From NCBI GenBank assembly GCA_964617585.1, contig CAZTXS010000007.1, positions 11,446 to 75,445 of the forward strand: a DNA stretch of 64,000 nt. Reading direction: 5' to 3'. Positions 1 to 64,000 of this stretch are shown here, piece after piece. Position 1 is the stretch's first letter, and each line of letters begins with the position of its first letter. The notes under the pieces are model-generated. The model worked only from the letters and a program-made list of their open reading frames with translations, was not told where the DNA came from and ran no database searches. This stretch comes from an uncultured Ruminococcus sp. GTDB lineage: Bacteria > Bacillota > Clostridia > Oscillospirales > Ruminococcaceae. The position numbers and the translations under genes are program-made.

Positions 1-614
1 ACAAGTGAAATCAGCTTCTCGATTTCTTCTTGTCTTAACTTCATGCTGACCGTATTGACTATAAGTCTGGCTGAAATCGTCGCTATATCCTCTATAACCT
101 CCAGACCGTTTTCCTTTAAGGTAGTACCCGTTTCAACTATGTCGACTATACCGTCTGAAAGCTCCAAAAGCGGAGCAAGCTCTACCGAGCCTTCGATCTT
201 GACGATTTCTAAATCCATTCCCTTGGTTTCAAAATATGACCTTGCTACATTCGGGTATTTCGTAGCTATCGTTTTTACATCGTACCCTCCGTAAAAGCTC
301 GAACCTTTCTTTGCCGCCAGAGCAAACCTGCACTTACCGAAGCCGAGATCGACAAGCTCAAAAAAAGAGCCGCCCATTTCCATGATTGTGTCTTTTCCCA
401 CAACGCCCATATCGCATACGCCATGCTCAACATATGTGATTACATCGTTTGCTTTAGCGAGAACTACCTCTAGGTTAGCGTCGGGGATCAAAAGTATAAG
501 CTTTCTCCCCTTTTCTCTTACAGACGTGCAGTCAAACCCGATTTTCTCTAACAATCCTATAGTGTCCTTTTCAAGCCTGCCCTTTGTCAGGGCTATTCTG
601 ATAGGTTTATTCAT
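1..614 (-). CDS. hisG: ATP phosphoribosyltransferase catalytic subunit HisG (short form); the 3' part lies beyond the left window edge
   Basis: Absent from the ORF track because it is open at the edge. Manual reverse-strand translation from ATG 614..612 gives MNKPIRIALTKGRLEKDTIGLLEKIGFDCTSVREKGRKLILLIPDANLEVVLAKANDVITYVEHGVCDMGVVGKDT, a typical HisG N-terminus. It lies directly downstream of hisZ. Confidence 0.8.
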   Translation of the reverse strand, partial: MNKPIRIALTKGRLEKDTIGLLEKIGFDCTSVREKGRKLILLIPDANLEVVLAKANDVITYVEHGVCDMGVVGKDTIMEMGGSFFELVDLGFGKCRFALAAKKGSSFYGGYDVKTIATKYPNVARSYFETKGMDLEIVKIEGSVELAPLLELSDGIVDIVETGTTLKENGLEVIEDIATISARLIVNTVSMKLRQEEIEKLISL

Positions 615-657
615 ATTTATAAACGCTCCGAAAAGAGCTTACCCTCCTTAAAATATA

Positions 658-1854
658 TCATAAATTTATTTCTTTTACATCTTCGGATACTATATAAAGC
701 TTGGAAATACCTTTTTTTAATGCATAGCTTTTAGTTTCCTCTAAGGTTTCAAAAAGCGAGTTTTCAACCGTTATTCCGCTTTTGGCAACAGCGTTTGAAT
801 ATGCTATTGCTTTTAGCACATTATCCTTGTCGCCGAATACTATAGCGTCTGCAACCTTTGTTTCAGGCGGGTTATCGCTTTTCAACAAGAATGAAGAAAC
901 TGCGTTCACGTTTATTCCAAAGCCTGTAGCCGCAGCGTCAAAACCAAACTCGGAAATCAGCTTGTTGTATCTTCCGCCCGATAAAACCGGTTCGCCTATT
1001 CCCTCTAAATATCCTCTGAAAACTATTCCCGTATAATAGTCTACTCTGTTGACAGTTCCCAGATCAACTATTATCTTGCCCTCGTAGCCAAGCTCCGACA
1101 AGGATTTATAAACATATTTCAAGTCGGATAAAATCTTTTCTATTTTTTCATCGCAAAAGAGCTTTGAAGCTCTTTCAAATACCTCTTCCCCTCCAAACAG
1201 ACGGGGAAGCTGTTTTAGCGCTCTTGTAGCTTCGTTGTCCCCTATTCCGTCAAGAAGATCGTTTAATGCCGGATAGTTTTTATTGATTATCAAATATCTT
1301 ATTTCCTCGGCTGTCTGCTCATTTATGTCAAGCTTTGAAATAAGCTCTTTGAAAAATCCTATCGTTCCTATCTCCAAGCGGAACTTATCATCCTCAAACG
1401 CCGTTAAGGTTTCCATAGCCGCCGAAAGAACCTCAAAATCCGCTTTTCTTGAATCTGATCCTATAAGCTCTATTCCTGCCTGAACTATCTCGTCCGAATG
1501 TCCCTTAAGGAGAGCGTTGTTTTCATACATTGTCTGAATATAATACAAACGCAGAGGCATTTCAGCGTCCTTAAGCCGCGTTGCGACAAGTCTTGCAATA
1601 GGTATTGTTGAATCGGGACGCATAACAATAAGCCTGCCCTTTGTATCAACCGCTTTATACAGCTTCTCCTGCGGGATTTTCCTCGAGCCGCTGTCAAAAA
1701 CATCGTAAAACTCTAACCCGGTCGTTACAACCTCGCTGTATCCGTGCGACGTAAAGATGTCCGCCAATTTATTTTCAACCGCTCTTATCGAAAGACATTC
1801 GTCAAAAAGCAAATCTTTCGTTCCCTCAGGAGTTATCAGGTCATATCTTTTCAT
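658..1854 (-). CDS. hisZ: ATP phosphoribosyltransferase regulatory subunit HisZ (histidyl-tRNA synthetase paralogue)
   Basis: 398-aa ORF with a class II aaRS-like core (RLYY, GGRY motifs) and no anticodon-binding function implied. It sits immediately upstream of the short-form hisG. Confidence 0.8.
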   Translation of the reverse strand: MKRYDLITPEGTKDLLFDECLSIRAVENKLADIFTSHGYSEVVTTGLEFYDVFDSGSRKIPQEKLYKAVDTKGRLIVMRPDSTIPIARLVATRLKDAEMPLRLYYIQTMYENNALLKGHSDEIVQAGIELIGSDSRKADFEVLSAAMETLTAFEDDKFRLEIGTIGFFKELISKLDINEQTAEEIRYLIINKNYPALNDLLDGIGDNEATRALKQLPRLFGGEEVFERASKLFCDEKIEKILSDLKYVYKSLSELGYEGKIIVDLGTVNRVDYYTGIVFRGYLEGIGEPVLSGGRYNKLISEFGFDAAATGFGINVNAVSSFLLKSDNPPETKVADAIVFGDKDNVLKAIAYSNAVAKSGITVENSLFETLEETKSYALKKGISKLYIVSEDVKEINL

Positions 1855-1919
1855 TGAATGTTTTTCTTCCCTTCTAAATACTTTATCTAGCTAAAGTAGT
1901 AACACACTAATTTATTAGC

Positions 1920-1948
1920 ATAATATCACAGCAAATCAGCATTGTCAA
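1920..1948 (-). promoter_or_regulatory. Predicted sigma-A promoter of hisZ-hisG
   Basis: On the reverse strand: TTGACA (1948..1943), a 17-nt spacer, then TATTAT (1925..1920), about 65 nt upstream of the hisZ start. Confidence 0.5.
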
Positions 1949-2003
1949 CAGCGCCGGAATAAAGTTCATAATTCATTTACAAAGTGCAGTTCTGTCTTAA
2001 CCT

Positions 2004-5000
2004 TTACATACTGAATAAAGAGAACTGATTGCTTTCGGGAATATCTCCAAAAGCGTTTAATTCCTTAAGAGTTTCTATAATTGTCTTTGAAACGCCGCTC
2101 TGGTTTGCAAATTCCTCTATTGATATGAAATCGCCGTTCTGTGCCTTCTCATAAATACTATTTGAAGCCGCCGTGCCTACGCCGTTTATTGAACAGAAAG
2201 GAAGCCTAAGCTTTCCATCCTCGATTTTATAAACGGTAGAGTGAGATTTAAAAATATCGATAGGAAGAAACTCAAATCCCCTTGAAATCATCTCGTTAAT
2301 AAGAAGAAGCGTATCGAGGGTTCCCTCTTCTTTAGCCGTTTTGTCCCCTTTTAATTTCAGCTCCTGAATTTTGTGCTTTACCGCCGCTTCGCCTTTAATT
2401 GCAGTTTCGGCGTCAAAGTCCTCGCCGCGGACGGTAAATATAGCAGCGTAAAACTCAAGCGGCTTATAAACCTTAAACCAGCAAAGCCGAATAGCCGCCG
2501 TCACATAAGCTGCTGCGTGAGCCTTCGGGAACATATATTTAATTTTCAGACAACTGTCTATAAACCATTCGGGAACCCCGTGGTTTCTCATTTCCTGCTT
2601 CATTTCTTCAGTCAGAAGCTTAGGAGCGTTACCCTTTCTGGTGATTTCCATTATCTTAAAGGACATCGACGGATCAACTCCGTAATAAATAAGCTTTGTC
2701 ATAATGCTGTCACGGGTTCCGATAACCTGAGAAATGTCGCATACGCCGTTCTTAATAAGCTCCTGAGCGTTTCCAAGCCAAACGTCAGTACCATGCGAAA
2801 GACCTGAAATCTGAAGCAAATCGGAAAAGTTTTTAGGCCTTGCATCCAGAAGCATCTGCCTTACAAACGGCGTTCCCATTTCGGGAATACCCAGCGTTCC
2901 TGTTTCAACGAAAATCTGTTCCTGAGTAACGCCCAAGGCTTCGGTCGATGTGAAAAGCGAATAAACCTTATCGTCCGACATAGGTATTTCCGTTACCTTG
3001 CAGTCGGTCATATCCTCCAAATGCTTATAAAGAGTAGGAACATCGTGTCCCAACTCGTCAAGCTTGAGTATGGTATCATGAAGCGAGTTAAAATCAAAGT
3101 GAGTAGTGACTATATCGCTGTCCGTTTTCTCGGCAGGGTGCTGAACAGGCGTAAAATCATACACATCATATTCCGCCGGGATAACTACCATTCCGCCGGG
3201 GTGCTGACCTGTCGTTCTCTTGATTCCGGTACAGCCGTTCACAAGACGCTGAATCTCGGCAGGGTTTGCAGTTCTTCCACGCTCGTCAAGATACTTCATC
3301 ACATATCCGTAAGCGGTTTTGTCAGCAACTCCCGAAATCGTTCCCGCCTTGAAAACATGGTCAGCGCCGAATAGCTCTTCCGTGTATTTGTGAGCTTTGG
3401 ACTGGTACTCTCCCGAAAAGTTCAAATCTATATCAGGGGACTTATCCCCGTGGAAGCCAAGAAAGGTTTCAAACGGTATATCATGACCGTCACGGTTCAT
3501 GTCCGCACCGCATTCAGGACAAGCCTTAGGCGGCAAATCAAAACCTGAACCTACCGTACCATCGGTTATAAATTCGCTGTGCTTGCATTTCGGACAAACA
3601 TAGTGCGGCACAAGAGGATTAACTTCAGAAATTCCCGCCATGGAAGCCACAAACGACGAACCTACAGAACCTCTCGAGCCTACCTGATACCCGTTCTCAA
3701 CGGAATTTGCCACAAGCTTCTGCGCGATAATATACAGCACGGCGAATCCATGCTTGATAATGGAATCAAGCTCACGCTTTAGTCTGTCGTTTACTATCTG
3801 AGGAACAGGGTCGCCGTATATTTCCTTAGCTTTGTTCCAGCATATTTCGGAAAGCTCCTCCTCGGCGCCGTCAATACTCGGGGTAAATGTTCCCTTTGGA
3901 AAAGCTCTCAACTCGGAATCGGTCATATCTGCAATTTTATTTGAATTTGTAACAACTACCTCATAAGCCTTATCTTCGCCGAGATATTCGGAAAATTCTT
4001 CAAGCATTTCATCCGTTGTTTTAAGATACAGCGGCGCCTGAAAATCTGCGTCGGGATAGCCCTGACCTGCCTGCAATATCGCTCGGAATATAGCGTCGCC
4101 CTCCTCAAGAAAGTGAACGTCGCCGGTAGCGACAACAGGTATTCCCAGCTCATCGCCCAGATTGACGACAAATTTATTTATCTCTTTTAATTGTTCTTCC
4201 GTCTTGATGTTTTTATAAACGTCACGCTCGCTTCTTAGCATGAACCTGTTGTTGCCTATCGGCTGAATTTCAAGATAGTCATAAAACTTAGCAATCTCCG
4301 CAAGCTCTTCATGAGATTTGCCTTCTAAATAATTCTGAATAAGCTCGCCCATCTCGCAGGCGCTTCCGACAATAAGTCCCTCTCTGTGCTTTATAAGCTC
4401 CTGCTTTGGAATTCTTGGTCTTTTATAAAAATATTTCAGGTTGGAATCGGATACAAGCTTGTAAAGGTTTTTAAGCCCGACCTTGTTTTTTGCAAGTATA
4501 ATCTGATGATAAGGCTTTTTGATAGAACTCTGGTCTAAGGTATCGCTGTTCACCTGATACGCTTCAACACCGTAAATAAGCTTGAAGTCGCCGCCGTTTT
4601 TTCTTATTCTGTCAACAGCATACATTGCGTCGGGACAGCCCTGCATAACGCCGTGGTCGGTAATAGCTATTGCCTTATGCCCCCATGAAAAGGCTTTATT
4701 CACAATCTTATCGGCAGGTGAAACCGCGTCCATTGCCGACATATTTGTATGGCAGTGCAGCTCTACTCTCTTAACTTCGCTTTTATCCGTTTTCAAGTTT
4801 CTATGTATAGTCATTATATCGTTCGGAATAAAATATTCCTTGTGGTCATAATCGTCCTCGCTCAGAGAACCTGTCAAAACAACAGTCGTTCCCTTTTTGA
4901 TTTCGCCGATAATTGCTTCAAGAACGTCCTTGTTCAGCTTTGACCTTTTATTCGGAGAACCTATAAGCTTGACCGCACATGAATTTGTATAATCGGTTAT

Positions 5001-5792
5001 AAACATAACCGCTATAAGCAATCCCGATTTAGTTTCTCTTGTGCTGATTTCAAAAACATCTCCCCAGATTGTCGAGAAAGAACTGTCCGTATTTAAATCC
5101 TTAAGTGATGTGAGCTTGTCCGCAGGCTTAATGGTTCTGCCCATAACAAGCTTAGCTCCGCTTCCGTCAAGATAACTCTCTGCAAAATCTATGTCATAAA
5201 CAGAAAAGCTCTTGTTAATAGAATCAGATGAAGAAGGCTTCGGCGCAGGCGGCTCAGGCAGAGGAATACTCGCAACTGCGTCATGATATGATTTTTCATG
5301 AGCCTCTTTGTCCGTTGTGAGAACTCCCTCAAAAACCGGCTTGACGTTTATTGAAAAAAGGTCGAAAACAATATTCCTGATGGAATTTTCAATTCCGGCT
5401 TTCTCTAAAAGATGATAACCGCCTGATTTCAATTCAATTCTAAGCTCGCATGATTCACTGTCAAATGCAATACCCGCATTGTCCAGAAAACCGTTCACAA
5501 CCGAAAACCTGTCTTTCAGGAATTTGATTATCTCACCGAAATATTCCGCACAGAACATATCGGGAGTATACTTTATATTCAAGACAACGCTTTTAATACA
5601 CAGCGCCGTTTTCAAATCAGCTTCAAACTTCTTCGCTTCATCATAGCTTATAAGCTTGTCAAAAGCCACGGTAAGAGCCATCTTGTTATTATTCTCAAGC
5701 AGAGTAAGCTTTATTATTCTGCCGTCCGTCATATCAGACGGTATTATATTTTTATACTCTTCAAAAAAATTCCCTAAATAGTGCTGTTCCAT
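2004..5792 (-). CDS. polC: PolC-type DNA polymerase III alpha subunit, apparently lacking the inserted 3'-5' exonuclease domain
   Basis: 1262 aa. It has a PolC N-terminal domain, an OB region, the PHP motif [11 protein letters not shown]...ITDHG...GVEAY, the PolC-specific Cys4 module CPKCKHSEF...CPECG, and the polymerase core. The GVEAY strand runs straight into [20 protein letters not shown], with no DEDD exonuclease block between them. Confidence 0.9.
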
Positions 5793-5803
5793 TATATTCT
5801 CCG

Positions 5804-6847
5804 TTATTTTAATTTGTCTATCTCTTCAAATAATCTGTCTATTGCCTCTGCCTCATCTACGGTGCAGAGCATTTCGCCCTTTTTAAACAAAACGGCTTTT
5901 CCGTCGCCGCCTGCAATTCCTATATCCGCTTCACGGGCTTCACCCGGTCCGTTTACTACGCATCCCATGACTGCAACTGTAATATCCTTGTCTATATCCT
6001 TTACCCTGTCCTCTACCTTTTTTGCCAGGCTTATCAGGTCAATCTTGGTTCTTCCGCAGGTCGGGCAGGAAACAAGCTTCACTCCGCTGCCTTTATTTAC
6101 GGCTTTTAAAATGTCTTTGGCCGCATATACTTCTTTCACAGGTTCATCTGTCAGAGAAACTCTTATCGTTTCTCCTATTCCGTCAAGCAGAAGCGAGCCT
6201 ATTCCTATTGATGATTTTATAAGTCCCATTCGCTCGGTTCCCGCTTCGGTAACTCCCAGATGAAGCGGATAACTGCATTTTGAAGCAAGAAGCCTGTAAG
6301 CTGAAACCATAGTATTAACATCTGAGGATTTTATAGAAATAACTATATCGTCAAAATCAACCGCTTCAAGCATTTTTGCATGATTTAAAGCGCTTTCAAC
6401 TAAAGCTTCGGCGGTCGGCGAACCGTACTTTGCGAGAAGTTCCTTTTCAAGCGAACCTGAATTTACACCTATTCTTATAGGAATGTTTTTTGTCCTGCAC
6501 GCTGAAGCAACTTCTTTTACACGATCCATTCCGCCGATATTTCCCGGATTAACTCTTATCTTGTCAACGCCCGCAGCGGCAGCCTCCAAGGCAAGCTTAT
6601 AATCAAAATGAATATCTGCAACCAACGGCATGGACACTTTCTCTTTTATTGCCGGAACCAGCTTTACAGCGTCCATGTCCGGGATAGCCGCCCTGACAAT
6701 ATCACAGCCTGCTTTTTCAAGCTCGCACGCCTGATTCACGCTCTTTTCTATACACTCGGCAGGAACGTTCAGCATAGACTGCACATATATTTTACTTCCG
6801 TCAAGAGTGAGACTTCCCACCCTGACAGGCTTGCATTTTCTGTTCAT
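5804..6847 (-). CDS. ispG: 4-hydroxy-3-methylbut-2-en-1-yl diphosphate synthase (flavodoxin) IspG/GcpE
   Basis: TIM-barrel plus 4Fe-4S domain (CPTCGR...GCVVNGPGE). The track starts at TTG 6856. ATG 6847 ([11 protein letters not shown]) has AGGGAG 10 nt upstream and is preferred. Confidence 0.85.
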
Positions 6848-6874
6848 TAAACTCAAACTCCCTATATTTTCAGG

Positions 6875-7942
6875 TCAGCCGAAAAGCTTTATGACATCGT
6901 TGAACGTTACATAAAGCATAAGCAGCATTAAAAGCGCAAGTCCTGCAAAATGAACCATGCCTTCTTTTTCGGGACTTACAGGCTTTTTCCTTATAGCCTC
7001 TATAATTAAAAACACCAAACGTCCGCCGTCCAGCGCAGGAAGCGGAAGCAGATTGAAAATTCCCACGTTTATTGAAATAAGCGCCGCCATTGAAAACAGA
7101 TTTTCAAAAAGTCCGCTCCAGTCAATTCCCGTTTCGGTAGTTCCGTTTGAAACAACGTCGCTTATTGCGCTTACTATTCCGACAGGACCTGATAAATCGT
7201 TTATTTTATACTGACCTGTTACAAGGTCGCCCAAAGAAATCCAAATAAGTCTTGCGTATGAAACGCTTCCCTTCCACGACTGAGAAATCACGCTTCCGAC
7301 GCTTCTCTCTATCGGCTCCACCTTAAAATCTATATGCAGACTGCTTGATTTTTCTCCGTTTTCGTTTTCCGTTTCGGTCATAGAGAACTTAACGTTTTCA
7401 AGATCTTTTTTCTCGCCGTTTCTTATAACCGTCATATCAAAAGCTCCGTCCTTATCCGACTGAAGCTGATATGTAAAATCAGTATCGGTGAAAATATGCA
7501 TACCGTTTATACTTGTTACCTTATCGCCGATCTGAAGTCCGCTTGCCTTTGAGGAAGCGTCCTCCTCAAACCACGATATAGTTGTCGACGCATAAGTATC
7601 GCTCATCGAAGTCATTATTACTATAAAAACAAATCCGAGTATCAAATTCATAATTGCACCTGCGGCAACTATTATAATTCTCTTTAAAACACTCTTTTTG
7701 CAAAAAGCCCTGTCGTCCTCGCTCGACTTGTCTTCACCTTCCATAGAACAGAATCCGCCTATAGGCAAAAGCCTTAACGAATACCTTGTTTCTCCTTTCT
7801 GTTTAGAAAGCAGCTTAGGACCCATACCTATTGCAAATTCATTGACCTTGACTCCGCTCTTTTTTGCAGCTATAAAATGTCCAAATTCATGAACTATAAT
7901 AATGATGCCGAAAACAATAATTGCGATAATTATACTAACCAT
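6875..7942 (-). CDS. rseP: RIP site-2 metalloprotease RseP/RasP family
   Basis: HEFGHF zinc motif in the first TM helix, a central PDZ-like segment, a C-terminal LDGG motif, and the conserved position between dxr and ispG/polC. Confidence 0.85.
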   Translation of the reverse strand: MVSIIIAIIVFGIIIIVHEFGHFIAAKKSGVKVNEFAIGMGPKLLSKQKGETRYSLRLLPIGGFCSMEGEDKSSEDDRAFCKKSVLKRIIIVAAGAIMNLILGFVFIVIMTSMSDTYASTTISWFEEDASSKASGLQIGDKVTSINGMHIFTDTDFTYQLQSDKDGAFDMTVIRNGEKKDLENVKFSMTETENENGEKSSSLHIDFKVEPIERSVGSVISQSWKGSVSYARLIWISLGDLVTGQYKINDLSGPVGIVSAISDVVSNGTTETGIDWSGLFENLFSMAALISINVGIFNLLPLPALDGGRLVFLIIEAIRKKPVSPEKEGMVHFAGLALLMLLMLYVTFNDVIKLFG

Positions 7943-7963
7943 TAATACACCTCGATTTAATCC

Positions 7964-9103
7964 TCATATTTTATTCAATACATATTCTCTGGCTGTTTTG
8001 TCCGCATCCAAGACATCCTCCAAGCAGTTTATATCAGATTTTTTTATATTCTCTAATGCCGACTGAACCAGCTCGCCTATCTGCAAAAAAGAAATTTTAC
8101 CATTGATAAACAAATCTACCGCCTGCTCGTTCGCACCGTTTACAACCGCCGGCGCCGAACCGCCTATAGTTATAGCCTTAATACACGCCCTCAGGCAATC
8201 AAAGGTTTCAAAGTCCGGCTCAAAAAAGGATAATCTTCCGTAATCGGTAAGCGACAAAGACTTCTCCTTACAGTATATCCGATTAGGATACGTAAGAGCA
8301 TACTGAATCGGCAGCCTCATATCGGGAACTCCCATCTGTGCGATAACCGAACCGTCCATATACTCAACCGCAGAATGTACAACGCTCTCCCTGTGAACAA
8401 CTATTTCAATCTGCTCGGGACTGAGGTCAAAAAGCCACATAGCTTCAATAAACTCAAGTCCCTTGTTCATAAGAGTCGCCGAATCAATGGTTATTTTATT
8501 TCCCATAGACCAGTTCGGGTGATTTAAAGCCTGCTCAAGAGTGACGTTTTCAAGCTCACTTTTTTTCTTACCGAAAAACGGACCTCCCGAAGCGGTTAGA
8601 ATAATTTTTTTGATCTCGTTCATTTCATTGCCCTGAAGGCACTGAAAAATCGCAGAATGTTCGCTGTCTACCGGAAGAATCCTGACCCCCTTTTCCAAAG
8701 CCTTGTCTGTTACAAGCTTCCCTCCGGTAACAAGAGTTTCTTTGTTTGCAAGAGCAATGTCAACTCCCTTTTCGATAGCGGTCATAGTAGGCTTTAATCC
8801 TACCATTCCGACAACTGAATTGAGCATAATGTCAACGCCGTCAAGAAAAGCTATTTCGCAAAGCCCCTCCATACCACACAGAACTTTCACGCCTGTTCCA
8901 AAAAAGTTATTCTTAAGCTCGCCGTATTTTTCCTCGTCGTATATGCAGACGTACCCGGCATTAAACTCTTTTGCCTGCTTTGTCAGAAGTTCTGTATTTC
9001 TGTTTGCCGCCAAGGCTTTCACTCTAATTTTATGCAGTGAAGCGATTTCTAATGCCTGCGTGCCTATCGAACCTGTAGAACCCAAAATAGAAATAGTTTT
9101 CAT
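7964..9103 (-). CDS. dxr: 1-deoxy-D-xylulose 5-phosphate reductoisomerase
   Basis: N-terminal GSTGSIG NADPH motif, and a DSEHSAIFQC...NKGLE core typical of Dxr. Confidence 0.9.
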   Translation of the reverse strand: MKTISILGSTGSIGTQALEIASLHKIRVKALAANRNTELLTKQAKEFNAGYVCIYDEEKYGELKNNFFGTGVKVLCGMEGLCEIAFLDGVDIMLNSVVGMVGLKPTMTAIEKGVDIALANKETLVTGGKLVTDKALEKGVRILPVDSEHSAIFQCLQGNEMNEIKKIILTASGGPFFGKKKSELENVTLEQALNHPNWSMGNKITIDSATLMNKGLEFIEAMWLFDLSPEQIEIVVHRESVVHSAVEYMDGSVIAQMGVPDMRLPIQYALTYPNRIYCKEKSLSLTDYGRLSFFEPDFETFDCLRACIKAITIGGSAPAVVNGANEQAVDLFINGKISFLQIGELVQSALENIKKSDINCLEDVLDADKTAREYVLNKI

Positions 9104-9139
9104 TTTCCTCTAACCCGTTATGAGCTTCCTCCCATTAAA

Positions 9140-9164
9140 TTCAATAGGGAGCAAGCCCTGAAAT
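9140..9164 (-). repeat. Degenerate L-box-like sequence (possible eroded solo copy of the repeat family)
   Basis: The reverse strand reads ATTTCAGGGCTTGCTCCCTATTGAA, against the L-box TTCAATAAGGGCTTGCCCGTCATTCAA. It is about 35 nt upstream of the dxr start, in the same sense orientation as the other solo L-boxes. Confidence 0.3.
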
Positions 9165-9193
9165 ACAGAGTAAGCCCCCAAAACCGATGCTTT

Positions 9194-10036
9194 TTAAATT
9201 ACATTAAACAGACTAAGCGCAATTGTCATAAACGGAGAAACAAACAATACGCTGTCGAACCTGTCCATTACCCCGCCGTGACCCGGCATGATGTTTCCGT
9301 AATCCTTAATACCTGTCTGACGCTTTAAAACGGAAGCCGTCAGATCACCTAAAAGACCTAACAGAGAACATATCATTCCCAGAACAAATAAAACTATATA
9401 GTTTGCCGATACATCTGCTTTAGCTATAAGCTTTGTGTATAAAAGACCTAAAAACACGAATATAATACCGTTTGTAACAACGCCTCCGATAACGCCCTCG
9501 ACGGTTTTCTTCGGGCTTATATTCGGGCATAGCTTATGCCTGCCGAAAAATGTTCCGGCAAAATAAGCTCCGCTGTCGGCAAGCCAAGCTCCGCACAGAG
9601 CCAATACAACATAAAAAAGTCCGTGTTCTCCGCCCGTTCTGTTGAGGTACAGAAGAGTCGACATTGAAACCGATACAAAAGCTGACGCAAATATCATAAA
9701 GCAAAGCTTTTCATACTTCATCGTTTTGTGATAGCCCAAAAAAGCTATAAACATCAAAAGTAAAAATCCTGCGGAAATATAATACATTATATCTTCATTT
9801 TGCTTTAAAAGATAATTTGAAAAAGGAATAGTCAAAGCAAAAATATAGCATATAATCTGAGAAGCTTTAAACTTAATACAGTCCTCCGCTCTGAAAAGCT
9901 CAAATAATGCCGCCTCAATAAGTAAGGCAACCGCTATATTCAGCGCTATTGTATTATGAAAACACAGCACAGTCACCGCAATAACTATCGCCACAGCCGC
10001 TGAAATAATTCTTGTCAGCATTTTATATTCCTCCAA
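9194..10036 (-). CDS. cdsA: Phosphatidate cytidylyltransferase
   Basis: Polytopic membrane protein with the C-terminal CdsA signature KRQTGIKDYGNIMPGHGGVMDRFDS. It follows uppS as in most Firmicutes. Confidence 0.85.
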   Translation of the reverse strand: MEEYKMLTRIISAAVAIVIAVTVLCFHNTIALNIAVALLIEAALFELFRAEDCIKFKASQIICYIFALTIPFSNYLLKQNEDIMYYISAGFLLLMFIAFLGYHKTMKYEKLCFMIFASAFVSVSMSTLLYLNRTGGEHGLFYVVLALCGAWLADSGAYFAGTFFGRHKLCPNISPKKTVEGVIGGVVTNGIIFVFLGLLYTKLIAKADVSANYIVLFVLGMICSLLGLLGDLTASVLKRQTGIKDYGNIMPGHGGVMDRFDSVLFVSPFMTIALSLFNVI

Positions 10037-10754
10037 ATCTTCTGTTACGGTCGCTGAAAGCCCAAACCGCTTCCGCTAAATCCTTTTCTTTGAAATCCGG
10101 CCAAAGAATATTGGTAAAGTAATACTCAGCATAAGCAGACTGCCAGATTAAAAAGTTTGAAAGTCGCATCTCTCCGCTCGGTCTGATTATCAGATCGACA
10201 GGAGGAATATCCGCCGTATACAGATTCTTCTCTATCAGGTTTTCATCGATGCTTTCAATGTCAAGCTCGCCGCATTTTACTTTCTTCGCAATCTCTCTGA
10301 CGCTGTGACAAATCTCATCCCGGCCGCCGTAATTGACAGCCAACACAACCGTCATAGAATCAAAGTCCTTAGAAATTTCTTCAGCGTGTTTCATCTTATC
10401 CCTCAAATTTTGGGAAAGCTTTTCCCTGTTGCCTATAAAAACAAGCCTGATATTTTCCTTTTCAAAGGAGGAAACATCGTCAAGATAATCTTCAAAAAGC
10501 TTCATAATTGCGTTGACTTCGTCCTTGGGTCTGCTCCAGTTTTCGGTTGAAAACGCATAGAAGGTCATATATTTAACGCCGAGCGACTTGCCTGCCAGCG
10601 CAATTTTCTTAAACGTTTTAGCTCCCTCGCGATGTCCGAACTTTCTCGGCATATGACGTTTTTTTGCCCATCTGCCGTTTCCGTCCATAATCACGCCTAT
10701 ATGCACAGGTACGGAAAGATTATCCGTCCTGTCTTTTTTTCTTTTCCCTATCAC
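10023..10754 (-). CDS. uppS: Isoprenyl transferase (undecaprenyl diphosphate synthase)
   Basis: HIGVIMDGNGRWA and RLSNFLIWQSAYAE motifs of cis-prenyltransferases. It overlaps cdsA by 14 nt. Confidence 0.9.
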   Translation of the reverse strand: MIGKRKKDRTDNLSVPVHIGVIMDGNGRWAKKRHMPRKFGHREGAKTFKKIALAGKSLGVKYMTFYAFSTENWSRPKDEVNAIMKLFEDYLDDVSSFEKENIRLVFIGNREKLSQNLRDKMKHAEEISKDFDSMTVVLAVNYGGRDEICHSVREIAKKVKCGELDIESIDENLIEKNLYTADIPPVDLIIRPSGEMRLSNFLIWQSAYAEYYFTNILWPDFKEKDLAEAVWAFSDRNRRFGGI

Positions 10755-10786
10755 GAAAATTCCTCCGGCGCAAATAATTTTTCAAC

Positions 10787-11341
10787 CTAGATAGATAAAA
10801 CTTCTTTTTCCTTTTCAGCAACAACTTCGTCTATATTTTTAATATATTTATCCGTAAGCTTCTGGGTTTTATCCTCGCCCTGTTTTAAATCATCTTCTGT
10901 AAGCTCGGAATTTTTCTTCATAGACTTAAGCTTGTCATTAGCGTCACGGCGAATTGAGCGAATTGCAACCTTTGCCTCTTCCCCGTACTTCTTTATGTCC
11001 TTAACAAGCTCTTTTCTTCTGTCTTCGGTAAGCTGAGGAAATGAAAGTCTGATAACGGAACCGTCGTTTGCAGGGTTAATTCCTATATCTGACGCTTGAA
11101 TAGCCTTTTCAATTTTCTTTATAAGGCTCTTGTCCCACGGCTGTATAACTAAAACTCTGGCTTCTGAAACAGACACAGCCGCCATCTGATTAACGGGAGT
11201 GGGAGTTCCGTAATAATCCACCAAAACCTTGTCTAAAACCGCAGGGTTTGCTCTTCCTGCTCTGATAGAAGCAAACTCGTTCTTTAAGCTGCCTACTGAT
11301 TTCTGCATCTTCTCCTCAGCTTTATTAAGTACCTCTTTCAT
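10787..11341 (-). CDS. frr: Ribosome recycling factor
   Basis: MKEVLNKAEEKMQKSV...RAGRANPAVLD is typical of Frr. The start is moved from 11383 to ATG 11341, which has AAGGAG 8 nt upstream and gives the usual length of about 184 aa. Confidence 0.9.
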   Translation of the reverse strand: MKEVLNKAEEKMQKSVGSLKNEFASIRAGRANPAVLDKVLVDYYGTPTPVNQMAAVSVSEARVLVIQPWDKSLIKKIEKAIQASDIGINPANDGSVIRLSFPQLTEDRRKELVKDIKKYGEEAKVAIRSIRRDANDKLKSMKKNSELTEDDLKQGEDKTQKLTDKYIKNIDEVVAEKEKEVLSI

Positions 11342-11389
11342 ATCAATATCTCCTTTGTAAATATTTATTGCCGCCACGGACATTATTAC

Positions 11390-12097
11390 TTATTTTACTA
11401 CCTTTGTGCCTACCGATTCTCCCATGCACGCTCTGAAAATATTCTCAGGGTCTGCAAGGTCGAAAACATATATCGGAATATTGTTATCCTTGCACATAGC
11501 CGCCGCAGTTGAATCCATAACCTGCAATCCCTTTGACAGAATCTCATTAAACGATATTTCATCATATCTTACAGCGTTGTCGAACTTGTGCGGATCTTTG
11601 TCATATACCCCGTCAACCATCGTCGCTTTGAAAAATATATCAGCTTCAATTTCCGCCGCTCTCAAAGCTGCCGCTGTGTCCGTAGAAAAGAACGGATTTC
11701 CCGTTCCGCAGCCGAATATAACTACTCTGCCCTTTTCAAAATGACGCATTGCACGGTTTCTTATATAAGGTTCTGCAACCGCCGGCATTGAAATAGCCGT
11801 CTGAACTCTTACCTCTAAACCGCAGTTTTCCAAACCGTCGGCAACCGCCAGAGCGTTCATTGCAGTAGCAAGCATTCCGATATGGTCGGCTCTGGTTCTG
11901 TCCATCGCTCCGCTTGAGCGTCCGCGCCAGAAGTTTCCTCCGCCGACTACTATACCGACCTCTACTCCTGCGTCAACGCATTTTTTTATTGCACGTCCGA
12001 ACGATGTTATAACCTCATAATCAAGACCCATCTGCTTGTCGCCTGACAATGCTTCGCCGCTCAGCTTGAGTAAGATTCTGTTATATTTCGGTTTCAC
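11390..12097 (-). CDS. pyrH: UMP kinase
   Basis: [13 protein letters not shown]...GGGNFWRG amino-acid kinase fold, in the conserved pyrH-frr order. Confidence 0.9.
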
Positions 12098-12163
12098 ACA
12101 AACACATCCTTTATTCTATTTTATTATTTTAAAGTATAACACAAACAGCCTGAAAAGTAAACA

Positions 12164-12192
12164 TAAAAAACAAGGATGCAAAAAATGCATCC
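12164..12192 (-). terminator. Rho-independent terminator downstream of pyrG and repeat copy C1
   Basis: On the reverse strand: GGATGCA-TTTTT-TGCATCC stem-loop followed by TTGTTTTTT. Confidence 0.55.
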
Positions 12193-12203
12193 CTTTACTG
12201 AAT

Positions 12204-12346
12204 TTCAATAAGAGCTTGCCCGTTATTCAACGCGGCAAGGGTCGGCATTTCCGACCGGCCGGTCAGTAGGGGATTGTATCTCGCTGCTGATCGGCTAATG
12301 AAACCCGCCGCCTATAGAGGCGGGGACATCTTGACTTAGTTATAAT
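12204..12346 (+). repeat. Modular intergenic repeat, copy C1 (L-M1-M2-R); the consensus reads on the + strand
   Basis: TTCAATAAGAGCTTGCCCGTTATTCAACGCGGCAAGGGTCGGCATTTCCGACCGGCCGGTCAGTAGGGGATTGTATCTCGCTGCTGATCGGCTAATGAAACCCGCCGCCTATAGAGGCGGGGACATCTTGACTTAGTTATAAT. It lies between the pyrG stop and its terminator. Confidence 0.9.
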
Positions 12347-12383
12347 TGAATATGCTTTCAAACAACCTGAAGCAGGTATCAAA

Positions 12384-14048
<1,665 letters not shown>

Positions 14049-14061
14049 CTAATTCGCTCAA

Positions 14062-14207
14062 TTCAATAAGGGCTTGCCCGTCATTCAATACGGCAAGGGT
14101 CGGCGCAGTGCCGACCGGCCGTTCAGTAGGGGATTGTATCCAGCTACTGAACGGGTAACGAAATCCGCCGCCTATAGAGGCGGTGGACATTTTGCCTTAG
14201 TTATATT
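14062..14207 (+). repeat. Modular intergenic repeat, copy C2 (L-M1-M2-R); the consensus reads on the + strand
   Basis: TTCAATAAGGGCTTGCCCGTCATTCAATACGGCAAGGGTCGGCGCAGTGCCGACCGGCCGTTCAGTAGGGGATTGTATCCAGCTACTGAACGGGTAACGAAATCCGCCGCCTATAGAGGCGGTGGACATTTTGCCTTAGTTATATT. It lies between the predicted pyrG promoter and pyrG. Confidence 0.9.
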
Positions 14208-14218
14208 ATTCAATTAAT

Positions 14219-14247
14219 ATTCTAACAAATTTCGATTTAAATTGCAA
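14219..14247 (-). promoter_or_regulatory. Predicted sigma-A promoter of pyrG
   Basis: On the reverse strand: TTGCAA (14247..14242), a 17-nt spacer, then TAGAAT (14224..14219). The predicted start site falls about 5 nt before the end of repeat copy C2. Confidence 0.4.
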
Positions 14248-14529
14248 TAGTGTGTTTCTCTAAATTATTTTTAAATTAAAAAAGGAAAGCTCTTTTAAAG
14301 CTTTCCATAAACAAACTTTAATAAATTAGCGCAATACGACGTCAAAAAGGGATAACCCCTTTTTGACAACGCAATGCTCCCCGTCTATAATTTTAAGTGA
14401 TCCCAAAAGGCTCCCTTTATACTTTAAGCGTTAAAAGCCGCAAAAAGTTTCATGGTTTTATATTTTTTGTACAAATGCACAAAAACAGATAAAATATTCT
14501 ATGCAAATTGATAATAAAAGTTATATTTA

Positions 14530-14558
14530 TTGAAGAAAGTTAAAAATTATGGTATAAT
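14530..14558 (+). promoter_or_regulatory. Predicted sigma-A promoter of the prepilin peptidase gene
   Basis: TTGAAG, a 17-nt spacer, then an extended -10 TGgTATAAT. Confidence 0.5.
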
Positions 14559-14589
14559 AAATATATATTTTTAACGGGAGTTGAAACAA

Positions 14590-15369
14590 ATGGCAGTTTA
14601 TTTTTGTTATATGGCTGTATATTTTATAATTTTTATCTTCGGTGCTTGTATCGGAAGCTTTTTAAACGTCTGTATAATTAGGCTTCCGTCCGACGAATCT
14701 ATTGTCAAAAGCTCTTCTCACTGTATGACCTGCGGCGAGAAAATAAAAAAGCGGGATTTAATCCCTATACTTAGCTGGTGCGTTCTGAAGGGCAAATGCA
14801 GAAGCTGTGGAGCTGACATAAGTCCTCGTTACACTGTTATCGAGCTTTTAAACGCCGTGCTTTACGTTATTACCTTCACAGTATTCGGTTTTTCAAGCAA
14901 TCCGTTTCTTCCCGCTGTTATCTGCCTGCTTCTAAGCTGTCTTATAATAGTATTCTTTATGGATCTTGATACTCAGACAATTAATACCGGAGTTCTTATA
15001 GCAATCGCCGTTTTAGGAGTTGCAAGATTCTTTTTAGTCGGGGATTTATCCTGGCAGAGCCATCTGATAGGAGCGTTTTGCATATCCATACCGTTTCTGA
15101 TTATAGTTTTAGCATCTCGTGAACGAGCAATGGGACTGGGAGATGCAATACTAATGTTCTCCGCAGGGTTGGTTCTGGGAGTCAAAGCTATCATAATCGC
15201 CGCATTTATAGGACTTATTTTAGGCTGTGTTGCCGGACTTATTCAAAAGCGCCGAACAGGAAGCAATAAATTCGCTTTCGGACCTTGGCTGTCTGTCGGA
15301 ATCGCAATAAGCGCTTTCTTCGGTACACAGCTTGCAGACTTATATCTGACCGTTTCGGGGATTAAATAA
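14590..15369 (+). CDS. Prepilin peptidase (A24 family, PilD/ComC-like)
   Basis: N-terminal Cys-rich zinc region (CMTCGEKI...CRSCG) and a polytopic A24 domain with conserved Asp (FFMDLD, GLGDA). ATG 14590 has GGGAG 9 nt upstream, whereas the track starts at TTG 14581. Confidence 0.8.
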   Translation: MAVYFCYMAVYFIIFIFGACIGSFLNVCIIRLPSDESIVKSSSHCMTCGEKIKKRDLIPILSWCVLKGKCRSCGADISPRYTVIELLNAVLYVITFTVFGFSSNPFLPAVICLLLSCLIIVFFMDLDTQTINTGVLIAIAVLGVARFFLVGDLSWQSHLIGAFCISIPFLIIVLASRERAMGLGDAILMFSAGLVLGVKAIIIAAFIGLILGCVAGLIQKRRTGSNKFAFGPWLSVGIAISAFFGTQLADLYLTVSGIK

Positions 15370-15421
15370 ATTACATAACAAAAAGTCCGCTTAATTATTA
15401 AGTGAATTCAGCTTATCGAAA

Positions 15422-15458
15422 AAACTCGCAAATCAATATAGATTTACGAGTTTTTATC
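15422..15458 (+). terminator. Rho-independent terminator after the prepilin peptidase gene
   Basis: AAACTCGCAAATC...GATTTACGAGTTT stem with one mismatch, followed by TTTAT. Confidence 0.45.
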
Positions 15459-15536
15459 TTGATGCGTTCCGCAGTTCCACAAACTATCCTTTTTTACAAA
15501 CTTTTCAAAGGCGGAGTGAATCCAACGTCACGTTGG

Positions 15537-16808
15537 CTATTCTCTTATCTGTCCGTCGCCGTTAATTAAATACTTTGTGGTTGTCAGTTCTTTAAGTCCC
15601 ATAGGACCTCTTGCATGAAGCTTCTGAGTTGAAATTCCTATTTCGGCGCCCAGACCGAACTCCTCACCGTCGGTGAAGCGTGTTGAACAGTTTACATAAA
15701 CCGCCGAAGAATCTATCTGCCTCTGAAACTCCTCGGCTGAGAAAAGACTTTCGGTAACTATACACTCCGAATGTCCGGTTGAATATCTGTCTATATGTTC
15801 AATAGCCTGCGACAAATCGTCAACCACCCGAACAGCGATTATGTAATCGAGAAACTCTTTTTCATAATCATCCTCAGTTGCCGGAACAACGTCATTTCCG
15901 AGTATCATTCGGGTCATCCGGCAGCCTCTTATCTCAACATTTTTTTCATCCAAACGGCTTTTGAGAACAGGTAGAAACTCCTCCGCAATATTTCTGTGAA
16001 CAAGACAGGTTTCAATAGCATTGCATACGCTCGGACGTGAACATTTTCCGTTATATACAATATCAGCCGCCATTCTCAAATCCGCAGAATCATCAACATA
16101 CACATGGCAGTTACCGACTCCCGTCTGAATAACAGGCACCGTAGCATTCTCAATAACTGCATTTATAAGTCCGCTGCCGCCCCTTGGAACTAAAACGTCG
16201 ATATATTTATTAAGCTTCATCATTTCCATAACGACTTCTCTTGAAGTATCGGGAACTATCTGGATTATGTTTTCATCAAGACCTGTCTTGGCAACAGCCT
16301 CACGCATGATTTCGGCAAGAATTCTGTTTGAGTTTACAGCTTCTTTTCCGCCCCTGAGAATAACTGCGTTGCCGCTTTTTAAGCATAAAGCCGCAGCGTC
16401 AACAGTAACATTAGGACGCGACTCATAAATAATTCCGACAACTCCTAAAGGAACGCTCACCTTCTGGATTTTCATACCGTTCGGGCGAACCGAACCGCTT
16501 TGAACCACACCTACAGGATCCTCTAAATTTGTGAGATTGACGCAGGCTTTTGATATTCCCAAAATCCTGCTTTCAGTTAATGTCAGCCTGTCTATCATTG
16601 CGTCCGACATTCCGTTTTCACGAGCTTTTTGGATATCTACAGCGTTTTCTTCAATAATTTTTTCCATCGAGCGCTCTAAAGCATATGAAATTTCAAGCAG
16701 AGCGTCATTTTTCTGTACTGTGGTTGCCGACGCTATGCTTTTCTTTGCGATATTTGCTTTTTTACCCAGTCTCTCAATCAGGCTTTCAAATTCTATAAAG
16801 TTATTCAT
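15537..16808 (-). CDS. proA: Glutamate-5-semialdehyde dehydrogenase (gamma-glutamyl phosphate reductase)
   Basis: Aldehyde-dehydrogenase-fold ProA signature (IYESRPNVT, GNCHVYVD, VNCSTRFTDG). It lies downstream of proB. Confidence 0.9.
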   Translation of the reverse strand: MNNFIEFESLIERLGKKANIAKKSIASATTVQKNDALLEISYALERSMEKIIEENAVDIQKARENGMSDAMIDRLTLTESRILGISKACVNLTNLEDPVGVVQSGSVRPNGMKIQKVSVPLGVVGIIYESRPNVTVDAAALCLKSGNAVILRGGKEAVNSNRILAEIMREAVAKTGLDENIIQIVPDTSREVVMEMMKLNKYIDVLVPRGGSGLINAVIENATVPVIQTGVGNCHVYVDDSADLRMAADIVYNGKCSRPSVCNAIETCLVHRNIAEEFLPVLKSRLDEKNVEIRGCRMTRMILGNDVVPATEDDYEKEFLDYIIAVRVVDDLSQAIEHIDRYSTGHSECIVTESLFSAEEFQRQIDSSAVYVNCSTRFTDGEEFGLGAEIGISTQKLHARGPMGLKELTTTKYLINGDGQIRE

Positions 16809-16827
16809 GACGTTCCCTCTCTTTTAG

Positions 16828-17619
16828 TTATTGTTTAGCCACAAATCTTGTGCCTACCTGCTCTCCGTCAAATAAGTTGTATAGCTTTTCAGGGGTTCTT
16901 CCATTCATGATAACCGTATCTATCCCTGACTGAGCAGCAATTTCAGCCGCTTTTATTTTAGTTGTCATGCCGCCCTTTCCGAGGTTAGAACCTGCTCCCC
17001 CCGCAGCAGATTTTATGCTGCTGTCTATGTTTTTGACTATCGGTATGAGCCTTGCGTTTTGTTTTTCAATAGGATTTCCATCAAACAATCCGTCAATATC
17101 CGAAAGTATAACTAAAGCATCTGCTTTTGCAACAGAAGCTATTGTTGCCGCCAATGAGTCGTTCTCTCCCATTTCAAGCTCCAGCTCATCAATTGCTACA
17201 GTGTCGTTTTCATTTACAATCGGTATAACTCCCTGCTCCAACAGCTTGTTCACCGCATTTACTACGTTTGACTTTCTTTCCTCCAGAAAAATATACTTTG
17301 TCAGAAGAAGCTGAGCCACAACGATATTATACTCGCCGAACATCTTGTCGTACATATACATAAGCTCGCACTGTCCTACTGCGGCAAGAGCCTGCTTTGA
17401 CGGAGTGTCTGACGGTTTTTTAACATATCCGAGCTTTCCCATTCCAAGCCCCATTGCTCCGCTTGAAACTAATATAATCTCTTTGCCTGCGTTCGCCAAA
17501 TCAGCAAGAATCTTAACAAGCCTTTCAACACGTCTTATATTAAGCTTTCCTGTCTTATGTGCAAGAGTTGAAGTACCAACCTTAACAACAACTCTTTTTG
17601 CGTCTTTAAAATTTTTCAT
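16828..17619 (-). CDS. proB: Glutamate 5-kinase (short form without a PUA domain)
   Basis: VVKVGTSTL...VSSGA...NENDT amino-acid kinase motifs. At 263 aa, the C-terminal PUA domain of long ProB proteins is absent. Confidence 0.85.
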   Translation of the reverse strand: MKNFKDAKRVVVKVGTSTLAHKTGKLNIRRVERLVKILADLANAGKEIILVSSGAMGLGMGKLGYVKKPSDTPSKQALAAVGQCELMYMYDKMFGEYNIVVAQLLLTKYIFLEERKSNVVNAVNKLLEQGVIPIVNENDTVAIDELELEMGENDSLAATIASVAKADALVILSDIDGLFDGNPIEKQNARLIPIVKNIDSSIKSAAGGAGSNLGKGGMTTKIKAAEIAAQSGIDTVIMNGRTPEKLYNLFDGEQVGTRFVAKQ

Positions 17620-17643
17620 TTTACTTCCCTTTTATTAAAAAAA

Positions 17644-18636
17644 TTATTTATTAACCTGATTTATAGGTTTCCCGTCCAAATAAGCCTTTAGATTCTCTGC
17701 AACAGCATTAACAAGACGTTCTCTCGTTTGCTTAGGCGCCCACGCTATATGCGGCGTAATTGTTATGTTTTCAGCCTTTCTGAGCGGACAATCCTCTCTC
17801 ATCGGCTCATCGGTAATTACATCCAGGCTTGCGTGAGCTATAATGCCGCCGTTTAAAGCGTCGGTTAAATCCCGTTCGTTTATTACTCCGCCTCTCGAAG
17901 TGTTTACAAGAAGCGCCGTATTTTTCATAAGCGAAAGCGTCTTTTTATTAATAAGCTCTTTTGTTTCTTCGTTGAGAGGACAATGTAAGGTTACAATATC
18001 CGAACGGCTAAGAAGCTCTTTAAGACTGCAAAACTCTAAATCATCGTTATTTATATTATTGTCCTTTTTAAATTCCTCAACCTTTGAAGCGGTTCTTGTA
18101 AAAACCGAAACCTTCATACCGAAAGCAAGACTGAGCTTTGCAACCTGACGTCCTATGTCACCGAAACCGACTATGCCGATCCTCAAACCGCTTATTTCAA
18201 AAATAGGTATGTAGAAATATGAAAAAAGCTTGTAATTTACCCAATCCCCGTTGTCAACAGTTTCAGAATAATCTGAAACTCGGTTAAAATAATCAAGTAT
18301 CAACGCAAACGTATGCTGTGCAACCGATTTAGTCGAATATGCAGGAACATTGCATACAACAGCTCCATGATGCTTTGCAGCTTCAATATCAACATTATTA
18401 TAGCCTGTTGCAAAAAGACCTATATACTTTAAATTCGGACAGGCTTCAAAAACCTCCTTGGTTATCATGCACTTGTTGCATATAACCCCGTCGCAGCCGC
18501 CAATTCTTTCTACTATCTCATCAGGCGAAGTATAACCGTATACAACAGTATCTGCCAGAGATGTTATCTCCTCAAGAGAAATATCGTTTTTTGATACCGT
18601 TTCTGAATCAAGTATGCATAATTTCATTTTACTCAT
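17644..18636 (-). CDS. D-isomer-specific 2-hydroxyacid dehydrogenase family protein (glycerate/hydroxypyruvate reductase-like)
   Basis: GIVGFGDIGRQVA Rossmann motif, the RGGVINERDL and DV...EP catalytic region, and a HIAW histidine. Confidence 0.75.
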   Translation of the reverse strand: MSKMKLCILDSETVSKNDISLEEITSLADTVVYGYTSPDEIVERIGGCDGVICNKCMITKEVFEACPNLKYIGLFATGYNNVDIEAAKHHGAVVCNVPAYSTKSVAQHTFALILDYFNRVSDYSETVDNGDWVNYKLFSYFYIPIFEISGLRIGIVGFGDIGRQVAKLSLAFGMKVSVFTRTASKVEEFKKDNNINNDDLEFCSLKELLSRSDIVTLHCPLNEETKELINKKTLSLMKNTALLVNTSRGGVINERDLTDALNGGIIAHASLDVITDEPMREDCPLRKAENITITPHIAWAPKQTRERLVNAVAENLKAYLDGKPINQVNK

Positions 18637-19051
18637 TGCCGTCTAACTCGTTAAACTCGCTGTCGAACGCATTATCTAAAATCTCTTTTTCAGATATTTC
18701 TTCTTTCTTTTCACGTTCCTTCTGCTGACGAATCATGTCGGCTTTTTCTTTTCTCTTACGGCGAGCAGACGTTTTGTTATTTATATAATTCAAAACTATA
18801 TCAATTATACAGCCTAAAATCAGCAATAATTCTACAATTTCAAGTATCAAAATGAACTTTTCATTTTCATATGCAAAATGCGTCGAAAGCGTAGCGTCAA
18901 CCGCTAATGCCGCCAAAAGATAACTCACTCTGTTCTTTCTGAAAAACTGTACCAAAAAAACTACTGTAGCAAATATGCATAATGCCAAATGAATACCGAA
19001 CGGCAAAGGTGTATACACGTTCTGCAATCCTACCTGCTCTGTAAATATCAT
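18629..19051 (-). CDS. Hypothetical small membrane protein with a Lys/Glu-rich C-terminal tail
   Basis: Three predicted TM helices followed by SARRKRKEKADMIRQQKEREKKEE. It overlaps the next gene by 8 nt. No family recognised. Confidence 0.4.
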   Translation of the reverse strand: MIFTEQVGLQNVYTPLPFGIHLALCIFATVVFLVQFFRKNRVSYLLAALAVDATLSTHFAYENEKFILILEIVELLLILGCIIDIVLNYINNKTSARRKRKEKADMIRQQKEREKKEEISEKEILDNAFDSEFNELDGNE

Positions 19052-19129
19052 TATAAAATCTCCTTCAAATCAGCCTTATTAACAGTTTAATTAGATGAAA
19101 TCTTTAATTCTGTATTAAACGTTTAATTC

Positions 19130-19158
19130 ATTATAATATATAAATTTATGGATTGCAA
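19130..19158 (-). promoter_or_regulatory. Predicted sigma-A promoter of the 19051-15537 operon (membrane protein, dehydrogenase, proB, proA)
   Basis: On the reverse strand: TTGCAA, a 17-nt spacer, then TATAAT. The -35 box is embedded in the GATTGCA..TGCAATC inverted repeat. Confidence 0.45.
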
Positions 19159-19231
19159 GCAAATGCAATCTATTTTAAGTTAATTTTTACATATTCTTTA
19201 TTTTCGCCGTCCCCTATCCGAAACGTTTCTG

Positions 19232-19272
19232 TATAAAACGCCCTCCGTCGCTGATTAATGCGCCGGAGGGCG
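19232..19272 (-). terminator. Hairpin with a reverse-strand T-run (possible terminator downstream of repeat copy C3)
   Basis: CGCCCTCCG...CGGAGGGCG 9-bp stem, followed on the reverse strand by TTTTATA. Confidence 0.4.
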
Positions 19273-19337
19273 TACTCGCACCTTTCTTACGAACACAGAT
19301 TTAATGATATTTTTATCTATGTTTATTAGATATAATA

Positions 19338-19426
19338 TCATTCGACACGGCAAGGGTAGGCATTGCCGACCGGGTAATGGAATCCGCCGCTTATAGAGGC
19401 GGAGGACGTCTTGCCTAAGTTATATG
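19338..19426 (+). repeat. Modular intergenic repeat, copy C3 (truncated L, M1, R; no M2); the consensus reads on the + strand
   Basis: TCATTCGACACGGCAAGGGTAGGCATTGCCGACCGGGTAATGGAATCCGCCGCTTATAGAGGCGGAGGACGTCTTGCCTAAGTTATATG. The L hairpin is missing, and the copy is preceded by TATAAT. Confidence 0.85.
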
Positions 19427-19496
19427 TTTGATTTCAAGCGCTTATATATGTCGAAATTTGATGAAAAATATATGTCTTAATTTTTTCTCAAAGCAC

Positions 19497-19525
19497 TTGA
19501 CAATTTAAAGCTTATGTGGTATATT
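19497..19525 (+). promoter_or_regulatory. Strong orphan sigma-A promoter
   Basis: TTGACA (19497..19502), a 17-nt spacer, then an extended -10 TGgTATATT (19520..19525). No protein gene lies downstream on this strand. Confidence 0.5.
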
Positions 19526-19531
19526 AATAAT

Positions 19532-19600
19532 TGAAAAATCACATTCTTTCATGTATAATATTAGGCTTTAGCCCTGTACGATTCCCGTGCAGGGCTTTTG
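19532..19600 (+). ncRNA. Candidate small RNA of about 70 nt (orphan promoter plus intrinsic terminator)
   Basis: The predicted start is near 19532. An 11-bp terminator stem (AGCCCTGTACG / CGTGCAGGGCT, 19570..19596) is followed by TTTT. The only ORF inside is 6 codons long and has no SD. Confidence 0.3.
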
Positions 19601-19683
19601 CTGTATAAAAAAACAAAGTCCCGAAAAATAGGGGCTTTGTTTTACATTAATTTTGAATAAAATCGTGTAAAAAACGTGTACGA

Positions 19684-19716
19684 TAAAAAATACCGCCCTA
19701 TTTTAGGGCGGTATTG
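19684..19716 (-). terminator. Rho-independent terminator of the tRNA cluster
   Basis: ATACCGCCCTA-AAAA-TAGGGCGGTAT stem-loop followed on the reverse strand by TTTTTTA, immediately 3' of tRNA-Tyr. Confidence 0.6.
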
Positions 19717-19722
19717 CGTTTT

Positions 19723-19807
19723 TGGTGGAAGAGGGTGGATTCGAACCACCGAAGCATAAAGCAACAGATTTACAGTCTGCCCCCTTTGGCCACTCGGGAA
19801 CTCTTCC
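19723..19807 (-). tRNA. tRNA-Tyr (anticodon GTA), type II with a long variable arm, CCA encoded
   Basis: The reverse complement is GGAAGAGTTCCCGAGTGGCCAAAGGGGGCAGACTGTAAATCTGTTGCTTTATGCTTCGGTGGTTCGAATCCACCCTCTTCCACCA. It has a 7-bp acceptor stem, anticodon loop CTGTAAA, and T-loop TTCGAAT. Confidence 0.9.
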
Positions 19808-19838
19808 GTATTAACTTAAATATTAATATTAATGAATA

Positions 19839-19867
19839 ATATCACAAAATGGAGCTGGTGGACGGAC
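19839..19867. repeat. 29-nt perfect duplicate of the tRNA-Thr 3' end plus 11 nt of its downstream flank (second copy at 20023..20051)
   Basis: ATATCACAAAATGGAGCTGGTGGACGGAC occurs at 19839..19867 and at 20023..20051. No tRNA 5' half accompanies the first copy. Confidence 0.85.
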
Positions 19868-20033
19868 AACGCTATGCATCTGCGTCTTGCTCCTAAAGTC
19901 GCTGCGACCAAAAAGCTAAAAGCTTGACACTGTCAACCTTTATTAACGCTTTTTGCCCTCTCAGGGTTCGAGTCCTTACTTTAAGTTATATAAAATAAAA
20001 CTTTTAAACTCTGAGCGACTTCATATCACAAAA

Positions 20034-20109
20034 TGGAGCTGGTGGACGGACTCGAACCCCCGACCTGCTGATTACAAATCAGCTGCTCTACCAACTGAGC
20101 TACACCAGC
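20034..20109 (-). tRNA. tRNA-Thr (anticodon TGT), CCA encoded
   Basis: The reverse complement is GCTGGTGTAGCTCAGTTGGTAGAGCAGCTGATTTGTAATCAGCAGGTCGGGGGTTCGAGTCCGTCCACCAGCTCCA. The cloverleaf has anticodon loop TTTGTAA and one G-G mismatch in the T stem. Confidence 0.85.
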
Positions 20110-20127
20110 TTAAATAACGCAAGGTTG

Positions 20128-20156
20128 ATTATAACATAGTCTAAACAAGTTGTCAA
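20128..20156 (-). promoter_or_regulatory. Predicted sigma-A promoter upstream of tRNA-Thr
   Basis: On the reverse strand: TTGACA (20156..20151), a 17-nt spacer, then TATAAT (20133..20128), about 18 nt before the mature 5' end. Confidence 0.55.
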
Positions 20157-20249
20157 GACATTAAATACAAAAAATACCTGATTTTTTTACTACCAGCAAT
20201 TAATTTAATAAAAGTTAAAATGTAAAACTAGATGCAACGTCACCGTTGC

Positions 20250-20326
20250 TGGTCGGGATGACAGGACTTGAACCTGCGGCATCTTGGTCCCAAACCAAGC
20301 ACTCTACCAAACTGAGTTACATCCCG
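20250..20326 (-). tRNA. tRNA-Pro (anticodon TGG), CCA encoded
   Basis: The reverse complement is CGGGATGTAACTCAGTTTGGTAGAGTGCTTGGTTTGGGACCAAGATGCCGCAGGTTCAAGTCCTGTCATCCCGACCA, with anticodon loop TTTGGGA. Confidence 0.9.
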
Positions 20327-20380
20327 ATCTATGTTAAGCCAAGCAGTGAAAAATAATACACACCATTTGACAGCTTTATA

Positions 20381-20409
20381 ATTATAAAGTATTAATTTCG
20401 CTTTGTCAA
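20381..20409 (-). promoter_or_regulatory. Predicted sigma-A promoter upstream of tRNA-Pro
   Basis: On the reverse strand: TTGACA (20409..20404), a 17-nt spacer, then TATAAT (20386..20381). Confidence 0.55.
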
Positions 20410-20451
20410 GACTTTTTTCAAAAAATAAAAAATAATTTTTTCACTAAACTA

Positions 20452-20480
20452 TTGACAAATCATATTATATGTAATATACT
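20452..20480 (+). promoter_or_regulatory. Predicted sigma-A promoter of the leuA T-box leader
   Basis: TTGACA, a 17-nt spacer, then TATACT. Confidence 0.5.
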
Positions 20481-20487
20481 ATATTTA

Positions 20488-20759
20488 CTTAATATTTTAA
20501 ATGCGTTGATAGGAAACAAAAGTTTTTATTTCTGTGCAAAGAGAGTCGGCGGCAGGTGTAAGGCGGCGTCAGAGAAAAGCTATAACTCATCCTTGAGCAG
20601 GTGCGGTGAATCATATAATTAGCTTCACACGGGTACTCCCGTTACAGAGAAACACATTGTTCGATGTGGCTGAGGTGCACAGCGTAAGCTGTACATGAAT
20701 GAGAGTGGTAACACGGGTATTATGCTCGTCTCTGGTTTTTATCGGAGACGAGCGTTTTT
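20488..20759 (+). promoter_or_regulatory. T-box riboswitch leader, probable Leu specifier (CTC)
   Basis: Stem I elements AGAGAG and GGTGTAA, and a candidate specifier CTC followed by A (ATAACTCATCC). The T-box sequence is AGAGTGGTAACACGGG. The terminator GCTCGTCTC...GAGACGAGC is followed by GTTTTT. Confidence 0.75.
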
Positions 20760-20903
20760 AATTAGTTGCTGCTTTTCAGTCTGCATTTGAAGCGAAGGGA
20801 GCAGGCGTAATGATATGCATAATGCTTAACAGGTTTTTTGAAATCAGTGAAAAATGGTTATTTGATCGACTATGTACTTATATTAAACACGCTGATAAAG
20901 TTG

Positions 20904-20931
20904 TTCAATAGGGCTTGCCCGTCATTATAAA
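20904..20931 (+). repeat. Solo L-box of the repeat family (copy La)
   Basis: TTCAATAGGGCTTGCCCGTCATTATAAA. It lies between the T-box terminator and the leuA start, in sense orientation. Confidence 0.8.
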
Positions 20932-20993
20932 CAATAACGAAATTTTATTAGCAGGGAATACCTGCGTATATAATTTATAAGGAGGATTTATAT

Positions 20994-22664
20994 ATGAAAA
21001 ATGTAAGTAAATACACCAGAGGATATTTTATGCCGCCTGAGCCTTGCTATGACTGGGTTAAAAAGGACTATATCGACAAGGCTCCTACATGGTGCAGCGT
21101 TGACCTAAGAGATGGAAATCAGGCTCTTATTATTCCGATGAGTTTAGAAGAAAAGCTTGAGTTCTGGAATTTCCTGATTAAAGTTGGTTTTAAGGAAATT
21201 GAAATCGGATTCCCTGCCGCAAGTGAAACGGAGTATGAGTTCTGCCGAACACTTATAGAAAAAAATCTTATTCCCGATGATGTTACCATTCAGGTTTTAA
21301 CGCAATCCCGTGAACATATCATAAAGAAAACCTTTGAAGCTCTTAAAGGCTGCAAGAACGCAGTTGTACATTTATATAACTCAACTTCTGTCGCTCAAAG
21401 AGAACAGGTATTTAAAAAGGACAAAAAGGATATTATAAAGATTGCTGTTGACGGTGCTAAACTTCTCAACGAATACAAAGCAAAAACTCCGGGCAAATTC
21501 AAATTTGAATATTCTCCTGAAAGCTTTACAGGAACAGAAATGGAGTTTGCACTTGAAATATGCAACGAAGTAATTGACATATGGAAACCTACTCCTGATA
21601 ACAAAGTCATTATAAACCTTCCTGTTACTGTCGAAATGTCTATGCCGCACGTCTATGCTTCTCAGGTTGAATATATGTGCAAGAACTTAAACAACCGTGA
21701 GAATGTTATAGTTTCACTCCATCCTCACAACGACAGAGGATGCGGCGTTGCCGACAGTGAAATGGGACTTCTTGCAGGTGCTGACAGAATTGAAGGAACT
21801 TTATTCGGAAACGGTGAAAGAACGGGTAATGTTGATATTGTAACAATGGCTCTTAATATGTTCTCCCATGGTGTTGACCCGGAGCTTAATTTTGAAAATC
21901 TTCCTGAAATTATAGAGGTTTATGAGCGTGTAACAAGAATGAAGGTTTATGAGCGTACTCCTTATTCAGGTTCATTGGTTTTTGCTGCATTCTCGGGCTC
22001 TCATCAGGACGCTATTGCAAAAGGCATGACGTGGCGTGAAACTAAAGATCCTGAGCACTGGTCTGTACCTTATCTTCCTATTGATCCTAAGGATATAGGA
22101 AGAGAGTATGAGGGTGATGTTATAAGAATAAACAGCCAGTCAGGAAAAGGCGGAATAGGCTATCTTCTTCAGCAACAATACGGATACGATCTGCCAAAGA
22201 AAATGAGAGAGGACTTCGGCTATGCGGTAAAGTCTGTTTCCGACCACAAGCATAAAGAGCTTATGCCGAACGAGGTCTATGACATTTTCTGCGAGAAGTA
22301 TATGAATATTGACTCTCCCGTTAAGGTTATTGAATCTCACTATATTCAACAGCCTGACGGAAAAATCACAGCCTTTGTCACTACGGATATAAAAGGAAAA
22401 GAAAGAGTAGGGACTTACCAGGCTGACGGAAACGGACGTCTTGACGCAGTTTCAAACGCTTTGAAACAAGCTTTGAATATTGATTTTTCTATTGAGGATT
22501 ATAATGAACATTCTTTGGAGAAAACATCTAAATCTCAGGCTGTTTCCTATGTCGGAATAGAGCATTGCGGAAAGGTTTACTGGGGTGCGGGAAGAGATAC
22601 TGATATTATTAATTCCTCAATTCTCGCATTGGTTTCGGCAATTAATAAAATTGTAAAGCTTTGA
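20994..22664 (+). CDS. leuA: 2-isopropylmalate synthase (long LeuA type)
   Basis: PTWCSVDLRDGNQAL, HPHNDRGCGVA and a C-terminal LeuA dimerisation/regulatory domain. GGAGG SD. Preceded by a Leu T-box. Confidence 0.9.
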   Translation: MKNVSKYTRGYFMPPEPCYDWVKKDYIDKAPTWCSVDLRDGNQALIIPMSLEEKLEFWNFLIKVGFKEIEIGFPAASETEYEFCRTLIEKNLIPDDVTIQVLTQSREHIIKKTFEALKGCKNAVVHLYNSTSVAQREQVFKKDKKDIIKIAVDGAKLLNEYKAKTPGKFKFEYSPESFTGTEMEFALEICNEVIDIWKPTPDNKVIINLPVTVEMSMPHVYASQVEYMCKNLNNRENVIVSLHPHNDRGCGVADSEMGLLAGADRIEGTLFGNGERTGNVDIVTMALNMFSHGVDPELNFENLPEIIEVYERVTRMKVYERTPYSGSLVFAAFSGSHQDAIAKGMTWRETKDPEHWSVPYLPIDPKDIGREYEGDVIRINSQSGKGGIGYLLQQQYGYDLPKKMREDFGYAVKSVSDHKHKELMPNEVYDIFCEKYMNIDSPVKVIESHYIQQPDGKITAFVTTDIKGKERVGTYQADGNGRLDAVSNALKQALNIDFSIEDYNEHSLEKTSKSQAVSYVGIEHCGKVYWGAGRDTDIINSSILALVSAINKIVKL

Positions 22665-22821
22665 TAACTCACTGCGATAGAAAATCCGACGCAGCAAATT
22701 TGAAGTCCGGGAATATTGATGCAAACAAAAGACACTTCACACATACCAACCATGAAAAAATAAGCCTAGCGGAACAGAGCAGCAATATTCTCGGCTTCAA
22801 TGTACGGCTCAGCAAAGGATT

Positions 22822-22840
22822 TTAATTGCAAAGCAATTAA
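22822..22840. promoter_or_regulatory. Perfect 8-3-8 palindrome, candidate operator
   Basis: TTAATTGC-AAA-GCAATTAA, 27 nt upstream of the ATG at 22868. Confidence 0.25.
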
Positions 22841-22867
22841 ATGCAGTATATTGTTTGGAGGTAATTA

Positions 22868-23446
22868 ATGAAGCATACTATATCACAAAAATGGAGAGAA
22901 ATAACAAAGACGCAGTACAATTTTGATAAAATGACAAAGGTTTTTATTATACTTCTCATTATTGTATTTAGTGCTGTGTTCGGATTTATCTATGAAACTT
23001 TATTTTACAGAGAAGATTTAGGGCATTTTGTAAAAAGAGGAACTACCTACGGTCCATGGATACCAATATACGGATTCGGAGGATTATTTATAGCTATAAT
23101 CGCATATCATTTTCGGAAAAATGCAGTAGTTGTGTTTCTTCTAAGTGCTCTGACATCAGGTATTCTTGAATTTTGTACGGGTTATTATTTATTTCATGTA
23201 CATAACATTCGTTTATGGGATTATAATACGGAAATCTGGAATTGGGGAAATATCGGAGGATATATATGTTTTCGTTCGGTAATATTTTTTGGAATATCCG
23301 GATTGTTTTTGGTGTATCTTGTTATTCCCTTCTTTCATTTTGCCGCAAACATATGTAACAAGTGGGTTTTCCGTTTAATGACAATCGTTTTATCTGCTTT
23401 ATTCTTTTTCGATATTATCATAAGCAACATATTTCCACGAGTGTGA
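22868..23446 (+). CDS. Polytopic membrane protein resembling the putative ABC-transporter type IV (CmpB-like) family
   Basis: FGFIYETLFY...YGPWIPIYGFGG motif and 4-5 TM helices. The family assignment is from memory of the Pfam PF06541 pattern. Confidence 0.5.
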   Translation: MKHTISQKWREITKTQYNFDKMTKVFIILLIIVFSAVFGFIYETLFYREDLGHFVKRGTTYGPWIPIYGFGGLFIAIIAYHFRKNAVVVFLLSALTSGILEFCTGYYLFHVHNIRLWDYNTEIWNWGNIGGYICFRSVIFFGISGLFLVYLVIPFFHFAANICNKWVFRLMTIVLSALFFFDIIISNIFPRV

Positions 23447-23510
23447 GAACTGAATTATAAATGTAAATACAACGAAAAAATTTTGAAACTATACAAAATC
23501 AATACCAGAG

Positions 23511-23647
23511 TATAACCTAGATAAGATATCCCCCTCTATAGGCGGCGGGTTCCATTACCCGGTCAGCAACGGGATACATCCCCTCTGACCGGCCGGTCTG
23601 CATTGCCGACCCTTGCCGCATTGAATAACGGACAAGCCCTTACTGAA
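23511..23647 (-). repeat. Modular intergenic repeat, copy C4 (L-M1-M2-R); the consensus reads on the - strand
   Basis: The + strand reads TATAACCTAGATAAGATATCCCCCTCTATAGGCGGCGGGTTCCATTACCCGGTCAGCAACGGGATACATCCCCTCTGACCGGCCGGTCTGCATTGCCGACCCTTGCCGCATTGAATAACGGACAAGCCCTTACTGAA. It lies between the stop at 23446 and the terminator at 23651. Confidence 0.9.
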
Positions 23648-23650
23648 CAA

Positions 23651-23688
23651 AAATCCGTTCTAAGCTCAACCGAGAACGGATTTTTTTA
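23651..23688 (+). terminator. Rho-independent terminator after gene 22868..23446 and repeat C4
   Basis: AATCCGTTCT...AGAACGGATT 10-bp stem followed by TTTTTTT. Confidence 0.65.
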
Positions 23689-23692
23689 TCTC

Positions 23693-23721
23693 TTGAAGCT
23701 ATGTAATAAAAGGTATATAAT
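23693..23721 (+). promoter_or_regulatory. Predicted sigma-A promoter of the VanY-like peptidase gene
   Basis: TTGAAG, a 17-nt spacer, then TATAAT. Confidence 0.5.
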
Positions 23722-23767
23722 AAGAATACAGGTAATAAATTAAAGGATTTTACCATATAAATAGGAA

Positions 23768-24736
23768 GTGATACTCATAAAGATAAAAATGTTTAAAGCT
23801 ATGATCGTCACAATTTTTACCTTGGGGGCGGCATTTATTATGGCAGACAGCGCTTATGACGACAACATCTTAAAAACAAACGCATTATCAGATGAAAATG
23901 ATATACAGCAAAGTTTATCTCTGAATCTCACCGCCGAGCTTACTGCAAACAGCCTGAAGCTGTCATGGAATAATATCGGCGGAGTTAAAAAATATGTAAT
24001 CCTCAGGAGCAGCAAAAAGAACGGTAAATACCAAAAAATAGGCTCTGTCGGCAAGGACGCAACTGTTTTTAAAGACAAGGGTTTTAAAGGTGAAAGGAAA
24101 ACCTACTACTATAAAATCAAGGCAGTTTTTCGTGCGAAGAAAAATAAAGAGCTTATATTTTCCAACGCAGTTAAAAAAACCGTTTACAAAAGAAAATCAA
24201 AGGTTGACGGAGTAACGTACATAGACGGAATTTTGATTGCAAACAAAACATATAAGCTTCCTAAAAGCTATAACCCCGGAACAAATAAAAAAGCCTACAA
24301 GGCTTTTAAGAAAATGCAGTACGCCGCTTTAAAAGACGGAATTAATTTGTATATTGCTTCAGGCTTTCGTTCATATTCCTATCAGAAAAAGCTTTATAAC
24401 AGTTATGTAGCTGCCGACGGCAAAAAAACAGCCGATACATATTCAGCCCGGGCAGGACATTCTGAGCATCAAACAGGACTTGCATTTGATATAAACAGAC
24501 CTGACAGCTCGTTTGACAATACAAAGGAAGCCTTGTGGCTTGCGGAAAATTGCGCTAAATACGGCTTTATTATAAGATATGAAAAGTCAAAGGAAAGCAT
24601 AACCGGCTATAAATACGAATCATGGCATATCAGATATTTAGGAAAAAGCCTTGCCGAAGATGTTACTAAAAGCGGAAAATGTCTGGAGGAATATTTAGGC
24701 ATTACTTCAAAATATAAAAAGAAACAGAGCTGTTAA
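23768..24736 (+). CDS. M15B-family D-alanyl-D-alanine carboxypeptidase (VanY-like) with an N-terminal signal/anchor and an Fn3-like domain
   Basis: SGFRSYSYQKKLY...AGHSEHQTGLAFDI...ESWHIRYLG zinc-peptidase motifs. The start is uncertain (GTG 23768 or ATG 23789). Confidence 0.8.
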   Translation: MILIKIKMFKAMIVTIFTLGAAFIMADSAYDDNILKTNALSDENDIQQSLSLNLTAELTANSLKLSWNNIGGVKKYVILRSSKKNGKYQKIGSVGKDATVFKDKGFKGERKTYYYKIKAVFRAKKNKELIFSNAVKKTVYKRKSKVDGVTYIDGILIANKTYKLPKSYNPGTNKKAYKAFKKMQYAALKDGINLYIASGFRSYSYQKKLYNSYVAADGKKTADTYSARAGHSEHQTGLAFDINRPDSSFDNTKEALWLAENCAKYGFIIRYEKSKESITGYKYESWHIRYLGKSLAEDVTKSGKCLEEYLGITSKYKKKQSC

Positions 24737-24745
24737 GCAAAAAGG

Positions 24746-24778
24746 CCCGCAGGTTTTCTGCGGGTTTAATTTATTTTT
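24746..24778 (+). terminator. Rho-independent terminator after the VanY-like gene
   Basis: CCCGCAG-GTTTT-CTGCGGG followed by the T-rich tract TTTAATTTATTTTT. Confidence 0.6.
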
Positions 24779-24904
24779 GAATTTATTCCAAAGCGCTTGC
24801 AGCCGACTCAATAATTGCCATGATGGCTGCTAAAGCCTGTGTTTTGACAGTCAGCTTAATTTTTGCGATTTTTAAGACGGCAGTTAATCACCTTTTCTTT
24901 AGGT

Positions 24905-25453
24905 TTAATAATCAGCGTTTTTATCAAGACTTCTTATATACGCAAAGGTTTCTTCCTCGCCCTTTTGAGCAAGCATGACAAGAAGCGATTCAATAAGATC
25001 GGATGTTTCCGGATGAATCATACGCTTTGATTTTCCGCCCAGAAAGTATTCAAGCGGATGATTGTCATTATAGTTTTTACCCTGATACACCTTGCTTGCC
25101 GCGACTCGGTCGCAGAACATTTCAATAACATATCTCATGGGCATTTTTACGGGAGCAAGCTTCCTTTCGGTTTTGCTGTAATCAGTCCAGTATTCAAAAT
25201 GATGCTTGTTCCTACCCTTATGGTGCATCCAGGCTCTCGAGTATCCGCACTTTTCACGTTCGCCTTCGTTTGGACTTTTATTTCCCAAATAATATTTAGC
25301 TCCGGCTGAAAATTCAGTCGGTGAATATTTTGACAGGTCGTGACGCAAACCCTGCCACAAAATCCCCGACTTTGCGCAATTTATTATCACCTTGTGCCTG
25401 TGTTTAGTTACGGTTAAAAAATGTTTCCAAGCTTTAAACGGCAAACGATTCAC
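24905..25453 (-). CDS. Conserved hypothetical protein (resembles the DUF5662 family, which is often mis-annotated as catalase)
   Basis: 182 aa, soluble and His-rich (HRHK, HDLSKYSP, WMHHKGRNKHHFEYW). The family name is recalled from memory only. Confidence 0.35.
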   Translation of the reverse strand: MNRLPFKAWKHFLTVTKHRHKVIINCAKSGILWQGLRHDLSKYSPTEFSAGAKYYLGNKSPNEGEREKCGYSRAWMHHKGRNKHHFEYWTDYSKTERKLAPVKMPMRYVIEMFCDRVAASKVYQGKNYNDNHPLEYFLGGKSKRMIHPETSDLIESLLVMLAQKGEEETFAYIRSLDKNADY

Positions 25454-25656
25454 CTCTTTTGCGAAATATACTGTATTTATTCTATCACAGAAACATTAAA
25501 AAAGCAATTTAACTTCGGTATTTTGCCGCCGTATTATTTATGATTGTAATTTAACACATACGCCTGCAACTTGACACTTATATATAATTATTGTATAATT
25601 TTTAATTGAAGTATAAGTTAAATACTCATATTTTAGGAGTAAAAGAAGGGGTTTTA

Positions 25657-26238
25657 ATGCACCAAATATTTTGGGGACTTTTGTTTTTGTTGTTTGATAT
25701 TAACGTTTCCTCTCACAGCATTGACGTTCTTCCTGACTTTATAGGCTGGATACTTATAGCTGTCGGTATGAAAAAGCTGTCGCAGCATTCCAAAGTTTTT
25801 AACGGCATGACCGTTATGGGAATAATAATGACTTTGATAAGCGCTTTTCAGACCGTTATTTATTTTTTAGGGGAAAAAAGGTTCGCATATACATATGCTG
25901 CAAAACAATTCTCCGTAAGCAATTCGGATTCAGTTTTTATTATTAACACCGCATTCTGGATTTTGAAATTGTCGGCGCTTACTATAGCGGTTCTTGCGCT
26001 TGCTAAAATAAAAGACAGAATCAGCGACACAAAAAGCATCAAAAGATTCAGATGCGTTTGGTTTTCGGCGTTGGGAATTGAAATTTTCGCTTATCTATAC
26101 AGGAATCTGATTATGAGTTATCTTCCTGAATCGGCTCAAAAAGCCGTTATTCAGATTTTAGTTATAGGAGTTATATTTTTCAAAATCTGGTTTCTGTTTG
26201 ATGAATTTAAAATTGCCAAGGATTATAAGCCGTATTAA
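25657..26238 (+). CDS. Hypothetical polytopic membrane protein upstream of the GT2/YfhO pair
   Basis: About 6 TM helices. The start is moved to ATG 25657, which has GAAGGGG 5 nt upstream. No family recognised. Confidence 0.45.
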   Translation: MHQIFWGLLFLLFDINVSSHSIDVLPDFIGWILIAVGMKKLSQHSKVFNGMTVMGIIMTLISAFQTVIYFLGEKRFAYTYAAKQFSVSNSDSVFIINTAFWILKLSALTIAVLALAKIKDRISDTKSIKRFRCVWFSALGIEIFAYLYRNLIMSYLPESAQKAVIQILVIGVIFFKIWFLFDEFKIAKDYKPY

Positions 26239-26255
26239 TATAAGGGGGAAGTAAA

Positions 26256-27185
26256 ATGCTGTCTGTAATTATACCCAGCTATAATGAAGAAAAAAATATC
26301 GAAAACACAGCGAACGTCGTATCAGAAATTATGAAAAAAAACGATATAGATTATGAACTTGTTTTCGTAAACGACGGTTCAAAGGACAAAACGTGGGAAA
26401 TTATTTCACGGCTGGCAGATGAGCGTGATAGCATTTCAGGAGTTAATTTTTCAAGAAACTTCGGAAAAGAAAGCGCAATTTTCGCAGGCTTGAAAGAAGC
26501 TAAGGGCGACGCCTGTGTTTTAATGGACTGCGATCTTCAGCACCCTCCGCAGGTTATTGTTGAAATGTATAAGATTTGGAAAAATAACTATGATATTGAC
26601 GTTGTTGAAGGGCGGAAATCAGACAGAGGTAAAGAAAATCCCGTTTACAAATGCTTTTCTCTATTGTTTTATAAATTAATAAAAAGCGCCTCAGGGCTTG
26701 ATATGAAAGCGGCTTCCGACTTTAAGCTACTGGACAGGAAGGTTGTTGACAGCTTAAACGAAATGCCTGAGCGTCTGACCTTTTTCAGAGCGATGTCAAG
26801 TTGGGTAGGCTTTAACACTCAAACCGTTTATTTTGAGGTAGCTGAACGTCATGACGGCGAGTCAAAATGGTCGCTGAAGTCGCTTATAAAGTATGCAGTA
26901 AATTCTATATCGTCATTCACGTCGGCTCCGCTTCACATAGTCACCGTAATAGGCTTTATTATGCTTCTCTGTTCTGTTGTACTCGGTGTTCAGACTCTGT
27001 GGAGATTCGTCCACGGAAGCAGCGAGGGCTTCACGACGGTTATACTCTTGATTCTGCTTACCTCAAGCCTTATAATGATAAGCTTAGGCATAATAGGCTT
27101 TTATCTTTCTAAAATCTACGAAGAAATCAAATGCAGACCCAGATATATCATATCAGACAGAAAAAAGAGCGGCAACCTAAAATAA
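26256..27185 (+). CDS. GT2 polyprenyl-phosphate glycosyltransferase (CsbB/GtrB/ArnC-like)
   Basis: LSVIIPSYNEE, VFVNDGSKD, a DCDLQHPP DXD region and two C-terminal TM helices, typical of C55-P sugar synthases. Confidence 0.8.
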   Translation: MLSVIIPSYNEEKNIENTANVVSEIMKKNDIDYELVFVNDGSKDKTWEIISRLADERDSISGVNFSRNFGKESAIFAGLKEAKGDACVLMDCDLQHPPQVIVEMYKIWKNNYDIDVVEGRKSDRGKENPVYKCFSLLFYKLIKSASGLDMKAASDFKLLDRKVVDSLNEMPERLTFFRAMSSWVGFNTQTVYFEVAERHDGESKWSLKSLIKYAVNSISSFTSAPLHIVTVIGFIMLLCSVVLGVQTLWRFVHGSSEGFTTVILLILLTSSLIMISLGIIGFYLSKIYEEIKCRPRYIISDRKKSGNLK

Positions 27186-27206
27186 TGTTTTTCAGGAGCG
27201 TGCTTC

Positions 27207-30047
27207 ATGAGTAAAAATGAAAAAGCAAATTTAATACCTCCCCGAGGCTCTTCACTGAAACGCAGAAAAAGCTTCAGACAATGGTTATATGAGCATAGGA
27301 TTTATCTGCTCGTATTTATCATTCCGTTTGCGCTTATGTATGTAGTCTACGCTGTATTCAAGGTGCATCCCTGGGGAGATAACTCGGTTCTGGTGCTTGA
27401 CCTGAACGGACAGTACATTTATTACTATGAGGCTTTAAGGGACGCTTTTTGGGGCGATGGAAGCTTTATTTATAGCTGGAACAGAAATCTTTCGGGAGAG
27501 ATGTTCGGCATATTTGCCTATTATCTTTTAAGCCCGTTTATGCTCATTATATGCCTGCTGCCGAGAACAATGATGTGCGGAGCTATAGAGCTTGTCCAGC
27601 TTCTTAAAATCGGCGCTGCGGCTGTAACCTTTGCGTTTTTTATAAGAAAAAGCTTCAAGCCTAAGAACACAACTGTTGTTATTTTTTCAACCTGTTATGC
27701 TCTTATGACATATATGGTCGTTGAGCTTATGGATCTTATGTGGCTTGACGGGCTTATTTATCTCCCCGTCATATGCTTCGGCGTTTCAAAGCTTGTCGAC
27801 AAAGGCAGAACGCTTTATCTGATTATACCGCTTGCTCTTATGTTTATAGCTCATTTTTACATCGGTTATATGGTGGGCATTTTCACCGGGTTTTATTTTC
27901 TTTATTATCTCTTCGCAACAAAAACCAAGCTTAACGCAAGCGCTGTAATCAAGAGAATTTTAAAATTCGCCTTTTCGGCAATAATTGCCGTAATGCTCGC
28001 CTGTATAGTTATAATACCTGTATATAAATCGCTCAGCTTAGGAAAGCTTGAATTCAGCGCTCCTGACTTTTCTCTGAAAAGCCAGTTTAACGTTCTTGAC
28101 TTCTTCACCAAGCTCTTTCCAATGAGCTATGACACGGTGCGTCCCGAGGGACTGCCGATGATTTTCTGCGGAACGCTGACGCTTATTATGACGCCGTTGT
28201 TTTTCCTTAACAGAAAAATCAGATTAAAACAAAAATTCGGACTCGGAGCGTTGGCTGTAATACTTTTTATCAGTATGTACATTGCTCCTGCAGATATTGC
28301 ATGGCACGGTTTTCAGGTTCCCAACTGGCTGCCCTACAGATATTCGTTTGCATTTTCATTCGTGATATTGCTCATGGCGGTAAACACCTTTGAACGCTTA
28401 GACGGCATAAGTCTGAAAGCGGTCGGCGGAACGGTTTTCGGTCTGATTTGCTTTTTGGTTTATTGTGAAACCATTGATATGGTAAGCTTTACAACCGTTT
28501 CCGAAAAAACGCTCGACGACGGAACTATCAGCAGCCGGATCGGAGGAATCTGGTTCTCTGCAATAATGCTGGCGGCATATTTTATTCTGATTGCGATGTT
28601 AAAGAAAAAGAATAAAAAGTGGGTTTCGGTTATTATTGCCGGAGTTGTTTTCGCCGAGCTTTATCTTGTTTCTTACGATACCTTAGAAAAAATCGATACG
28701 GACGTAGCCTACAGCAAATACACTTCCTATGAAAGCTATATGTCGGATATGAGGGATATTGTAGATACTATTCAAAGCAGCGATGAATCATTCTACAGAA
28801 TGGAAAAAACCTTTGACCGAACCGTTTGCGACCCTATAGGAATGGGTTATGCAGGTATTTCACATTCATCCTCAACAATGAACACCAAAGCTCTGCTGTT
28901 TCTGAGAAATTTGGGTTACGGTTACGGGGGTAACTTCACCTGCTACAACGGCTCAACCTATTTAAACGATTCGCTCTTCGGACTAAAATATATTATCGGC
29001 AAAGACGATGATCTTTGGTCTTCCTACTGCGGAACTAAAATAGAAAACATTCCTGAAAGCTATACAAAAGTCAGGGATTTCAAAATTGCAAATGAGCTTG
29101 AAAACGGAACGGTAACCCAGTACGAAAATCCTTACGCTTTATCTGTAGGCTTCCAGGCTGATATAGGCGTATGCCGCATAGAGCTTGACAACTCGAATCC
29201 GTTTGAAAATCAAAACGTGGTTTTCAACTCAATTACCGCAAACAGCTCGCTTTCTCAGACGACGCCTATACTCAACCCTCTCAAATACACTGTAGCGGAG
29301 TATTATAATGTCGAGTCCGAGCCTTACGGCGACCTGACAAGATATTATAACTCCGGAGAGGAAAACTCAGAAAGTCACATTGATTATCTGATAAGAGTCG
29401 AAAACGAAGGTCCGGTTTATATATACTTCCCTACTACTTATGAAAAGTCCTGCAATATCTGGTATTATGACGAAAATGAGTTTCAGCAGTATATTGCTGA
29501 AAACGACACGGAACCGGCTATGGATTTCGCAGGAAGCTATTTTGAGGGCGATGACTATAAAATTCTCAATCTTGGAGAATTTGAAGCAGGGAAAACAATA
29601 AGGCTCAGAGTTACCATTAACAAAGAAGCCTTCTGGACAAGCGAGCTTTTTTACACTATTGATTTTTCCGCGTTTACCGAGGCTGTAAACGCTATCAAGC
29701 AAAACGAACTCAATGTTACTGAATACACCGACAGAAGTCTGAAAGGTACTATTGAAATCAGCGGAAGCAATAAGGTTATGCTTACTACTATTCCTTACGA
29801 AGAAGGATGGAAAATCACAGTGGACGGCAAAAAGGCTGAAGCGGTATGCGCTTTTGATTCCATGACAGCAATAAAGCTGGACGAAGGAAGTCACACAATA
29901 GAAATGACGTTTATGCCCGATTACTTTATAATAGCTGTTATAATCTCTCTAGCCGGCTTAGTTATCTGCCTTGTAATATCGGTTTTTGAATACAAGGACG
30001 GCTTAATAAAAAACAGGATAAAAAGAAAATTCTCTAAAGAGAAATAA
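27207..30047 (+). CDS. YfhO-family GT-C membrane glycosyltransferase
   Basis: 946 aa with more than 12 N-terminal TM helices, a large extracytoplasmic C-terminal domain and a terminal TM. It sits immediately after a CsbB-like GT2, matching the B. subtilis csbB-yfhO arrangement. Confidence 0.7.
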   Translation: MSKNEKANLIPPRGSSLKRRKSFRQWLYEHRIYLLVFIIPFALMYVVYAVFKVHPWGDNSVLVLDLNGQYIYYYEALRDAFWGDGSFIYSWNRNLSGEMFGIFAYYLLSPFMLIICLLPRTMMCGAIELVQLLKIGAAAVTFAFFIRKSFKPKNTTVVIFSTCYALMTYMVVELMDLMWLDGLIYLPVICFGVSKLVDKGRTLYLIIPLALMFIAHFYIGYMVGIFTGFYFLYYLFATKTKLNASAVIKRILKFAFSAIIAVMLACIVIIPVYKSLSLGKLEFSAPDFSLKSQFNVLDFFTKLFPMSYDTVRPEGLPMIFCGTLTLIMTPLFFLNRKIRLKQKFGLGALAVILFISMYIAPADIAWHGFQVPNWLPYRYSFAFSFVILLMAVNTFERLDGISLKAVGGTVFGLICFLVYCETIDMVSFTTVSEKTLDDGTISSRIGGIWFSAIMLAAYFILIAMLKKKNKKWVSVIIAGVVFAELYLVSYDTLEKIDTDVAYSKYTSYESYMSDMRDIVDTIQSSDESFYRMEKTFDRTVCDPIGMGYAGISHSSSTMNTKALLFLRNLGYGYGGNFTCYNGSTYLNDSLFGLKYIIGKDDDLWSSYCGTKIENIPESYTKVRDFKIANELENGTVTQYENPYALSVGFQADIGVCRIELDNSNPFENQNVVFNSITANSSLSQTTPILNPLKYTVAEYYNVESEPYGDLTRYYNSGEENSESHIDYLIRVENEGPVYIYFPTTYEKSCNIWYYDENEFQQYIAENDTEPAMDFAGSYFEGDDYKILNLGEFEAGKTIRLRVTINKEAFWTSELFYTIDFSAFTEAVNAIKQNELNVTEYTDRSLKGTIEISGSNKVMLTTIPYEEGWKITVDGKKAEAVCAFDSMTAIKLDEGSHTIEMTFMPDYFIIAVIISLAGLVICLVISVFEYKDGLIKNRIKRKFSKEK

Positions 30048-30118
30048 ATTGATAAATAGTCTTTAGTTTCGGCATATATCTTCGTTGACATGAAAAAGTT
30101 AATAAGAGTATTATTATA

Positions 30119-30152
30119 ACAGGAGGAATTATTCCCTCCTGTTTTGTTTTAT
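30119..30152 (+). terminator. Rho-independent terminator after the YfhO gene
   Basis: ACAGGAGGAAT...ATTCCCTCCTGT stem with one bulge, followed by TTTTGTTTT. Confidence 0.6.
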
Positions 30153-30250
30153 TTTTATATATTTTTATATTTTCAGTGTAGAAATTTTAGGAGGTAACTT
30201 TTCGGGTCTGAAAAATTGCTTTAATCAGACTTCGGGGATGTTAAGAAAGG

Positions 30251-31066
30251 ATGGACGACAAAATGAAAAAAAAACTTACTTATGGCGACGGAGCGCCCCT
30301 TGCACTTGCGGTTTTTGCCGTAATAATGAGCGGAGCGGCATTGTTTTCGGAATTTATCGGACGCACAGTATTCAATTATTTCTTTGACGAAAAACGAAGC
30401 TACATATTAAGCTCGGGAAAATATATGTTCTTCCAGAATTACGGACGTGTATTGACCGTATTTGTGCTGTCGGTTTCGTTTTGCTTTATACTTCTCAAAT
30501 CGAGAAAAAAGAAATGCGTAAGCTCTCATGAATGTGCGGTAGTTATACTGACTTCGTCAACCTTGGGAGCGTATTCGTTTATGCAGCTCGGTCACGAGCT
30601 TAAAACAGGCAGCTTTCTTGATTTTTCAGGACTCAACGACTCAGAGCTTTTCATATCGCTTTTCAGATACTGTGTTGAAGCGTTTACAATACTTCCCGCT
30701 GTTTTTTTAATTCTCTCCACGTTGACTATGCTTGCCAGACTGTCAACGGAAACATTCAGAGTCAAGGTTGAAAAACAGCTTCCTCTTGTATTTGAAGTCG
30801 ATAACAGCGAGTCCGTTACGGTTGAAGGCATAAAAAGCGTTGTAGAAGAAATCAAGCCTAATAATGATTCTTCAGGCTCTGCGTCCGAAAGCAAAGCAGA
30901 CGGCGGCAATCAGCTTCTTGAAATGATTAAGGATGCTGAAATTGAAAACAGCGATGATGATTTAACGTCAATTTCCGATTCTGAACAATGCGTACAGCCG
31001 GATGAAGCCGAGCTTGAAAATCAGGTTTCATTTGAAAGCCTTAATCAGCCGGCTGCGCAAGGATAA
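30251..31066 (+). CDS. Hypothetical membrane protein with an acidic C-terminal tail
   Basis: 4-5 TM helices followed by a low-complexity D/E/S-rich tail. No family recognised. Confidence 0.4.
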   Translation: MDDKMKKKLTYGDGAPLALAVFAVIMSGAALFSEFIGRTVFNYFFDEKRSYILSSGKYMFFQNYGRVLTVFVLSVSFCFILLKSRKKKCVSSHECAVVILTSSTLGAYSFMQLGHELKTGSFLDFSGLNDSELFISLFRYCVEAFTILPAVFLILSTLTMLARLSTETFRVKVEKQLPLVFEVDNSESVTVEGIKSVVEEIKPNNDSSGSASESKADGGNQLLEMIKDAEIENSDDDLTSISDSEQCVQPDEAELENQVSFESLNQPAAQG

Positions 31067-31119
31067 GCTTTAGGCTGATTCTCCGTCAAAGACTCTTCTT
31101 AAAATTAATACAGGTTTTT

Positions 31120-31146
31120 AGGGTATCTTTCGATGCCCTTTCTTTT
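31120..31146 (+). terminator. Rho-independent terminator directly abutting repeat copy C5
   Basis: AGGGTATC-TTTC-GATGCCCT followed by TTCTTTTT. The repeat starts at the next base. Confidence 0.5.
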
Positions 31147-31288
31147 TATAATTTAAGCAAGATGTCCCCCCGCCTCTATAGACGGCGGATTCCATTACCC
31201 GGTCACTAGTGAGATACAATCCCCTACTGACCGGCTGGTCGGCATTGCCACCCTTCCCACGTTGAATGACAGGCAAGCACTTATTGAA
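31147..31288 (-). repeat. Modular intergenic repeat, copy C5 (L-M1-M2-R); the consensus reads on the - strand
   Basis: The + strand reads TATAATTTAAGCAAGATGTCCCCCCGCCTCTATAGACGGCGGATTCCATTACCCGGTCACTAGTGAGATACAATCCCCTACTGACCGGCTGGTCGGCATTGCCACCCTTCCCACGTTGAATGACAGGCAAGCACTTATTGAA. It lies 48 nt upstream of asnB. Confidence 0.9.
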
Positions 31289-31335
31289 ATCACCTGTTTT
31301 TAATTTCATACATATAATATTACGAGGTGATTATT

Positions 31336-33174
31336 ATGTGCGGAATAGCAGGTTCGGTAAACTGCAACGACGTTTTTAATAAAGATATACGTTATCTTTA
31401 TGACATCAAGAATGTTCTTAAGAGAAGAGGTCCCGATCAGGACGGAGTTTACATAAACGATAATGTGGCTTTGGTACATACCAGGCTTGCCGTAATAGAC
31501 ATAATGAACGGAATACAGCCTATGATTACAAAGGAATACGGCGAGGATTACATAATCGTTTACAACGGAGAAATCTACAATACTGACGAAGTAAGAGAAG
31601 AATTGAAATTCAAGGGCCACAGATTTGACGGACATTCCGATACCGAGGTTGTTTTAAAAGCCTTTATTGAATGGGGCGAGGAAAGCGCTGCGAAGTTAAA
31701 CGGGATTTTTGCATACGCTGTTTGGAGCATGAAAGACAACAGCTTGTTTTTAGCCCGTGACCGAATGGGAGTAAAGCCTTTGTTTTATTCGCATAAAGGC
31801 GACCGACTTATTTTTTCAAGCGAGTTAAAGGGAATGCTCGCCCATCCCCTGATCAAGCCGCAGGTGGATCTTGAATCCATAGCTGAAATCATGCTTATAG
31901 GCCCCGGCAGAACAATGGGATATGGGATTTACAAAGACGTAAACGAGCTTTTGCCCGGATACACAGCCACCTTCAAAGACGGAAGGCTTAAAATGAGGCA
32001 ATACTGGAAGCTTGAAGAAAAGGAATGTACGGATACCTTTGACGAGTGCCTTGAAAAGGTTACATATTTAGTTTCGGACTCTATAAAGCGGCAGATAGTT
32101 TCAGATGTTCCGCTCGGAACATTTCTATCGGGAGGGCTGGATTCAAGCGCAATTTCTGCAATAACAAACAGAGAATACAAAAAGCAGAACCGACAGCTTG
32201 ATACGTTTTCCGTTGAATACATTGACAACGATAAATACTTCAAAGCAAACAAATTCCAGCCCAACAGCGATAATATTTATATCGATAAAATGGTCGGGTT
32301 CTTAGACAGCAGACATCACTATATAAAAGTCGATACTCCGGAGCTTGTAAAGGCGCTTTTCCAATCGGTTGACGCAAGAGATCTGCCGGGAATGGCTGAC
32401 GTGGATTCTTCTATGCTTTTGTTCTGCAAGGAAGTTAAAAACACCTGCAAAGTAGCTTTGTCAGGCGAATGTGCAGACGAAATTTTCGGCGGATACCCCT
32501 GGTATCGTGATAAAGATATACGGATGACAGACGGATTTCCTTGGTCGCAGTCTACCGCCTACAGAACAAGCCTGCTGAAGGATGAGTTTAAATCCTCAGT
32601 CAATTCACAGCAATACGTTTATAACAAATATCTCGAAACCATAAACAAGGTTGACCTGCCTGAAGATTATGATAAAACAGAAAGACGTATGCGCGAGATG
32701 TTCAGGCTTAACGTTGATTGGTTTATGCAGAATCTTCTCGAACGCAAGGACCGAATGAGTATGTACAGCGGTCTTGAGGTCAGAGTTCCCTTCTGTGATT
32801 ATCGAATAACCGAATACCTTTATTCTGTTCCCTGGAAGTATAAAGACTATGAGGGAAGAGAAAAAGGTCTTTTGAGAAAAGCTCTGGAGAACGACGGATG
32901 CCTCCCAGATGAAATACTCTGGAGGAAGAAAAGCCCTTATCCGAAAACACATAACCCGAACTATCTCGCCGCCGTTACAAAACTCATGGAGGAGCTTATT
33001 GCAGATTCTTCTTCCCCGCTTCTCCATATTGTTAAGAAGTCAGAGCTTGAAAAGCTTTTAAAGCGTGAGGAGGAAATATACTGGTACGGTCAGCTTATGA
33101 CAAAGCCGCAGACTATAGCTTATATGCTTCAAATTAATTATTGGCTTGATAAGTACAACATTTGCATTGTTTAA
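31336..33174 (+). CDS. asnB: Asparagine synthase (glutamine-hydrolysing), AsnB family
   Basis: MCGIAG Ntn-amidotransferase N-terminus, which requires Cys2, so the start is set at ATG 31336. SGGLDSS PP-loop. GAGGTGA SD. Confidence 0.85.
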   Translation: MCGIAGSVNCNDVFNKDIRYLYDIKNVLKRRGPDQDGVYINDNVALVHTRLAVIDIMNGIQPMITKEYGEDYIIVYNGEIYNTDEVREELKFKGHRFDGHSDTEVVLKAFIEWGEESAAKLNGIFAYAVWSMKDNSLFLARDRMGVKPLFYSHKGDRLIFSSELKGMLAHPLIKPQVDLESIAEIMLIGPGRTMGYGIYKDVNELLPGYTATFKDGRLKMRQYWKLEEKECTDTFDECLEKVTYLVSDSIKRQIVSDVPLGTFLSGGLDSSAISAITNREYKKQNRQLDTFSVEYIDNDKYFKANKFQPNSDNIYIDKMVGFLDSRHHYIKVDTPELVKALFQSVDARDLPGMADVDSSMLLFCKEVKNTCKVALSGECADEIFGGYPWYRDKDIRMTDGFPWSQSTAYRTSLLKDEFKSSVNSQQYVYNKYLETINKVDLPEDYDKTERRMREMFRLNVDWFMQNLLERKDRMSMYSGLEVRVPFCDYRITEYLYSVPWKYKDYEGREKGLLRKALENDGCLPDEILWRKKSPYPKTHNPNYLAAVTKLMEELIADSSSPLLHIVKKSELEKLLKREEEIYWYGQLMTKPQTIAYMLQINYWLDKYNICIV

Positions 33175-33185
33175 AACTAAAAAAT

Positions 33186-33214
33186 TTGACTTTGCCGGAC
33201 AATAAGGTTATAAT
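33186..33214 (+). promoter_or_regulatory. Predicted sigma-A promoter of the Thr-rich protein gene
   Basis: TTGACT, a 17-nt spacer, then TATAAT. Solo L-box Lb lies about 30 nt downstream of the predicted start site. Confidence 0.55.
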
Positions 33215-33248
33215 ATCTATATTAAAAAGCATTTATCTTTGCTTTGGA

Positions 33249-33277
33249 TTTAATAAGGGCTTGCCCGTCTTTATAAT
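33249..33277 (+). repeat. Solo L-box of the repeat family (copy Lb)
   Basis: TTTAATAAGGGCTTGCCCGTCTTTATAAT, in the predicted 5' UTR of the gene starting at 33344, in sense orientation. Confidence 0.8.
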
Positions 33278-33343
33278 AATTATAACGTTTATTTCATAAA
33301 CTTAATATATAAATTCAAACATCAAAATGAAAGGATGATTAAA

Positions 33344-34093
33344 ATGTCCGGTAAAATAAAAAAAATACTTTGTTTGCTAACAACGCTCGTTATTATTCCG
33401 GCGGCTTCTTTTACCGCTTTTGGCGATGACGACGACCTCGACCCTGCGGTCAACGATCCCGGCTATGAGCCGACTACTACCGCTTCGGAAACTACGCCGA
33501 CGGAAACTACTACGACCACTACGATAACTACTACGACTACAACTACCACAACAACTACTACCCAGACGACCTCTGTCACCACTTCAAAAGCTAAAAAATC
33601 AAAGACTAAAACTACTACCACGACAACCTCTTATAAATATACAGACACGTCCGGGAGAAATAACAATCAGGCTCAGGTTTATACTACCACTACCACTTCC
33701 GAAAGCACGTCTGACGAAACTGCTTCGGCTACTGCGATTACCTCTAAGACCACGAAAAACAGCGGCGCAATGACGCTTTTCCAGTCAGTTCTGATGATGG
33801 TTATTATTGTTTTGGTTATTGCCGTTGTTGTTGTATTACTCTGGATGAGAAACAGAAAGAAAAAGAACGCTGACAACGAATATGACGATTATGACGACTA
33901 CTACGACCAAAACGACGGTCAGGGTTATGACGAATATTCTGACAACCAAGGCTACAACAATCAAGACGACGGATATAACAATCCGAACAATCAGAATTCC
34001 CAAAACGACTATGAAGAACCTGAGATAATCTACGCCGAGGATTCAGAGGACTTTGACAACTTCGATTCTGACGGAAGGAACAATTACAGATAA
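33344..34093 (+). CDS. Thr-rich (mucin-like) single-pass surface protein with a disordered D/N/Y-rich cytoplasmic tail
   Basis: Signal peptide, a T-rich stalk of about 130 aa (TTTTTITTTTTTTTTTT), one TM helix (LMMVIIVLVIAVVVVLLW), then NEYDDYDDYYDQNDGQGYDEY. AAAGGA SD 8 nt before ATG 33344. Confidence 0.6.
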   Translation: MSGKIKKILCLLTTLVIIPAASFTAFGDDDDLDPAVNDPGYEPTTTASETTPTETTTTTTITTTTTTTTTTTTQTTSVTTSKAKKSKTKTTTTTTSYKYTDTSGRNNNQAQVYTTTTTSESTSDETASATAITSKTTKNSGAMTLFQSVLMMVIIVLVIAVVVVLLWMRNRKKKNADNEYDDYDDYYDQNDGQGYDEYSDNQGYNNQDDGYNNPNNQNSQNDYEEPEIIYAEDSEDFDNFDSDGRNNYR

Positions 34094-34107
34094 AAATTCA
34101 ACAAATA

Positions 34108-34150
34108 AGGCGGGAGCTTAAAGTGAAAAGCTTCCGCCTATAATTATTTT
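34108..34150 (+). terminator. Rho-independent terminator after the Thr-rich protein gene
   Basis: AGGCGGGAGCTT...AAGCTTCCGCCT 12-bp stem with one G-T pair, followed by ATAATTATTTTT. Confidence 0.55.
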
Positions 34151-34159
34151 TAATATTTT

Positions 34160-34188
34160 TTAAATAAGGACTTGCCCGCCATTATATC
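34160..34188 (+). repeat. Solo L-box of the repeat family (copy Lc, more diverged)
   Basis: TTAAATAAGGACTTGCCCGCCATTATAT, immediately after the terminator and upstream of the interrupted RHH ORF. Confidence 0.6.
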
Positions 34189-34307
34189 ATATTATTAAAA
34201 TTACTATTGATATTAATAATAATTTGTATTAACATTATTATACATATATATATTTAATGCAAATTAAATATATACTATCATCATAGGCGCAATTAAAAAT
34301 TACGTTG

Positions 34308-34481
34308 GTGAGAAAATTGTTTGAAATAAAAAAGAAAAGCTGTACTAATAAGACAGTTTGATTTAACGACGAACTAATTGAGAAAATCGAAAAAATTGCA
34401 GTAAAAAATGACGTTAGCTTCAGTAATGTTGTTATTCAATTCTGTGAATATGCTTTGAAAAATTATTCTAAAAATCAATAA
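34308..34481 (+). pseudogene. Small ribbon-helix-helix (CopG/Arc-like) protein gene interrupted by an in-frame TGA
   Basis: Manual translation gives (V)RKLFEIKKKSCTNKTV*FNDELIEKIEKIAVKNDVSFSNVVIQFCEYALKNYSKNQ, with the stop at 34359..34361, where RHH beta-strands usually carry Arg (CGA). There is no start codon after the TGA. Confidence 0.5.
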
Positions 34482-34511
34482 AATATGACTATTTCATTAA
34501 TAAACCCGCTG

Positions 34512-34547
34512 TTTTTTCGCAGAACATTTACTTCTGCGAAAAATTTT
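34512..34547. terminator. Bidirectional hairpin terminator
   Basis: TTTTCGCAGAA-CATTTAC-TTCTGCGAAAA, with A/T runs on both sides. Confidence 0.5.
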
Positions 34548-34687
34548 AAGAAAGTTTTAAAGCTTTTATGTTTCAGTTGATTTTAATTATCAAAAGCAGA
34601 AAAAAGACAAAAAACAGCCGATTAATGTTTTAGCAAATAAATACTTCCAAAAACCGACCGTTTATGTAATTATTAAAAATGCAAGTA

Positions 34688-35533
34688 CTAAAATCTTTTG
34701 ATCCAGGCTATTGCCAGTTCAGTCCACTTTTCACTGACCGGCATAATATGATGTTCGCCGCAGGAGGTCTGATAATTACACAGAGAAAGCCCGTGATTTC
34801 CCCATTCATAGATATGAGCCTCAAACGGAATATTATACTTAGAAAGTGACAGCATATATTTGAGAGAATTTTCAACCGGAACTGACGTGTCGTCGGCAGT
34901 GTGCCATAAAAAAGTAGGCGGAGTAGCTTCAGACACTCTGTTTTCCAGAGAAACAAGCTCACGCAGATTCAGAGCCTCGTCGCTCGTCTTATCATCGCCG
35001 ATAAGATTTAGAATACTTGATTCGTGAGTAAATTCCTTGTCGCTTGTTATTACGGGATAGCATAGAATACATCCGTTCGGTTTTATATCGTCGGGAGCAG
35101 CCCCAAGCGTGCGGGTTATAATATCCTTATCGTAGAAATTTGACAAAGAAGCCGCTAAATGACCGCCTGCCGAAAATCCCAAAACAAATATCTTATCCTT
35201 ATCAACCTGATATTCGGAAGCGTTTTCACGAACATACTTAACGGAGCTTGCAAGCTCTAAGACATCCGTCGGAAATTTTTTATTCACACAGGAATAACGA
35301 AGAACAAACGCCTGAATACCGTTTCCCGCAAATCTGAGAGAAACAGGCTCGTTTTCTCTGTCGGAAAGATAGTCATATCCGCCTCCCGGGCAAATAATAA
35401 CCGCAGGAAAATGTTTTTCGCCTATCTCCTCCGAAGCGGAGGTGCAATAGCAGGTAAGAGAAGAGCAGCAGCCCTTTCCGCTCAGCCCTGCTTTTTGATA
35501 ATCAGGTTTAATTTCAACAGTTTTAATAATCAT
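34688..35533 (-). CDS. Alpha/beta hydrolase (esterase/lipase fold-3 type)
   Basis: GGGY oxyanion motif, GFSAGGHLA nucleophile elbow, and C-terminal D...H. Confidence 0.7.
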   Translation of the reverse strand: MIIKTVEIKPDYQKAGLSGKGCCSSLTCYCTSASEEIGEKHFPAVIICPGGGYDYLSDRENEPVSLRFAGNGIQAFVLRYSCVNKKFPTDVLELASSVKYVRENASEYQVDKDKIFVLGFSAGGHLAASLSNFYDKDIITRTLGAAPDDIKPNGCILCYPVITSDKEFTHESSILNLIGDDKTSDEALNLRELVSLENRVSEATPPTFLWHTADDTSVPVENSLKYMLSLSKYNIPFEAHIYEWGNHGLSLCNYQTSCGEHHIMPVSEKWTELAIAWIKRF

Positions 35534-35625
35534 ATGTAAATCCTCATTCCGGTTAATAATTTAGTATATTTAATATATCACAAATGCATATAAAATTCAA
35601 TATAAGACAAGACGTAATATTTGTA

Positions 35626-35654
35626 TTGAAAAATGTTATTCACTGTGCTATAAT
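35626..35654 (+). promoter_or_regulatory. Predicted sigma-A promoter of pheA
   Basis: TTGAAA, a 17-nt spacer, then TATAAT. Confidence 0.5.
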
Positions 35655-35686
35655 TTATTTCAGAAAAAAATTTATCGGAGGATTTT

Positions 35687-36799
35687 ATGAACTTAGACGA
35701 GCTTAGAAAAAGCATTGATCAAATAGACGACAAACTGTTGAAGCTCTTTGAAGAGAGAATGAAAATCGCTCACGACGTAGCTCTTTATAAAATTGAAAAC
35801 GGGCTTGACGTTTTTCAGTCGGAACGTGAAAAAGCTATAATTGAAAAAGTGAGAAGCAAGGCTTCAGACGGTCTTGAAAACTCTGCTGAAACGCTGTTTA
35901 CAACCATTATGGATATAAGCAAATCAAAACAGTTCAGCGATTTTTTCGCTGATAACCGCAAAATCAAATACAGCGAGTTTAAAATAACGGACAATATGAA
36001 TATCGCCTGCCCCGGTATTGAGGGCAGCTATTCCGAAAGGGCTGCGTTTCAGATTTCAAAAAACGCCAAGCTAAGGTACTATCAGGATTTTGACAATATT
36101 TTTGAAGCTGTTGAAAACGGTGAAATGCCTTACGGAATAGTTCCTATTCAGAATTCAACCGCCGGTTCTGTATCCGCTACATATGAACTGTTATCGAAAA
36201 CCAATTTATATATAGTATGTTCAACTAAAGTGAGAATCAATCACTGTCTTGCTTGCAGACAGGAAACAGAAGAGGTTGATATAAAGAAAGTTTATTCTCA
36301 TGTTCAGGGACTTATGCAATGCTCTGAATACATAAAAGAAAAAGGCTTTTATAAACGAGAAATGCCAAACACTTCGTTTGCGGCTCTTCACGTCAGCCAA
36401 AGTAATGAACCGGAAGCCTGCATATGCTCTGAAGAATGTGCTAAAGAGCATGGTCTTAAAATTCTTGAAAAAAACATAGCCAACGCTAATGACAACTACA
36501 CCCGTTTCATTCTTGTGGCAAATAAGCTTTATTCTTCAGAGCGTGCAAACACCGTATCGGTAACGCTTACTATTCCGCACGCTCGCTCGGCTCTGTACAG
36601 GCTTCTGACTAAATTTTCAGTCTGCGGACTTAATCTGGTCAGGATTGAAAACAAGCCTATAGCTTCCAAGGACTTTGCCGTTCAATTTTATCTTGATTTT
36701 CAAGGTTCTATTTTAAACCCCGAGGTTCCTAAAATGATTGCCGAGCTTGAAACAGAGTTAAGCTATTTTAAATTCTTAGGCAACTATGAAGAAATATAA
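35687..36799 (+). CDS. pheA: Bifunctional chorismate mutase / prephenate dehydratase (P-protein)
   Basis: N-terminal CM type 2 helix (LDELRKSIDQIDDKLLKLFEERM), a PDT domain (GIEGSYSE...TRF) and a C-terminal ACT domain. Confidence 0.85.
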   Translation: MNLDELRKSIDQIDDKLLKLFEERMKIAHDVALYKIENGLDVFQSEREKAIIEKVRSKASDGLENSAETLFTTIMDISKSKQFSDFFADNRKIKYSEFKITDNMNIACPGIEGSYSERAAFQISKNAKLRYYQDFDNIFEAVENGEMPYGIVPIQNSTAGSVSATYELLSKTNLYIVCSTKVRINHCLACRQETEEVDIKKVYSHVQGLMQCSEYIKEKGFYKREMPNTSFAALHVSQSNEPEACICSEECAKEHGLKILEKNIANANDNYTRFILVANKLYSSERANTVSVTLTIPHARSALYRLLTKFSVCGLNLVRIENKPIASKDFAVQFYLDFQGSILNPEVPKMIAELETELSYFKFLGNYEEI

Positions 36800-36801
36800 C
36801 T

Positions 36802-36944
36802 TATAACTAAGACAAGATGTCCCCTCGCCTCTATAGGCGGCGGATTCCATTACCCGTTCAGCAGCGGGATACAATCCCCTACTGAACGACCGGTCGGCAA
36901 TGCCGACCCTTGCCGCATTGAATGGCGGGCAAGCCCTTATTGAA
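36802..36944 (-). repeat. Modular intergenic repeat, copy C6 (L-M1-M2-R); the consensus reads on the - strand
   Basis: The + strand reads TATAACTAAGACAAGATGTCCCCTCGCCTCTATAGGCGGCGGATTCCATTACCCGTTCAGCAGCGGGATACAATCCCCTACTGAACGACCGGTCGGCAATGCCGACCCTTGCCGCATTGAATGGCGGGCAAGCCCTTATTGAA. It starts 2 nt after the pheA stop. Confidence 0.9.
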
Positions 36945-36947
36945 TAC

Positions 36948-36984
36948 AAAAGGTATTGAGAGTGATTCCCAATACCTTTTCTTA
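36948..36984. terminator. Bidirectional terminator shared by pheA and the convergent Clp ATPase gene
   Basis: AAAAGGTATTG...CAATACCTTTT 11-bp stem flanked by A/T runs. Confidence 0.6.
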
Positions 36985-39288
36985 TTATTCAGTCTTAAGC
37001 TTAAGTCCGTCCTCGTCGGCAGTCAGCATAATTTCAGCCGTTTCGATTTTCAGCTCGTCAATCAAAAGCTCTGCGATCTTATCCTCAACATCGCTTCTTA
37101 TAACTCGCCTTATATCCCTTGCACCCAGCTTCTTATTGTGAGACTTATGAGCTATATATTCGCAAGCAGCTCTGTCGTAGGAGAATCCTATTCCCTTTTC
37201 AAGAAGCGGTTCTTTCATCTCATCAAGCATCAAAGCCGCAATATCAGCATAGTTATCTTCGGTCAGAGGGTTGAATACAACAATCTCATCTACCCTTCCC
37301 AAAAATTCGGGACGCAGGAACTCTCTCAATCCTCTCATAGCCTTATCCTTTGAAATTTCATAATCCGACTTGTTAAAACCAACTCCCGTGTCCTTTGAAG
37401 TCGAACCTGCGTTTGAAGTCATAACTATAACTGTATTCTCGAAAGATACTGTTCTTCCCTGCGCGTCGGTTATCTTACCCTCGTCAAGAAGCTGAAGCAT
37501 TATATTCATCACGTCCGGATGAGCCTTCTCAATTTCATCAAATAAAACTACCGAATACGGGCGGCGTCTTACCTTTTCGGTAAGCTGACCTGCCTCGTCG
37601 TAACCCACATATCCCGGAGGCGAGCCTATAAGCTTTGCCACGCTGTGCTTTTCCATATACTCGGACATATCTACTCTTATAATAGGTTCTGTTGCGTCAA
37701 ACAAGGTTTCACCGAGTACCTTTACAAGCTCAGTCTTTCCTACTCCCGTAGGTCCGACAAATATAAACGAAGCCGGTCTGCGCCTTTTGGAAAGCTGAAC
37801 TCTTGTTCGTTTAATTGCCTTTGCAACTGCATCGCACGCTTCATCCTGACCTATAATTCTTCTCTGAAGCTCGCTTTTAAGATTTCTTATCTTTGTATAT
37901 TCCGACTCTACAACCTTATTTGCGGGAATTCCCGTCCAAAGCTCTATTACCTTTGACAAATCCTCCTGTGTAACCCTTACCTTTTCAGCCTTTTTAGCAA
38001 GTTCCTTTTCCTGCTCTTCAAGACGGCTGATGTCTGCCTTTATCTTGGCAATAGCCTCATAATCCGGCTCTTCCTCTTTTTCGGCTTCCTCCTCAAGGGC
38101 TTTCTGACGGCTCAGCTCTTCTTGGACCTTTTCATGTTCTTCGATTTCAGGACTTCTGATACTGCAGCAAGCGCAAGCCTCGTCAAGAAGGTCTATAGCC
38201 TTATCCGGCAAAAATCTGTCGTTAATATATCTCTCGGATAATATTGCGCACATTCTGAGCGTTACATCGTCTATTTTAACCTTATGATAGTTTTCATAAT
38301 ACTTTTTTATACCGGTCAAAAGCTCAATTGAATCCGCTAAAGTAGGTTCGTTTACAGTGATAGGCTGGAAGCGCCTTTCTAAAGCTGCGTCCTTTTCAAT
38401 GTACTTTCTGTACTCCTTGAAAGTGGTCGCTCCGATAACCTGAATTTCGCCCCTTGAAAGAGCCGGCTTCAAAATATTAGCCGCATTCATAGTACCCTCG
38501 CTGTCGCCTGTTCCCACAAGGTTGTGAATTTCGTCAATAAACAGAATTATATTTCCCTGAGCCTTTACCTCCTCGACAAGGCCCTTGCATCTCGATTCAA
38601 ACTGACCTCTGAACTGAGTTCCGGCAACCAAAGACGTCAGGTCAAGAAGATATATCTCCTTTTCTCTGACATGAAACGGAACGTCGCCCGACACTATTTT
38701 TTGCGCAATACCCTCGGCTATGGCGGTCTTTCCTACTCCCGGCTCTCCTATCAGGCACGGGTTGTTTTTCTGACGCCTTGAAAGAATCTGAACAACTCTG
38801 GCTATTTCCTTATCCCGTCCGATAATATTGTCAAGCTCGTTGTTTCTTGCACGTTCGGTAAGATTAGTGCAATAGTTATTCAAATATTTAAGCTTCTTTT
38901 TCTTATCCTCTTTTGCTTTTTCTTTAGCTTTGTTTTCTCTTTTCTTTCTCTTAATATCGTCGACGGTGTAGCTGTCGTCGTCCGAATTTTGCTCCGCATT
39001 GTTTTCAGCCGGATTTACGCTTCCGAAAAAACTGTTTATAAAGTTCGGAAGCATATCGCTTCCGCCGAGCTGAAAATCCTCTCCGTCAGTTATGTCCATA
39101 AGCTGTTCAGAGAAGTTTTCCAAATCGTCTTCTGAAATTCCCATAGACTTCATATATTCGTCAACCTGTGGAATTCCCATTTCCTTTGCACAGACAAGGC
39201 AAAGCCCTTCATTCTTTTTTTCATTACCCTGCATAGCCGTTATAAATACAGCGGCAGGTCTTTTTTTGCATCTGGTACACATCATCAT
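36985..39288 (-). CDS. ClpC/ClpB-type double-AAA+ ATPase with an N-terminal Cys4 zinc-ribbon in place of a Clp_N domain
   Basis: Two Walker A motifs ([16 protein letters not shown]), a coiled-coil middle domain, and a VGF loop (TGVGFNKS). The N-terminus is MMMCTRCKK...CLVCAKEMG. The start is set at ATG 39288, downstream of AAAGGATGG. Confidence 0.8.
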
Positions 39289-39378
39289 ATATTTATTTTG
39301 CCATCCTTTCCGCACATATAAATGCTTTAAAAGAAAATCTTTCAAGGTATTAAATGCTCATATAAGATAAGCTATATT

Positions 39379-40263
39379 CTAATTAATAATATCGGTTATA
39401 CACCTTAAAAATATCGAATTATTTATCGCCGATTCGCTGACATTAAACATACTGTTTGAATCAACAGCAGATATTATCGGTGAAATAACGCTTACAGCCA
39501 CGGTTATCATGACCGCCAAAATAAGACCTTTTATAATTCCCAAAGCTCCGCCCAAAACAGTGTTGAGCGCACTCTTTTCTCTGTTTTTGCCGAGCCGCGT
39601 CACAGCAACTATCAGCCTTAATATTATCCATGCGGCAATAAAACATAATATGAATAAGACGATTCTTATCGGAGTCATTACAATATGCTTTAAAACATTG
39701 TCGGCTATTTCCTCGCTTGCTAGCGTCTTGTCAGTTTTAACCAGGGATTTTATAATGCTTTCCATCATATCCTTTTCATTAGAAAGAGCTGATTCAAACA
39801 AAGGAGCGGCATAAGACGGAAGCGCCTTTTCAACCTCGTTTATGACAGATTCATCCTCTAAGACAGAATCTATCTTTTCAGCCACTGAACCGCTTGAAAG
39901 AGCTATTCCTTTAGATTCGGCATATTCCGAAATATTCTCAGACAAGCTTCCGTCCTGTGAAATCGCTTTTTCAATTTCAGCGTCGCTTATTTTAATTCCT
40001 AACTTATTGTCAAAAAACTTCTCGTTTACAAATTCAGCGGCGTCAAAATCCTCAACCGAATCTTTAATAGCGTTCACCGCCTTGTCTTTGACAAAGCTTT
40101 CATAAACAGGCTCTGCAATAATCCCCGAAACCACATAACCTATAAGAAGCGATACTATAAGCGTTATAAACAGAACAATGCTTCTTACAATACCTCTTCC
40201 GGCGCCTATTATGCAAAACATTATTACTATTATAAGCATTATCAGGTCATATAAAAGTCCCAA
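39379..40263 (-). CDS. CvpA-family membrane protein with a long soluble insert
   Basis: The N-terminal TM pair resembles CvpA (LIIVIMFCIIGAGRGIVRSIV). There is a central acidic soluble segment and two C-terminal TM helices. Confidence 0.45.
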   Translation of the reverse strand: MGLLYDLIMLIIVIMFCIIGAGRGIVRSIVLFITLIVSLLIGYVVSGIIAEPVYESFVKDKAVNAIKDSVEDFDAAEFVNEKFFDNKLGIKISDAEIEKAISQDGSLSENISEYAESKGIALSSGSVAEKIDSVLEDESVINEVEKALPSYAAPLFESALSNEKDMMESIIKSLVKTDKTLASEEIADNVLKHIVMTPIRIVLFILCFIAAWIILRLIVAVTRLGKNREKSALNTVLGGALGIIKGLILAVMITVAVSVISPIISAVDSNSMFNVSESAINNSIFLRCITDIIN

Positions 40264-40302
40264 TTACTATTCCCCTTCCGGCTTGAAACAGCCTTTACAA
40301 AA

Positions 40303-41490
40303 TTAATAGTCGAACTCTATTTTATTTATATCTCTGTAACCCATAAAGTATATATTTCCGTCTATATATTCAAAATCAACATAATCGTTCTGAACATTTG
40401 CCGTTGAGATTGACTTTCCTCTTGCATTATAAGCAGATATAGTTTTATCAGTCAGGACAAAGGTATGAGAAAAATATGTTTTTATGATTTTTATTTTTTC
40501 ATCAACCGTCGTTTCAACAGGCTCGGAATCAGATTCAATAAGCACAAGCTTTGAGGTTCCGTCCTCGCTTACGCTGTCAAAAGCCAGCGATAATGAATCC
40601 TCGTTTGAATCAAAGGATACAAGCTGAGATTTATAAAGATATTCCTTCTCAATTTCTCCGCTTGAAGAAAGCTTCAGATATTTGTCCTGACAAACCGCCC
40701 ATATGCTGTTATCGCTCATTTGACGAGTTCCCAAAACCAAAGAATCTATTTTTTCACTTGTAAAGGTATTCTCCGTCTTGCTGAAGGTTATTCCGTTCAG
40801 CGAAGAGGACGGCAGGCCGTTTTCAGCGTCAAGCGTAGCGACTATAGCTCCGCTGCCTGAAGAAGTAAAATCAACGCTTGTGATTCTCTTTCCGTCAGCC
40901 CATTTAAAGCACTCGTTCCCCTTGCTGTCATAAACAGTAAGATACGACGGGTATTTTTCAGTTTCTGTTACCACTGCGATATAATTGCTTTCGCTTATTT
41001 TAGCACTTATAATCACATTGTCAAGTGTTTTTTTGAAAACCTCGCCCTTTTTTGTCATCACCGAAAACGAATAACCGTTTAAATCATATGCCAGAACCAT
41101 ATCGGAAGAAGCTGAAAGCATAGGATTAGTAAGCGTATGCTGTATTGAATTTATCTTATCCGCATTATCATCGAAAAATGTTATATAAGTATCGGTTGCA
41201 ACAACAAGGTTCTCGTCGCATTCTGTAAACTCAGAGGAAGTTGCGTCCTCGCCCAGACTGATAGGAAAATTACCCTCGGCAAGCTCTCCGTTGTTTACAA
41301 TTGTTTCCTGAGTTTTTTCAAGTATGTCGTATACATAAGGCGACCAAATACCCCTGGTGAAGAAAATTACCGCAGCAACAGCTATAACAAAGCCTACCAA
41401 AGCTATTTTTTTTATGTTCTTTTTTAGTTTTTTCTTTTTTCGCTCTTTTCTGATGTCCGTCTGAAACGGTTTCTGCGGCTCATAATCCAT
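40303..41490 (-). CDS. Hypothetical N-terminally anchored extracytoplasmic protein
   Basis: Basic N-terminus (RKERKKKKLKKN), a single TM helix, then about 330 aa predicted to be beta-rich. No family recognised with confidence. Confidence 0.4.
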   Translation of the reverse strand: MDYEPQKPFQTDIRKERKKKKLKKNIKKIALVGFVIAVAAVIFFTRGIWSPYVYDILEKTQETIVNNGELAEGNFPISLGEDATSSEFTECDENLVVATDTYITFFDDNADKINSIQHTLTNPMLSASSDMVLAYDLNGYSFSVMTKKGEVFKKTLDNVIISAKISESNYIAVVTETEKYPSYLTVYDSKGNECFKWADGKRITSVDFTSSGSGAIVATLDAENGLPSSSLNGITFSKTENTFTSEKIDSLVLGTRQMSDNSIWAVCQDKYLKLSSSGEIEKEYLYKSQLVSFDSNEDSLSLAFDSVSEDGTSKLVLIESDSEPVETTVDEKIKIIKTYFSHTFVLTDKTISAYNARGKSISTANVQNDYVDFEYIDGNIYFMGYRDINKIEFDY

Positions 41491-41534
41491 TTGTTCTCAC
41501 TCCCTGTTTTACAGCCTTTCTTTTGTCATTTATA

Positions 41535-41677
41535 TTCAATAAGGGCTTGCCCGTCATTCAATGCGGCAAGGGTCGGCATTGTCGACCGGCCGTTCAGTAG
41601 GGGATTGTATCCAGCTACTGACCGGGTAATGTAACCCGCCGCCTATAGATGCGGGGACATCTTGCCTTAGTTGTTTA
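41535..41677 (+). repeat. Modular intergenic repeat, copy C7 (L-M1-M2-R); the consensus reads on the + strand
   Basis: TTCAATAAGGGCTTGCCCGTCATTCAATGCGGCAAGGGTCGGCATTGTCGACCGGCCGTTCAGTAGGGGATTGTATCCAGCTACTGACCGGGTAATGTAACCCGCCGCCTATAGATGCGGGGACATCTTGCCTTAGTTGTTT. It lies between truA and the next gene of the same strand. Confidence 0.9.
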
Positions 41678-41690
41678 ATTCACTTTCATA

Positions 41691-42431
41691 TCAATAAAAT
41701 ACTCTGTTCAAATGCAGTCCGCAGGCAGAAGCCGTCCTGCCGGCATTTTTTCTGTCCTTACTTTTAATAATTTCGGGTATATCCTCTTCTTTTATCTTCC
41801 CCTCGTTTACAAACAGGAGAGTTCCCACCATAATTCTAACCATATTATATAAAAAGCCGTCGCCCGAAACTGTCATAATAACCTTATCATTTTCCCTTAC
41901 AACATCAAAGCTGTAAATAGTTCTTACCGTGTTTGCCTTTTCATTCGCTTCAGAACAAAAGCTTCTGAAATCATGCGTTCCTACAAAATGCTTCGCCGCT
42001 CTGTCAAGAAGCTTTTCATCAATCGGATACCAGTATTTATACGCCTGAGTCCGCAGAAAAGGATTTTTCACTTCATTGTTATGGATAATATATTTATATT
42101 CTTTTCCTACGCAATTATATCTCGCATGAAAATCTTCCGCCGCCTCTTCGCAGGAAAGCACTGCAATATCGTCGGGAAGCTTTGAGTTAAGAGCGAAAAC
42201 AATCCCTCTGGGATTTATTTTTATATCACGCCCGCACTTAAATGAAAAATAATACTCGTCTGCGTGAACTCCCGTATCGGTTCTTGAACAGCCGAAAATA
42301 GTTATATCCTGCAAAAAAAGTTTTTTCAGGGCGGATTCAACAACCTCCTGAACGGTAAGCGCATTATCCTGTCTTTGAAATCCATGGTATGAGCTTCCGT
42401 CATATGCCATTTTAACTTTATAATTTCTCAT
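41691..42431 (-). CDS. truA: tRNA pseudouridine(38-40) synthase
   Basis: YDGSSYHGFQRQ and CSRTDTGVHA catalytic Asp motif. It follows ecfT as in most Firmicutes. Confidence 0.9.
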   Translation of the reverse strand: MRNYKVKMAYDGSSYHGFQRQDNALTVQEVVESALKKLFLQDITIFGCSRTDTGVHADEYYFSFKCGRDIKINPRGIVFALNSKLPDDIAVLSCEEAAEDFHARYNCVGKEYKYIIHNNEVKNPFLRTQAYKYWYPIDEKLLDRAAKHFVGTHDFRSFCSEANEKANTVRTIYSFDVVRENDKVIMTVSGDGFLYNMVRIMVGTLLFVNEGKIKEEDIPEIIKSKDRKNAGRTASACGLHLNRVFY

Positions 42432-42446
42432 TTTACTATTTCCCGG

Positions 42447-43256
42447 TTAAAATAATCTGTTAATCACAATAACCCCTGCCAAAAACGCACAGGTTATAAA
42501 TAAAGACGCTATATCTCTTAAAGCTATATGAAGCTGCTTCAGCCTTGTTCTTCCCTCGCCGCCGTGATAGCATCTGCACTCCATAGCCATAGCAAGCTCC
42601 TCAGCCCGCCTGAAAGCCGATACAAAAAGCGGAATCAGCACAGGTACCAAAGCCTTGGCTCTCCGGATAAGGGAACCGGTTTCCATATCCGCTCCCCTTG
42701 CCTTTTGTGCCGACATTATCTTATCGGTTTCTTCTATAAGGGTAGGTATAAACCGCAAAGCTATCGTCATCATCATAGAAAGCTCATGCACAGGCGCTTT
42801 AATTTTTTTTAGCGGGGAAAGAAGTCTTTCAATAGCGTCCGTCAAAGCGATAGGGGACGTTGTGTATGTTAAAAGCGAAGTCCCTATAATAAGACAGACG
42901 ATTCTTACTACCATAAAAACTGACGTCTGCAATCCGTCTGAAGTGATTTTAAATATCCATAAATGTATTAAAACATCACCCGTGCTTATAAAAAACAAAT
43001 TCAGAACCGCTGTGAAAATAATAATCGGGATAATAGGCTTTATACTTTTTGCCATAAGCCGGAGCGGAATCCCCGACAGCAAAAACGAACCAATCATAAA
43101 TATAATTCCTACTGTAAGCGAAATAATTGATTTTGCCGTGAACAAAAGAGCTATAAACACACCTGTCAATATTATTTTCATTCTCGGGTCTAATCTGTGA
43201 ATAATCGACTTGCCGGGAAAAAACTGTCCAATTGTAATATCCTTAAGCAAATCCAC
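42447..43256 (-). CDS. ecfT: Energy-coupling factor transporter transmembrane subunit
   Basis: CbiQ-family polytopic protein with the ARG coupling motifs (SAQKARGAD, RRAEELAMAMECR). Confidence 0.85.
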   Translation of the reverse strand: MDLLKDITIGQFFPGKSIIHRLDPRMKIILTGVFIALLFTAKSIISLTVGIIFMIGSFLLSGIPLRLMAKSIKPIIPIIIFTAVLNLFFISTGDVLIHLWIFKITSDGLQTSVFMVVRIVCLIIGTSLLTYTTSPIALTDAIERLLSPLKKIKAPVHELSMMMTIALRFIPTLIEETDKIMSAQKARGADMETGSLIRRAKALVPVLIPLFVSAFRRAEELAMAMECRCYHGGEGRTRLKQLHIALRDIASLFITCAFLAGVIVINRLF

Positions 43257-43307
43257 TCACCCCGGAGCTTTTAAAACTTATATTTCTCAAAAACAAAAAT
43301 CTCTTTT

Positions 43308-44348
43308 CTATAATAACGTCTGACCGTCTTTCAGCAAACCTAAATGCTTATATGCAAGCTCGGTCGCGCAGCGCCCTCTCGGAGTTCGGGAAACAAACCC
43401 GAGCTGCATTAAATACGGCTCGCACACATCCTCTATAGTGACCGCTTCTTCGCCCAAAGCCGAAGCCAAGGTTTCAAGACCTACAGGACCGCCGTTATAA
43501 CCCTTTATCATCATGGTCAAAAGACGTCTGTCAAGACTGTCAAGTCCGAGATGGTCAACCTCCATGCGGTCAAGGGCTATCTGAACTATATCTTTCGTCA
43601 CTTTACCGTTTCCCATAACCTCTGCAAAATCACGAACACGCTTTAAAAACCTGTTGGCTATTCTCGGCGTGCCTCTCGAACGGCCGGCAAGCTCCATTGC
43701 GCCCTCTCTGTCGCAGGCAATACCCAAAATAACAGACGAACGCATTATAATATCGCAAAGCTCTTCTTTTGAATACAGCTCAAGCCTTTGAATAACTCCG
43801 AACCTATCACGAAGCGGAGAGGTAAGCTGTCCGGCTCTGGTTGTAGCCCCAACCAATGTAAACTTATTTAAATCAAGTCTTATACTTCTGGCGCTCGGTC
43901 CTTTTCCTATAATTATATCCAGAGCGTAATCCTCAAGAGCCGGATATAAAACCTCTTCAATAGCCCTTGAAAGACGGTGTATTTCGTCGATGAACAGAAC
44001 GTCGCCCTCCTGAAGATTTGTAAGAAGCGCAGCCAAATCCCCCGGTTTTTCAATGGCAGGACCTGACGTCACTCTGAAATTAACTCCCATCTCATGAGCG
44101 ATTATACCTGAAAGGGTAGTCTTTCCGAGCCCCGGAGGTCCGTACAAAAGCACATGATCCAAAGCGTCCCCGCGCTTTTTAGCAGCCTCAATAAAAATCT
44201 TTAAATTCTCTTTTACCTTCTCCTGCCCGATATATTCATCGAGGGTTTTAGGCCTTAAACTCAGGTCAACGTCGTCTGTCGTATCAGACTTTATGACTTC
44301 AGGAGCGACTATTCTGTTTTCAAGGTCAAAGTCATTCGTTTCTATCAT
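43308..44348 (-). CDS. ruvB: Holliday junction branch migration helicase RuvB
   Basis: [19 protein letters not shown], the GPPGLGKTT Walker A, the DEIHRL Walker B, and a C-terminal winged helix. Confidence 0.9.
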
Positions 44349-44382
44349 AACTGTTCCTTTCCGGTTTTCTCACAGATGAAAT

Positions 44383-45243
44383 TTACTCTTGCTTTCCAAG
44401 AAGCTTAATAATCAGCTTTTTGGCATAGTCCACTGTATAAACATCTTCCTCTATCGGTATTCCCAACGCTTTAAGCCTGTTAAAAACCCTTGTCACCTGG
44501 GGAACGGACAATCCCATTTTCTGAAGCTCGTCTGCTCTTTTAAAAACATTTACGGGAGAGTCATAGCAAAACAGCTTAGAATTATTCATAACAAGGATTT
44601 TAGAAGCATTTTTTGCAACGTCCTCCATTGAATGGGAAACAAGCATTACAGTGTTCTTCTTTTCCTCGTGATACTCTTTGATCTGTCCTAAAATTCTATC
44701 TCTGCCCTTAGGGTCTAACCCTGCCGTAGGCTCGTCCAGAATAAGTACCTTAGGCTCCATAGCCATAACGCCTGCAATAGCGGCTCTTCTCTTCTGACCG
44801 CCCGAAAGCTCAAACGGAGATTTCTCTAAAACGACCGAATCCAGTCCTACCAGCCTTGCCGTTTCTTTTATCCGCCTGTCGATTTCGTCATCGTCAAGCC
44901 CCATATTCTTTGGCCCGAAAGCAATATCCTTATACACCGTTTCTTCAAAAAGCTGATATTCAGGATACTGAAACACAAGACCTACCTTAAACCGCATTTC
45001 ATGAAGCTTTTTTTTGTCTTCCCATAAAAGCTCCTCTCCGTCAATGAAAATCCTGCCTCTTGTCGCCTTTAAAAGACCGTTGAAATGCTGAATCAAGGTT
45101 GATTTTCCGCTTCCCGTATGTCCTATAATCCCGACAAACTCGCCTTCTTCAATCTCTATATTTACATTGTCCACGGCAGTATGCTCGAAAGGGGTTTTTT
45201 CGCCGTAGATATATGTTAAGTTTTCCGTTTTAATAATTGATAT
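44383..45243 (-). CDS. ecfA2: Energy-coupling factor transporter ATPase EcfA2; the conserved N-terminus extends upstream of the first canonical start codon
   Basis: The track ORF begins at GTG 45174 ([13 protein letters not shown]). The in-frame upstream sequence encodes [23 protein letters not shown], the conserved first beta-strands of EcfA. ATA at 45243..45241 sits 6 nt after GAGAGAGGG, and no ATG/GTG/TTG is in frame there. Confidence 0.6.
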
Positions 45244-45271
45244 TTTAATCCCTCTCTCTGAAGTTAATGCA

Positions 45272-46135
45272 TTAAGCCTGTTTTAAAAGCCTCTCAAGAG
45301 CGTGAACGCACTCATCCTCGGTGATTATTTCACTGTCAAGCTCAATGCCCTCGTCAATAAGCATATGAGTAAGCTCTGTTACCTGCGGAACGTCAAGACC
45401 TATGCTTTTAAGCTCCTCTACTCTTGAAAAAACCTTTTTCGGAACATCGTTCATAACTATTTTGCCGCTGTCCATAACGACTATCCGCTCCGCCTGAGCA
45501 GCCTCGTCCATATAGTGGGTTATCAGCACTATAGTTACACCGAATTCTTCATTCAGCATTTTTATAGTCTTTATAACTTCTTTTCTTCCCTTTGGGTCAA
45601 GCATGGCGGTAGGCTCGTCAAGTAAAATGCAATCGGGACGCATAGCTATTATTCCTGCGATTGCAACCCTCTGCTTCTGACCGCCCGAAAGCTTATGAGG
45701 TGCGTGCTCGCGGTATTCGTACATACCTACGGTCTTCAAAGCCTCGTCAACGCGTCTGCGAATCTCATTCGGCTCAACTCCCATATTTTCAAGTGCGAAT
45801 GCAACGTCCTCCTCAACTATTGTCGCAACTATCTGATTATCGGGGTTTTGAAAAACCATACCCACAGATTGACGAATATCAAGCAAATGCTCGTCGTCAC
45901 GGGTATTGAAGCCGTTGACTATAATGTCGCCCTTTTCGGGTATGTTAATGCCGTTAAAGCACTTGACAAGAGTGGATTTGCCGCTTCCGTTATGCCCTAA
46001 AACTGCGACAAATTCACCCTTATCAACTGAAAAATTTAAATCTTTAAAAACGGTGTTCTTTTTAACGTTCTCGCTTTCGTCTGTTTCATTTATATATGAA
46101 AACGAAATATTTTTTGCTTCTATAAATTTAGACAT
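45272..46135 (-). CDS. ecfA1: Energy-coupling factor transporter ATPase EcfA1
   Basis: ABC ATPase with [22 protein letters not shown] and [10 protein letters not shown] motifs, and an EcfA-type C-terminal extension. Confidence 0.85.
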
Positions 46136-46163
46136 TTTCGCAATTCAAATCTCCCTTTGAAAG

Positions 46164-47030
46164 TCACTTTCTCTGCCAAATTGCAGTGGAACCGCAGGGC
46201 AAAATTCCTCCCGTTGATTCAACAGGCAAGCCTATCTCATCAGCGGTTACTTCACCGCCCTGCTTATCTTTAAGTATATCCTCAAGAATATATTTCATAA
46301 CCGACGGAGAAAGCCCCGTTGTATAACTGTTCAGAAGGAAAAACAAAGGATTGTCGGAAAGAACCTCAGAACACACTTTAACCAAATCGTAAACGCTGTC
46401 CTCAAGCTTCCATATCTCTCCACCCGGACCTCTGCCGTAGCTCGGCGGGTCCATTACAACTGCGTCATATAAATTTCCCCGTCTTATCTCACGGCGAACA
46501 AACTTTTCACAATCATCAACCAGCCAGCGGATAGGCTTATCGGACAATCCGGACAACCCGGCGTTATCTCTCGCCCACTGAACCATGCCCTTTGAAGCGT
46601 CAACATGAGCAACCTGAGCGCCCGCTTCAGCGCACGCAAGAGTTGCCCCTCCGGTATAGGCAAACAAGTTGAGTACCTTAATCGGCCTGCTCGCATTTCT
46701 GATTTTATCAGCCATAAAATCCCAGTTGACAGCCTGTTCGGGGAAAAGCCCCGTATGCTTAAAGCCTGTCGGACGAATATTGAACCTCAGCTTTTCATAT
46801 GAAATCTGCCAAGATTCGGGAAGCCGTCTGTTATACTCCCACTCGCCGCCGCCTTTCGCCGAACGGTGATAGACAGCATGCGCCTTGCTCCACAAATCAG
46901 ATTTGCGGTCGGACTTCCAAATAATCTGAGGATCGGGGCGAACAAGAAGCTTTCCGCCCCAGCTCTCAAGCTTATCGCCTGATGACGTGTCAATTATTTT
47001 ATAGTCCTTCCAATTATCTGCTGATCTCAT
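46164..47030 (-). CDS. Class I SAM-dependent methyltransferase (RlmI/RlmK-like core without a PUA domain)
   Basis: VLNLFAYTGGATLA SAM motif I and a VVMDPPSYG motif IV, typical of the PF10672-like rRNA methyltransferase group. Confidence 0.6.
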   Translation of the reverse strand: MRSADNWKDYKIIDTSSGDKLESWGGKLLVRPDPQIIWKSDRKSDLWSKAHAVYHRSAKGGGEWEYNRRLPESWQISYEKLRFNIRPTGFKHTGLFPEQAVNWDFMADKIRNASRPIKVLNLFAYTGGATLACAEAGAQVAHVDASKGMVQWARDNAGLSGLSDKPIRWLVDDCEKFVRREIRRGNLYDAVVMDPPSYGRGPGGEIWKLEDSVYDLVKVCSEVLSDNPLFFLLNSYTTGLSPSVMKYILEDILKDKQGGEVTADEIGLPVESTGGILPCGSTAIWQRK

Positions 47031-47063
47031 TAAACATTATCCTTATTATAAAACTAACGCCGA

Positions 47064-48419
47064 TTATTTTACGCCGAACTTAACCTGCAGCGCATGAGCA
47101 ATCGTTTTCGCATAATCGGTTATAATTCCTAAGTGCTTGCCCTCAATCATAACTCTGATAAGCGGCTCTGTTCCCGACTCACGAACCAAAATTCTTCCGT
47201 CGTCGCCGAGCTTTTCTTTATAGTCCTCTATAAACGTACTTACCTCAGGCTCCTGAGCCCATACTCCCTTATATTTCGGGTCGATAGCAACGTTTTCTAG
47301 AACCTGCGGATATTCTTCCATAATTGCGGCAAGCTCGGACGCTTTAGCTCCAGTGTTCACCATTATTTCCAAAAGCTTAGCGCCTGTCAGTTCTCCATCT
47401 CCCGTATTTGAATCATCTAAGAAAATAATATGTCCCGACTGCTCTCCTCCGATATTATATCCGCCGTTTTGCATTTCCTCTAAAACATATCTGTCGCCGA
47501 CGTTGGTCGTTGCGGCAATGATATTTTCATTCTTGGCGTATTTAAAAAATCCAAGGTTAGTCATAACGGTCACAACGCAGGTATTGTGGCGGAGTGTGCC
47601 TTTAGCCTTCATATATTTAGAGAAGATTGAAAGAAGCTTATCGCCGTTGATTATCTTTCCGTTTTCATCGCAGGCAAGACATCTGTCAGCATCTCCGTCA
47701 AAAGCAATTCCCACGTGACACTTATTAGTGACAACGTGTTTGCACAATCTCTCCATATGAGTTGAACCGCAGGCGTCATTGATATTCGTGCCGTCAGGTC
47801 GGTTATTTATAAAATAGCAACTCGCTCCAAGTCCCTGAAACAGCTTAACGGCGCATGAAGAAGCCGAACCGTTCGCACAGTCAATCGCAACCTTAATTCC
47901 TTTAAAATCACAGTCAACAGTTTTCATAATATATCTTACATAATCCCATTCGGCGTTCTTTTCTTCAAAAACCCTGCCTATCTTAGTACCGTTTAAAATT
48001 TCAATCTTTTCAGGTGTGTCCAGAATAAGAGCTTCAATCTCGTCCTGGATTTTATCATCAAGTTTAAAGCCTGAGCCTGAAAACAGCTTAATGCCGTTAA
48101 ACTCAACCGAATTATGCGAAGCTGAAATCATTACTCCTGCGTCTGCATTATACTTATTTACAAGCATTGCAACAGCAGGCGTAGGAACTACTCCGAGCCT
48201 ATGAGCGTCCGCTCCCACAGAACAGATACCTGATATCAAAGCAGCTTCAAGAACATCGCTTGAAATTCTCGTATCCTTTCCTATCAGTATTTTTGCCTTA
48301 TGTCTTATCTCTTTCGTGAGAACGATAGCAGCGGCTCTTCCTATCTGCATAGCCATTTCACAGGTAAGCTCAGTTATAGCTATTCCTCTTGCACCGTCTG
48401 TACCAAAAAGTCTTCCCAT
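47064..48419 (-). CDS. glmM: Phosphoglucosamine mutase
   Basis: MGRLFGTDGARG N-terminus, the SASHNS active-site serine loop, and a GEQSGH sugar-binding loop. The start is set at ATG 48419, with GGAG 9 nt upstream. Confidence 0.9.
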   Translation of the reverse strand: MGRLFGTDGARGIAITELTCEMAMQIGRAAAIVLTKEIRHKAKILIGKDTRISSDVLEAALISGICSVGADAHRLGVVPTPAVAMLVNKYNADAGVMISASHNSVEFNGIKLFSGSGFKLDDKIQDEIEALILDTPEKIEILNGTKIGRVFEEKNAEWDYVRYIMKTVDCDFKGIKVAIDCANGSASSCAVKLFQGLGASCYFINNRPDGTNINDACGSTHMERLCKHVVTNKCHVGIAFDGDADRCLACDENGKIINGDKLLSIFSKYMKAKGTLRHNTCVVTVMTNLGFFKYAKNENIIAATTNVGDRYVLEEMQNGGYNIGGEQSGHIIFLDDSNTGDGELTGAKLLEIMVNTGAKASELAAIMEEYPQVLENVAIDPKYKGVWAQEPEVSTFIEDYKEKLGDDGRILVRESGTEPLIRVMIEGKHLGIITDYAKTIAHALQVKFGVK

Positions 48420-48499
48420 CTTCATTATCTCCTTTTCTTCATTAAAATAAAAATATATAAGATAATAAGCCTTTTTCATCAAAGACCTGAAATCTCCCG

Positions 48500-49201
48500 T
48501 TAAAACAAGCTTCTGTACATCTTGTCGTCAGAAAGCTGAACCAGAACGCTCATTGCACATTCTTCTATAAAATCCAACATCCTGTTATATGTAATGTACT
48601 TAGGCGATTTATAGTTGTTTTTCTTATTATCGAAAAACTTATCGCAAACCCACCATTTGCTTCCCGAAAGCTCCTCATGTATAAGCAGACCTTCAACTGA
48701 ATATCCCCATTCCTTATAAAGCTCTTCACGAACGTTTCTTGTAAACGGATATTCCCTCGCTAAGCGGTAATCAATATCGTCTAAATCTAACATAAAGCCG
48801 TCGAAAAACTCTTTTCCGTAATCGGAATTCTCATCAGCATTTATCGCTTTCATATATTCCGGGCGAACCGTTTTCATAAACAGCTCGTCAGTTAGAAGAT
48901 GAACCACATAGCCCTTTAAAAAATCGTTATACTTATTTCCCTTAATTATCCTTTCTTCAATGAAGCCGTTTACTCTTTCATGAAAAAGCTTTTGATTTTC
49001 CTCTGTCAAAAATTCAGAATCTCTTATTCCCTCTCTTAAATGAGTCCTCTTTTTATCCTCTCTTGAAAAGCCTTCTCTTGCATGAATGGCGTCCGGTCCG
49101 ATGCTTCCGCAATAGAAAAGCGGAATGTTTTCAAACGCCTTATCTCCTGTTATTTCAATTATCTTATCAGCAACTGCAATATGTGTAATCGAACCCGGCA
49201 T
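48500..49201 (-). CDS. Hypothetical protein resembling the zinc-dependent phospholipase C-like family
   Basis: The pattern MPGSITHIAVA...GSIGPDAIH...HLLTDE recalls Zn-dependent PLC-like proteins common in Clostridia. The assignment is tentative. Confidence 0.35.
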   Translation of the reverse strand: MPGSITHIAVADKIIEITGDKAFENIPLFYCGSIGPDAIHAREGFSREDKKRTHLREGIRDSEFLTEENQKLFHERVNGFIEERIIKGNKYNDFLKGYVVHLLTDELFMKTVRPEYMKAINADENSDYGKEFFDGFMLDLDDIDYRLAREYPFTRNVREELYKEWGYSVEGLLIHEELSGSKWWVCDKFFDNKKNNYKSPKYITYNRMLDFIEECAMSVLVQLSDDKMYRSLF

Positions 49202-49229
49202 TAATGTATTCCCCCTTGTTAATTTTTAT

Positions 49230-49829
49230 CTACATTCCGGCAAGACCTTTTAACGCCTGTTTTATCATTTCTTCAACCGGCGTATCTTTATCCATCGCCG
49301 CTATTATGCGTGAAGCGTCAGATTGAGAATATCCAAGCACCACAAGAGCGGAAACTGCCTCAGCAGCATTGCCTGAAGCCGCCGCCGAAAGGTCAACGTC
49401 TCTATTATCCGCCATAAGATCCGTTTCCTTTGAAATTTTGTCTTTAAGCTCCAACACAATTCTCTGCGCAACCTTAGGACCTACTCCCTTTGCCCGGGTA
49501 AACGTCTTTGCGTCGCCCGACGCCACGGCAAGAATGAAAGACTGAGGGTCGCAGACAGATAATATGGCAAGCCCCGCTTTAGGTCCTACTCCCGAAACCG
49601 AAGTCAGAAGCTCAAACGCATGAAGCTCGTCTAAAGTTGCAAAACCGTACAACGAAACATCGTCCTCTCTCACAACCATAGAGGTATATAAGGTTACGTC
49701 GCCTGACGCTCCCTGAATCTGACCTATTGTAGAAAGAGTTGTATTACAAGCATATCCTACTCCTGCGCATTCTATGACTGCAAGATCATTTTCACAGTGA
49801 ATAAGCTTGCCCCTGACGCTGTAAATCAT
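49230..49829 (-). CDS. ruvA: Holliday junction DNA-binding protein RuvA
   Basis: MIYSVRGKL OB-fold N-terminus, two HhH motifs (VSGVGPKAGLAIL, KGVGPKVAQRIVLEL), and C-terminal domain III. Confidence 0.9.
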   Translation of the reverse strand: MIYSVRGKLIHCENDLAVIECAGVGYACNTTLSTIGQIQGASGDVTLYTSMVVREDDVSLYGFATLDELHAFELLTSVSGVGPKAGLAILSVCDPQSFILAVASGDAKTFTRAKGVGPKVAQRIVLELKDKISKETDLMADNRDVDLSAAASGNAAEAVSALVVLGYSQSDASRIIAAMDKDTPVEEMIKQALKGLAGM

Positions 49830-49830
49830 A

Positions 49831-50328
49831 TTATCTCAAATCTCCATATACTAAATTTGACTGGGACGAATGTCCGTGAGTGATAGCCAATGCCAAAGCA
49901 TCGGCGGTATCGTCGGGCTTCGGAACCTTCTTCAGACCCAGAATTGACCTTGTAAGCTCCTGAACCTGCTTTTTTTCTGCTCTGCCGTAGCCGACGACAG
50001 ACTGCTTAACCTGGAGAGGAGTATATTCACTAACCTTAATCCCCCGCTCAATAGCCGAAAGAAGTATAACGCCCCTCGCCTGGGCAACGTCTATTACCGT
50101 CTTTTGGTTAGTATTGAAAAACAGCTTTTCAATCCCCATTTCATCGGGAGAGTATTTGTCAAGTATCTCGCACATATCGTCATAGACGGTCTTAATTCTC
50201 AGCTCAAAGGACGTATGAGCTTGAGTAGTTATTGCGCCGAAATTGACAACCTGAAAATCATTACCCTTATAATCAACCACCCCGAAGCCTATAATTGCAT
50301 ATCCGGGATCTATGCCGATTATCCTCAT
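49831..50328 (-). CDS. ruvC: Crossover junction endodeoxyribonuclease RuvC
   Basis: MRIIGIDPGYAIIGFG with the catalytic Asp, and a C-terminal DDTADALALAITH. The start is set at ATG 50328, with GGTGAG 7 nt upstream. Confidence 0.9.
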   Translation of the reverse strand: MRIIGIDPGYAIIGFGVVDYKGNDFQVVNFGAITTQAHTSFELRIKTVYDDMCEILDKYSPDEMGIEKLFFNTNQKTVIDVAQARGVILLSAIERGIKVSEYTPLQVKQSVVGYGRAEKKQVQELTRSILGLKKVPKPDDTADALALAITHGHSSQSNLVYGDLR

Positions 50329-50493
50329 ACTTAAACTCACCAACCAGATAAAACCTATACTGAATACTATTTAAAAACAAGCAATATTACCTCAGTATAT
50401 TAATAATTAATTATAGCACCTATACATAAAAAATGCAAGTGATAATAACATTTACTTCCTGAGCTAAAAAGCATCGCTAAAGACGCTTTAACA

Positions 50494-51126
50494 CTATCTC
50501 ATTCTGTATCTTTTAAGCGGGCTTGCAAGAAGCGTTGTTGTTATTATTCCTATAATCGAACCCGTAACTAACGCCGAAAGCAAAAGTACCGGAGCATAAA
50601 GAGAAATACTCGGCGTTCCCGTTGCGGCAATGGCAACTGCAAGCTGACCTGCGTTATGAAAAATCGCTCCCAAAACAGAAGTTATCCATATTTTCTTTTC
50701 GCCGAAAACATCAACTGTAAGAGCCATTACAGTAAACGCCATGATTCCTCCCACAATGCTGAAACCAAAGCTGAGAATACTCCCGGCTATAATGCTCGCA
50801 AGAATAATCCTTAAAATGAGAACTATAAAAGCCTCGCGCTTACCCAAGAAAACCATAGCAATAAGCGTAACGATATTTGAAAAGCCTATCTTTACGCCTT
50901 GCACGGGAATAGGAGGTAGCGCCGCTTCCACAGTAAATAATATAAGTGAAACGGCGGTAAGTATTGCCATAGTAGTATATTTTCTTAAAGTTATAGTTTT
51001 TCGCTTTCTTTCAAAACTTATGTCGCTTAACTCCGATTTTTCTTTATGTTCAGAAAGCTTTCCTATATGACGTCCGAACTGCCGCCGATCCTTTTTATCC
51101 GGCATTTTAACCTTCATCTTGATCAC
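50494..51126 (-). CDS. Gx transporter family membrane protein (heptaprenyl diphosphate synthase component I-like)
   Basis: 5 TM helices with Gly-rich motifs. It is paired with an upstream NusG domain II protein, as commonly seen in Clostridia. The family name is from memory. Confidence 0.5.
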   Translation of the reverse strand: MIKMKVKMPDKKDRRQFGRHIGKLSEHKEKSELSDISFERKRKTITLRKYTTMAILTAVSLILFTVEAALPPIPVQGVKIGFSNIVTLIAMVFLGKREAFIVLILRIILASIIAGSILSFGFSIVGGIMAFTVMALTVDVFGEKKIWITSVLGAIFHNAGQLAVAIAATGTPSISLYAPVLLLSALVTGSIIGIITTTLLASPLKRYRMR

Positions 51127-51149
51127 ATTCCTTCACTGATGTTTTCGAT

Positions 51150-51557
51150 TTAAACAGACGCTTCGATTTCACTTTCATCATCACTTTCAACTCTGATAAC
51201 AAGTCCGTTGGGAACGCATACTATCGGAAGAAGATCATTATCTATTGCGCCGTGACGAACGCATATCTGGTTTTTACAATCTGATTCAATTACCGAAATT
51301 TTGCCGTTTTTTACGCGAATAATATTATATCCCTTTTCTCCGTCTTTTTCACTTTTGATTTTAAACTCACAGTCCTTGTTAAGACTTACTGTTCTGACAA
51401 GCTTGCTGTTTAAATATATTTTTGCGGTTTTGCCTGCTGTTTCCGAACTTTTTATAATAAAAATTGTAAAAACCGATACAATAGCTAATAAGCAAAACAA
51501 AATTATCCATAACAGATTTGATGTCAAAACTGTCTTTACTGTTTTTATATTTATCAC
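51150..51557 (-). CDS. NusG domain II-containing membrane-anchored protein
   Basis: N-terminal TM helix followed by a beta-rich domain (KIYLNSKLVRTVSLNKDCEFKI...CKNQICV...CVPNGLVIRVE). GTG start. Confidence 0.5.
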   Translation of the reverse strand: MINIKTVKTVLTSNLLWIILFCLLAIVSVFTIFIIKSSETAGKTAKIYLNSKLVRTVSLNKDCEFKIKSEKDGEKGYNIIRVKNGKISVIESDCKNQICVRHGAIDNDLLPIVCVPNGLVIRVESDDESEIEASV

Positions 51558-51601
51558 CCCTGATATGTAAAGTGATTCTGTCGTATTTCGTGATTTGAAT
51601 T

Positions 51602-51708
51602 TTCAATAAGGGCTTGTCCGTCATTCAACGCAGCAAGGGTCGGCGTTGTCGACCGGGTAATGAAATCCGCCGCCTATAAAGGCGGAGGCATCTTGCCTTA
51701 GTTATATA
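51602..51708 (+). repeat. Modular intergenic repeat, copy C8 (L-M1-R, no M2); the consensus reads on the + strand
   Basis: TTCAATAAGGGCTTGTCCGTCATTCAACGCAGCAAGGGTCGGCGTTGTCGACCGGGTAATGAAATCCGCCGCCTATAAAGGCGGAGGCATCTTGCCTTAGTTATATA. It lies between a predicted reverse-strand promoter and the gene starting at 51557. Confidence 0.9.
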
Positions 51709-51711
51709 TTT

Positions 51712-51740
51712 ATAATACACATTACTTCGCTTTCAGTCAA
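51712..51740 (-). promoter_or_regulatory. Predicted sigma-A promoter of the NusG_II / Gx-transporter operon
   Basis: On the reverse strand: TTGACT (51740..51735), a 17-nt spacer, then TATTAT (51717..51712). The predicted start site coincides with the end of repeat copy C8. Confidence 0.45.
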
Positions 51741-51910
51741 GAACAAAAAAATTCACAAATCTTTTCGATTTTCAATACTTTTTTATCAAATAAACTTGAT
51801 TTTCACTTCAGTTCATGCTAAAATGTAGAAGATAGTTTATGTGTTAATACTACATATTGTAAACTCAAGCATTAATAATAATGTTATACGGATATCTGAC
51901 GCTTAAAATT

Positions 51911-51939
51911 TTCAATAAGGGCTTGCCCGTCATTATAAT
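51911..51939 (+). repeat. Solo L-box of the repeat family (copy Ld)
   Basis: TTCAATAAGGGCTTGCCCGTCATTATAAT, about 60 nt upstream of the -35 box of the predicted murA promoter, in sense orientation. Confidence 0.85.
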
Positions 51940-52000
51940 TGCAATTTAAAGCGTTTCAATTCAAATTAACTAAAAAATCAATCATTTTCGCTTAACATTT

Positions 52001-52029
52001 TTTACACTTAGTAGAATTTACAATATAAT
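52001..52029 (+). promoter_or_regulatory. Predicted sigma-A promoter of murA
   Basis: TTTACA, a 17-nt spacer, then TATAAT. Confidence 0.5.
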
Positions 52030-52131
52030 AATTGATTTTTATTTGTTTTATTGATATAATTGAAAAGATGTGTTATGGCAAAGGTTAGATAGAGATATAC
52101 TTTGCAAATAGAGCTTAAGGAGCGAATAAAA

Positions 52132-53412
52132 TTGGATAAGTACGTTATAAAGGGCGGCACACCGCTTCGCGGCGAAGTCGTTGTGAGCGGCGCCAAGAAT
52201 GCTGCCGTTGCACTTGTTGCGGCAACCATTCTCTGTGATGAACCCTGTATACTCGAAAATGTCCCTGAAATAAGCGATATATCTATCTGCATTAAGATTT
52301 TAAAAGAAATGGGTGCAGATGTTAAAATATTAAATAAGAATACGGTTAAATTTGATACGACTAGCATGACAAGCCCTGTGGTTCCTTATGAGCTTGCCCG
52401 CTCTATGAGAGCTTCAAGCTATTTTCTCGGAACTCTTTTGGGCAGGTTTCATGAAGCTTATGTTCCGCTTCCCGGCGGATGCGATCTCGGCGATAGACCG
52501 ATAGATCAGCACCTTAAAGCGTTTGCTTCTTTAGGAGCTGATTACACTATCGAAAGCGGAACGGTTCACCTTACAACCGAAGCGTTGCTGGGAAATCAAA
52601 TCTACTTTGATTTCATAACGGTAGGCGCAACCATTAACGCAATTTTCGCTGCCGTTAAGACAAAGGGTCTTACAATTATCGAAAATGCAGCTAAAGAGCC
52701 ACACATCGTTGATCTCGCAAACTTTTTGAACTCTATGGGAGCAGACATAAGAGGAGCGGGAACAGACGTTATAAAAATCCGCGGCGTCGATTATTTAAAG
52801 GGCATAACATACGCTATAATTCCCGACCAGATTGAAGCGGGAACATATATGGTCGCTGCTGCTGCAACAAAGGGTAATGTTCTTATCAAAAATGTTATCC
52901 CCAAGCACTTGGAATCTATTACGGCAAAGCTTCGCAAGGTGGGAGTAACCGTAGAGGAATTTGACGAAAGCGTTCGTGTTTCTGTAGACGGACCTATTAT
53001 GAAAACGAGCCTTAAAACAATGCCTCACCCGGGTTTCCCGACTGATATGCAGCCACAGTTTTCAACGCTGCTTACATTAGCTTACGGGACGAGTATAGTC
53101 ACGGATGATATTTTTGATAATCGCTTCAGATACGTTGCAGAGCTGAGAAGAATGGGAGCTGACATTTCCGTTGACGGAACGGTTGCTGTTATTCAGGGCG
53201 TAGGCAAGCTTACCGGTGCTCCGGTTAAGGCAACAGATTTAAGAGCGGGAGCCGCTCTCGTAATTGCCGGACTTGCCGCAGAGGGAATTACCGAAATCGA
53301 CGACATATATCACATTGAACGCGGATACGAAGCAATAGACGAGAAATTAAGAAACCTGGGTGCGGATATTAAAAGAATTTATTATCCTGAATCTATTGCA
53401 ATGACAAGCTAA
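52132..53412 (+). CDS. murA: UDP-N-acetylglucosamine 1-carboxyvinyltransferase
   Basis: LDKYVIKGGTPLRGEVVVSGAKNAAV N-terminus and the catalytic loop LPGGCDLGDRPIDQH. The start is set at TTG 52132, with AAGGAG 9 nt upstream. Confidence 0.9.
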   Translation: MDKYVIKGGTPLRGEVVVSGAKNAAVALVAATILCDEPCILENVPEISDISICIKILKEMGADVKILNKNTVKFDTTSMTSPVVPYELARSMRASSYFLGTLLGRFHEAYVPLPGGCDLGDRPIDQHLKAFASLGADYTIESGTVHLTTEALLGNQIYFDFITVGATINAIFAAVKTKGLTIIENAAKEPHIVDLANFLNSMGADIRGAGTDVIKIRGVDYLKGITYAIIPDQIEAGTYMVAAAATKGNVLIKNVIPKHLESITAKLRKVGVTVEEFDESVRVSVDGPIMKTSLKTMPHPGFPTDMQPQFSTLLTLAYGTSIVTDDIFDNRFRYVAELRRMGADISVDGTVAVIQGVGKLTGAPVKATDLRAGAALVIAGLAAEGITEIDDIYHIERGYEAIDEKLRNLGADIKRIYYPESIAMTS

Positions 53413-53427
53413 TCTGACTAAAAACTA

Positions 53428-53456
53428 CGGGCGGCTTAATGCCGCTCTTTTATTTT
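53428..53456 (+). terminator. Rho-independent terminator after murA
   Basis: GGGCGGC-TTAAT-GCCGCTC followed by TTTTATTTT. Confidence 0.6.
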
Positions 53457-53488
53457 GAATTTAGTAAACAGAAAGGATTTATACATAA

Positions 53489-54280
53489 ATGGCAAGAGTT
53501 TATCCCCTGTTTTCATCAAGCAAAGGCAACGCAGCCTTTATAGGCAGTGAAAAGGAAGGAATACTGATTGATTCGGGAGTAAGCTGCAAAATGCTGACAA
53601 ATGCTCTTTATGATAACGGTTTATCTCCTGAAGCTGTTAAAGGTATTTTCATCACTCACGAGCATACCGACCATATTAAAGGACTTAAGGTTTTCACCAA
53701 AAACTATTCAGTTAAGGTTTTTGCGGGAAACAAAAATCTTGACTATTTGATTTCGCAAAACCATATTTCATCTGGCTCGCAGATTGAAGAAATAGAAGTT
53801 GACGGAAAGGCGATAGAATTCTGCGGATATGAAATTTCCGCTTTCTCCACTCCCCACGACGCCAGACAAAGCAACGGCTACAGGATAAAAACTCCTGATT
53901 TGAAAATCATAACTATATGCACCGACCTAGGAAAGGTAACAGACAACGTTCATAAAAACCTTTTAGGCTCGGATCTTGTATTATTTGAATCTAACTATGA
54001 TGAAACAATGCTCAGAAACGGAAGATACCCGTATATGCTGAAGCAAAGAATATTATCCGATCACGGACATTTATCAAACAGCGACAGTGCGTCTGAAATT
54101 GAAAGCCTTTTGAATCTGGGAACCACCCGAATAATCTTAGGACATCTTAGTCAGGAAAATAACACTCCGGCAAAGGCTAAAGAAACTATGCTAAATCAGC
54201 TTTCCGGCTTTGAGTGCGGAACTGATTACATATTAAAGATCGCACCGGTATTTAATGACGGTGAGGTTACAGTGCTATGA
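53489..54280 (+). CDS. MBL-fold metallo-hydrolase (YycJ/WalJ-like)
   Basis: HEHTDHIKG metal motif. About 260 aa. It is followed by rlmH with a 4-nt overlap, as in the Firmicutes yycJ-rlmH arrangement. Confidence 0.7.
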   Translation: MARVYPLFSSSKGNAAFIGSEKEGILIDSGVSCKMLTNALYDNGLSPEAVKGIFITHEHTDHIKGLKVFTKNYSVKVFAGNKNLDYLISQNHISSGSQIEEIEVDGKAIEFCGYEISAFSTPHDARQSNGYRIKTPDLKIITICTDLGKVTDNVHKNLLGSDLVLFESNYDETMLRNGRYPYMLKQRILSDHGHLSNSDSASEIESLLNLGTTRIILGHLSQENNTPAKAKETMLNQLSGFECGTDYILKIAPVFNDGEVTVL

Positions 54281-54762
54281 TGAATATAAATATTATCGCT
54301 GTCGGGAAGCTTAAAGAAAACTATCTTAAATGCGCTGTTTCGGAGTATTCAAAACGCCTGTCAGGCTTCTGTAAGCTAAAGATAACAGAGCTTCCCGAAA
54401 GCAGGCTGTCTGACAACCCAAGTGAAAAGGAAATAGATAACGCTCTCAGCAATGAAGCAAAGCTTATTGAAAATCTTATGAATCAAAAATCTGCATATAA
54501 TATAGCTATGTGCATTGAGGGCAGACAGCTCTCAAGTAAGGATTTCTCTTCAAAAATCAGCGAAATCGGAATAAGCGGAAAAAGTGCGGTAAACTTCATT
54601 ATCGGTTCGAGCTTCGGCATATCCGAGAAAATCAAGTCAGGCTGTGATTTAAAGCTTTCATTGTCAAAAATGACGTTTCCTCACCAGCTCGCCCGGGCGC
54701 TTTTGCTCGAACAGATATACAGAGCTTTTCAGATTTCAAGCGGAGGAAAATACCACAAATAA
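54277..54762 (+). CDS. rlmH: 23S rRNA (pseudouridine1915-N3)-methyltransferase
   Basis: SPOUT-fold, about 160 aa, with IIAVGKLK at the N-terminus and a C-terminal LSLSKMTFPHQLARALLLEQIYRA. Confidence 0.85.
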   Translation: MMNINIIAVGKLKENYLKCAVSEYSKRLSGFCKLKITELPESRLSDNPSEKEIDNALSNEAKLIENLMNQKSAYNIAMCIEGRQLSSKDFSSKISEIGISGKSAVNFIIGSSFGISEKIKSGCDLKLSLSKMTFPHQLARALLLEQIYRAFQISSGGKYHK

Positions 54763-54764
54763 AA

Positions 54765-54800
54765 AGACTATCTGATTTTATTTCAGATAGTCTTTATTTA
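54765..54800. terminator. Bidirectional terminator between rlmH and the convergent lipoprotein gene
   Basis: AGACTATCTGA...TCAGATAGTCT 11-bp stem flanked by A-run and T-run. Confidence 0.6.
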
Positions 54801-54813
54801 TTGAAATTCTTAA

Positions 54814-56313
54814 TTAGCTTTCTGCGGTATAGTCGTTTTGAATTTCCTCAAGCTTTGAAGGAGTGTACTTCTTAAACGCTTTCGCATTCTTAGTTATTTT
54901 GAAGTCCTTTTCCCAGCTCTTAATGAGTTCATCATATTCTTCATATTTCATCTCAGTAAGAATATCTTCATAGCTGTCGCCGTCGATCAGATAATCGGTT
55001 CTCTCTGTAGGATCATATTTTACAATTACATAATAATAATTATCATCCTTGTACAAGGTCGGCTTGTTAAACTTGATTTTCTCGCTGATATAATTTCTTA
55101 AATCAGAAACGTTATCCTCGTCGGAATAATCTAACATAACTTCGTTAGTTGTAAAGTTAGCGTAAACTGCTGTGTCAGCGGTAATAGCCGTGCTGAAATC
55201 AAATAGGTTTGAAGCGCTTGTATCTGTATACCAATCATCAAAGATATAGAATTCCTTTTCAGGATCGTCAGGTCTTTCAGCGGTTTCACCTGATTTTACA
55301 GTCTGCGCCTGCTGAGGAGTACCCTCTTCATATTCATTCTGATTTGCATCATAAAACTTAACAGCGTATTCCTTATCCTCATCAACAGTTGTCGTAGTAG
55401 TTGTTTGAGCTTCGCTTGTGCTGTCTGAGTTATCTGCGTTTTCTGAAACCTCCGCAGCAACAGTTGTATCCGTTTCACTTGTGCTGTCCGTAACAGCGTC
55501 TTCTGAAGCCTCTGCAGCAGTTGTAACAGCGGTCGTTTCTTCGGTTTCAGCATTGTACTGAGAGATAACCTCGTCGAAATTATCATTTTCCTTAGCAAGC
55601 TTTAAATACTTTTTAGCCAAAGCCTTTGCTTCTTTATCAGCTTTCTTTGAAGCCTTTGTCTGTTCCTCAGCCGACTGAGTGGTTGTAGTTTCATCCTCAG
55701 ACGAAGTGCTTGCGGCGGTCGTTGCCTCGGTAGTTCTCGAAATTGAAATAATTTTATATCTCAGATAATTTTCCTTAAGATAGTTTTTAATATCATCGTT
55801 GCTGACTGCCTTTTCTCCGTCTGCTCCGTAATAATAATTAAATATAAGCTGTTTTTGCTTTTCAGCCGTAAAATACTTTGTTACAGAATCCTTGCTGATT
55901 CCCTGTTCAGCAAGATAATCCTCAGTCATACTGTCGACATAATTTTTAACGGCGTCATTAACCTCCTGAGTATCTTCGGTAGACATCTCAAGACCGAGCT
56001 TGTCAAAATGCTTATTTATAGCAACAAGGTCAACGGTGCTCTCATAAGCATAATCAGGAAGATATTCCTTAAGCTTAACAGTTTCTCCCTCGTCGTTTTC
56101 AATTTCCTGATCCATGTAATCAGAGGTTACTCCTGAATAATAAAGAGTGTACATCTGCTCTGTATATTCAGCTAACATATAGTTGATATAAATACCTGCG
56201 TTGACGTCAACATCGTCAACAGTCATTATTTTGCTCATATCCGTGCATCCTGCCATTGAAACAGCCATTATTGACGCAACAGAAAGAGCTGTTATTCTTT
56301 TGATTCCAGACAT
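54814..56313 (-). CDS. Lipoprotein with a SurA-N-like chaperone region, a T/E/A-rich linker and a Listeria-Bacteroides-type repeat
   Basis: Lipobox SMAGC after the signal peptide. The repeat YAVKFYDANQNEY...YIFDDWYTDTSASNLFDF...VYANF is present. The start is set at ATG 56313, with a GGAGG SD. Confidence 0.55.
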   Translation of the reverse strand: MSGIKRITALSVASIMAVSMAGCTDMSKIMTVDDVDVNAGIYINYMLAEYTEQMYTLYYSGVTSDYMDQEIENDEGETVKLKEYLPDYAYESTVDLVAINKHFDKLGLEMSTEDTQEVNDAVKNYVDSMTEDYLAEQGISKDSVTKYFTAEKQKQLIFNYYYGADGEKAVSNDDIKNYLKENYLRYKIISISRTTEATTAASTSSEDETTTTQSAEEQTKASKKADKEAKALAKKYLKLAKENDNFDEVISQYNAETEETTAVTTAAEASEDAVTDSTSETDTTVAAEVSENADNSDSTSEAQTTTTTTVDEDKEYAVKFYDANQNEYEEGTPQQAQTVKSGETAERPDDPEKEFYIFDDWYTDTSASNLFDFSTAITADTAVYANFTTNEVMLDYSDEDNVSDLRNYISEKIKFNKPTLYKDDNYYYVIVKYDPTERTDYLIDGDSYEDILTEMKYEEYDELIKSWEKDFKITKNAKAFKKYTPSKLEEIQNDYTAES

Positions 56314-56362
56314 ATTTTGCCTCCTATTAAAATATTGAATTATGTACTCAATTAACCTATAC

Positions 56363-56391
56363 ATTATATACGATTTTTTATATAAAGTCAA
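56363..56391 (-). promoter_or_regulatory. Predicted sigma-A promoter of the lipoprotein gene
   Basis: On the reverse strand: TTGACT, a 17-nt spacer, then TATAAT. Confidence 0.5.
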
Positions 56392-56438
56392 GTCTTTACA
56401 TTTTAAATGTTAATACAACTTTTTCAAACATAACCCTT

Positions 56439-56462
56439 AATGACGGGCAAGCCCTTATTGAA
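56439..56462 (-). repeat. Solo L-box of the repeat family (copy Le); the consensus reads on the - strand
   Basis: The reverse strand reads TTCAATAAGGGCTTGCCCGTCATT, about 48 nt upstream of the -35 box of the lipoprotein promoter, in sense orientation. It is the only solo copy not followed by TTATA. Confidence 0.8.
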
Positions 56463-56544
56463 TACTATACAGCATTTAAAACTATATTTCAAGCAAAAAC
56501 GCCTGCCAAATTATGACGGGCGTTTAATCTAATATTAAAGCTTT

Positions 56545-57465
56545 TTAATCTGCGTCTTTAGAATTCTCATTATTATCACTGCTGACAGAAGGATCTATAG
56601 GTCCTTCTGCGTCCGACTTTATTTCACCCCAAGTGGTAAGATAAACCTTTGCGAACTTTATATCGTCAAGCGGCTGATAATTGTCGCTGTCAATATCCTT
56701 GACCTCAGCGTTTAAAATCTTATTATAGGTTTCCCAGCCGTCGCAGACCTGACCGAATATTGTATATTGCTGCGCTGCCTCGGGAACTCCCCCGTAACTG
56801 CAAAGCTTATCGGACAGCTCGTTATACACCTTCTCTAAGCTTTCGTCTATTTTTTCACTGCTTTTGACTTCCTTTTTCTTCTCATCTGTGGTTATAGAGT
56901 TACCGAAAAACATAACGCTGCTTCCTGCGACATTTTTCTTCCAGAACCAAAAACCGTCTGTTCCCACAAAGGAACCCAAAGCCCCCTTGAACGTCCACAT
57001 ATCAGAGCTTATTTCAGCGTCAATGGTTTCTGTGTTAGTATCGTCCGTAGTTTCACCGTCGGCAGATTTTGCACCGCCTGTAAAATACAGATGATCTCCC
57101 TTATTGTCATCTTCGTTGCCGGTAACAACCCCAAAAACGTAAGTGTCGTTATAATAACCGTCCTCAACAAGGTTCTTATAAAACTTCACATACTCGGGAG
57201 CTTCATCTTCAAACAGCGCCGCTTTGAATGTTCCCAAATTAGTTTCATAAACAACAACATCTAAATCGTCTGAATACTCCTCATACTGAACGAACTTTAC
57301 ATTCTCATATTTGTTATCGTCGCCGCTATTATTAAAGGTCAAAAAAATTAGAAGAGCCGCCAGAAACACTATTGCTATAAGAGAAAATTTTAAATACTTT
57401 ACAAATGCGGGACTTCTCATAGGATTAGTCTTTTTATTACCCTGACTTGCCATTTTTATCACCAT
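56545..57465 (-). CDS. Membrane-anchored cyclophilin-type peptidyl-prolyl isomerase (divergent)
   Basis: N-terminal TM helix followed by a cyclophilin-like pattern (ETNLGTFKAALFEDEAPEYVKFYKNLVEDGYY...GSSVMFF...IFGQV). The start could be ATG 57453. Confidence 0.55.
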   Translation of the reverse strand: MVIKMASQGNKKTNPMRSPAFVKYLKFSLIAIVFLAALLIFLTFNNSGDDNKYENVKFVQYEEYSDDLDVVVYETNLGTFKAALFEDEAPEYVKFYKNLVEDGYYNDTYVFGVVTGNEDDNKGDHLYFTGGAKSADGETTDDTNTETIDAEISSDMWTFKGALGSFVGTDGFWFWKKNVAGSSVMFFGNSITTDEKKKEVKSSEKIDESLEKVYNELSDKLCSYGGVPEAAQQYTIFGQVCDGWETYNKILNAEVKDIDSDNYQPLDDIKFAKVYLTTWGEIKSDAEGPIDPSVSSDNNENSKDAD

Positions 57466-57492
57466 TTCTGCGGACGTAAACGCCGCCTTATT

Positions 57493-58887
57493 TTACTTTC
57501 TTTTTATTATTGTTCCCTGTCTGGTTTCCTCAATTATAAATCCAAGCTCGGATATTTTATCTCTCAAGGCGTCTGCCAAAGCGAAATCCTTAACCTTACG
57601 TGCCTCACGCCGCTTTTTTGCAAGCTCCATTATTTCTTCGGGAATTTTATCCTCCTTTTCTCTGTTGTAACAGATTCCGAGAACCCCTGTCAGCTCGTCA
57701 AACACTTTAGCGCAGGCTTCAAGGTCTTGCTTTGAAGCGTTACCACCTGCGATAAGAGAATTTATTTCACGAACAAGCTCGAACACCGCAGTAAGTCCGT
57801 CCGCAGTGTTGAGGTCGTCTGACAAAGCGTCAATAAACTGCGTCTTTCTATTATCTGAGAATTCTTTAACCTGTTCGCTTAAAGCTCCGTCTGAAGCTGA
57901 ACTCAGCGCTCTGTCTATACTGTCTCGGCAGTTATATAACCTCTCTAACGATGACTTGCAGGCTTCAAGAAGCTCTATCGAATAATTTATCGGCGTTCTG
58001 TAGTGAGCCTGAATCATAAGGTATCTTATAGCTTCATAACCGTATTTTTCGGCAACGTCACGGGTTGTGAAAAAGTTTCCTGCCGATTTAGACATTTTTT
58101 TATTATCTATGTTGATGTGACCGTTATGCATCCAGTAATGCGCCAAAGGCTCGTCGGTTGCAGCCTCAGACTGAGCTATTTCATTTTCATGATGAGGAAA
58201 GATAAGATCGACTCCGCCGCCGTGTATATCTATAGTTTCGCCTATATAATATTTGCTCATAGCGGAACACTCAATATGCCAGCCGGGTCTGCCGTTTCCC
58301 CACGGCGATTCCCAAAAAGGCTCGCCCTCCTTTGCCGCCTTCCACAAAGCAAAGTCAAGAGGGTCTTCTTTAATATCGTTCACATCAATTCTGGCTCCCG
58401 ACATTAAATCGTCTATCGACTGCTTTATAAGCTTTCCGTAGCCTTCAAATTTCCTTGTTCTGAAATATACGTCCCCTCCTGCCTGATAAGCGAAGTCTTT
58501 GTCAACCAAGGTTTTTATAAGATCAATAATAATATCCATGCTCTCAGTAACCTTAGGAGAAATATCAGCTTCAAGAGCATTCAGTCCGCGGAGGTCGGTT
58601 AGATATTCCTTAATATATTTTTCGGAAATTTCGCTCGCTTCCACACCCTCCTCATTAGCTCTTTTTATTATCTTATCATCGACATCGGTAAAGTTCTGAA
58701 CGAACTTCACCTCATAGCCTATATATTTCAAAAATCTTCTCAGCACGTCGAATACGCAGATAGGACGGGCGTTTCCTATATGAATATAATTATAAACAGT
58801 AGGACCGCAGACATAAATACCCACTTTCCCTTCGTTTATAGGTTTAAACTCTTCCTTTCGCCTTGTTAAAGTATTGTATATTTTCAT
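57493..58887 (-). CDS. cysS: Cysteine--tRNA ligase
   Basis: Class I aaRS with HIGN (HIGH) and KMSKS motifs and the Cys-tRNA synthetase zinc ligands. Confidence 0.9.
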   Translation of the reverse strand: MKIYNTLTRRKEEFKPINEGKVGIYVCGPTVYNYIHIGNARPICVFDVLRRFLKYIGYEVKFVQNFTDVDDKIIKRANEEGVEASEISEKYIKEYLTDLRGLNALEADISPKVTESMDIIIDLIKTLVDKDFAYQAGGDVYFRTRKFEGYGKLIKQSIDDLMSGARIDVNDIKEDPLDFALWKAAKEGEPFWESPWGNGRPGWHIECSAMSKYYIGETIDIHGGGVDLIFPHHENEIAQSEAATDEPLAHYWMHNGHINIDNKKMSKSAGNFFTTRDVAEKYGYEAIRYLMIQAHYRTPINYSIELLEACKSSLERLYNCRDSIDRALSSASDGALSEQVKEFSDNRKTQFIDALSDDLNTADGLTAVFELVREINSLIAGGNASKQDLEACAKVFDELTGVLGICYNREKEDKIPEEIMELAKKRREARKVKDFALADALRDKISELGFIIEETRQGTIIKRK

Positions 58888-58926
58888 AACCTTTTTTCCT
58901 TTACTGAAATTTTATCTGCACAGAGA

Positions 58927-59595
58927 TTATTTTTTCTTAGAATACTTTTCCTTTTCAACCTTGAGCCTTTTAATTTCACGCTCCAGCTCTTCAATCTTCA
59001 TAAGCTGTTTGCAAAGCTCCTGCGACACAGGGTCCGGAATATGAACCTGATCCAGGTCCTGATTATTGCTTACCTTTTTACCTTCTATTCTTACGATCCT
59101 GGCAGGAACGCCTACTGCTGTTGAGTTTTCAGGAACTTCTTCCAAAACAACGGCGTTAGCTGCAATCTTAGCGTTATCGCCTACCTTAAAAGGGCCTAAA
59201 ACCCTGGCTCCCGCACCAACCATTACGTTGTTTCCCAAGGTAGGATGACGCTTGCCGTGCTCTTTTCCCGTTCCGCCGAGGGTTACTCCCTGATAAATCA
59301 GACAGTTATCGCCTATTTCAGCCGTTTCGCCTATAACCACTCCGCTTCCGTGATCAATTAAAAGTCCCTTGCCTATTTTCGCTCCCGGATGAATTTCAAT
59401 TCCGGTCATAAATCTTGAAAACTGAGAAATCAGCCTTGCGACAAGAAAGAATTTTCTTAAATAAAACCAATGCGCTATCCTATGAAAAATAACCGCATGA
59501 AGCCCCGAATACGCCAAAATTATCTCAAGACTTGTTCTTGCGGCAGGGTCTTTTTCTTTTACCATTCTTATATCTTCTTTGATACTTTCAAACAT
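58927..59595 (-). CDS. cysE: Serine O-acetyltransferase
   Basis: N-terminal SATase helical domain plus left-handed beta-helix hexapeptide repeats (GAKIGKGLLIDHGSGVVIGETAEIGDN). GAGGTG SD. Confidence 0.9.
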   Translation of the reverse strand: MFESIKEDIRMVKEKDPAARTSLEIILAYSGLHAVIFHRIAHWFYLRKFFLVARLISQFSRFMTGIEIHPGAKIGKGLLIDHGSGVVIGETAEIGDNCLIYQGVTLGGTGKEHGKRHPTLGNNVMVGAGARVLGPFKVGDNAKIAANAVVLEEVPENSTAVGVPARIVRIEGKKVSNNQDLDQVHIPDPVSQELCKQLMKIEELEREIKRLKVEKEKYSKKK

Positions 59596-59629
59596 TAAAA
59601 CACCTCTGACTTTGTATTTTATCTTTAAA

Positions 59630-59710
59630 TATAACTAAGGCAAGATGTCCCCCGCCTCTATAGGCGGCGAGTTCCATTACCCGTTGAATGACGGGCAAGC
59701 CCTTATTGAA
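59630..59710 (-). repeat. Modular intergenic repeat, copy C9 (minimal L-R form); the consensus reads on the - strand
   Basis: The reverse strand reads TTCAATAAGGGCTTGCCCGTCATTCAACGGGTAATGGAACTCGCCGCCTATAGAGGCGGGGGACATCTTGCCTTAGTTATA. It is wedged between the Cys T-box terminator and the cysE SD. Confidence 0.9.
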
Positions 59711-59715
59711 CTTCA

Positions 59716-59953
59716 AAACCAAAAAAGCCCCCAAAGCATTTAATGCTAAGGAGGCAGTTTTAACTAAACTGCGGTTCCACTCCGATTTCAACTCAAACCT
59801 TTAACGCAGGATACGTGGACGGATACTTACAGCCGAAATCGGCATTCCCCGCCCAGGCTGGCAGCCGCACTTCACTGTAAACCGCTTGTGCGCTTTCACC
59901 TGCCGCACACTCTCTGAAAAGCTTTATTACAGATACTCTGACTGTTACGCCTT
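59716..59953 (-). promoter_or_regulatory. T-box riboswitch leader, probable Cys specifier (TGC), controlling cysE-cysS
   Basis: The reverse strand carries the AGAGAG and GGTGAAA stem I elements, GAAGTGCG as a candidate specifier, and the T-box sequence AATCGGAGTGGAACCGCAG. The terminator GCCTCCTTAGCATT...AATGCTTTGGGGGC is followed by TTTTTT. Confidence 0.7.
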
Positions 59954-59959
59954 TAAGCT

Positions 59960-59988
59960 ATTATATTCCAAAGTCATTATTTTGTCAA
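59960..59988 (-). promoter_or_regulatory. Predicted sigma-A promoter of the Cys T-box leader
   Basis: On the reverse strand: TTGACA (59988..59983), a 17-nt spacer, then TATAAT (59965..59960). Confidence 0.55.
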
Positions 59989-60003
59989 CATTCAAATACA
60001 ATT

Positions 60004-60570
60004 TTACTTGCTGGAATCGATATATTTCCAATACGCCGCAAGATACTGAATCCCCGAAATTACGGTAAGAAAAGCCGCAATCCAAATCAGAATTTCATTC
60101 AGCCAGAATATATGAAATCCAAGGCCTTCTAAAAACATGATAGCTATAATAGCAATCATTGTGAAAGCCGTTTTAAGCTTTCCCCATATTCCGGCGGGTA
60201 CTACAACGCCCTCGTTTGCAACTACAAGCCTAATGCCTGAAACCATAAATTCTCTTGCAAGTATCAGTATAACTGCAACTGCGTCTACCCACATCGGACT
60301 TTGAGCAAGAAAGCATATAAGAGCGGTTACCACCAAAATTTTATCAGCCAAGGGATCTAAAAATTTACCGAAAGTTGTGACCAGCCCTTGTTTTCTGGCA
60401 ATTTTACCGTCCAGCCAATCGGTAACAGACGCTGCGATAAAAATGAAAAGACCGATAAAAATACAAACGTCGTATCCTGAAAAACAGGACCTGCCCGTAA
60501 GCATCATAGCTGCCACAAAGAACGGTATTAACGCCACTCTTAAAACGGTCAATTTGTTTGGAAGATTCAT
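60004..60570 (-). CDS. pgsA: CDP-diacylglycerol--glycerol-3-phosphate 3-phosphatidyltransferase
   Basis: CDP-alcohol phosphotransferase motif DWLDGKIARK...GKFLDPLADK. About 188 aa with 4 TM helices. Confidence 0.9.
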   Translation of the reverse strand: MNLPNKLTVLRVALIPFFVAAMMLTGRSCFSGYDVCIFIGLFIFIAASVTDWLDGKIARKQGLVTTFGKFLDPLADKILVVTALICFLAQSPMWVDAVAVILILAREFMVSGIRLVVANEGVVVPAGIWGKLKTAFTMIAIIAIMFLEGLGFHIFWLNEILIWIAAFLTVISGIQYLAAYWKYIDSSK

Positions 60571-60609
60571 AATTTTAAAAATTCCTTTCTCAAAGCTGAT
60601 TATAATATT

Positions 60610-60755
60610 TTCAATAAGGGGCAGCGCCCCTTAATCAACAACATTTATAAGCAAAAGCCCTTAGGATTCTATGTAGAAGATTAAATTCTCTGCTGAAAGC
60701 AAAAACGCAACCCGCCGCCTATAGAGTCGGGGGGACATCTTGCTTAAGTTATAAT
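60610..60755 (+). repeat. Variant repeat copy C10 (altered L hairpin, unrelated 70-nt centre, canonical R module); the consensus reads on the + strand
   Basis: TTCAATAAGGGGCAGCGCCCCTTAAT ... GCAACCCGCCGCCTATAGAGTCGGGGGGACATCTTGCTTAAGTTATAAT. The terminal TTATAA contains the stop codon (60751..60749) of the upstream reverse-strand gene. Confidence 0.75.
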
Positions 60756-62605
60756 ATGCTGAACTTCTTTTCAGCATAAGATCTATAGAAGCCTATGCCC
60801 TTTACAATTAAAACTGCTTTTCCTCTTTTTTTGTTCTTTTTATATTTCAAAACGTAATCTGTATATTCCTTAAGCTTTTTACTTCCCAGCTTAACAACAA
60901 CAGATTTCTGTTTAACAGCCTTTCCCTTTTTGTATTTAAGGTTTTTAACGTTTTTTATCTTACAGGCTGCAATACTCTTTTTATGTTTGATTCCTACAAC
61001 GCTGCTTTCACCGGAATAATACTTTTTACCGTCTGATGTTTTATATGCCCTGATTTTAAAGTAATACTGCTTGCCGGGCGAAAGCTTTTTTGTAATTGAT
61101 GTAATATCCGCACCTTTAACATTTTTAAGAACTTTAAAATGATTCTTGTCATTTACGGAATACATAATCTGATAACCGTCGGCGTTGCTTATTTTTTTCC
61201 ATTGTAACATAATTTTGCCGTTAGTCAATGATTTTTTTGAAATAATTTTTGTTTTCTGCGGATTTATTATAAAATATATTTTTTTAGAGCCATTATAATT
61301 ACCCATTCCTTTAACCGTAACTATACCCTCTCCGACATAAAAGCTTTTAGTATAAGATATTTTATAATCCTTATTCAGAACGAGGGTCTTTGAACCGTCT
61401 TTTACTGCAACCTTAGGATACAGCTTTGATCCTGTGTACACCATATCGTCGGCATGAAAATAGGTTGCATTGGATATTGACCTTTTTGTAATCTTAAAGG
61501 TTTTTGTTTTAACTCCGTAATAATGTTCTTTTCCCGTACAAGTTATAGTTGCAGTTCCGACATTTACGTTTGAAGTATACTTACAGGTATAATCCACACC
61601 GTTTACAAGCTCGATACCGCCTATAGTGATTTTTACAGCGGGTGTGCAAGGACTTCCCGTATATGCGCATTTTTCATATGAAACCGTTATAATGCCGGCC
61701 GGAAGATATATTTCCGATTTCGGCGTTTTATTCATCGAATAGCTTTCACCGTTCGAAGTAGAAATAATAGTTCCTAAGAGATCCGTTCTGTAAATATCAG
61801 CTCCCGACTTCTCAAGCCTGGTCAGCACTGCCTCTGCCGGAAGCCCGGAAGAATTCTCCGAAGCATCAGCCGTTATCACCGCCGACTTCGGCTTAACTGT
61901 ATTCAAAAATTTCTGAGTTGTACTTGTATTAGAGCCGTGATGTCCTACCTTATAAACATCGCAGCTTAAATCCTCTTCGCTTTTGAGCAGGTCGTTTTCT
62001 TCCTCTTCCTCTGCGTCGCCCATAAACAGATATGACGTTTTACCATACTCCAGCCTTAACACTATCGAGTCGTTATTAAAGTTCTCATCATCAAGCTTCA
62101 GCGGACCTATACATTTTACCTTCAGCTTTTTTCCGTTTACCGTTTCATCTATAAGAATATCACCCGCATTTGTTATAACAGGCTCAATCCTCATAGAATC
62201 TAAAAGCTCGGTAAACTCAATAAACCTTGGAACAGCTTGAAAAGCGCTTGTCATATAGATGTTTTCTATTTCAAAATTACCGCCGCCCACAACAGAAATA
62301 AGTCCTCCTACATGATCGCCGTGCGGGTGCGTGTTGATAAGATAATCTATTTTTGTGATTCCCTGCTCCTCTAAATAATTTATTACGGTTTCACCCATAT
62401 CATAAGTTCCTCCGTCAATAAGCATAACCTCATCGTTGGGAAGCTCTAATAATATTGAATCCGCCTGACCAACGTCTATATAGTGAACCTTTAAAGTTCC
62501 GTCAGCCGCATAAGCTTTATTTGATGAAAAGACTAATATAAAGGCTGAAAACAAAAAAGCCAAAAACACATATACTTGTAATTTTCTGTTTCTTAGGAAA
62601 TTCAT
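60749..62605 (-). CDS. Secreted ComEC/Rec2-related MBL-fold hydrolase fused to Ig-like and Fn3-like repeats
   Basis: Signal peptide, then VHYIDVGQADSILLE...HPHGDHVGG...VGHHGS (the ComEC C-terminal-type beta-lactamase domain), followed by about 330 aa of repeated beta-sandwich-like sequence. Confidence 0.6.
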   Translation of the reverse strand: MNFLRNRKLQVYVFLAFLFSAFILVFSSNKAYAADGTLKVHYIDVGQADSILLELPNDEVMLIDGGTYDMGETVINYLEEQGITKIDYLINTHPHGDHVGGLISVVGGGNFEIENIYMTSAFQAVPRFIEFTELLDSMRIEPVITNAGDILIDETVNGKKLKVKCIGPLKLDDENFNNDSIVLRLEYGKTSYLFMGDAEEEEENDLLKSEEDLSCDVYKVGHHGSNTSTTQKFLNTVKPKSAVITADASENSSGLPAEAVLTRLEKSGADIYRTDLLGTIISTSNGESYSMNKTPKSEIYLPAGIITVSYEKCAYTGSPCTPAVKITIGGIELVNGVDYTCKYTSNVNVGTATITCTGKEHYYGVKTKTFKITKRSISNATYFHADDMVYTGSKLYPKVAVKDGSKTLVLNKDYKISYTKSFYVGEGIVTVKGMGNYNGSKKIYFIINPQKTKIISKKSLTNGKIMLQWKKISNADGYQIMYSVNDKNHFKVLKNVKGADITSITKKLSPGKQYYFKIRAYKTSDGKKYYSGESSVVGIKHKKSIAACKIKNVKNLKYKKGKAVKQKSVVVKLGSKKLKEYTDYVLKYKKNKKRGKAVLIVKGIGFYRSYAEKKFSIL

Positions 62606-62625
62606 AATGCTAAACCCCCGGTATT

Positions 62626-63951
62626 TTAAATCTGCTCTCCCAATAAATCATAATCAAGAATATCGTTTATCTTAACCTTAACATATTCTCCGAGCGAAGG
62701 TCTTTTACTGCTTGTAAAAAAGACCTTTCCGTCAATGTCGGGAGCGTCCATACAGCTTCTTCCGAAAAAACATTCCGCATATCTGTCAAATCCCTCTACA
62801 ATGACTTCAAGCTCGCTTCCTAAAAGGCCTTGATTAAATTCATCGGAAATCCTCATCTGCATTTCATAAATAATATCGCATCTGCGCTTTTTAATATCCT
62901 CGTCAATCTGGTCGGGAAGCTTCTCCGCCGCCGTTCCCTCTTCCTTTGAATAAGCAAAGCAACCGAGTCTTTCAAAGCGAATATCTTTAACGAAGCTGCA
63001 AAGCTCTTCAAACTGCTCCTCTGTTTCCCCGGGAAAACCTGTTATTAAAGTGGTTCTTATAATAACCCCGGGAATTTTCCGTCTTATTTTGTTAATAAGC
63101 TCTGTAAGACTGCTTTTATCGCCCTTTCTGTTCATTCTTTTTAACACGTCGCCGTTGCAATGCTGAATAGGTATATCAAAATACTTAACCAGCCTGTCCT
63201 CAGAAGCTATTGTATCAATAATTTCATCGGTAATACGCTCCGGATACATATAAAGAGTTCTTATCCATTTAAGGCCGTCCACCGAACACAATCTGCGAAG
63301 AAGCTCATGAAGCTTAGGCTCTCCGTATATATCCTCGCCGTATCGGGTAGTATCCTGCGCCACAACCACAAGCTCGGTAAAGCCCTGCTTCGCAATTTCC
63401 TCGGCTTCGCTTACTATGTCTTCAATTTTCCTGCTCCTGAATCTTCCTCTTATAGAAGGAATGGCACAGTATGTACAGCAGTTATCACAGCCCTCGGCAA
63501 TCTTTATAAATGCGAAGCTTCCGGGCAGAGTTGAAATAATTCTCTTATCGTCAAAACACAAATCTTCTTTTTTACCGTAAGAAGCAATCTGAGTTCCGCT
63601 TACTGTTTTACGAATTATGTCGCAGATATTTTCGTTTGAGCCTAATCCCACAACAGCGTCGAGTTCAGGAATTTCCTTTAAAACCTCGTCCTTGTATCTT
63701 TCGGACAGACAGCCTGTAACTATAACCGATTTGATTCTGCCTTCCTGCTTCAGAGTGCAGAACTCTAAAATAGTATCTATAGCCTCCTGCTTGGCAGACT
63801 CGATAAAACCGCAGGTGTTTATGATGACTACATCTGACAATGCGGCGTCCGAAACCAGCTCAAAACCGTCCTTATTCAATAAATACAACATTCTCTCGGC
63901 GTCAACCTGATTCTTCGGACATCCGAGCGATACCATTCCAACTCTAGTCAT
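62626..63951 (-). CDS. rimO: Ribosomal protein S12 methylthiotransferase
   Basis: N-terminal UPF0004 Cys triad (SLGCPKN...NTCGF...TGC), a radical SAM CxxxCxxC (CDNCCTYC) and a C-terminal TRAM domain. Confidence 0.9.
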   Translation of the reverse strand: MTRVGMVSLGCPKNQVDAERMLYLLNKDGFELVSDAALSDVVIINTCGFIESAKQEAIDTILEFCTLKQEGRIKSVIVTGCLSERYKDEVLKEIPELDAVVGLGSNENICDIIRKTVSGTQIASYGKKEDLCFDDKRIISTLPGSFAFIKIAEGCDNCCTYCAIPSIRGRFRSRKIEDIVSEAEEIAKQGFTELVVVAQDTTRYGEDIYGEPKLHELLRRLCSVDGLKWIRTLYMYPERITDEIIDTIASEDRLVKYFDIPIQHCNGDVLKRMNRKGDKSSLTELINKIRRKIPGVIIRTTLITGFPGETEEQFEELCSFVKDIRFERLGCFAYSKEEGTAAEKLPDQIDEDIKKRRCDIIYEMQMRISDEFNQGLLGSELEVIVEGFDRYAECFFGRSCMDAPDIDGKVFFTSSKRPSLGEYVKVKINDILDYDLLGEQI

Positions 63952-64000
63952 TTAAAATCCGCTCCGAAAACAGAAGCGTTCCTCCTTTTTATGATTCGCT

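What the first reader, a model, noticed from the sequence alone, without database searches (positions are those of the whole stretch)
51602..59710. The repeat is modular: hairpin modules are present or absent as units, and every junction falls on a CGG trinucleotide
Alignment of the copies defines four modules. L is a 27-nt imperfect palindrome, TTCAATAAGGGC-TT-GCCCGTCATTCAA. M1 is the hairpin GGTCGGC-ATT-GCCGACC preceded by GGCAAG. M2 is the 11-bp-stem hairpin CCGTTCAGTAG-loop-CTACTGAACGG. R is GTAATGRAAYCCGCCGCC-TATAGA-GGCGGNGG followed by ACATCTTGCCTTAGTTATA. Six copies are L-M1-M2-R. Copy 51602-51708 is L-M1-R, 19338-19426 is M1-R with only the last 8 nt of L, 59630-59710 is L-R only, and 60610-60755 has an altered L and R around an unrelated centre. 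In the full form the module boundaries read ...TTCAAYG CGG CAAGGG...GCCGAC CGG CCGTTCAG...CTGAA CGG GTAATG.... The shorter forms are therefore exactly what deletion between CGG direct repeats, or stepwise nested insertion at CGG, would produce. This recalls the boxA-boxB-boxC logic of pneumococcal BOX elements, but with unrelated sequence.
Basis: seen in the sequence. Interest (0 to 1): 0.65.

Follow-up and report, generated by a model that had tools for sequence, protein, structure and literature searches.

The report
Hairpin mini-transposons derived from IS200/IS605
The modular hairpin repeat is a gene-less miniature relative of IS200/IS605 insertion sequences: it carries the transposon's left-end hairpin and sits next to its TATAA target, its "modules" are single-strand hairpins lost or kept whole, and the CGG junction rule holds only in this one lineage.

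Summary
The repeat is real.

The reverse complement of R (GCAAGATGTCCCCCGCC-TCTATA-GGCGGCGG) aligns with the left end (LE) of IS200/IS605-family insertion sequences. In those ISs it lies after TTTAA(C) and before a promoter, tnpA (Pfam Y1_Tnp) and often tnpB.

Head-to-tail joints in another genome read ...CACGG|TTCAATAAG, so TTATA (TATAA on the active strand) is the target motif.

There are no terminal inverted repeats, target duplications or ORFs. Copies occur in many Clostridia and are near-identical in some genomes.

I therefore call it a PATE-like, non-autonomous IS200/IS605 element.

M1, M2, the L hairpin and a long-range helix (GGCAAG/CTTGCC, closed by AAC/GTT) covary across species.

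Module losses fall at stem bases, between short direct repeats: GACCGG for M2 and AACG for the L-R form. CGG is only their core, and other lineages show the same indels without CGG.

Solo L (TTATAA|TGAC-hairpin-TTATTGAA on the active strand) is what excision at an internal TTGAA would leave.

No autonomous partner with the same right end was found, and the window has no tnpA. It is a new member of a known kind, of moderate interest.

The parts
12204..12339 (+). The transposon 'top' strand is the opposite one. Target motif TTATAA at 12340-12345.
14062..14200 (+). Full element; target TTATAT at 14201-14206. The L end lies 35 nt from the pyrG start codon.
19338..19419 (+). L-less and M2-less copy (starts TCA-TTCGAC-ACGGCAAG); target TTATAT at 19420-19425. 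It has the form expected if the core alone (excised at the internal TTGAA) re-inserted, and it also lacks M2.
23516..23647 (-). Full element; target TTATAC at 23510-23515. GACCGG direct repeats flank M2.
31152..31288 (-). Full element; target TTATAA at 31146-31151.
36807..36944 (-). Full element, used as the representative copy. L 5' TTCAA 36940-36944; L hairpin 36927-36936; internal TTCAA 36918-36922; P2 5' strand GGCAAG 36909-36914; M1 36892-36908; M2 36855-36888; R (the LE hairpin) 36821-36843; P2 3' strand 36811-36816; target TTATAA 36801-36806. It starts 2 nt after the pheA stop codon (36797-36799).
41535..41670 (+). Full element; the target is mutated (TTGTTT, 41671-41676). GACCGG repeats flank M2.
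51602..51701 (+). M2-less element (L-M1-R), joint GTCGACCGG|GTAATG; target TTATAT at 51702-51707.
59635..59710 (-). L-R element lacking M1, M2 and the P2 5' strand; joint TTCAACG|GGTAATG; target TTATAT at 59629-59634. It lies between a T-box leader (59747-59956) and its gene. It is the only R-bearing copy whose reader-strand orientation matches the flanking genes.
60610..60748 (+). Divergent subfamily copy. It has the L-type hairpin GGGGCAGCGCCCC, a different centre, a retained P2 helix (AAGCAA/TTGCTT) and R. The target TTATAA at 60749-60754 contains the TAA stop codon of the upstream gene.
20904..20930 (+). Solo L (21 nt) followed directly by TTATAA. It lies between a T-box (20497-20736) and leuA (starts 20994).
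33249..33276 (+). Solo L plus TTATAA, 59 nt upstream of ORF 33335-34093.
34160..34187 (+). Solo L (diverged) plus TTATAT.
51911..51938 (+). Solo L plus TTATAA, upstream of aroA (starts 52102).
56429..56462 (-). Solo L with a different joint: GTCA-TTAAGGG-TTATG. It keeps about 7 nt of the other end (active strand CATAA|CCCTTAA|TGAC...). It lies 43 nt upstream of gene 54814-56391.

Best explanation
The repeat is a non-autonomous, protein-less derivative of an IS200/IS605-family insertion sequence, that is, a PATE (palindrome-associated transposable element) or MITE-like element.

Shown:
- The LE part is homologous to the LE of ISs that carry tnpA (Y1 HUH transposase) with or without tnpB.
- The element has no TIR, no TSD and no ORF.
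- TATAA flanks only the LE side and is absent from head-to-tail joints.
- All helices covary between species.
- Copies are near-identical in some genomes.

Inferred:
- A Y1 TnpA encoded elsewhere moves the element in trans by single-strand 'peel-and-paste'. It would cut 3' of TATAA and 3' of TTGAA and insert 3' of another TATAA.
- M2' is probably the original right-end hairpin, because it is the last hairpin in the Lutispora-type relatives. The L hairpin with a second TTGAA would then be an outer, second right end.
- Excision at the inner TTGAA leaves exactly the solo-L sites (TTATAA|TGAC-hairpin-TTATTGAA). Re-insertion of the excised core gives L-less copies such as 19338.
- M2 loss and M1+M2 loss are ordinary slipped-strand deletions of hairpins between short direct repeats (GACCGG, AACG).
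For: 1. Link to tnpA. In locus L007 (Selenomonadaceae) the exact R hairpin, read on the other strand, follows TTTAAC. It is followed by TTGACA-N17-TAAACT, an RBS and an ORF that hits Pfam PF01797 Y1_Tnp at E=4e-12.

2. Same LE architecture in other tnpA-bearing ISs. The pattern is TTTAA(C) | ~8-10 nt | GCAAGAA-stem-TCTAWA-stem-GATGAAT. It is seen in L121-L130 (at least 4 different insertion sites, tnpA plus tnpB), L131 (Pectinatus), L132 (Acetivibrio), L133, L219 and viral loci. L135 carries a complete IS with a 152-aa TnpA and a 397-aa TnpB.

3. Alignment A3. It places the window copies and PATEs from other genomes with these LEs. The invariant columns include AGA, the C-rich arm and the TCTA.A loop.

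4. Element boundaries. Contigs of other copies diverge exactly before TTCAATAAG and after GTTATA. A head-to-tail joint GTTCACGG|TTCAATAAG lacking TTATA appears in 3 independent runs. The tandem array in L053 has joints GGTTAGG|TTTAAATCGG, and only its last unit is followed by TTATAA. WTATAA flanks 9 of 10 window copies.

5. No TIR or TSD in the window copies or in 11 near-identical copies from one MAG. No ORF survives the G-run length differences between copies.

6. Distribution. The scan hit more than 110 loci in many Clostridia and Selenomonadales. Depth at the repeat is 30-45 times the flank depth. No neighbouring ORF recurs.

7. Structure. z-scores are -4.6 to -8.3. M2 is 98% paired, with compensatory changes at 6 of 11 pairs, matched by 0 of 500 shuffles (the hairpins were pre-selected for at least 9 of 11 pairs). 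P1, M1 and P2 variants also pair.

8. Literature.
   - PATEs, TAM/TEM motifs and trans mobilisation: PMC10055086.
   - LE and RE hairpins may differ: PMC7290912.
   - Peel-and-paste transposition and the lagging-strand bias: PMC5027513.
   - TTTAA as an IS605 insertion site and TAM: PMC11043419.
Against: - No autonomous IS with the same right end (M2'/L'...TTGAA|) was found. I looked in 80 viral tnpA loci, in 3 DNA-pattern scans of viral contigs, and in the genome loci from the one scan of the species collection. The IS relatives end ...GGAAG-hairpin-AGAATGTCAC|, with an RE hairpin like their LE hairpin.
- The window has no tnpA or tnpB, and the rest of its genome could not be obtained.
- The LE hairpin (R') and the candidate RE hairpins (M2', L') are unlike each other.
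G.U pairs number 27 against 8, and C>T changes 17 against G>A 9. Selection on the top strand would predict the opposite.
- Element orientation follows local gene direction (8 of 9) better than a single replication direction (10 of 15).
- No empty or filled allele pair was observed for any window copy.
Confidence: 0.8

Rival explanations
1. The repeat is a BOX-like mosaic element whose modules are joined or lost by recombination at CGG trinucleotides (deletion between CGG direct repeats, or nested insertion at CGG), with no link to a known transposon family.
For: The M2-less joint GACCGG|GTAATG and the L-R joint TTCAA-CGG-GTAATG both contain CGG. Modules are present or absent as units.
Against: - Only 2-3 independent events support it.
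- The real repeats are GACCGG and AACG.
- The predicted L-R joint TTCAAYGCGGGTAATG is not what is observed.
- Six other joints (5 solo L, and the truncated L of 19338) are not at a CGG.
- The same indels in other species lack CGG.
- The LE homology to tnpA-bearing ISs gives a specific alternative.
Confidence: 0.08
2. The conserved multi-helix fold is primarily a functional RNA, for example a mobile terminator or insulator, an antisense sRNA, or an omega-RNA-like guide scaffold used in trans by a TnpB. Its transposon ancestry would then be secondary.
For: - Strong folds and covariation.
The element therefore usually lies just after a stop codon.
- In IS200-type elements of Selenomonadales the same hairpin plus a T-run forms a canonical terminator ahead of the tnpA promoter.
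- PATEs often encode omega-RNAs (PMC10055086).
- Metatranscriptome contigs contain the repeat.
Against: - No Rfam family matches on either strand, even at E<=10.
- The better-folding strand is antisense to the read-through transcripts that would carry the element.
- The window copies have no T-run after the hairpin on the sense strand.
- The RNA evidence is unstranded contigs only.
- The strand asymmetry vanishes outside the window (G.U 30 vs 33) and may reflect shared ancestry or mutation bias.
- Hairpins are required anyway for single-strand DNA transposition.
Confidence: 0.1
3. The elements form a REP/BIME-like domesticated system. The 22-nt solo L would be the REP-equivalent and the composites the BIME-equivalent, maintained by a single-copy RAYT-type Y1 enzyme and serving the host, rather than being a selfish PATE family.
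For: - Very high density, 15 sites in 64 kb of housekeeping genes.
- A single-hairpin unit occurs both alone and inside composites.
- Window copies are old, 85-92% alike.
- All 5 solo L point towards a gene 43-164 nt away.
Against: - Solo L was found only in this window. None appeared in about 0.7 Mb from other species or among 6 metagenome hits to the same L sequence.
- There is no GTAG-type REP signature.
- Near-identical bursts in other genomes look selfish.
- The putative -35 box TTCAAT matches only 3 of 6 positions, and the promoter scan does not call these sites.
- No RAYT gene could be looked for.
Confidence: 0.1

Closest known systems
PATEs (palindrome-associated transposable elements): ends-only derivatives of IS200/IS605, e.g. 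in Haloquadratum walsbyi, Halanaerobium hydrogeniformans and Geobacillus stearothermophilus ISGst (PMC3119063, PMC7290912, PMC10055086)
   Same: No protein, no TIR and no TSD. Subterminal hairpins. A one-sided 5-nt target next to the LE. The LE is homologous to that of tnpA/tnpB-bearing ISs. Presumed mobilisation in trans. Many copies per genome.
   Different: Much shorter (76-139 nt, against about 270 nt in Halanaerobium). It has a closed 3- or 4-helix fold with optional internal hairpins. It has two nested TTGAA right ends around an extra hairpin. Its right end matches none of the autonomous ISs recovered here. The density is unusually high.
IS605 / IS608 (Helicobacter pylori) and IS200 (Salmonella)
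   Same: The target TATAA resembles the TTTAA of IS605-type elements (PMC11043419, and the tnpA-bearing relatives). The cut sites sit a few nucleotides outside the hairpin feet, as in IS608 (PMC3201880). In the IS relatives the LE hairpin precedes the tnpA promoter and looks like a terminator, as I recall being described for IS200 (own knowledge).
   Different: No tnpA or tnpB. The LE and RE hairpins are unlike each other, whereas in IS608 they are the same.
REP/BIME elements and RAYT transposases of proteobacteria
   Same: A short hairpin unit (solo L) occurs alone and in mosaic composites. Density in intergenic DNA is very high. The Y1 HUH enzyme family is implicated.
   Different: No GTAG-type head. 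Solo units were seen only in this lineage. No RAYT gene was identified. Composites are fixed-order elements with an IS LE, not alternating REPs.
Pneumococcal BOX elements
   Same: Intergenic and multi-copy, built of recognisable sub-sequences, strongly folding.
   Different: No variable number of a middle box, only presence or absence of hairpins. The sequence is unrelated. Here a transposon-family origin can be shown.
Integron attC sites
   Same: A folded single strand closed by ...AAC/GTT... with an asymmetric internal loop next to a second helix. ATTCAAC fits RYYYAAC.
   Different: No gene cassettes and no integrase context: the flanks are housekeeping genes. GTTATAW does not fit GTTRRRY. 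The GTT...TATAA part is explained as the IS target. I considered this and rejected it.

Membership tests
IS200/IS605-derived non-autonomous element (PATE) | No terminal inverted repeats | tested here: met
   The ends are TTCAATAAG... and ...CTTAG. Their reverse complements do not match.
IS200/IS605-derived non-autonomous element (PATE) | No target-site duplication | tested here: met
   The flanks of 10 window copies and of 11 near-identical copies from MAG052 share nothing on the two sides.
IS200/IS605-derived non-autonomous element (PATE) | Conserved 4-5-nt target (TAM) immediately 5' of the LE on one strand only, and not part of the element | tested here: met
   WTATAA lies next to the R end in 9 of 10 window copies. 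It is absent from head-to-tail joints in 3 runs and in the L053 array. The L-side flank shows no conservation.
IS200/IS605-derived non-autonomous element (PATE) | Left end homologous to the LE of an IS that encodes a Y1 (HUH) TnpA | tested here: met
   L007 has an identical hairpin upstream of a Y1_Tnp ORF (E=4e-12). Alignment A3 includes 8 tnpA-bearing ISs. L135 carries a full IS.
IS200/IS605-derived non-autonomous element (PATE) | Right end homologous to the RE of the same IS | tested here: not met
   None of the recovered ISs ends in M2'/L'...TTGAA|. Their REs read GGAAG-hairpin-AGAATGTCAC|. The collections could be searched only in part, so the cognate IS may simply not have been sampled.
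IS200/IS605-derived non-autonomous element (PATE) | Subterminal hairpins on the transposed strand | tested here: met
   R', M2' and L' hairpins are predicted with z = -4.2 to -6.8 on the top strand. M2 covariation is shown.
IS200/IS605-derived non-autonomous element (PATE) | A cognate TnpA present in the same genome | not testable with these tools
   The window has none. The only other public trace of this genome is a 1.9-kb contig.
IS200/IS605-derived non-autonomous element (PATE) | Insertion orientation biased to the lagging-strand template | tested here: inconclusive
   10 of 15 window sites have the top strand on the G-rich strand. In other genomes the gene upstream of the LE is co-directional in 61 of 86 cases. 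Origins and termini of replication are unknown.
Classical MITE (TIR + TSD, DDE transposase) | Terminal inverted repeats and a flanking direct duplication | tested here: not met
Pneumococcal BOX | boxA and boxC ends with a variable number of boxB units | tested here: not met
   No internal unit is repeated within a copy. Variation is presence or absence of hairpins. Similarity to the BOX sequence itself was not tested.
REP/BIME with RAYT | 20-40-nt palindromic unit with a conserved 5' tetranucleotide, scattered singly and in mosaics, with a REP-flanked RAYT gene | tested here: inconclusive
   A solo 22-nt hairpin unit exists (5 copies). There is no GTAG head. The RAYT gene cannot be tested without the genome.
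Integron attC | RYYYAAC...GTTRRRY core sites bounding a folded strand at the 3' end of gene cassettes near intI | tested here: not met
   An AAC/GTT closing helix is present. However, GTTATAW does not fit GTTRRRY, and the flanking genes are pyrG, leuA, pheA, truA and similar.
Any curated RNA family (Rfam 15) | Covariance-model match | tested here: not met
   There is no hit at the repeats at the gathering threshold. Copy 41535 on both strands gave no hit at E<=10.

The most novel reading that the evidence does not exclude
The fold may be kept for a host or RNA-level role, not only for transposition. In the old, diverged copies of this genome, pairing is preserved on the non-transposed strand. 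Reduced forms (solo L, L-R) sit in one fixed orientation 34-164 nt upstream of genes, two of them behind T-box leaders. The family could therefore be on the way to REP-like domestication, acting as promoter-proximal, terminator or antisense-RNA elements. Alternatively it could supply guide-RNA scaffolds to a TnpB encoded elsewhere.
Probability: 0.12. Interest if true: 0.6.

Novelty: new member of a known kind. Interest (0 to 1): 0.35.

Why it matters
It turns an unexplained "modular repeat" into an annotatable element class. The class is a very compact (76-139 nt), highly structured IS200/IS605-derived element that is widespread in gut and rumen Clostridia and Selenomonadales.

- **Assembly and annotation.** The element breaks metagenome assemblies, because many copies sit at contig ends. 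It is absent from Rfam and from the plasmid and phage collections searched here.
- **Mechanism.** The nested double right end, with matching "scar" (solo L) and "core-only" forms, offers a natural experiment on how Y1 transposases choose cleavage sites.
- **Host effects.** Insertion directly after stop codons (TA-TAA gives TATAA) and inside leader regions may affect termination and expression of housekeeping genes.
- **Scope.** It does not reveal a new kind of mobile element.

Tried and rejected
- **Rfam.** The gathering-threshold scan of the whole window found only 2 T-boxes and 3 tRNAs. An E<=10 scan of one copy found nothing.
- **BLAST.** A blastn search with a 118-nt relative of the element (the L054 copy, from another genome) against the plasmid and phage collections gave no match.
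- **Literature.** A string search for the R core and a keyword search for MITEs in Clostridia found nothing.
- **L as a sigma-70 promoter.**
  - Full copies: the hairpin length varies from 10 to 14 nt between lineages, so the spacing is not fixed, and the -10 position reads TCAAYG.
  - Solo L: it reads TTCAAT-N17-TATAA(T), but the -35 matches only 3 of 6 and the scan does not call it. I keep this only as a weak lead.
- **Small ORF on the other strand (ATG in AAGATGTCC).** Rejected, because G-run length differences shift the frame between copies.
- **Serine-recombinase-like crossover at TT.** This was suggested by GTCA-TT-ATAA and by the tandem joints. It was superseded once the head-to-tail joint showed that the element ends ...CACGG and starts TTCAAT, with TTATA outside it.
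- **Integron attC likeness (AAC/GTT closing pairs).** Rejected on genomic context and on the core-site misfit.
- **A recurrent neighbouring gene.** All-against-all clustering of ORFs in 110 loci gave only ABC ATPases, GGDEF/EAL proteins, AraC regulators, kinases and the like.
- **More of this genome.** No sequencing runs are served. One 1.9-kb contig was found. The metagenome scan with the L pattern returned 6 short contigs of related species.
- **Transcription.** Only unstranded metatranscriptome contigs were available, and they were uninformative.
- **An autonomous IS with the same right end.** I searched 80 viral tnpA loci, 3 DNA-pattern scans of viral contigs and 6 contig look-ups for TnpA homologues. 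None was found.
- **Strand of selection from G.U counts.** The signal is clear in the window and absent elsewhere. It remains unresolved.

Full report
**1. The observation**

- The R core (CCGCCGCCTATAGAGGCGG, up to 3 mismatches) occurs at 10 places. It gave 13 matches, counting both strands of this near-palindrome, against 0.01 expected.
- The L core gave 13 matches against 0 expected.
- An nhmmer profile built from the six full copies recovers exactly these sites and nothing else.
- The make-up is: six L-M1-M2-R copies, one L-M1-R (51602), one M1-R with a stump of L (19338), one L-R (59635-59710) and one divergent relative (60610).
- All lie between housekeeping genes (pyrH, pyrG, leuA, asnB, pheA, clpC-like, truA, aroA, pgsA and others) in a roughly 40% G+C Firmicute chromosome.

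**2. The modules are helices of one fold**

L therefore stays outside a 3- or 4-way junction that holds M1, M2 and R (z = -4.6 to -8.3).
- Each helix changes sequence between species but keeps pairing.
  - L hairpin: GGGC/GCCC, GGGGC/GCCCC, GCGGC/GCCGC, GGTGC/GCACC.
  - M1: GGTCGGC/GCCGACC, GGTTGAC/GTCAACC, GGCACTGC/GCAGTGCC, GGCAGC/GCTGCC, GAGGC/GCCTC.
  - Long-range helix: GGCAAG/CTTGCC, GTGAAC/GTTCAC, AAGTAAG/CTTGCTT, AATTAA/TTAATT, GACGTCGA/TCGACGTT.
- For M2, 23 distinct variants are 98% paired. Six of 11 pairs carry double changes, and 0 of 500 shuffles reach the observed score. One caveat: I had pre-selected hairpins with at least 9 of 11 pairs.

**3. The family is widespread**

The hits came from Oscillospiraceae, Lachnospiraceae, Ruminococcus, Lutispora, other Clostridia and Selenomonadales.
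- The core is constant: M2, then GGAAC-R-ACATC, the long-range helix and ...GTTATA. The other arm differs by lineage. In many Clostridia it is the TTCAATAAG-hairpin-CGTCATTCAAC arm, as in the window.
- In one MAG, 6 of about 15 copies are identical.
- Copies often sit at contig ends, and read depth over the repeat is 30-45 times that of the flanks.
- No ORF family recurs next to the element.
- There is no match in Rfam, plasmids or phages.

**4. Identity**

- In Selenomonadaceae locus L007 the same hairpin, read on the other strand, follows TTTAAC. After it come a consensus promoter, an RBS and an ORF beginning MRELHHNAHSVFLMYYHLVLVVKYRRKV..., which hits Pfam Y1_Tnp (IS200-like transposase) at E=4e-12.
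- Homologues of this TnpA were traced to contigs.
  - L121-L130 show one IS at four or more different sites, with tnpA followed by an OrfB_IS605/Cas12f-like tnpB.
  - L131 (Pectinatus), L132 (Acetivibrio), L133 and L219 (Lachnospiraceae) and 80 viral-contig loci were also recovered.
  - L135 holds a complete IS with a 152-aa TnpA and a 397-aa TnpB.
- All of these have the same left end: TTTAA(C) | 8-10 nt | GCAAGAA-[C-rich arm]-TCTAWA-[G-rich arm]-GATGAAT.
- The window element read on its other strand is TATAAC-TAAG-GCAAGATGT-CCCCCGCC-TCTATA-GGCGGCGG-GTTCCATTAC, and it aligns with these left ends (A3).
- Three features fit this orientation and not the opposite one: the loop (6 of 6 positions match), the extra G in the 3' arm, and the GCAAGA motif.

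**5. Boundaries and target**

- I laid contigs of four chicken- and mouse-gut runs on a Scybalosoma copy (L036). Other copies diverge exactly before TTCAATAAG and after GTTATA.
- Three independent runs contain a head-to-tail joint ...GTTCACGG|TTCAATAAG... that lacks TTATA.
- A three-unit tandem array in L053 has the same property.
- So the element proper is TTCAATAAG...CTTAG. The following TTATA(W), which is (W)TATAA on the active strand, is the target (TAM). It flanks 9 of 10 window copies.
- TATAA resembles the TTTAA of the IS relatives found here and of IS605-type elements in the literature (PMC11043419).
- There are no inverted termini and no duplications.
- These are the hallmarks of IS200/IS605 'peel-and-paste' elements and of their protein-less PATE derivatives (PMC5027513, PMC3201880, PMC7290912, PMC10055086).
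- Two window copies sit directly at a stop codon. The TAA stop of gene 60749-62605 forms the last three bases of the TTATAA target. The pheA stop lies within a TATAA(C) just upstream of the target of copy 36807.

**6. Re-reading the modules on the active strand**

The layout is:
TATAA | C..LE hairpin (R')..M2'..M1'..CTTGCC-GC-G-TTGAA | TGAC-[L hairpin]-TTA-TTGAA |.

- Two TTGAA pentanucleotides flank the L hairpin.
- In Lutispora-type relatives M2' is the last hairpin before the end (...CTGAATGAAGTCTCGTTCAA|). I therefore infer that M2' is the original right-end hairpin and that L is an outer, second right end.
- Excision from TATAA| to the inner TTGAA| would leave TTATAA|TGAC-hairpin-TTATTGAA. 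That is base for base the solo-L sequence in 4 of 5 cases.
- The fifth solo L (56429-56462) reads CATAA|CCCTTAA|TGAC..., with both break-points after a TNNAA-like motif.
- Re-insertion of the excised core would give an L-less copy, which is the form of 19338.
- The closing AAC/GTT pair brings the two cut sites next to each other.
- These steps are inference. They fit the sequences exactly but were not observed happening.

**7. The CGG rule**

- M2 is flanked by 6-nt direct repeats, GACCGG|CCGKTCAG...CTGACCGG|GTAATG, in copies 23516 and 41535. The M2-less joint GACCGG|GTAATG is what slippage between them gives.
- The two M2-less copies are 87% alike and may descend from a single event.
- The L-R copy reads TTCAACG|GGTAATG, consistent with slippage on AACG. 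It is not the TTCAAYGCGGGTAATG that the CGG model predicts.
- Solo-L joints and the L stump of 19338 are not at a CGG.
- In other lineages M1 or M2 are absent without any CGG.
- CGG is thus the core of stem-base repeats in this lineage, not a recombination signal.

**8. What remains open**

- I found no autonomous IS whose right end matches M2'/L'. The window has no tnpA or tnpB, and the rest of the genome is not available.
- In the window copies the non-transposed strand folds better. G.U pairs are 27 against 8, and the energy difference is 2.7-16 kcal/mol. C>T changes exceed G>A by 17 to 9 on that strand. Elsewhere there is no asymmetry.
- Element orientation tracks the local gene direction.
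  - The active strand is co-directional with the upstream gene in 8 of 9 window cases and in 61 of 86 cases elsewhere.
  - This agrees only roughly with a lagging-strand rule.
- The reduced forms (5 solo L and the L-R copy) all have the opposite orientation and lie 34-164 nt upstream of genes. Two of them sit behind T-box leaders. This may mean that full elements are not tolerated there.
- Terminator-like and promoter-like matches at the elements are weak.

**9. Verdict**

This is a real, widespread family that I could not find described in Rfam or in the literature searches I ran. It belongs to a known kind, the IS200/IS605-derived miniature elements (PATEs). The CGG mechanism and the BOX analogy are not.

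Noticed in passing
window 20497-20736 (+) and 59747-59956 (-): Two T-box leaders (Rfam RF00230, 98 and 94 bits). Each is followed by an L-bearing element (solo L at 20904; the L-R copy at 59635-59710) before the regulated gene (leuA, and a serine-acetyltransferase-like hexapeptide protein). Any read-through transcript must therefore include the element.
   Followed up: partly
window 60749-60754 and 36795-36806: The TAA stop codon of the MBL-fold/fn3 gene (60749-62605, minus strand) is the last three bases of the TTATAA target of copy 60610-60748. The pheA stop (36797-36799) lies in a TATAAC that is repeated 2 nt further on as the target of copy 36807-36944. TA-TAA stop contexts seem to serve as insertion sites.
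   Followed up: partly
window 19726-20326 (-): Three tRNA genes with an exact 29-nt direct repeat (19839-19867 and 20023-20051) in the spacers between them.
   Followed up: no
window 33335-34093 (+), repeats 33469-33916: The ORF contains a long, imperfect AACTAC/GAC-type codon repeat (low-complexity, Thr/Asp/Tyr-rich). Its only Pfam hits are spurious-looking RIFIN/Stevor matches and a weak SpoIIIAH match. A solo L lies 59 nt upstream.
   Followed up: no
window 44383-45174 and 45272-46135 (-): Two adjacent paralogous genes share 75-77% identical stretches at an 883-nt spacing. They look like the ecfA1/ecfA2 ABC ATPase pair upstream of truA. No repeat element occurs in this tightly packed 42-51 kb block.
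   Followed up: no
L053 (Oscillospiraceae MAG) reverse strand 1-520; L036 2997-3115 in runs X30, X33, X35: Head-to-tail arrays or joints of the element without the intervening target motif. These are tandem insertions using the right end as a target, or circle junctions.
   Followed up: partly
L121-L130, L132, L218: Many tnpA genes of the related ISs stop at about 92 aa (...SASSRLLKKE*), before the catalytic tyrosine region. Some are followed by a 5'-truncated tnpB. One such internally deleted IS nevertheless sits at four or more different sites, so it too is probably moved in trans.
   Followed up: no
L001-L003 and L216 (IMG/VR viral contigs): Phage or prophage contigs carry LE-only remnants (an R' hairpin followed by a promoter but no tnpA). 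One carries a complete L-type miniature element.
   Followed up: no
window 34188-34687: About 500 nt with no ORF of at least 80 aa, very AT-rich, lying downstream of the solo L at 34160-34187. No Rfam hit.
   Followed up: no
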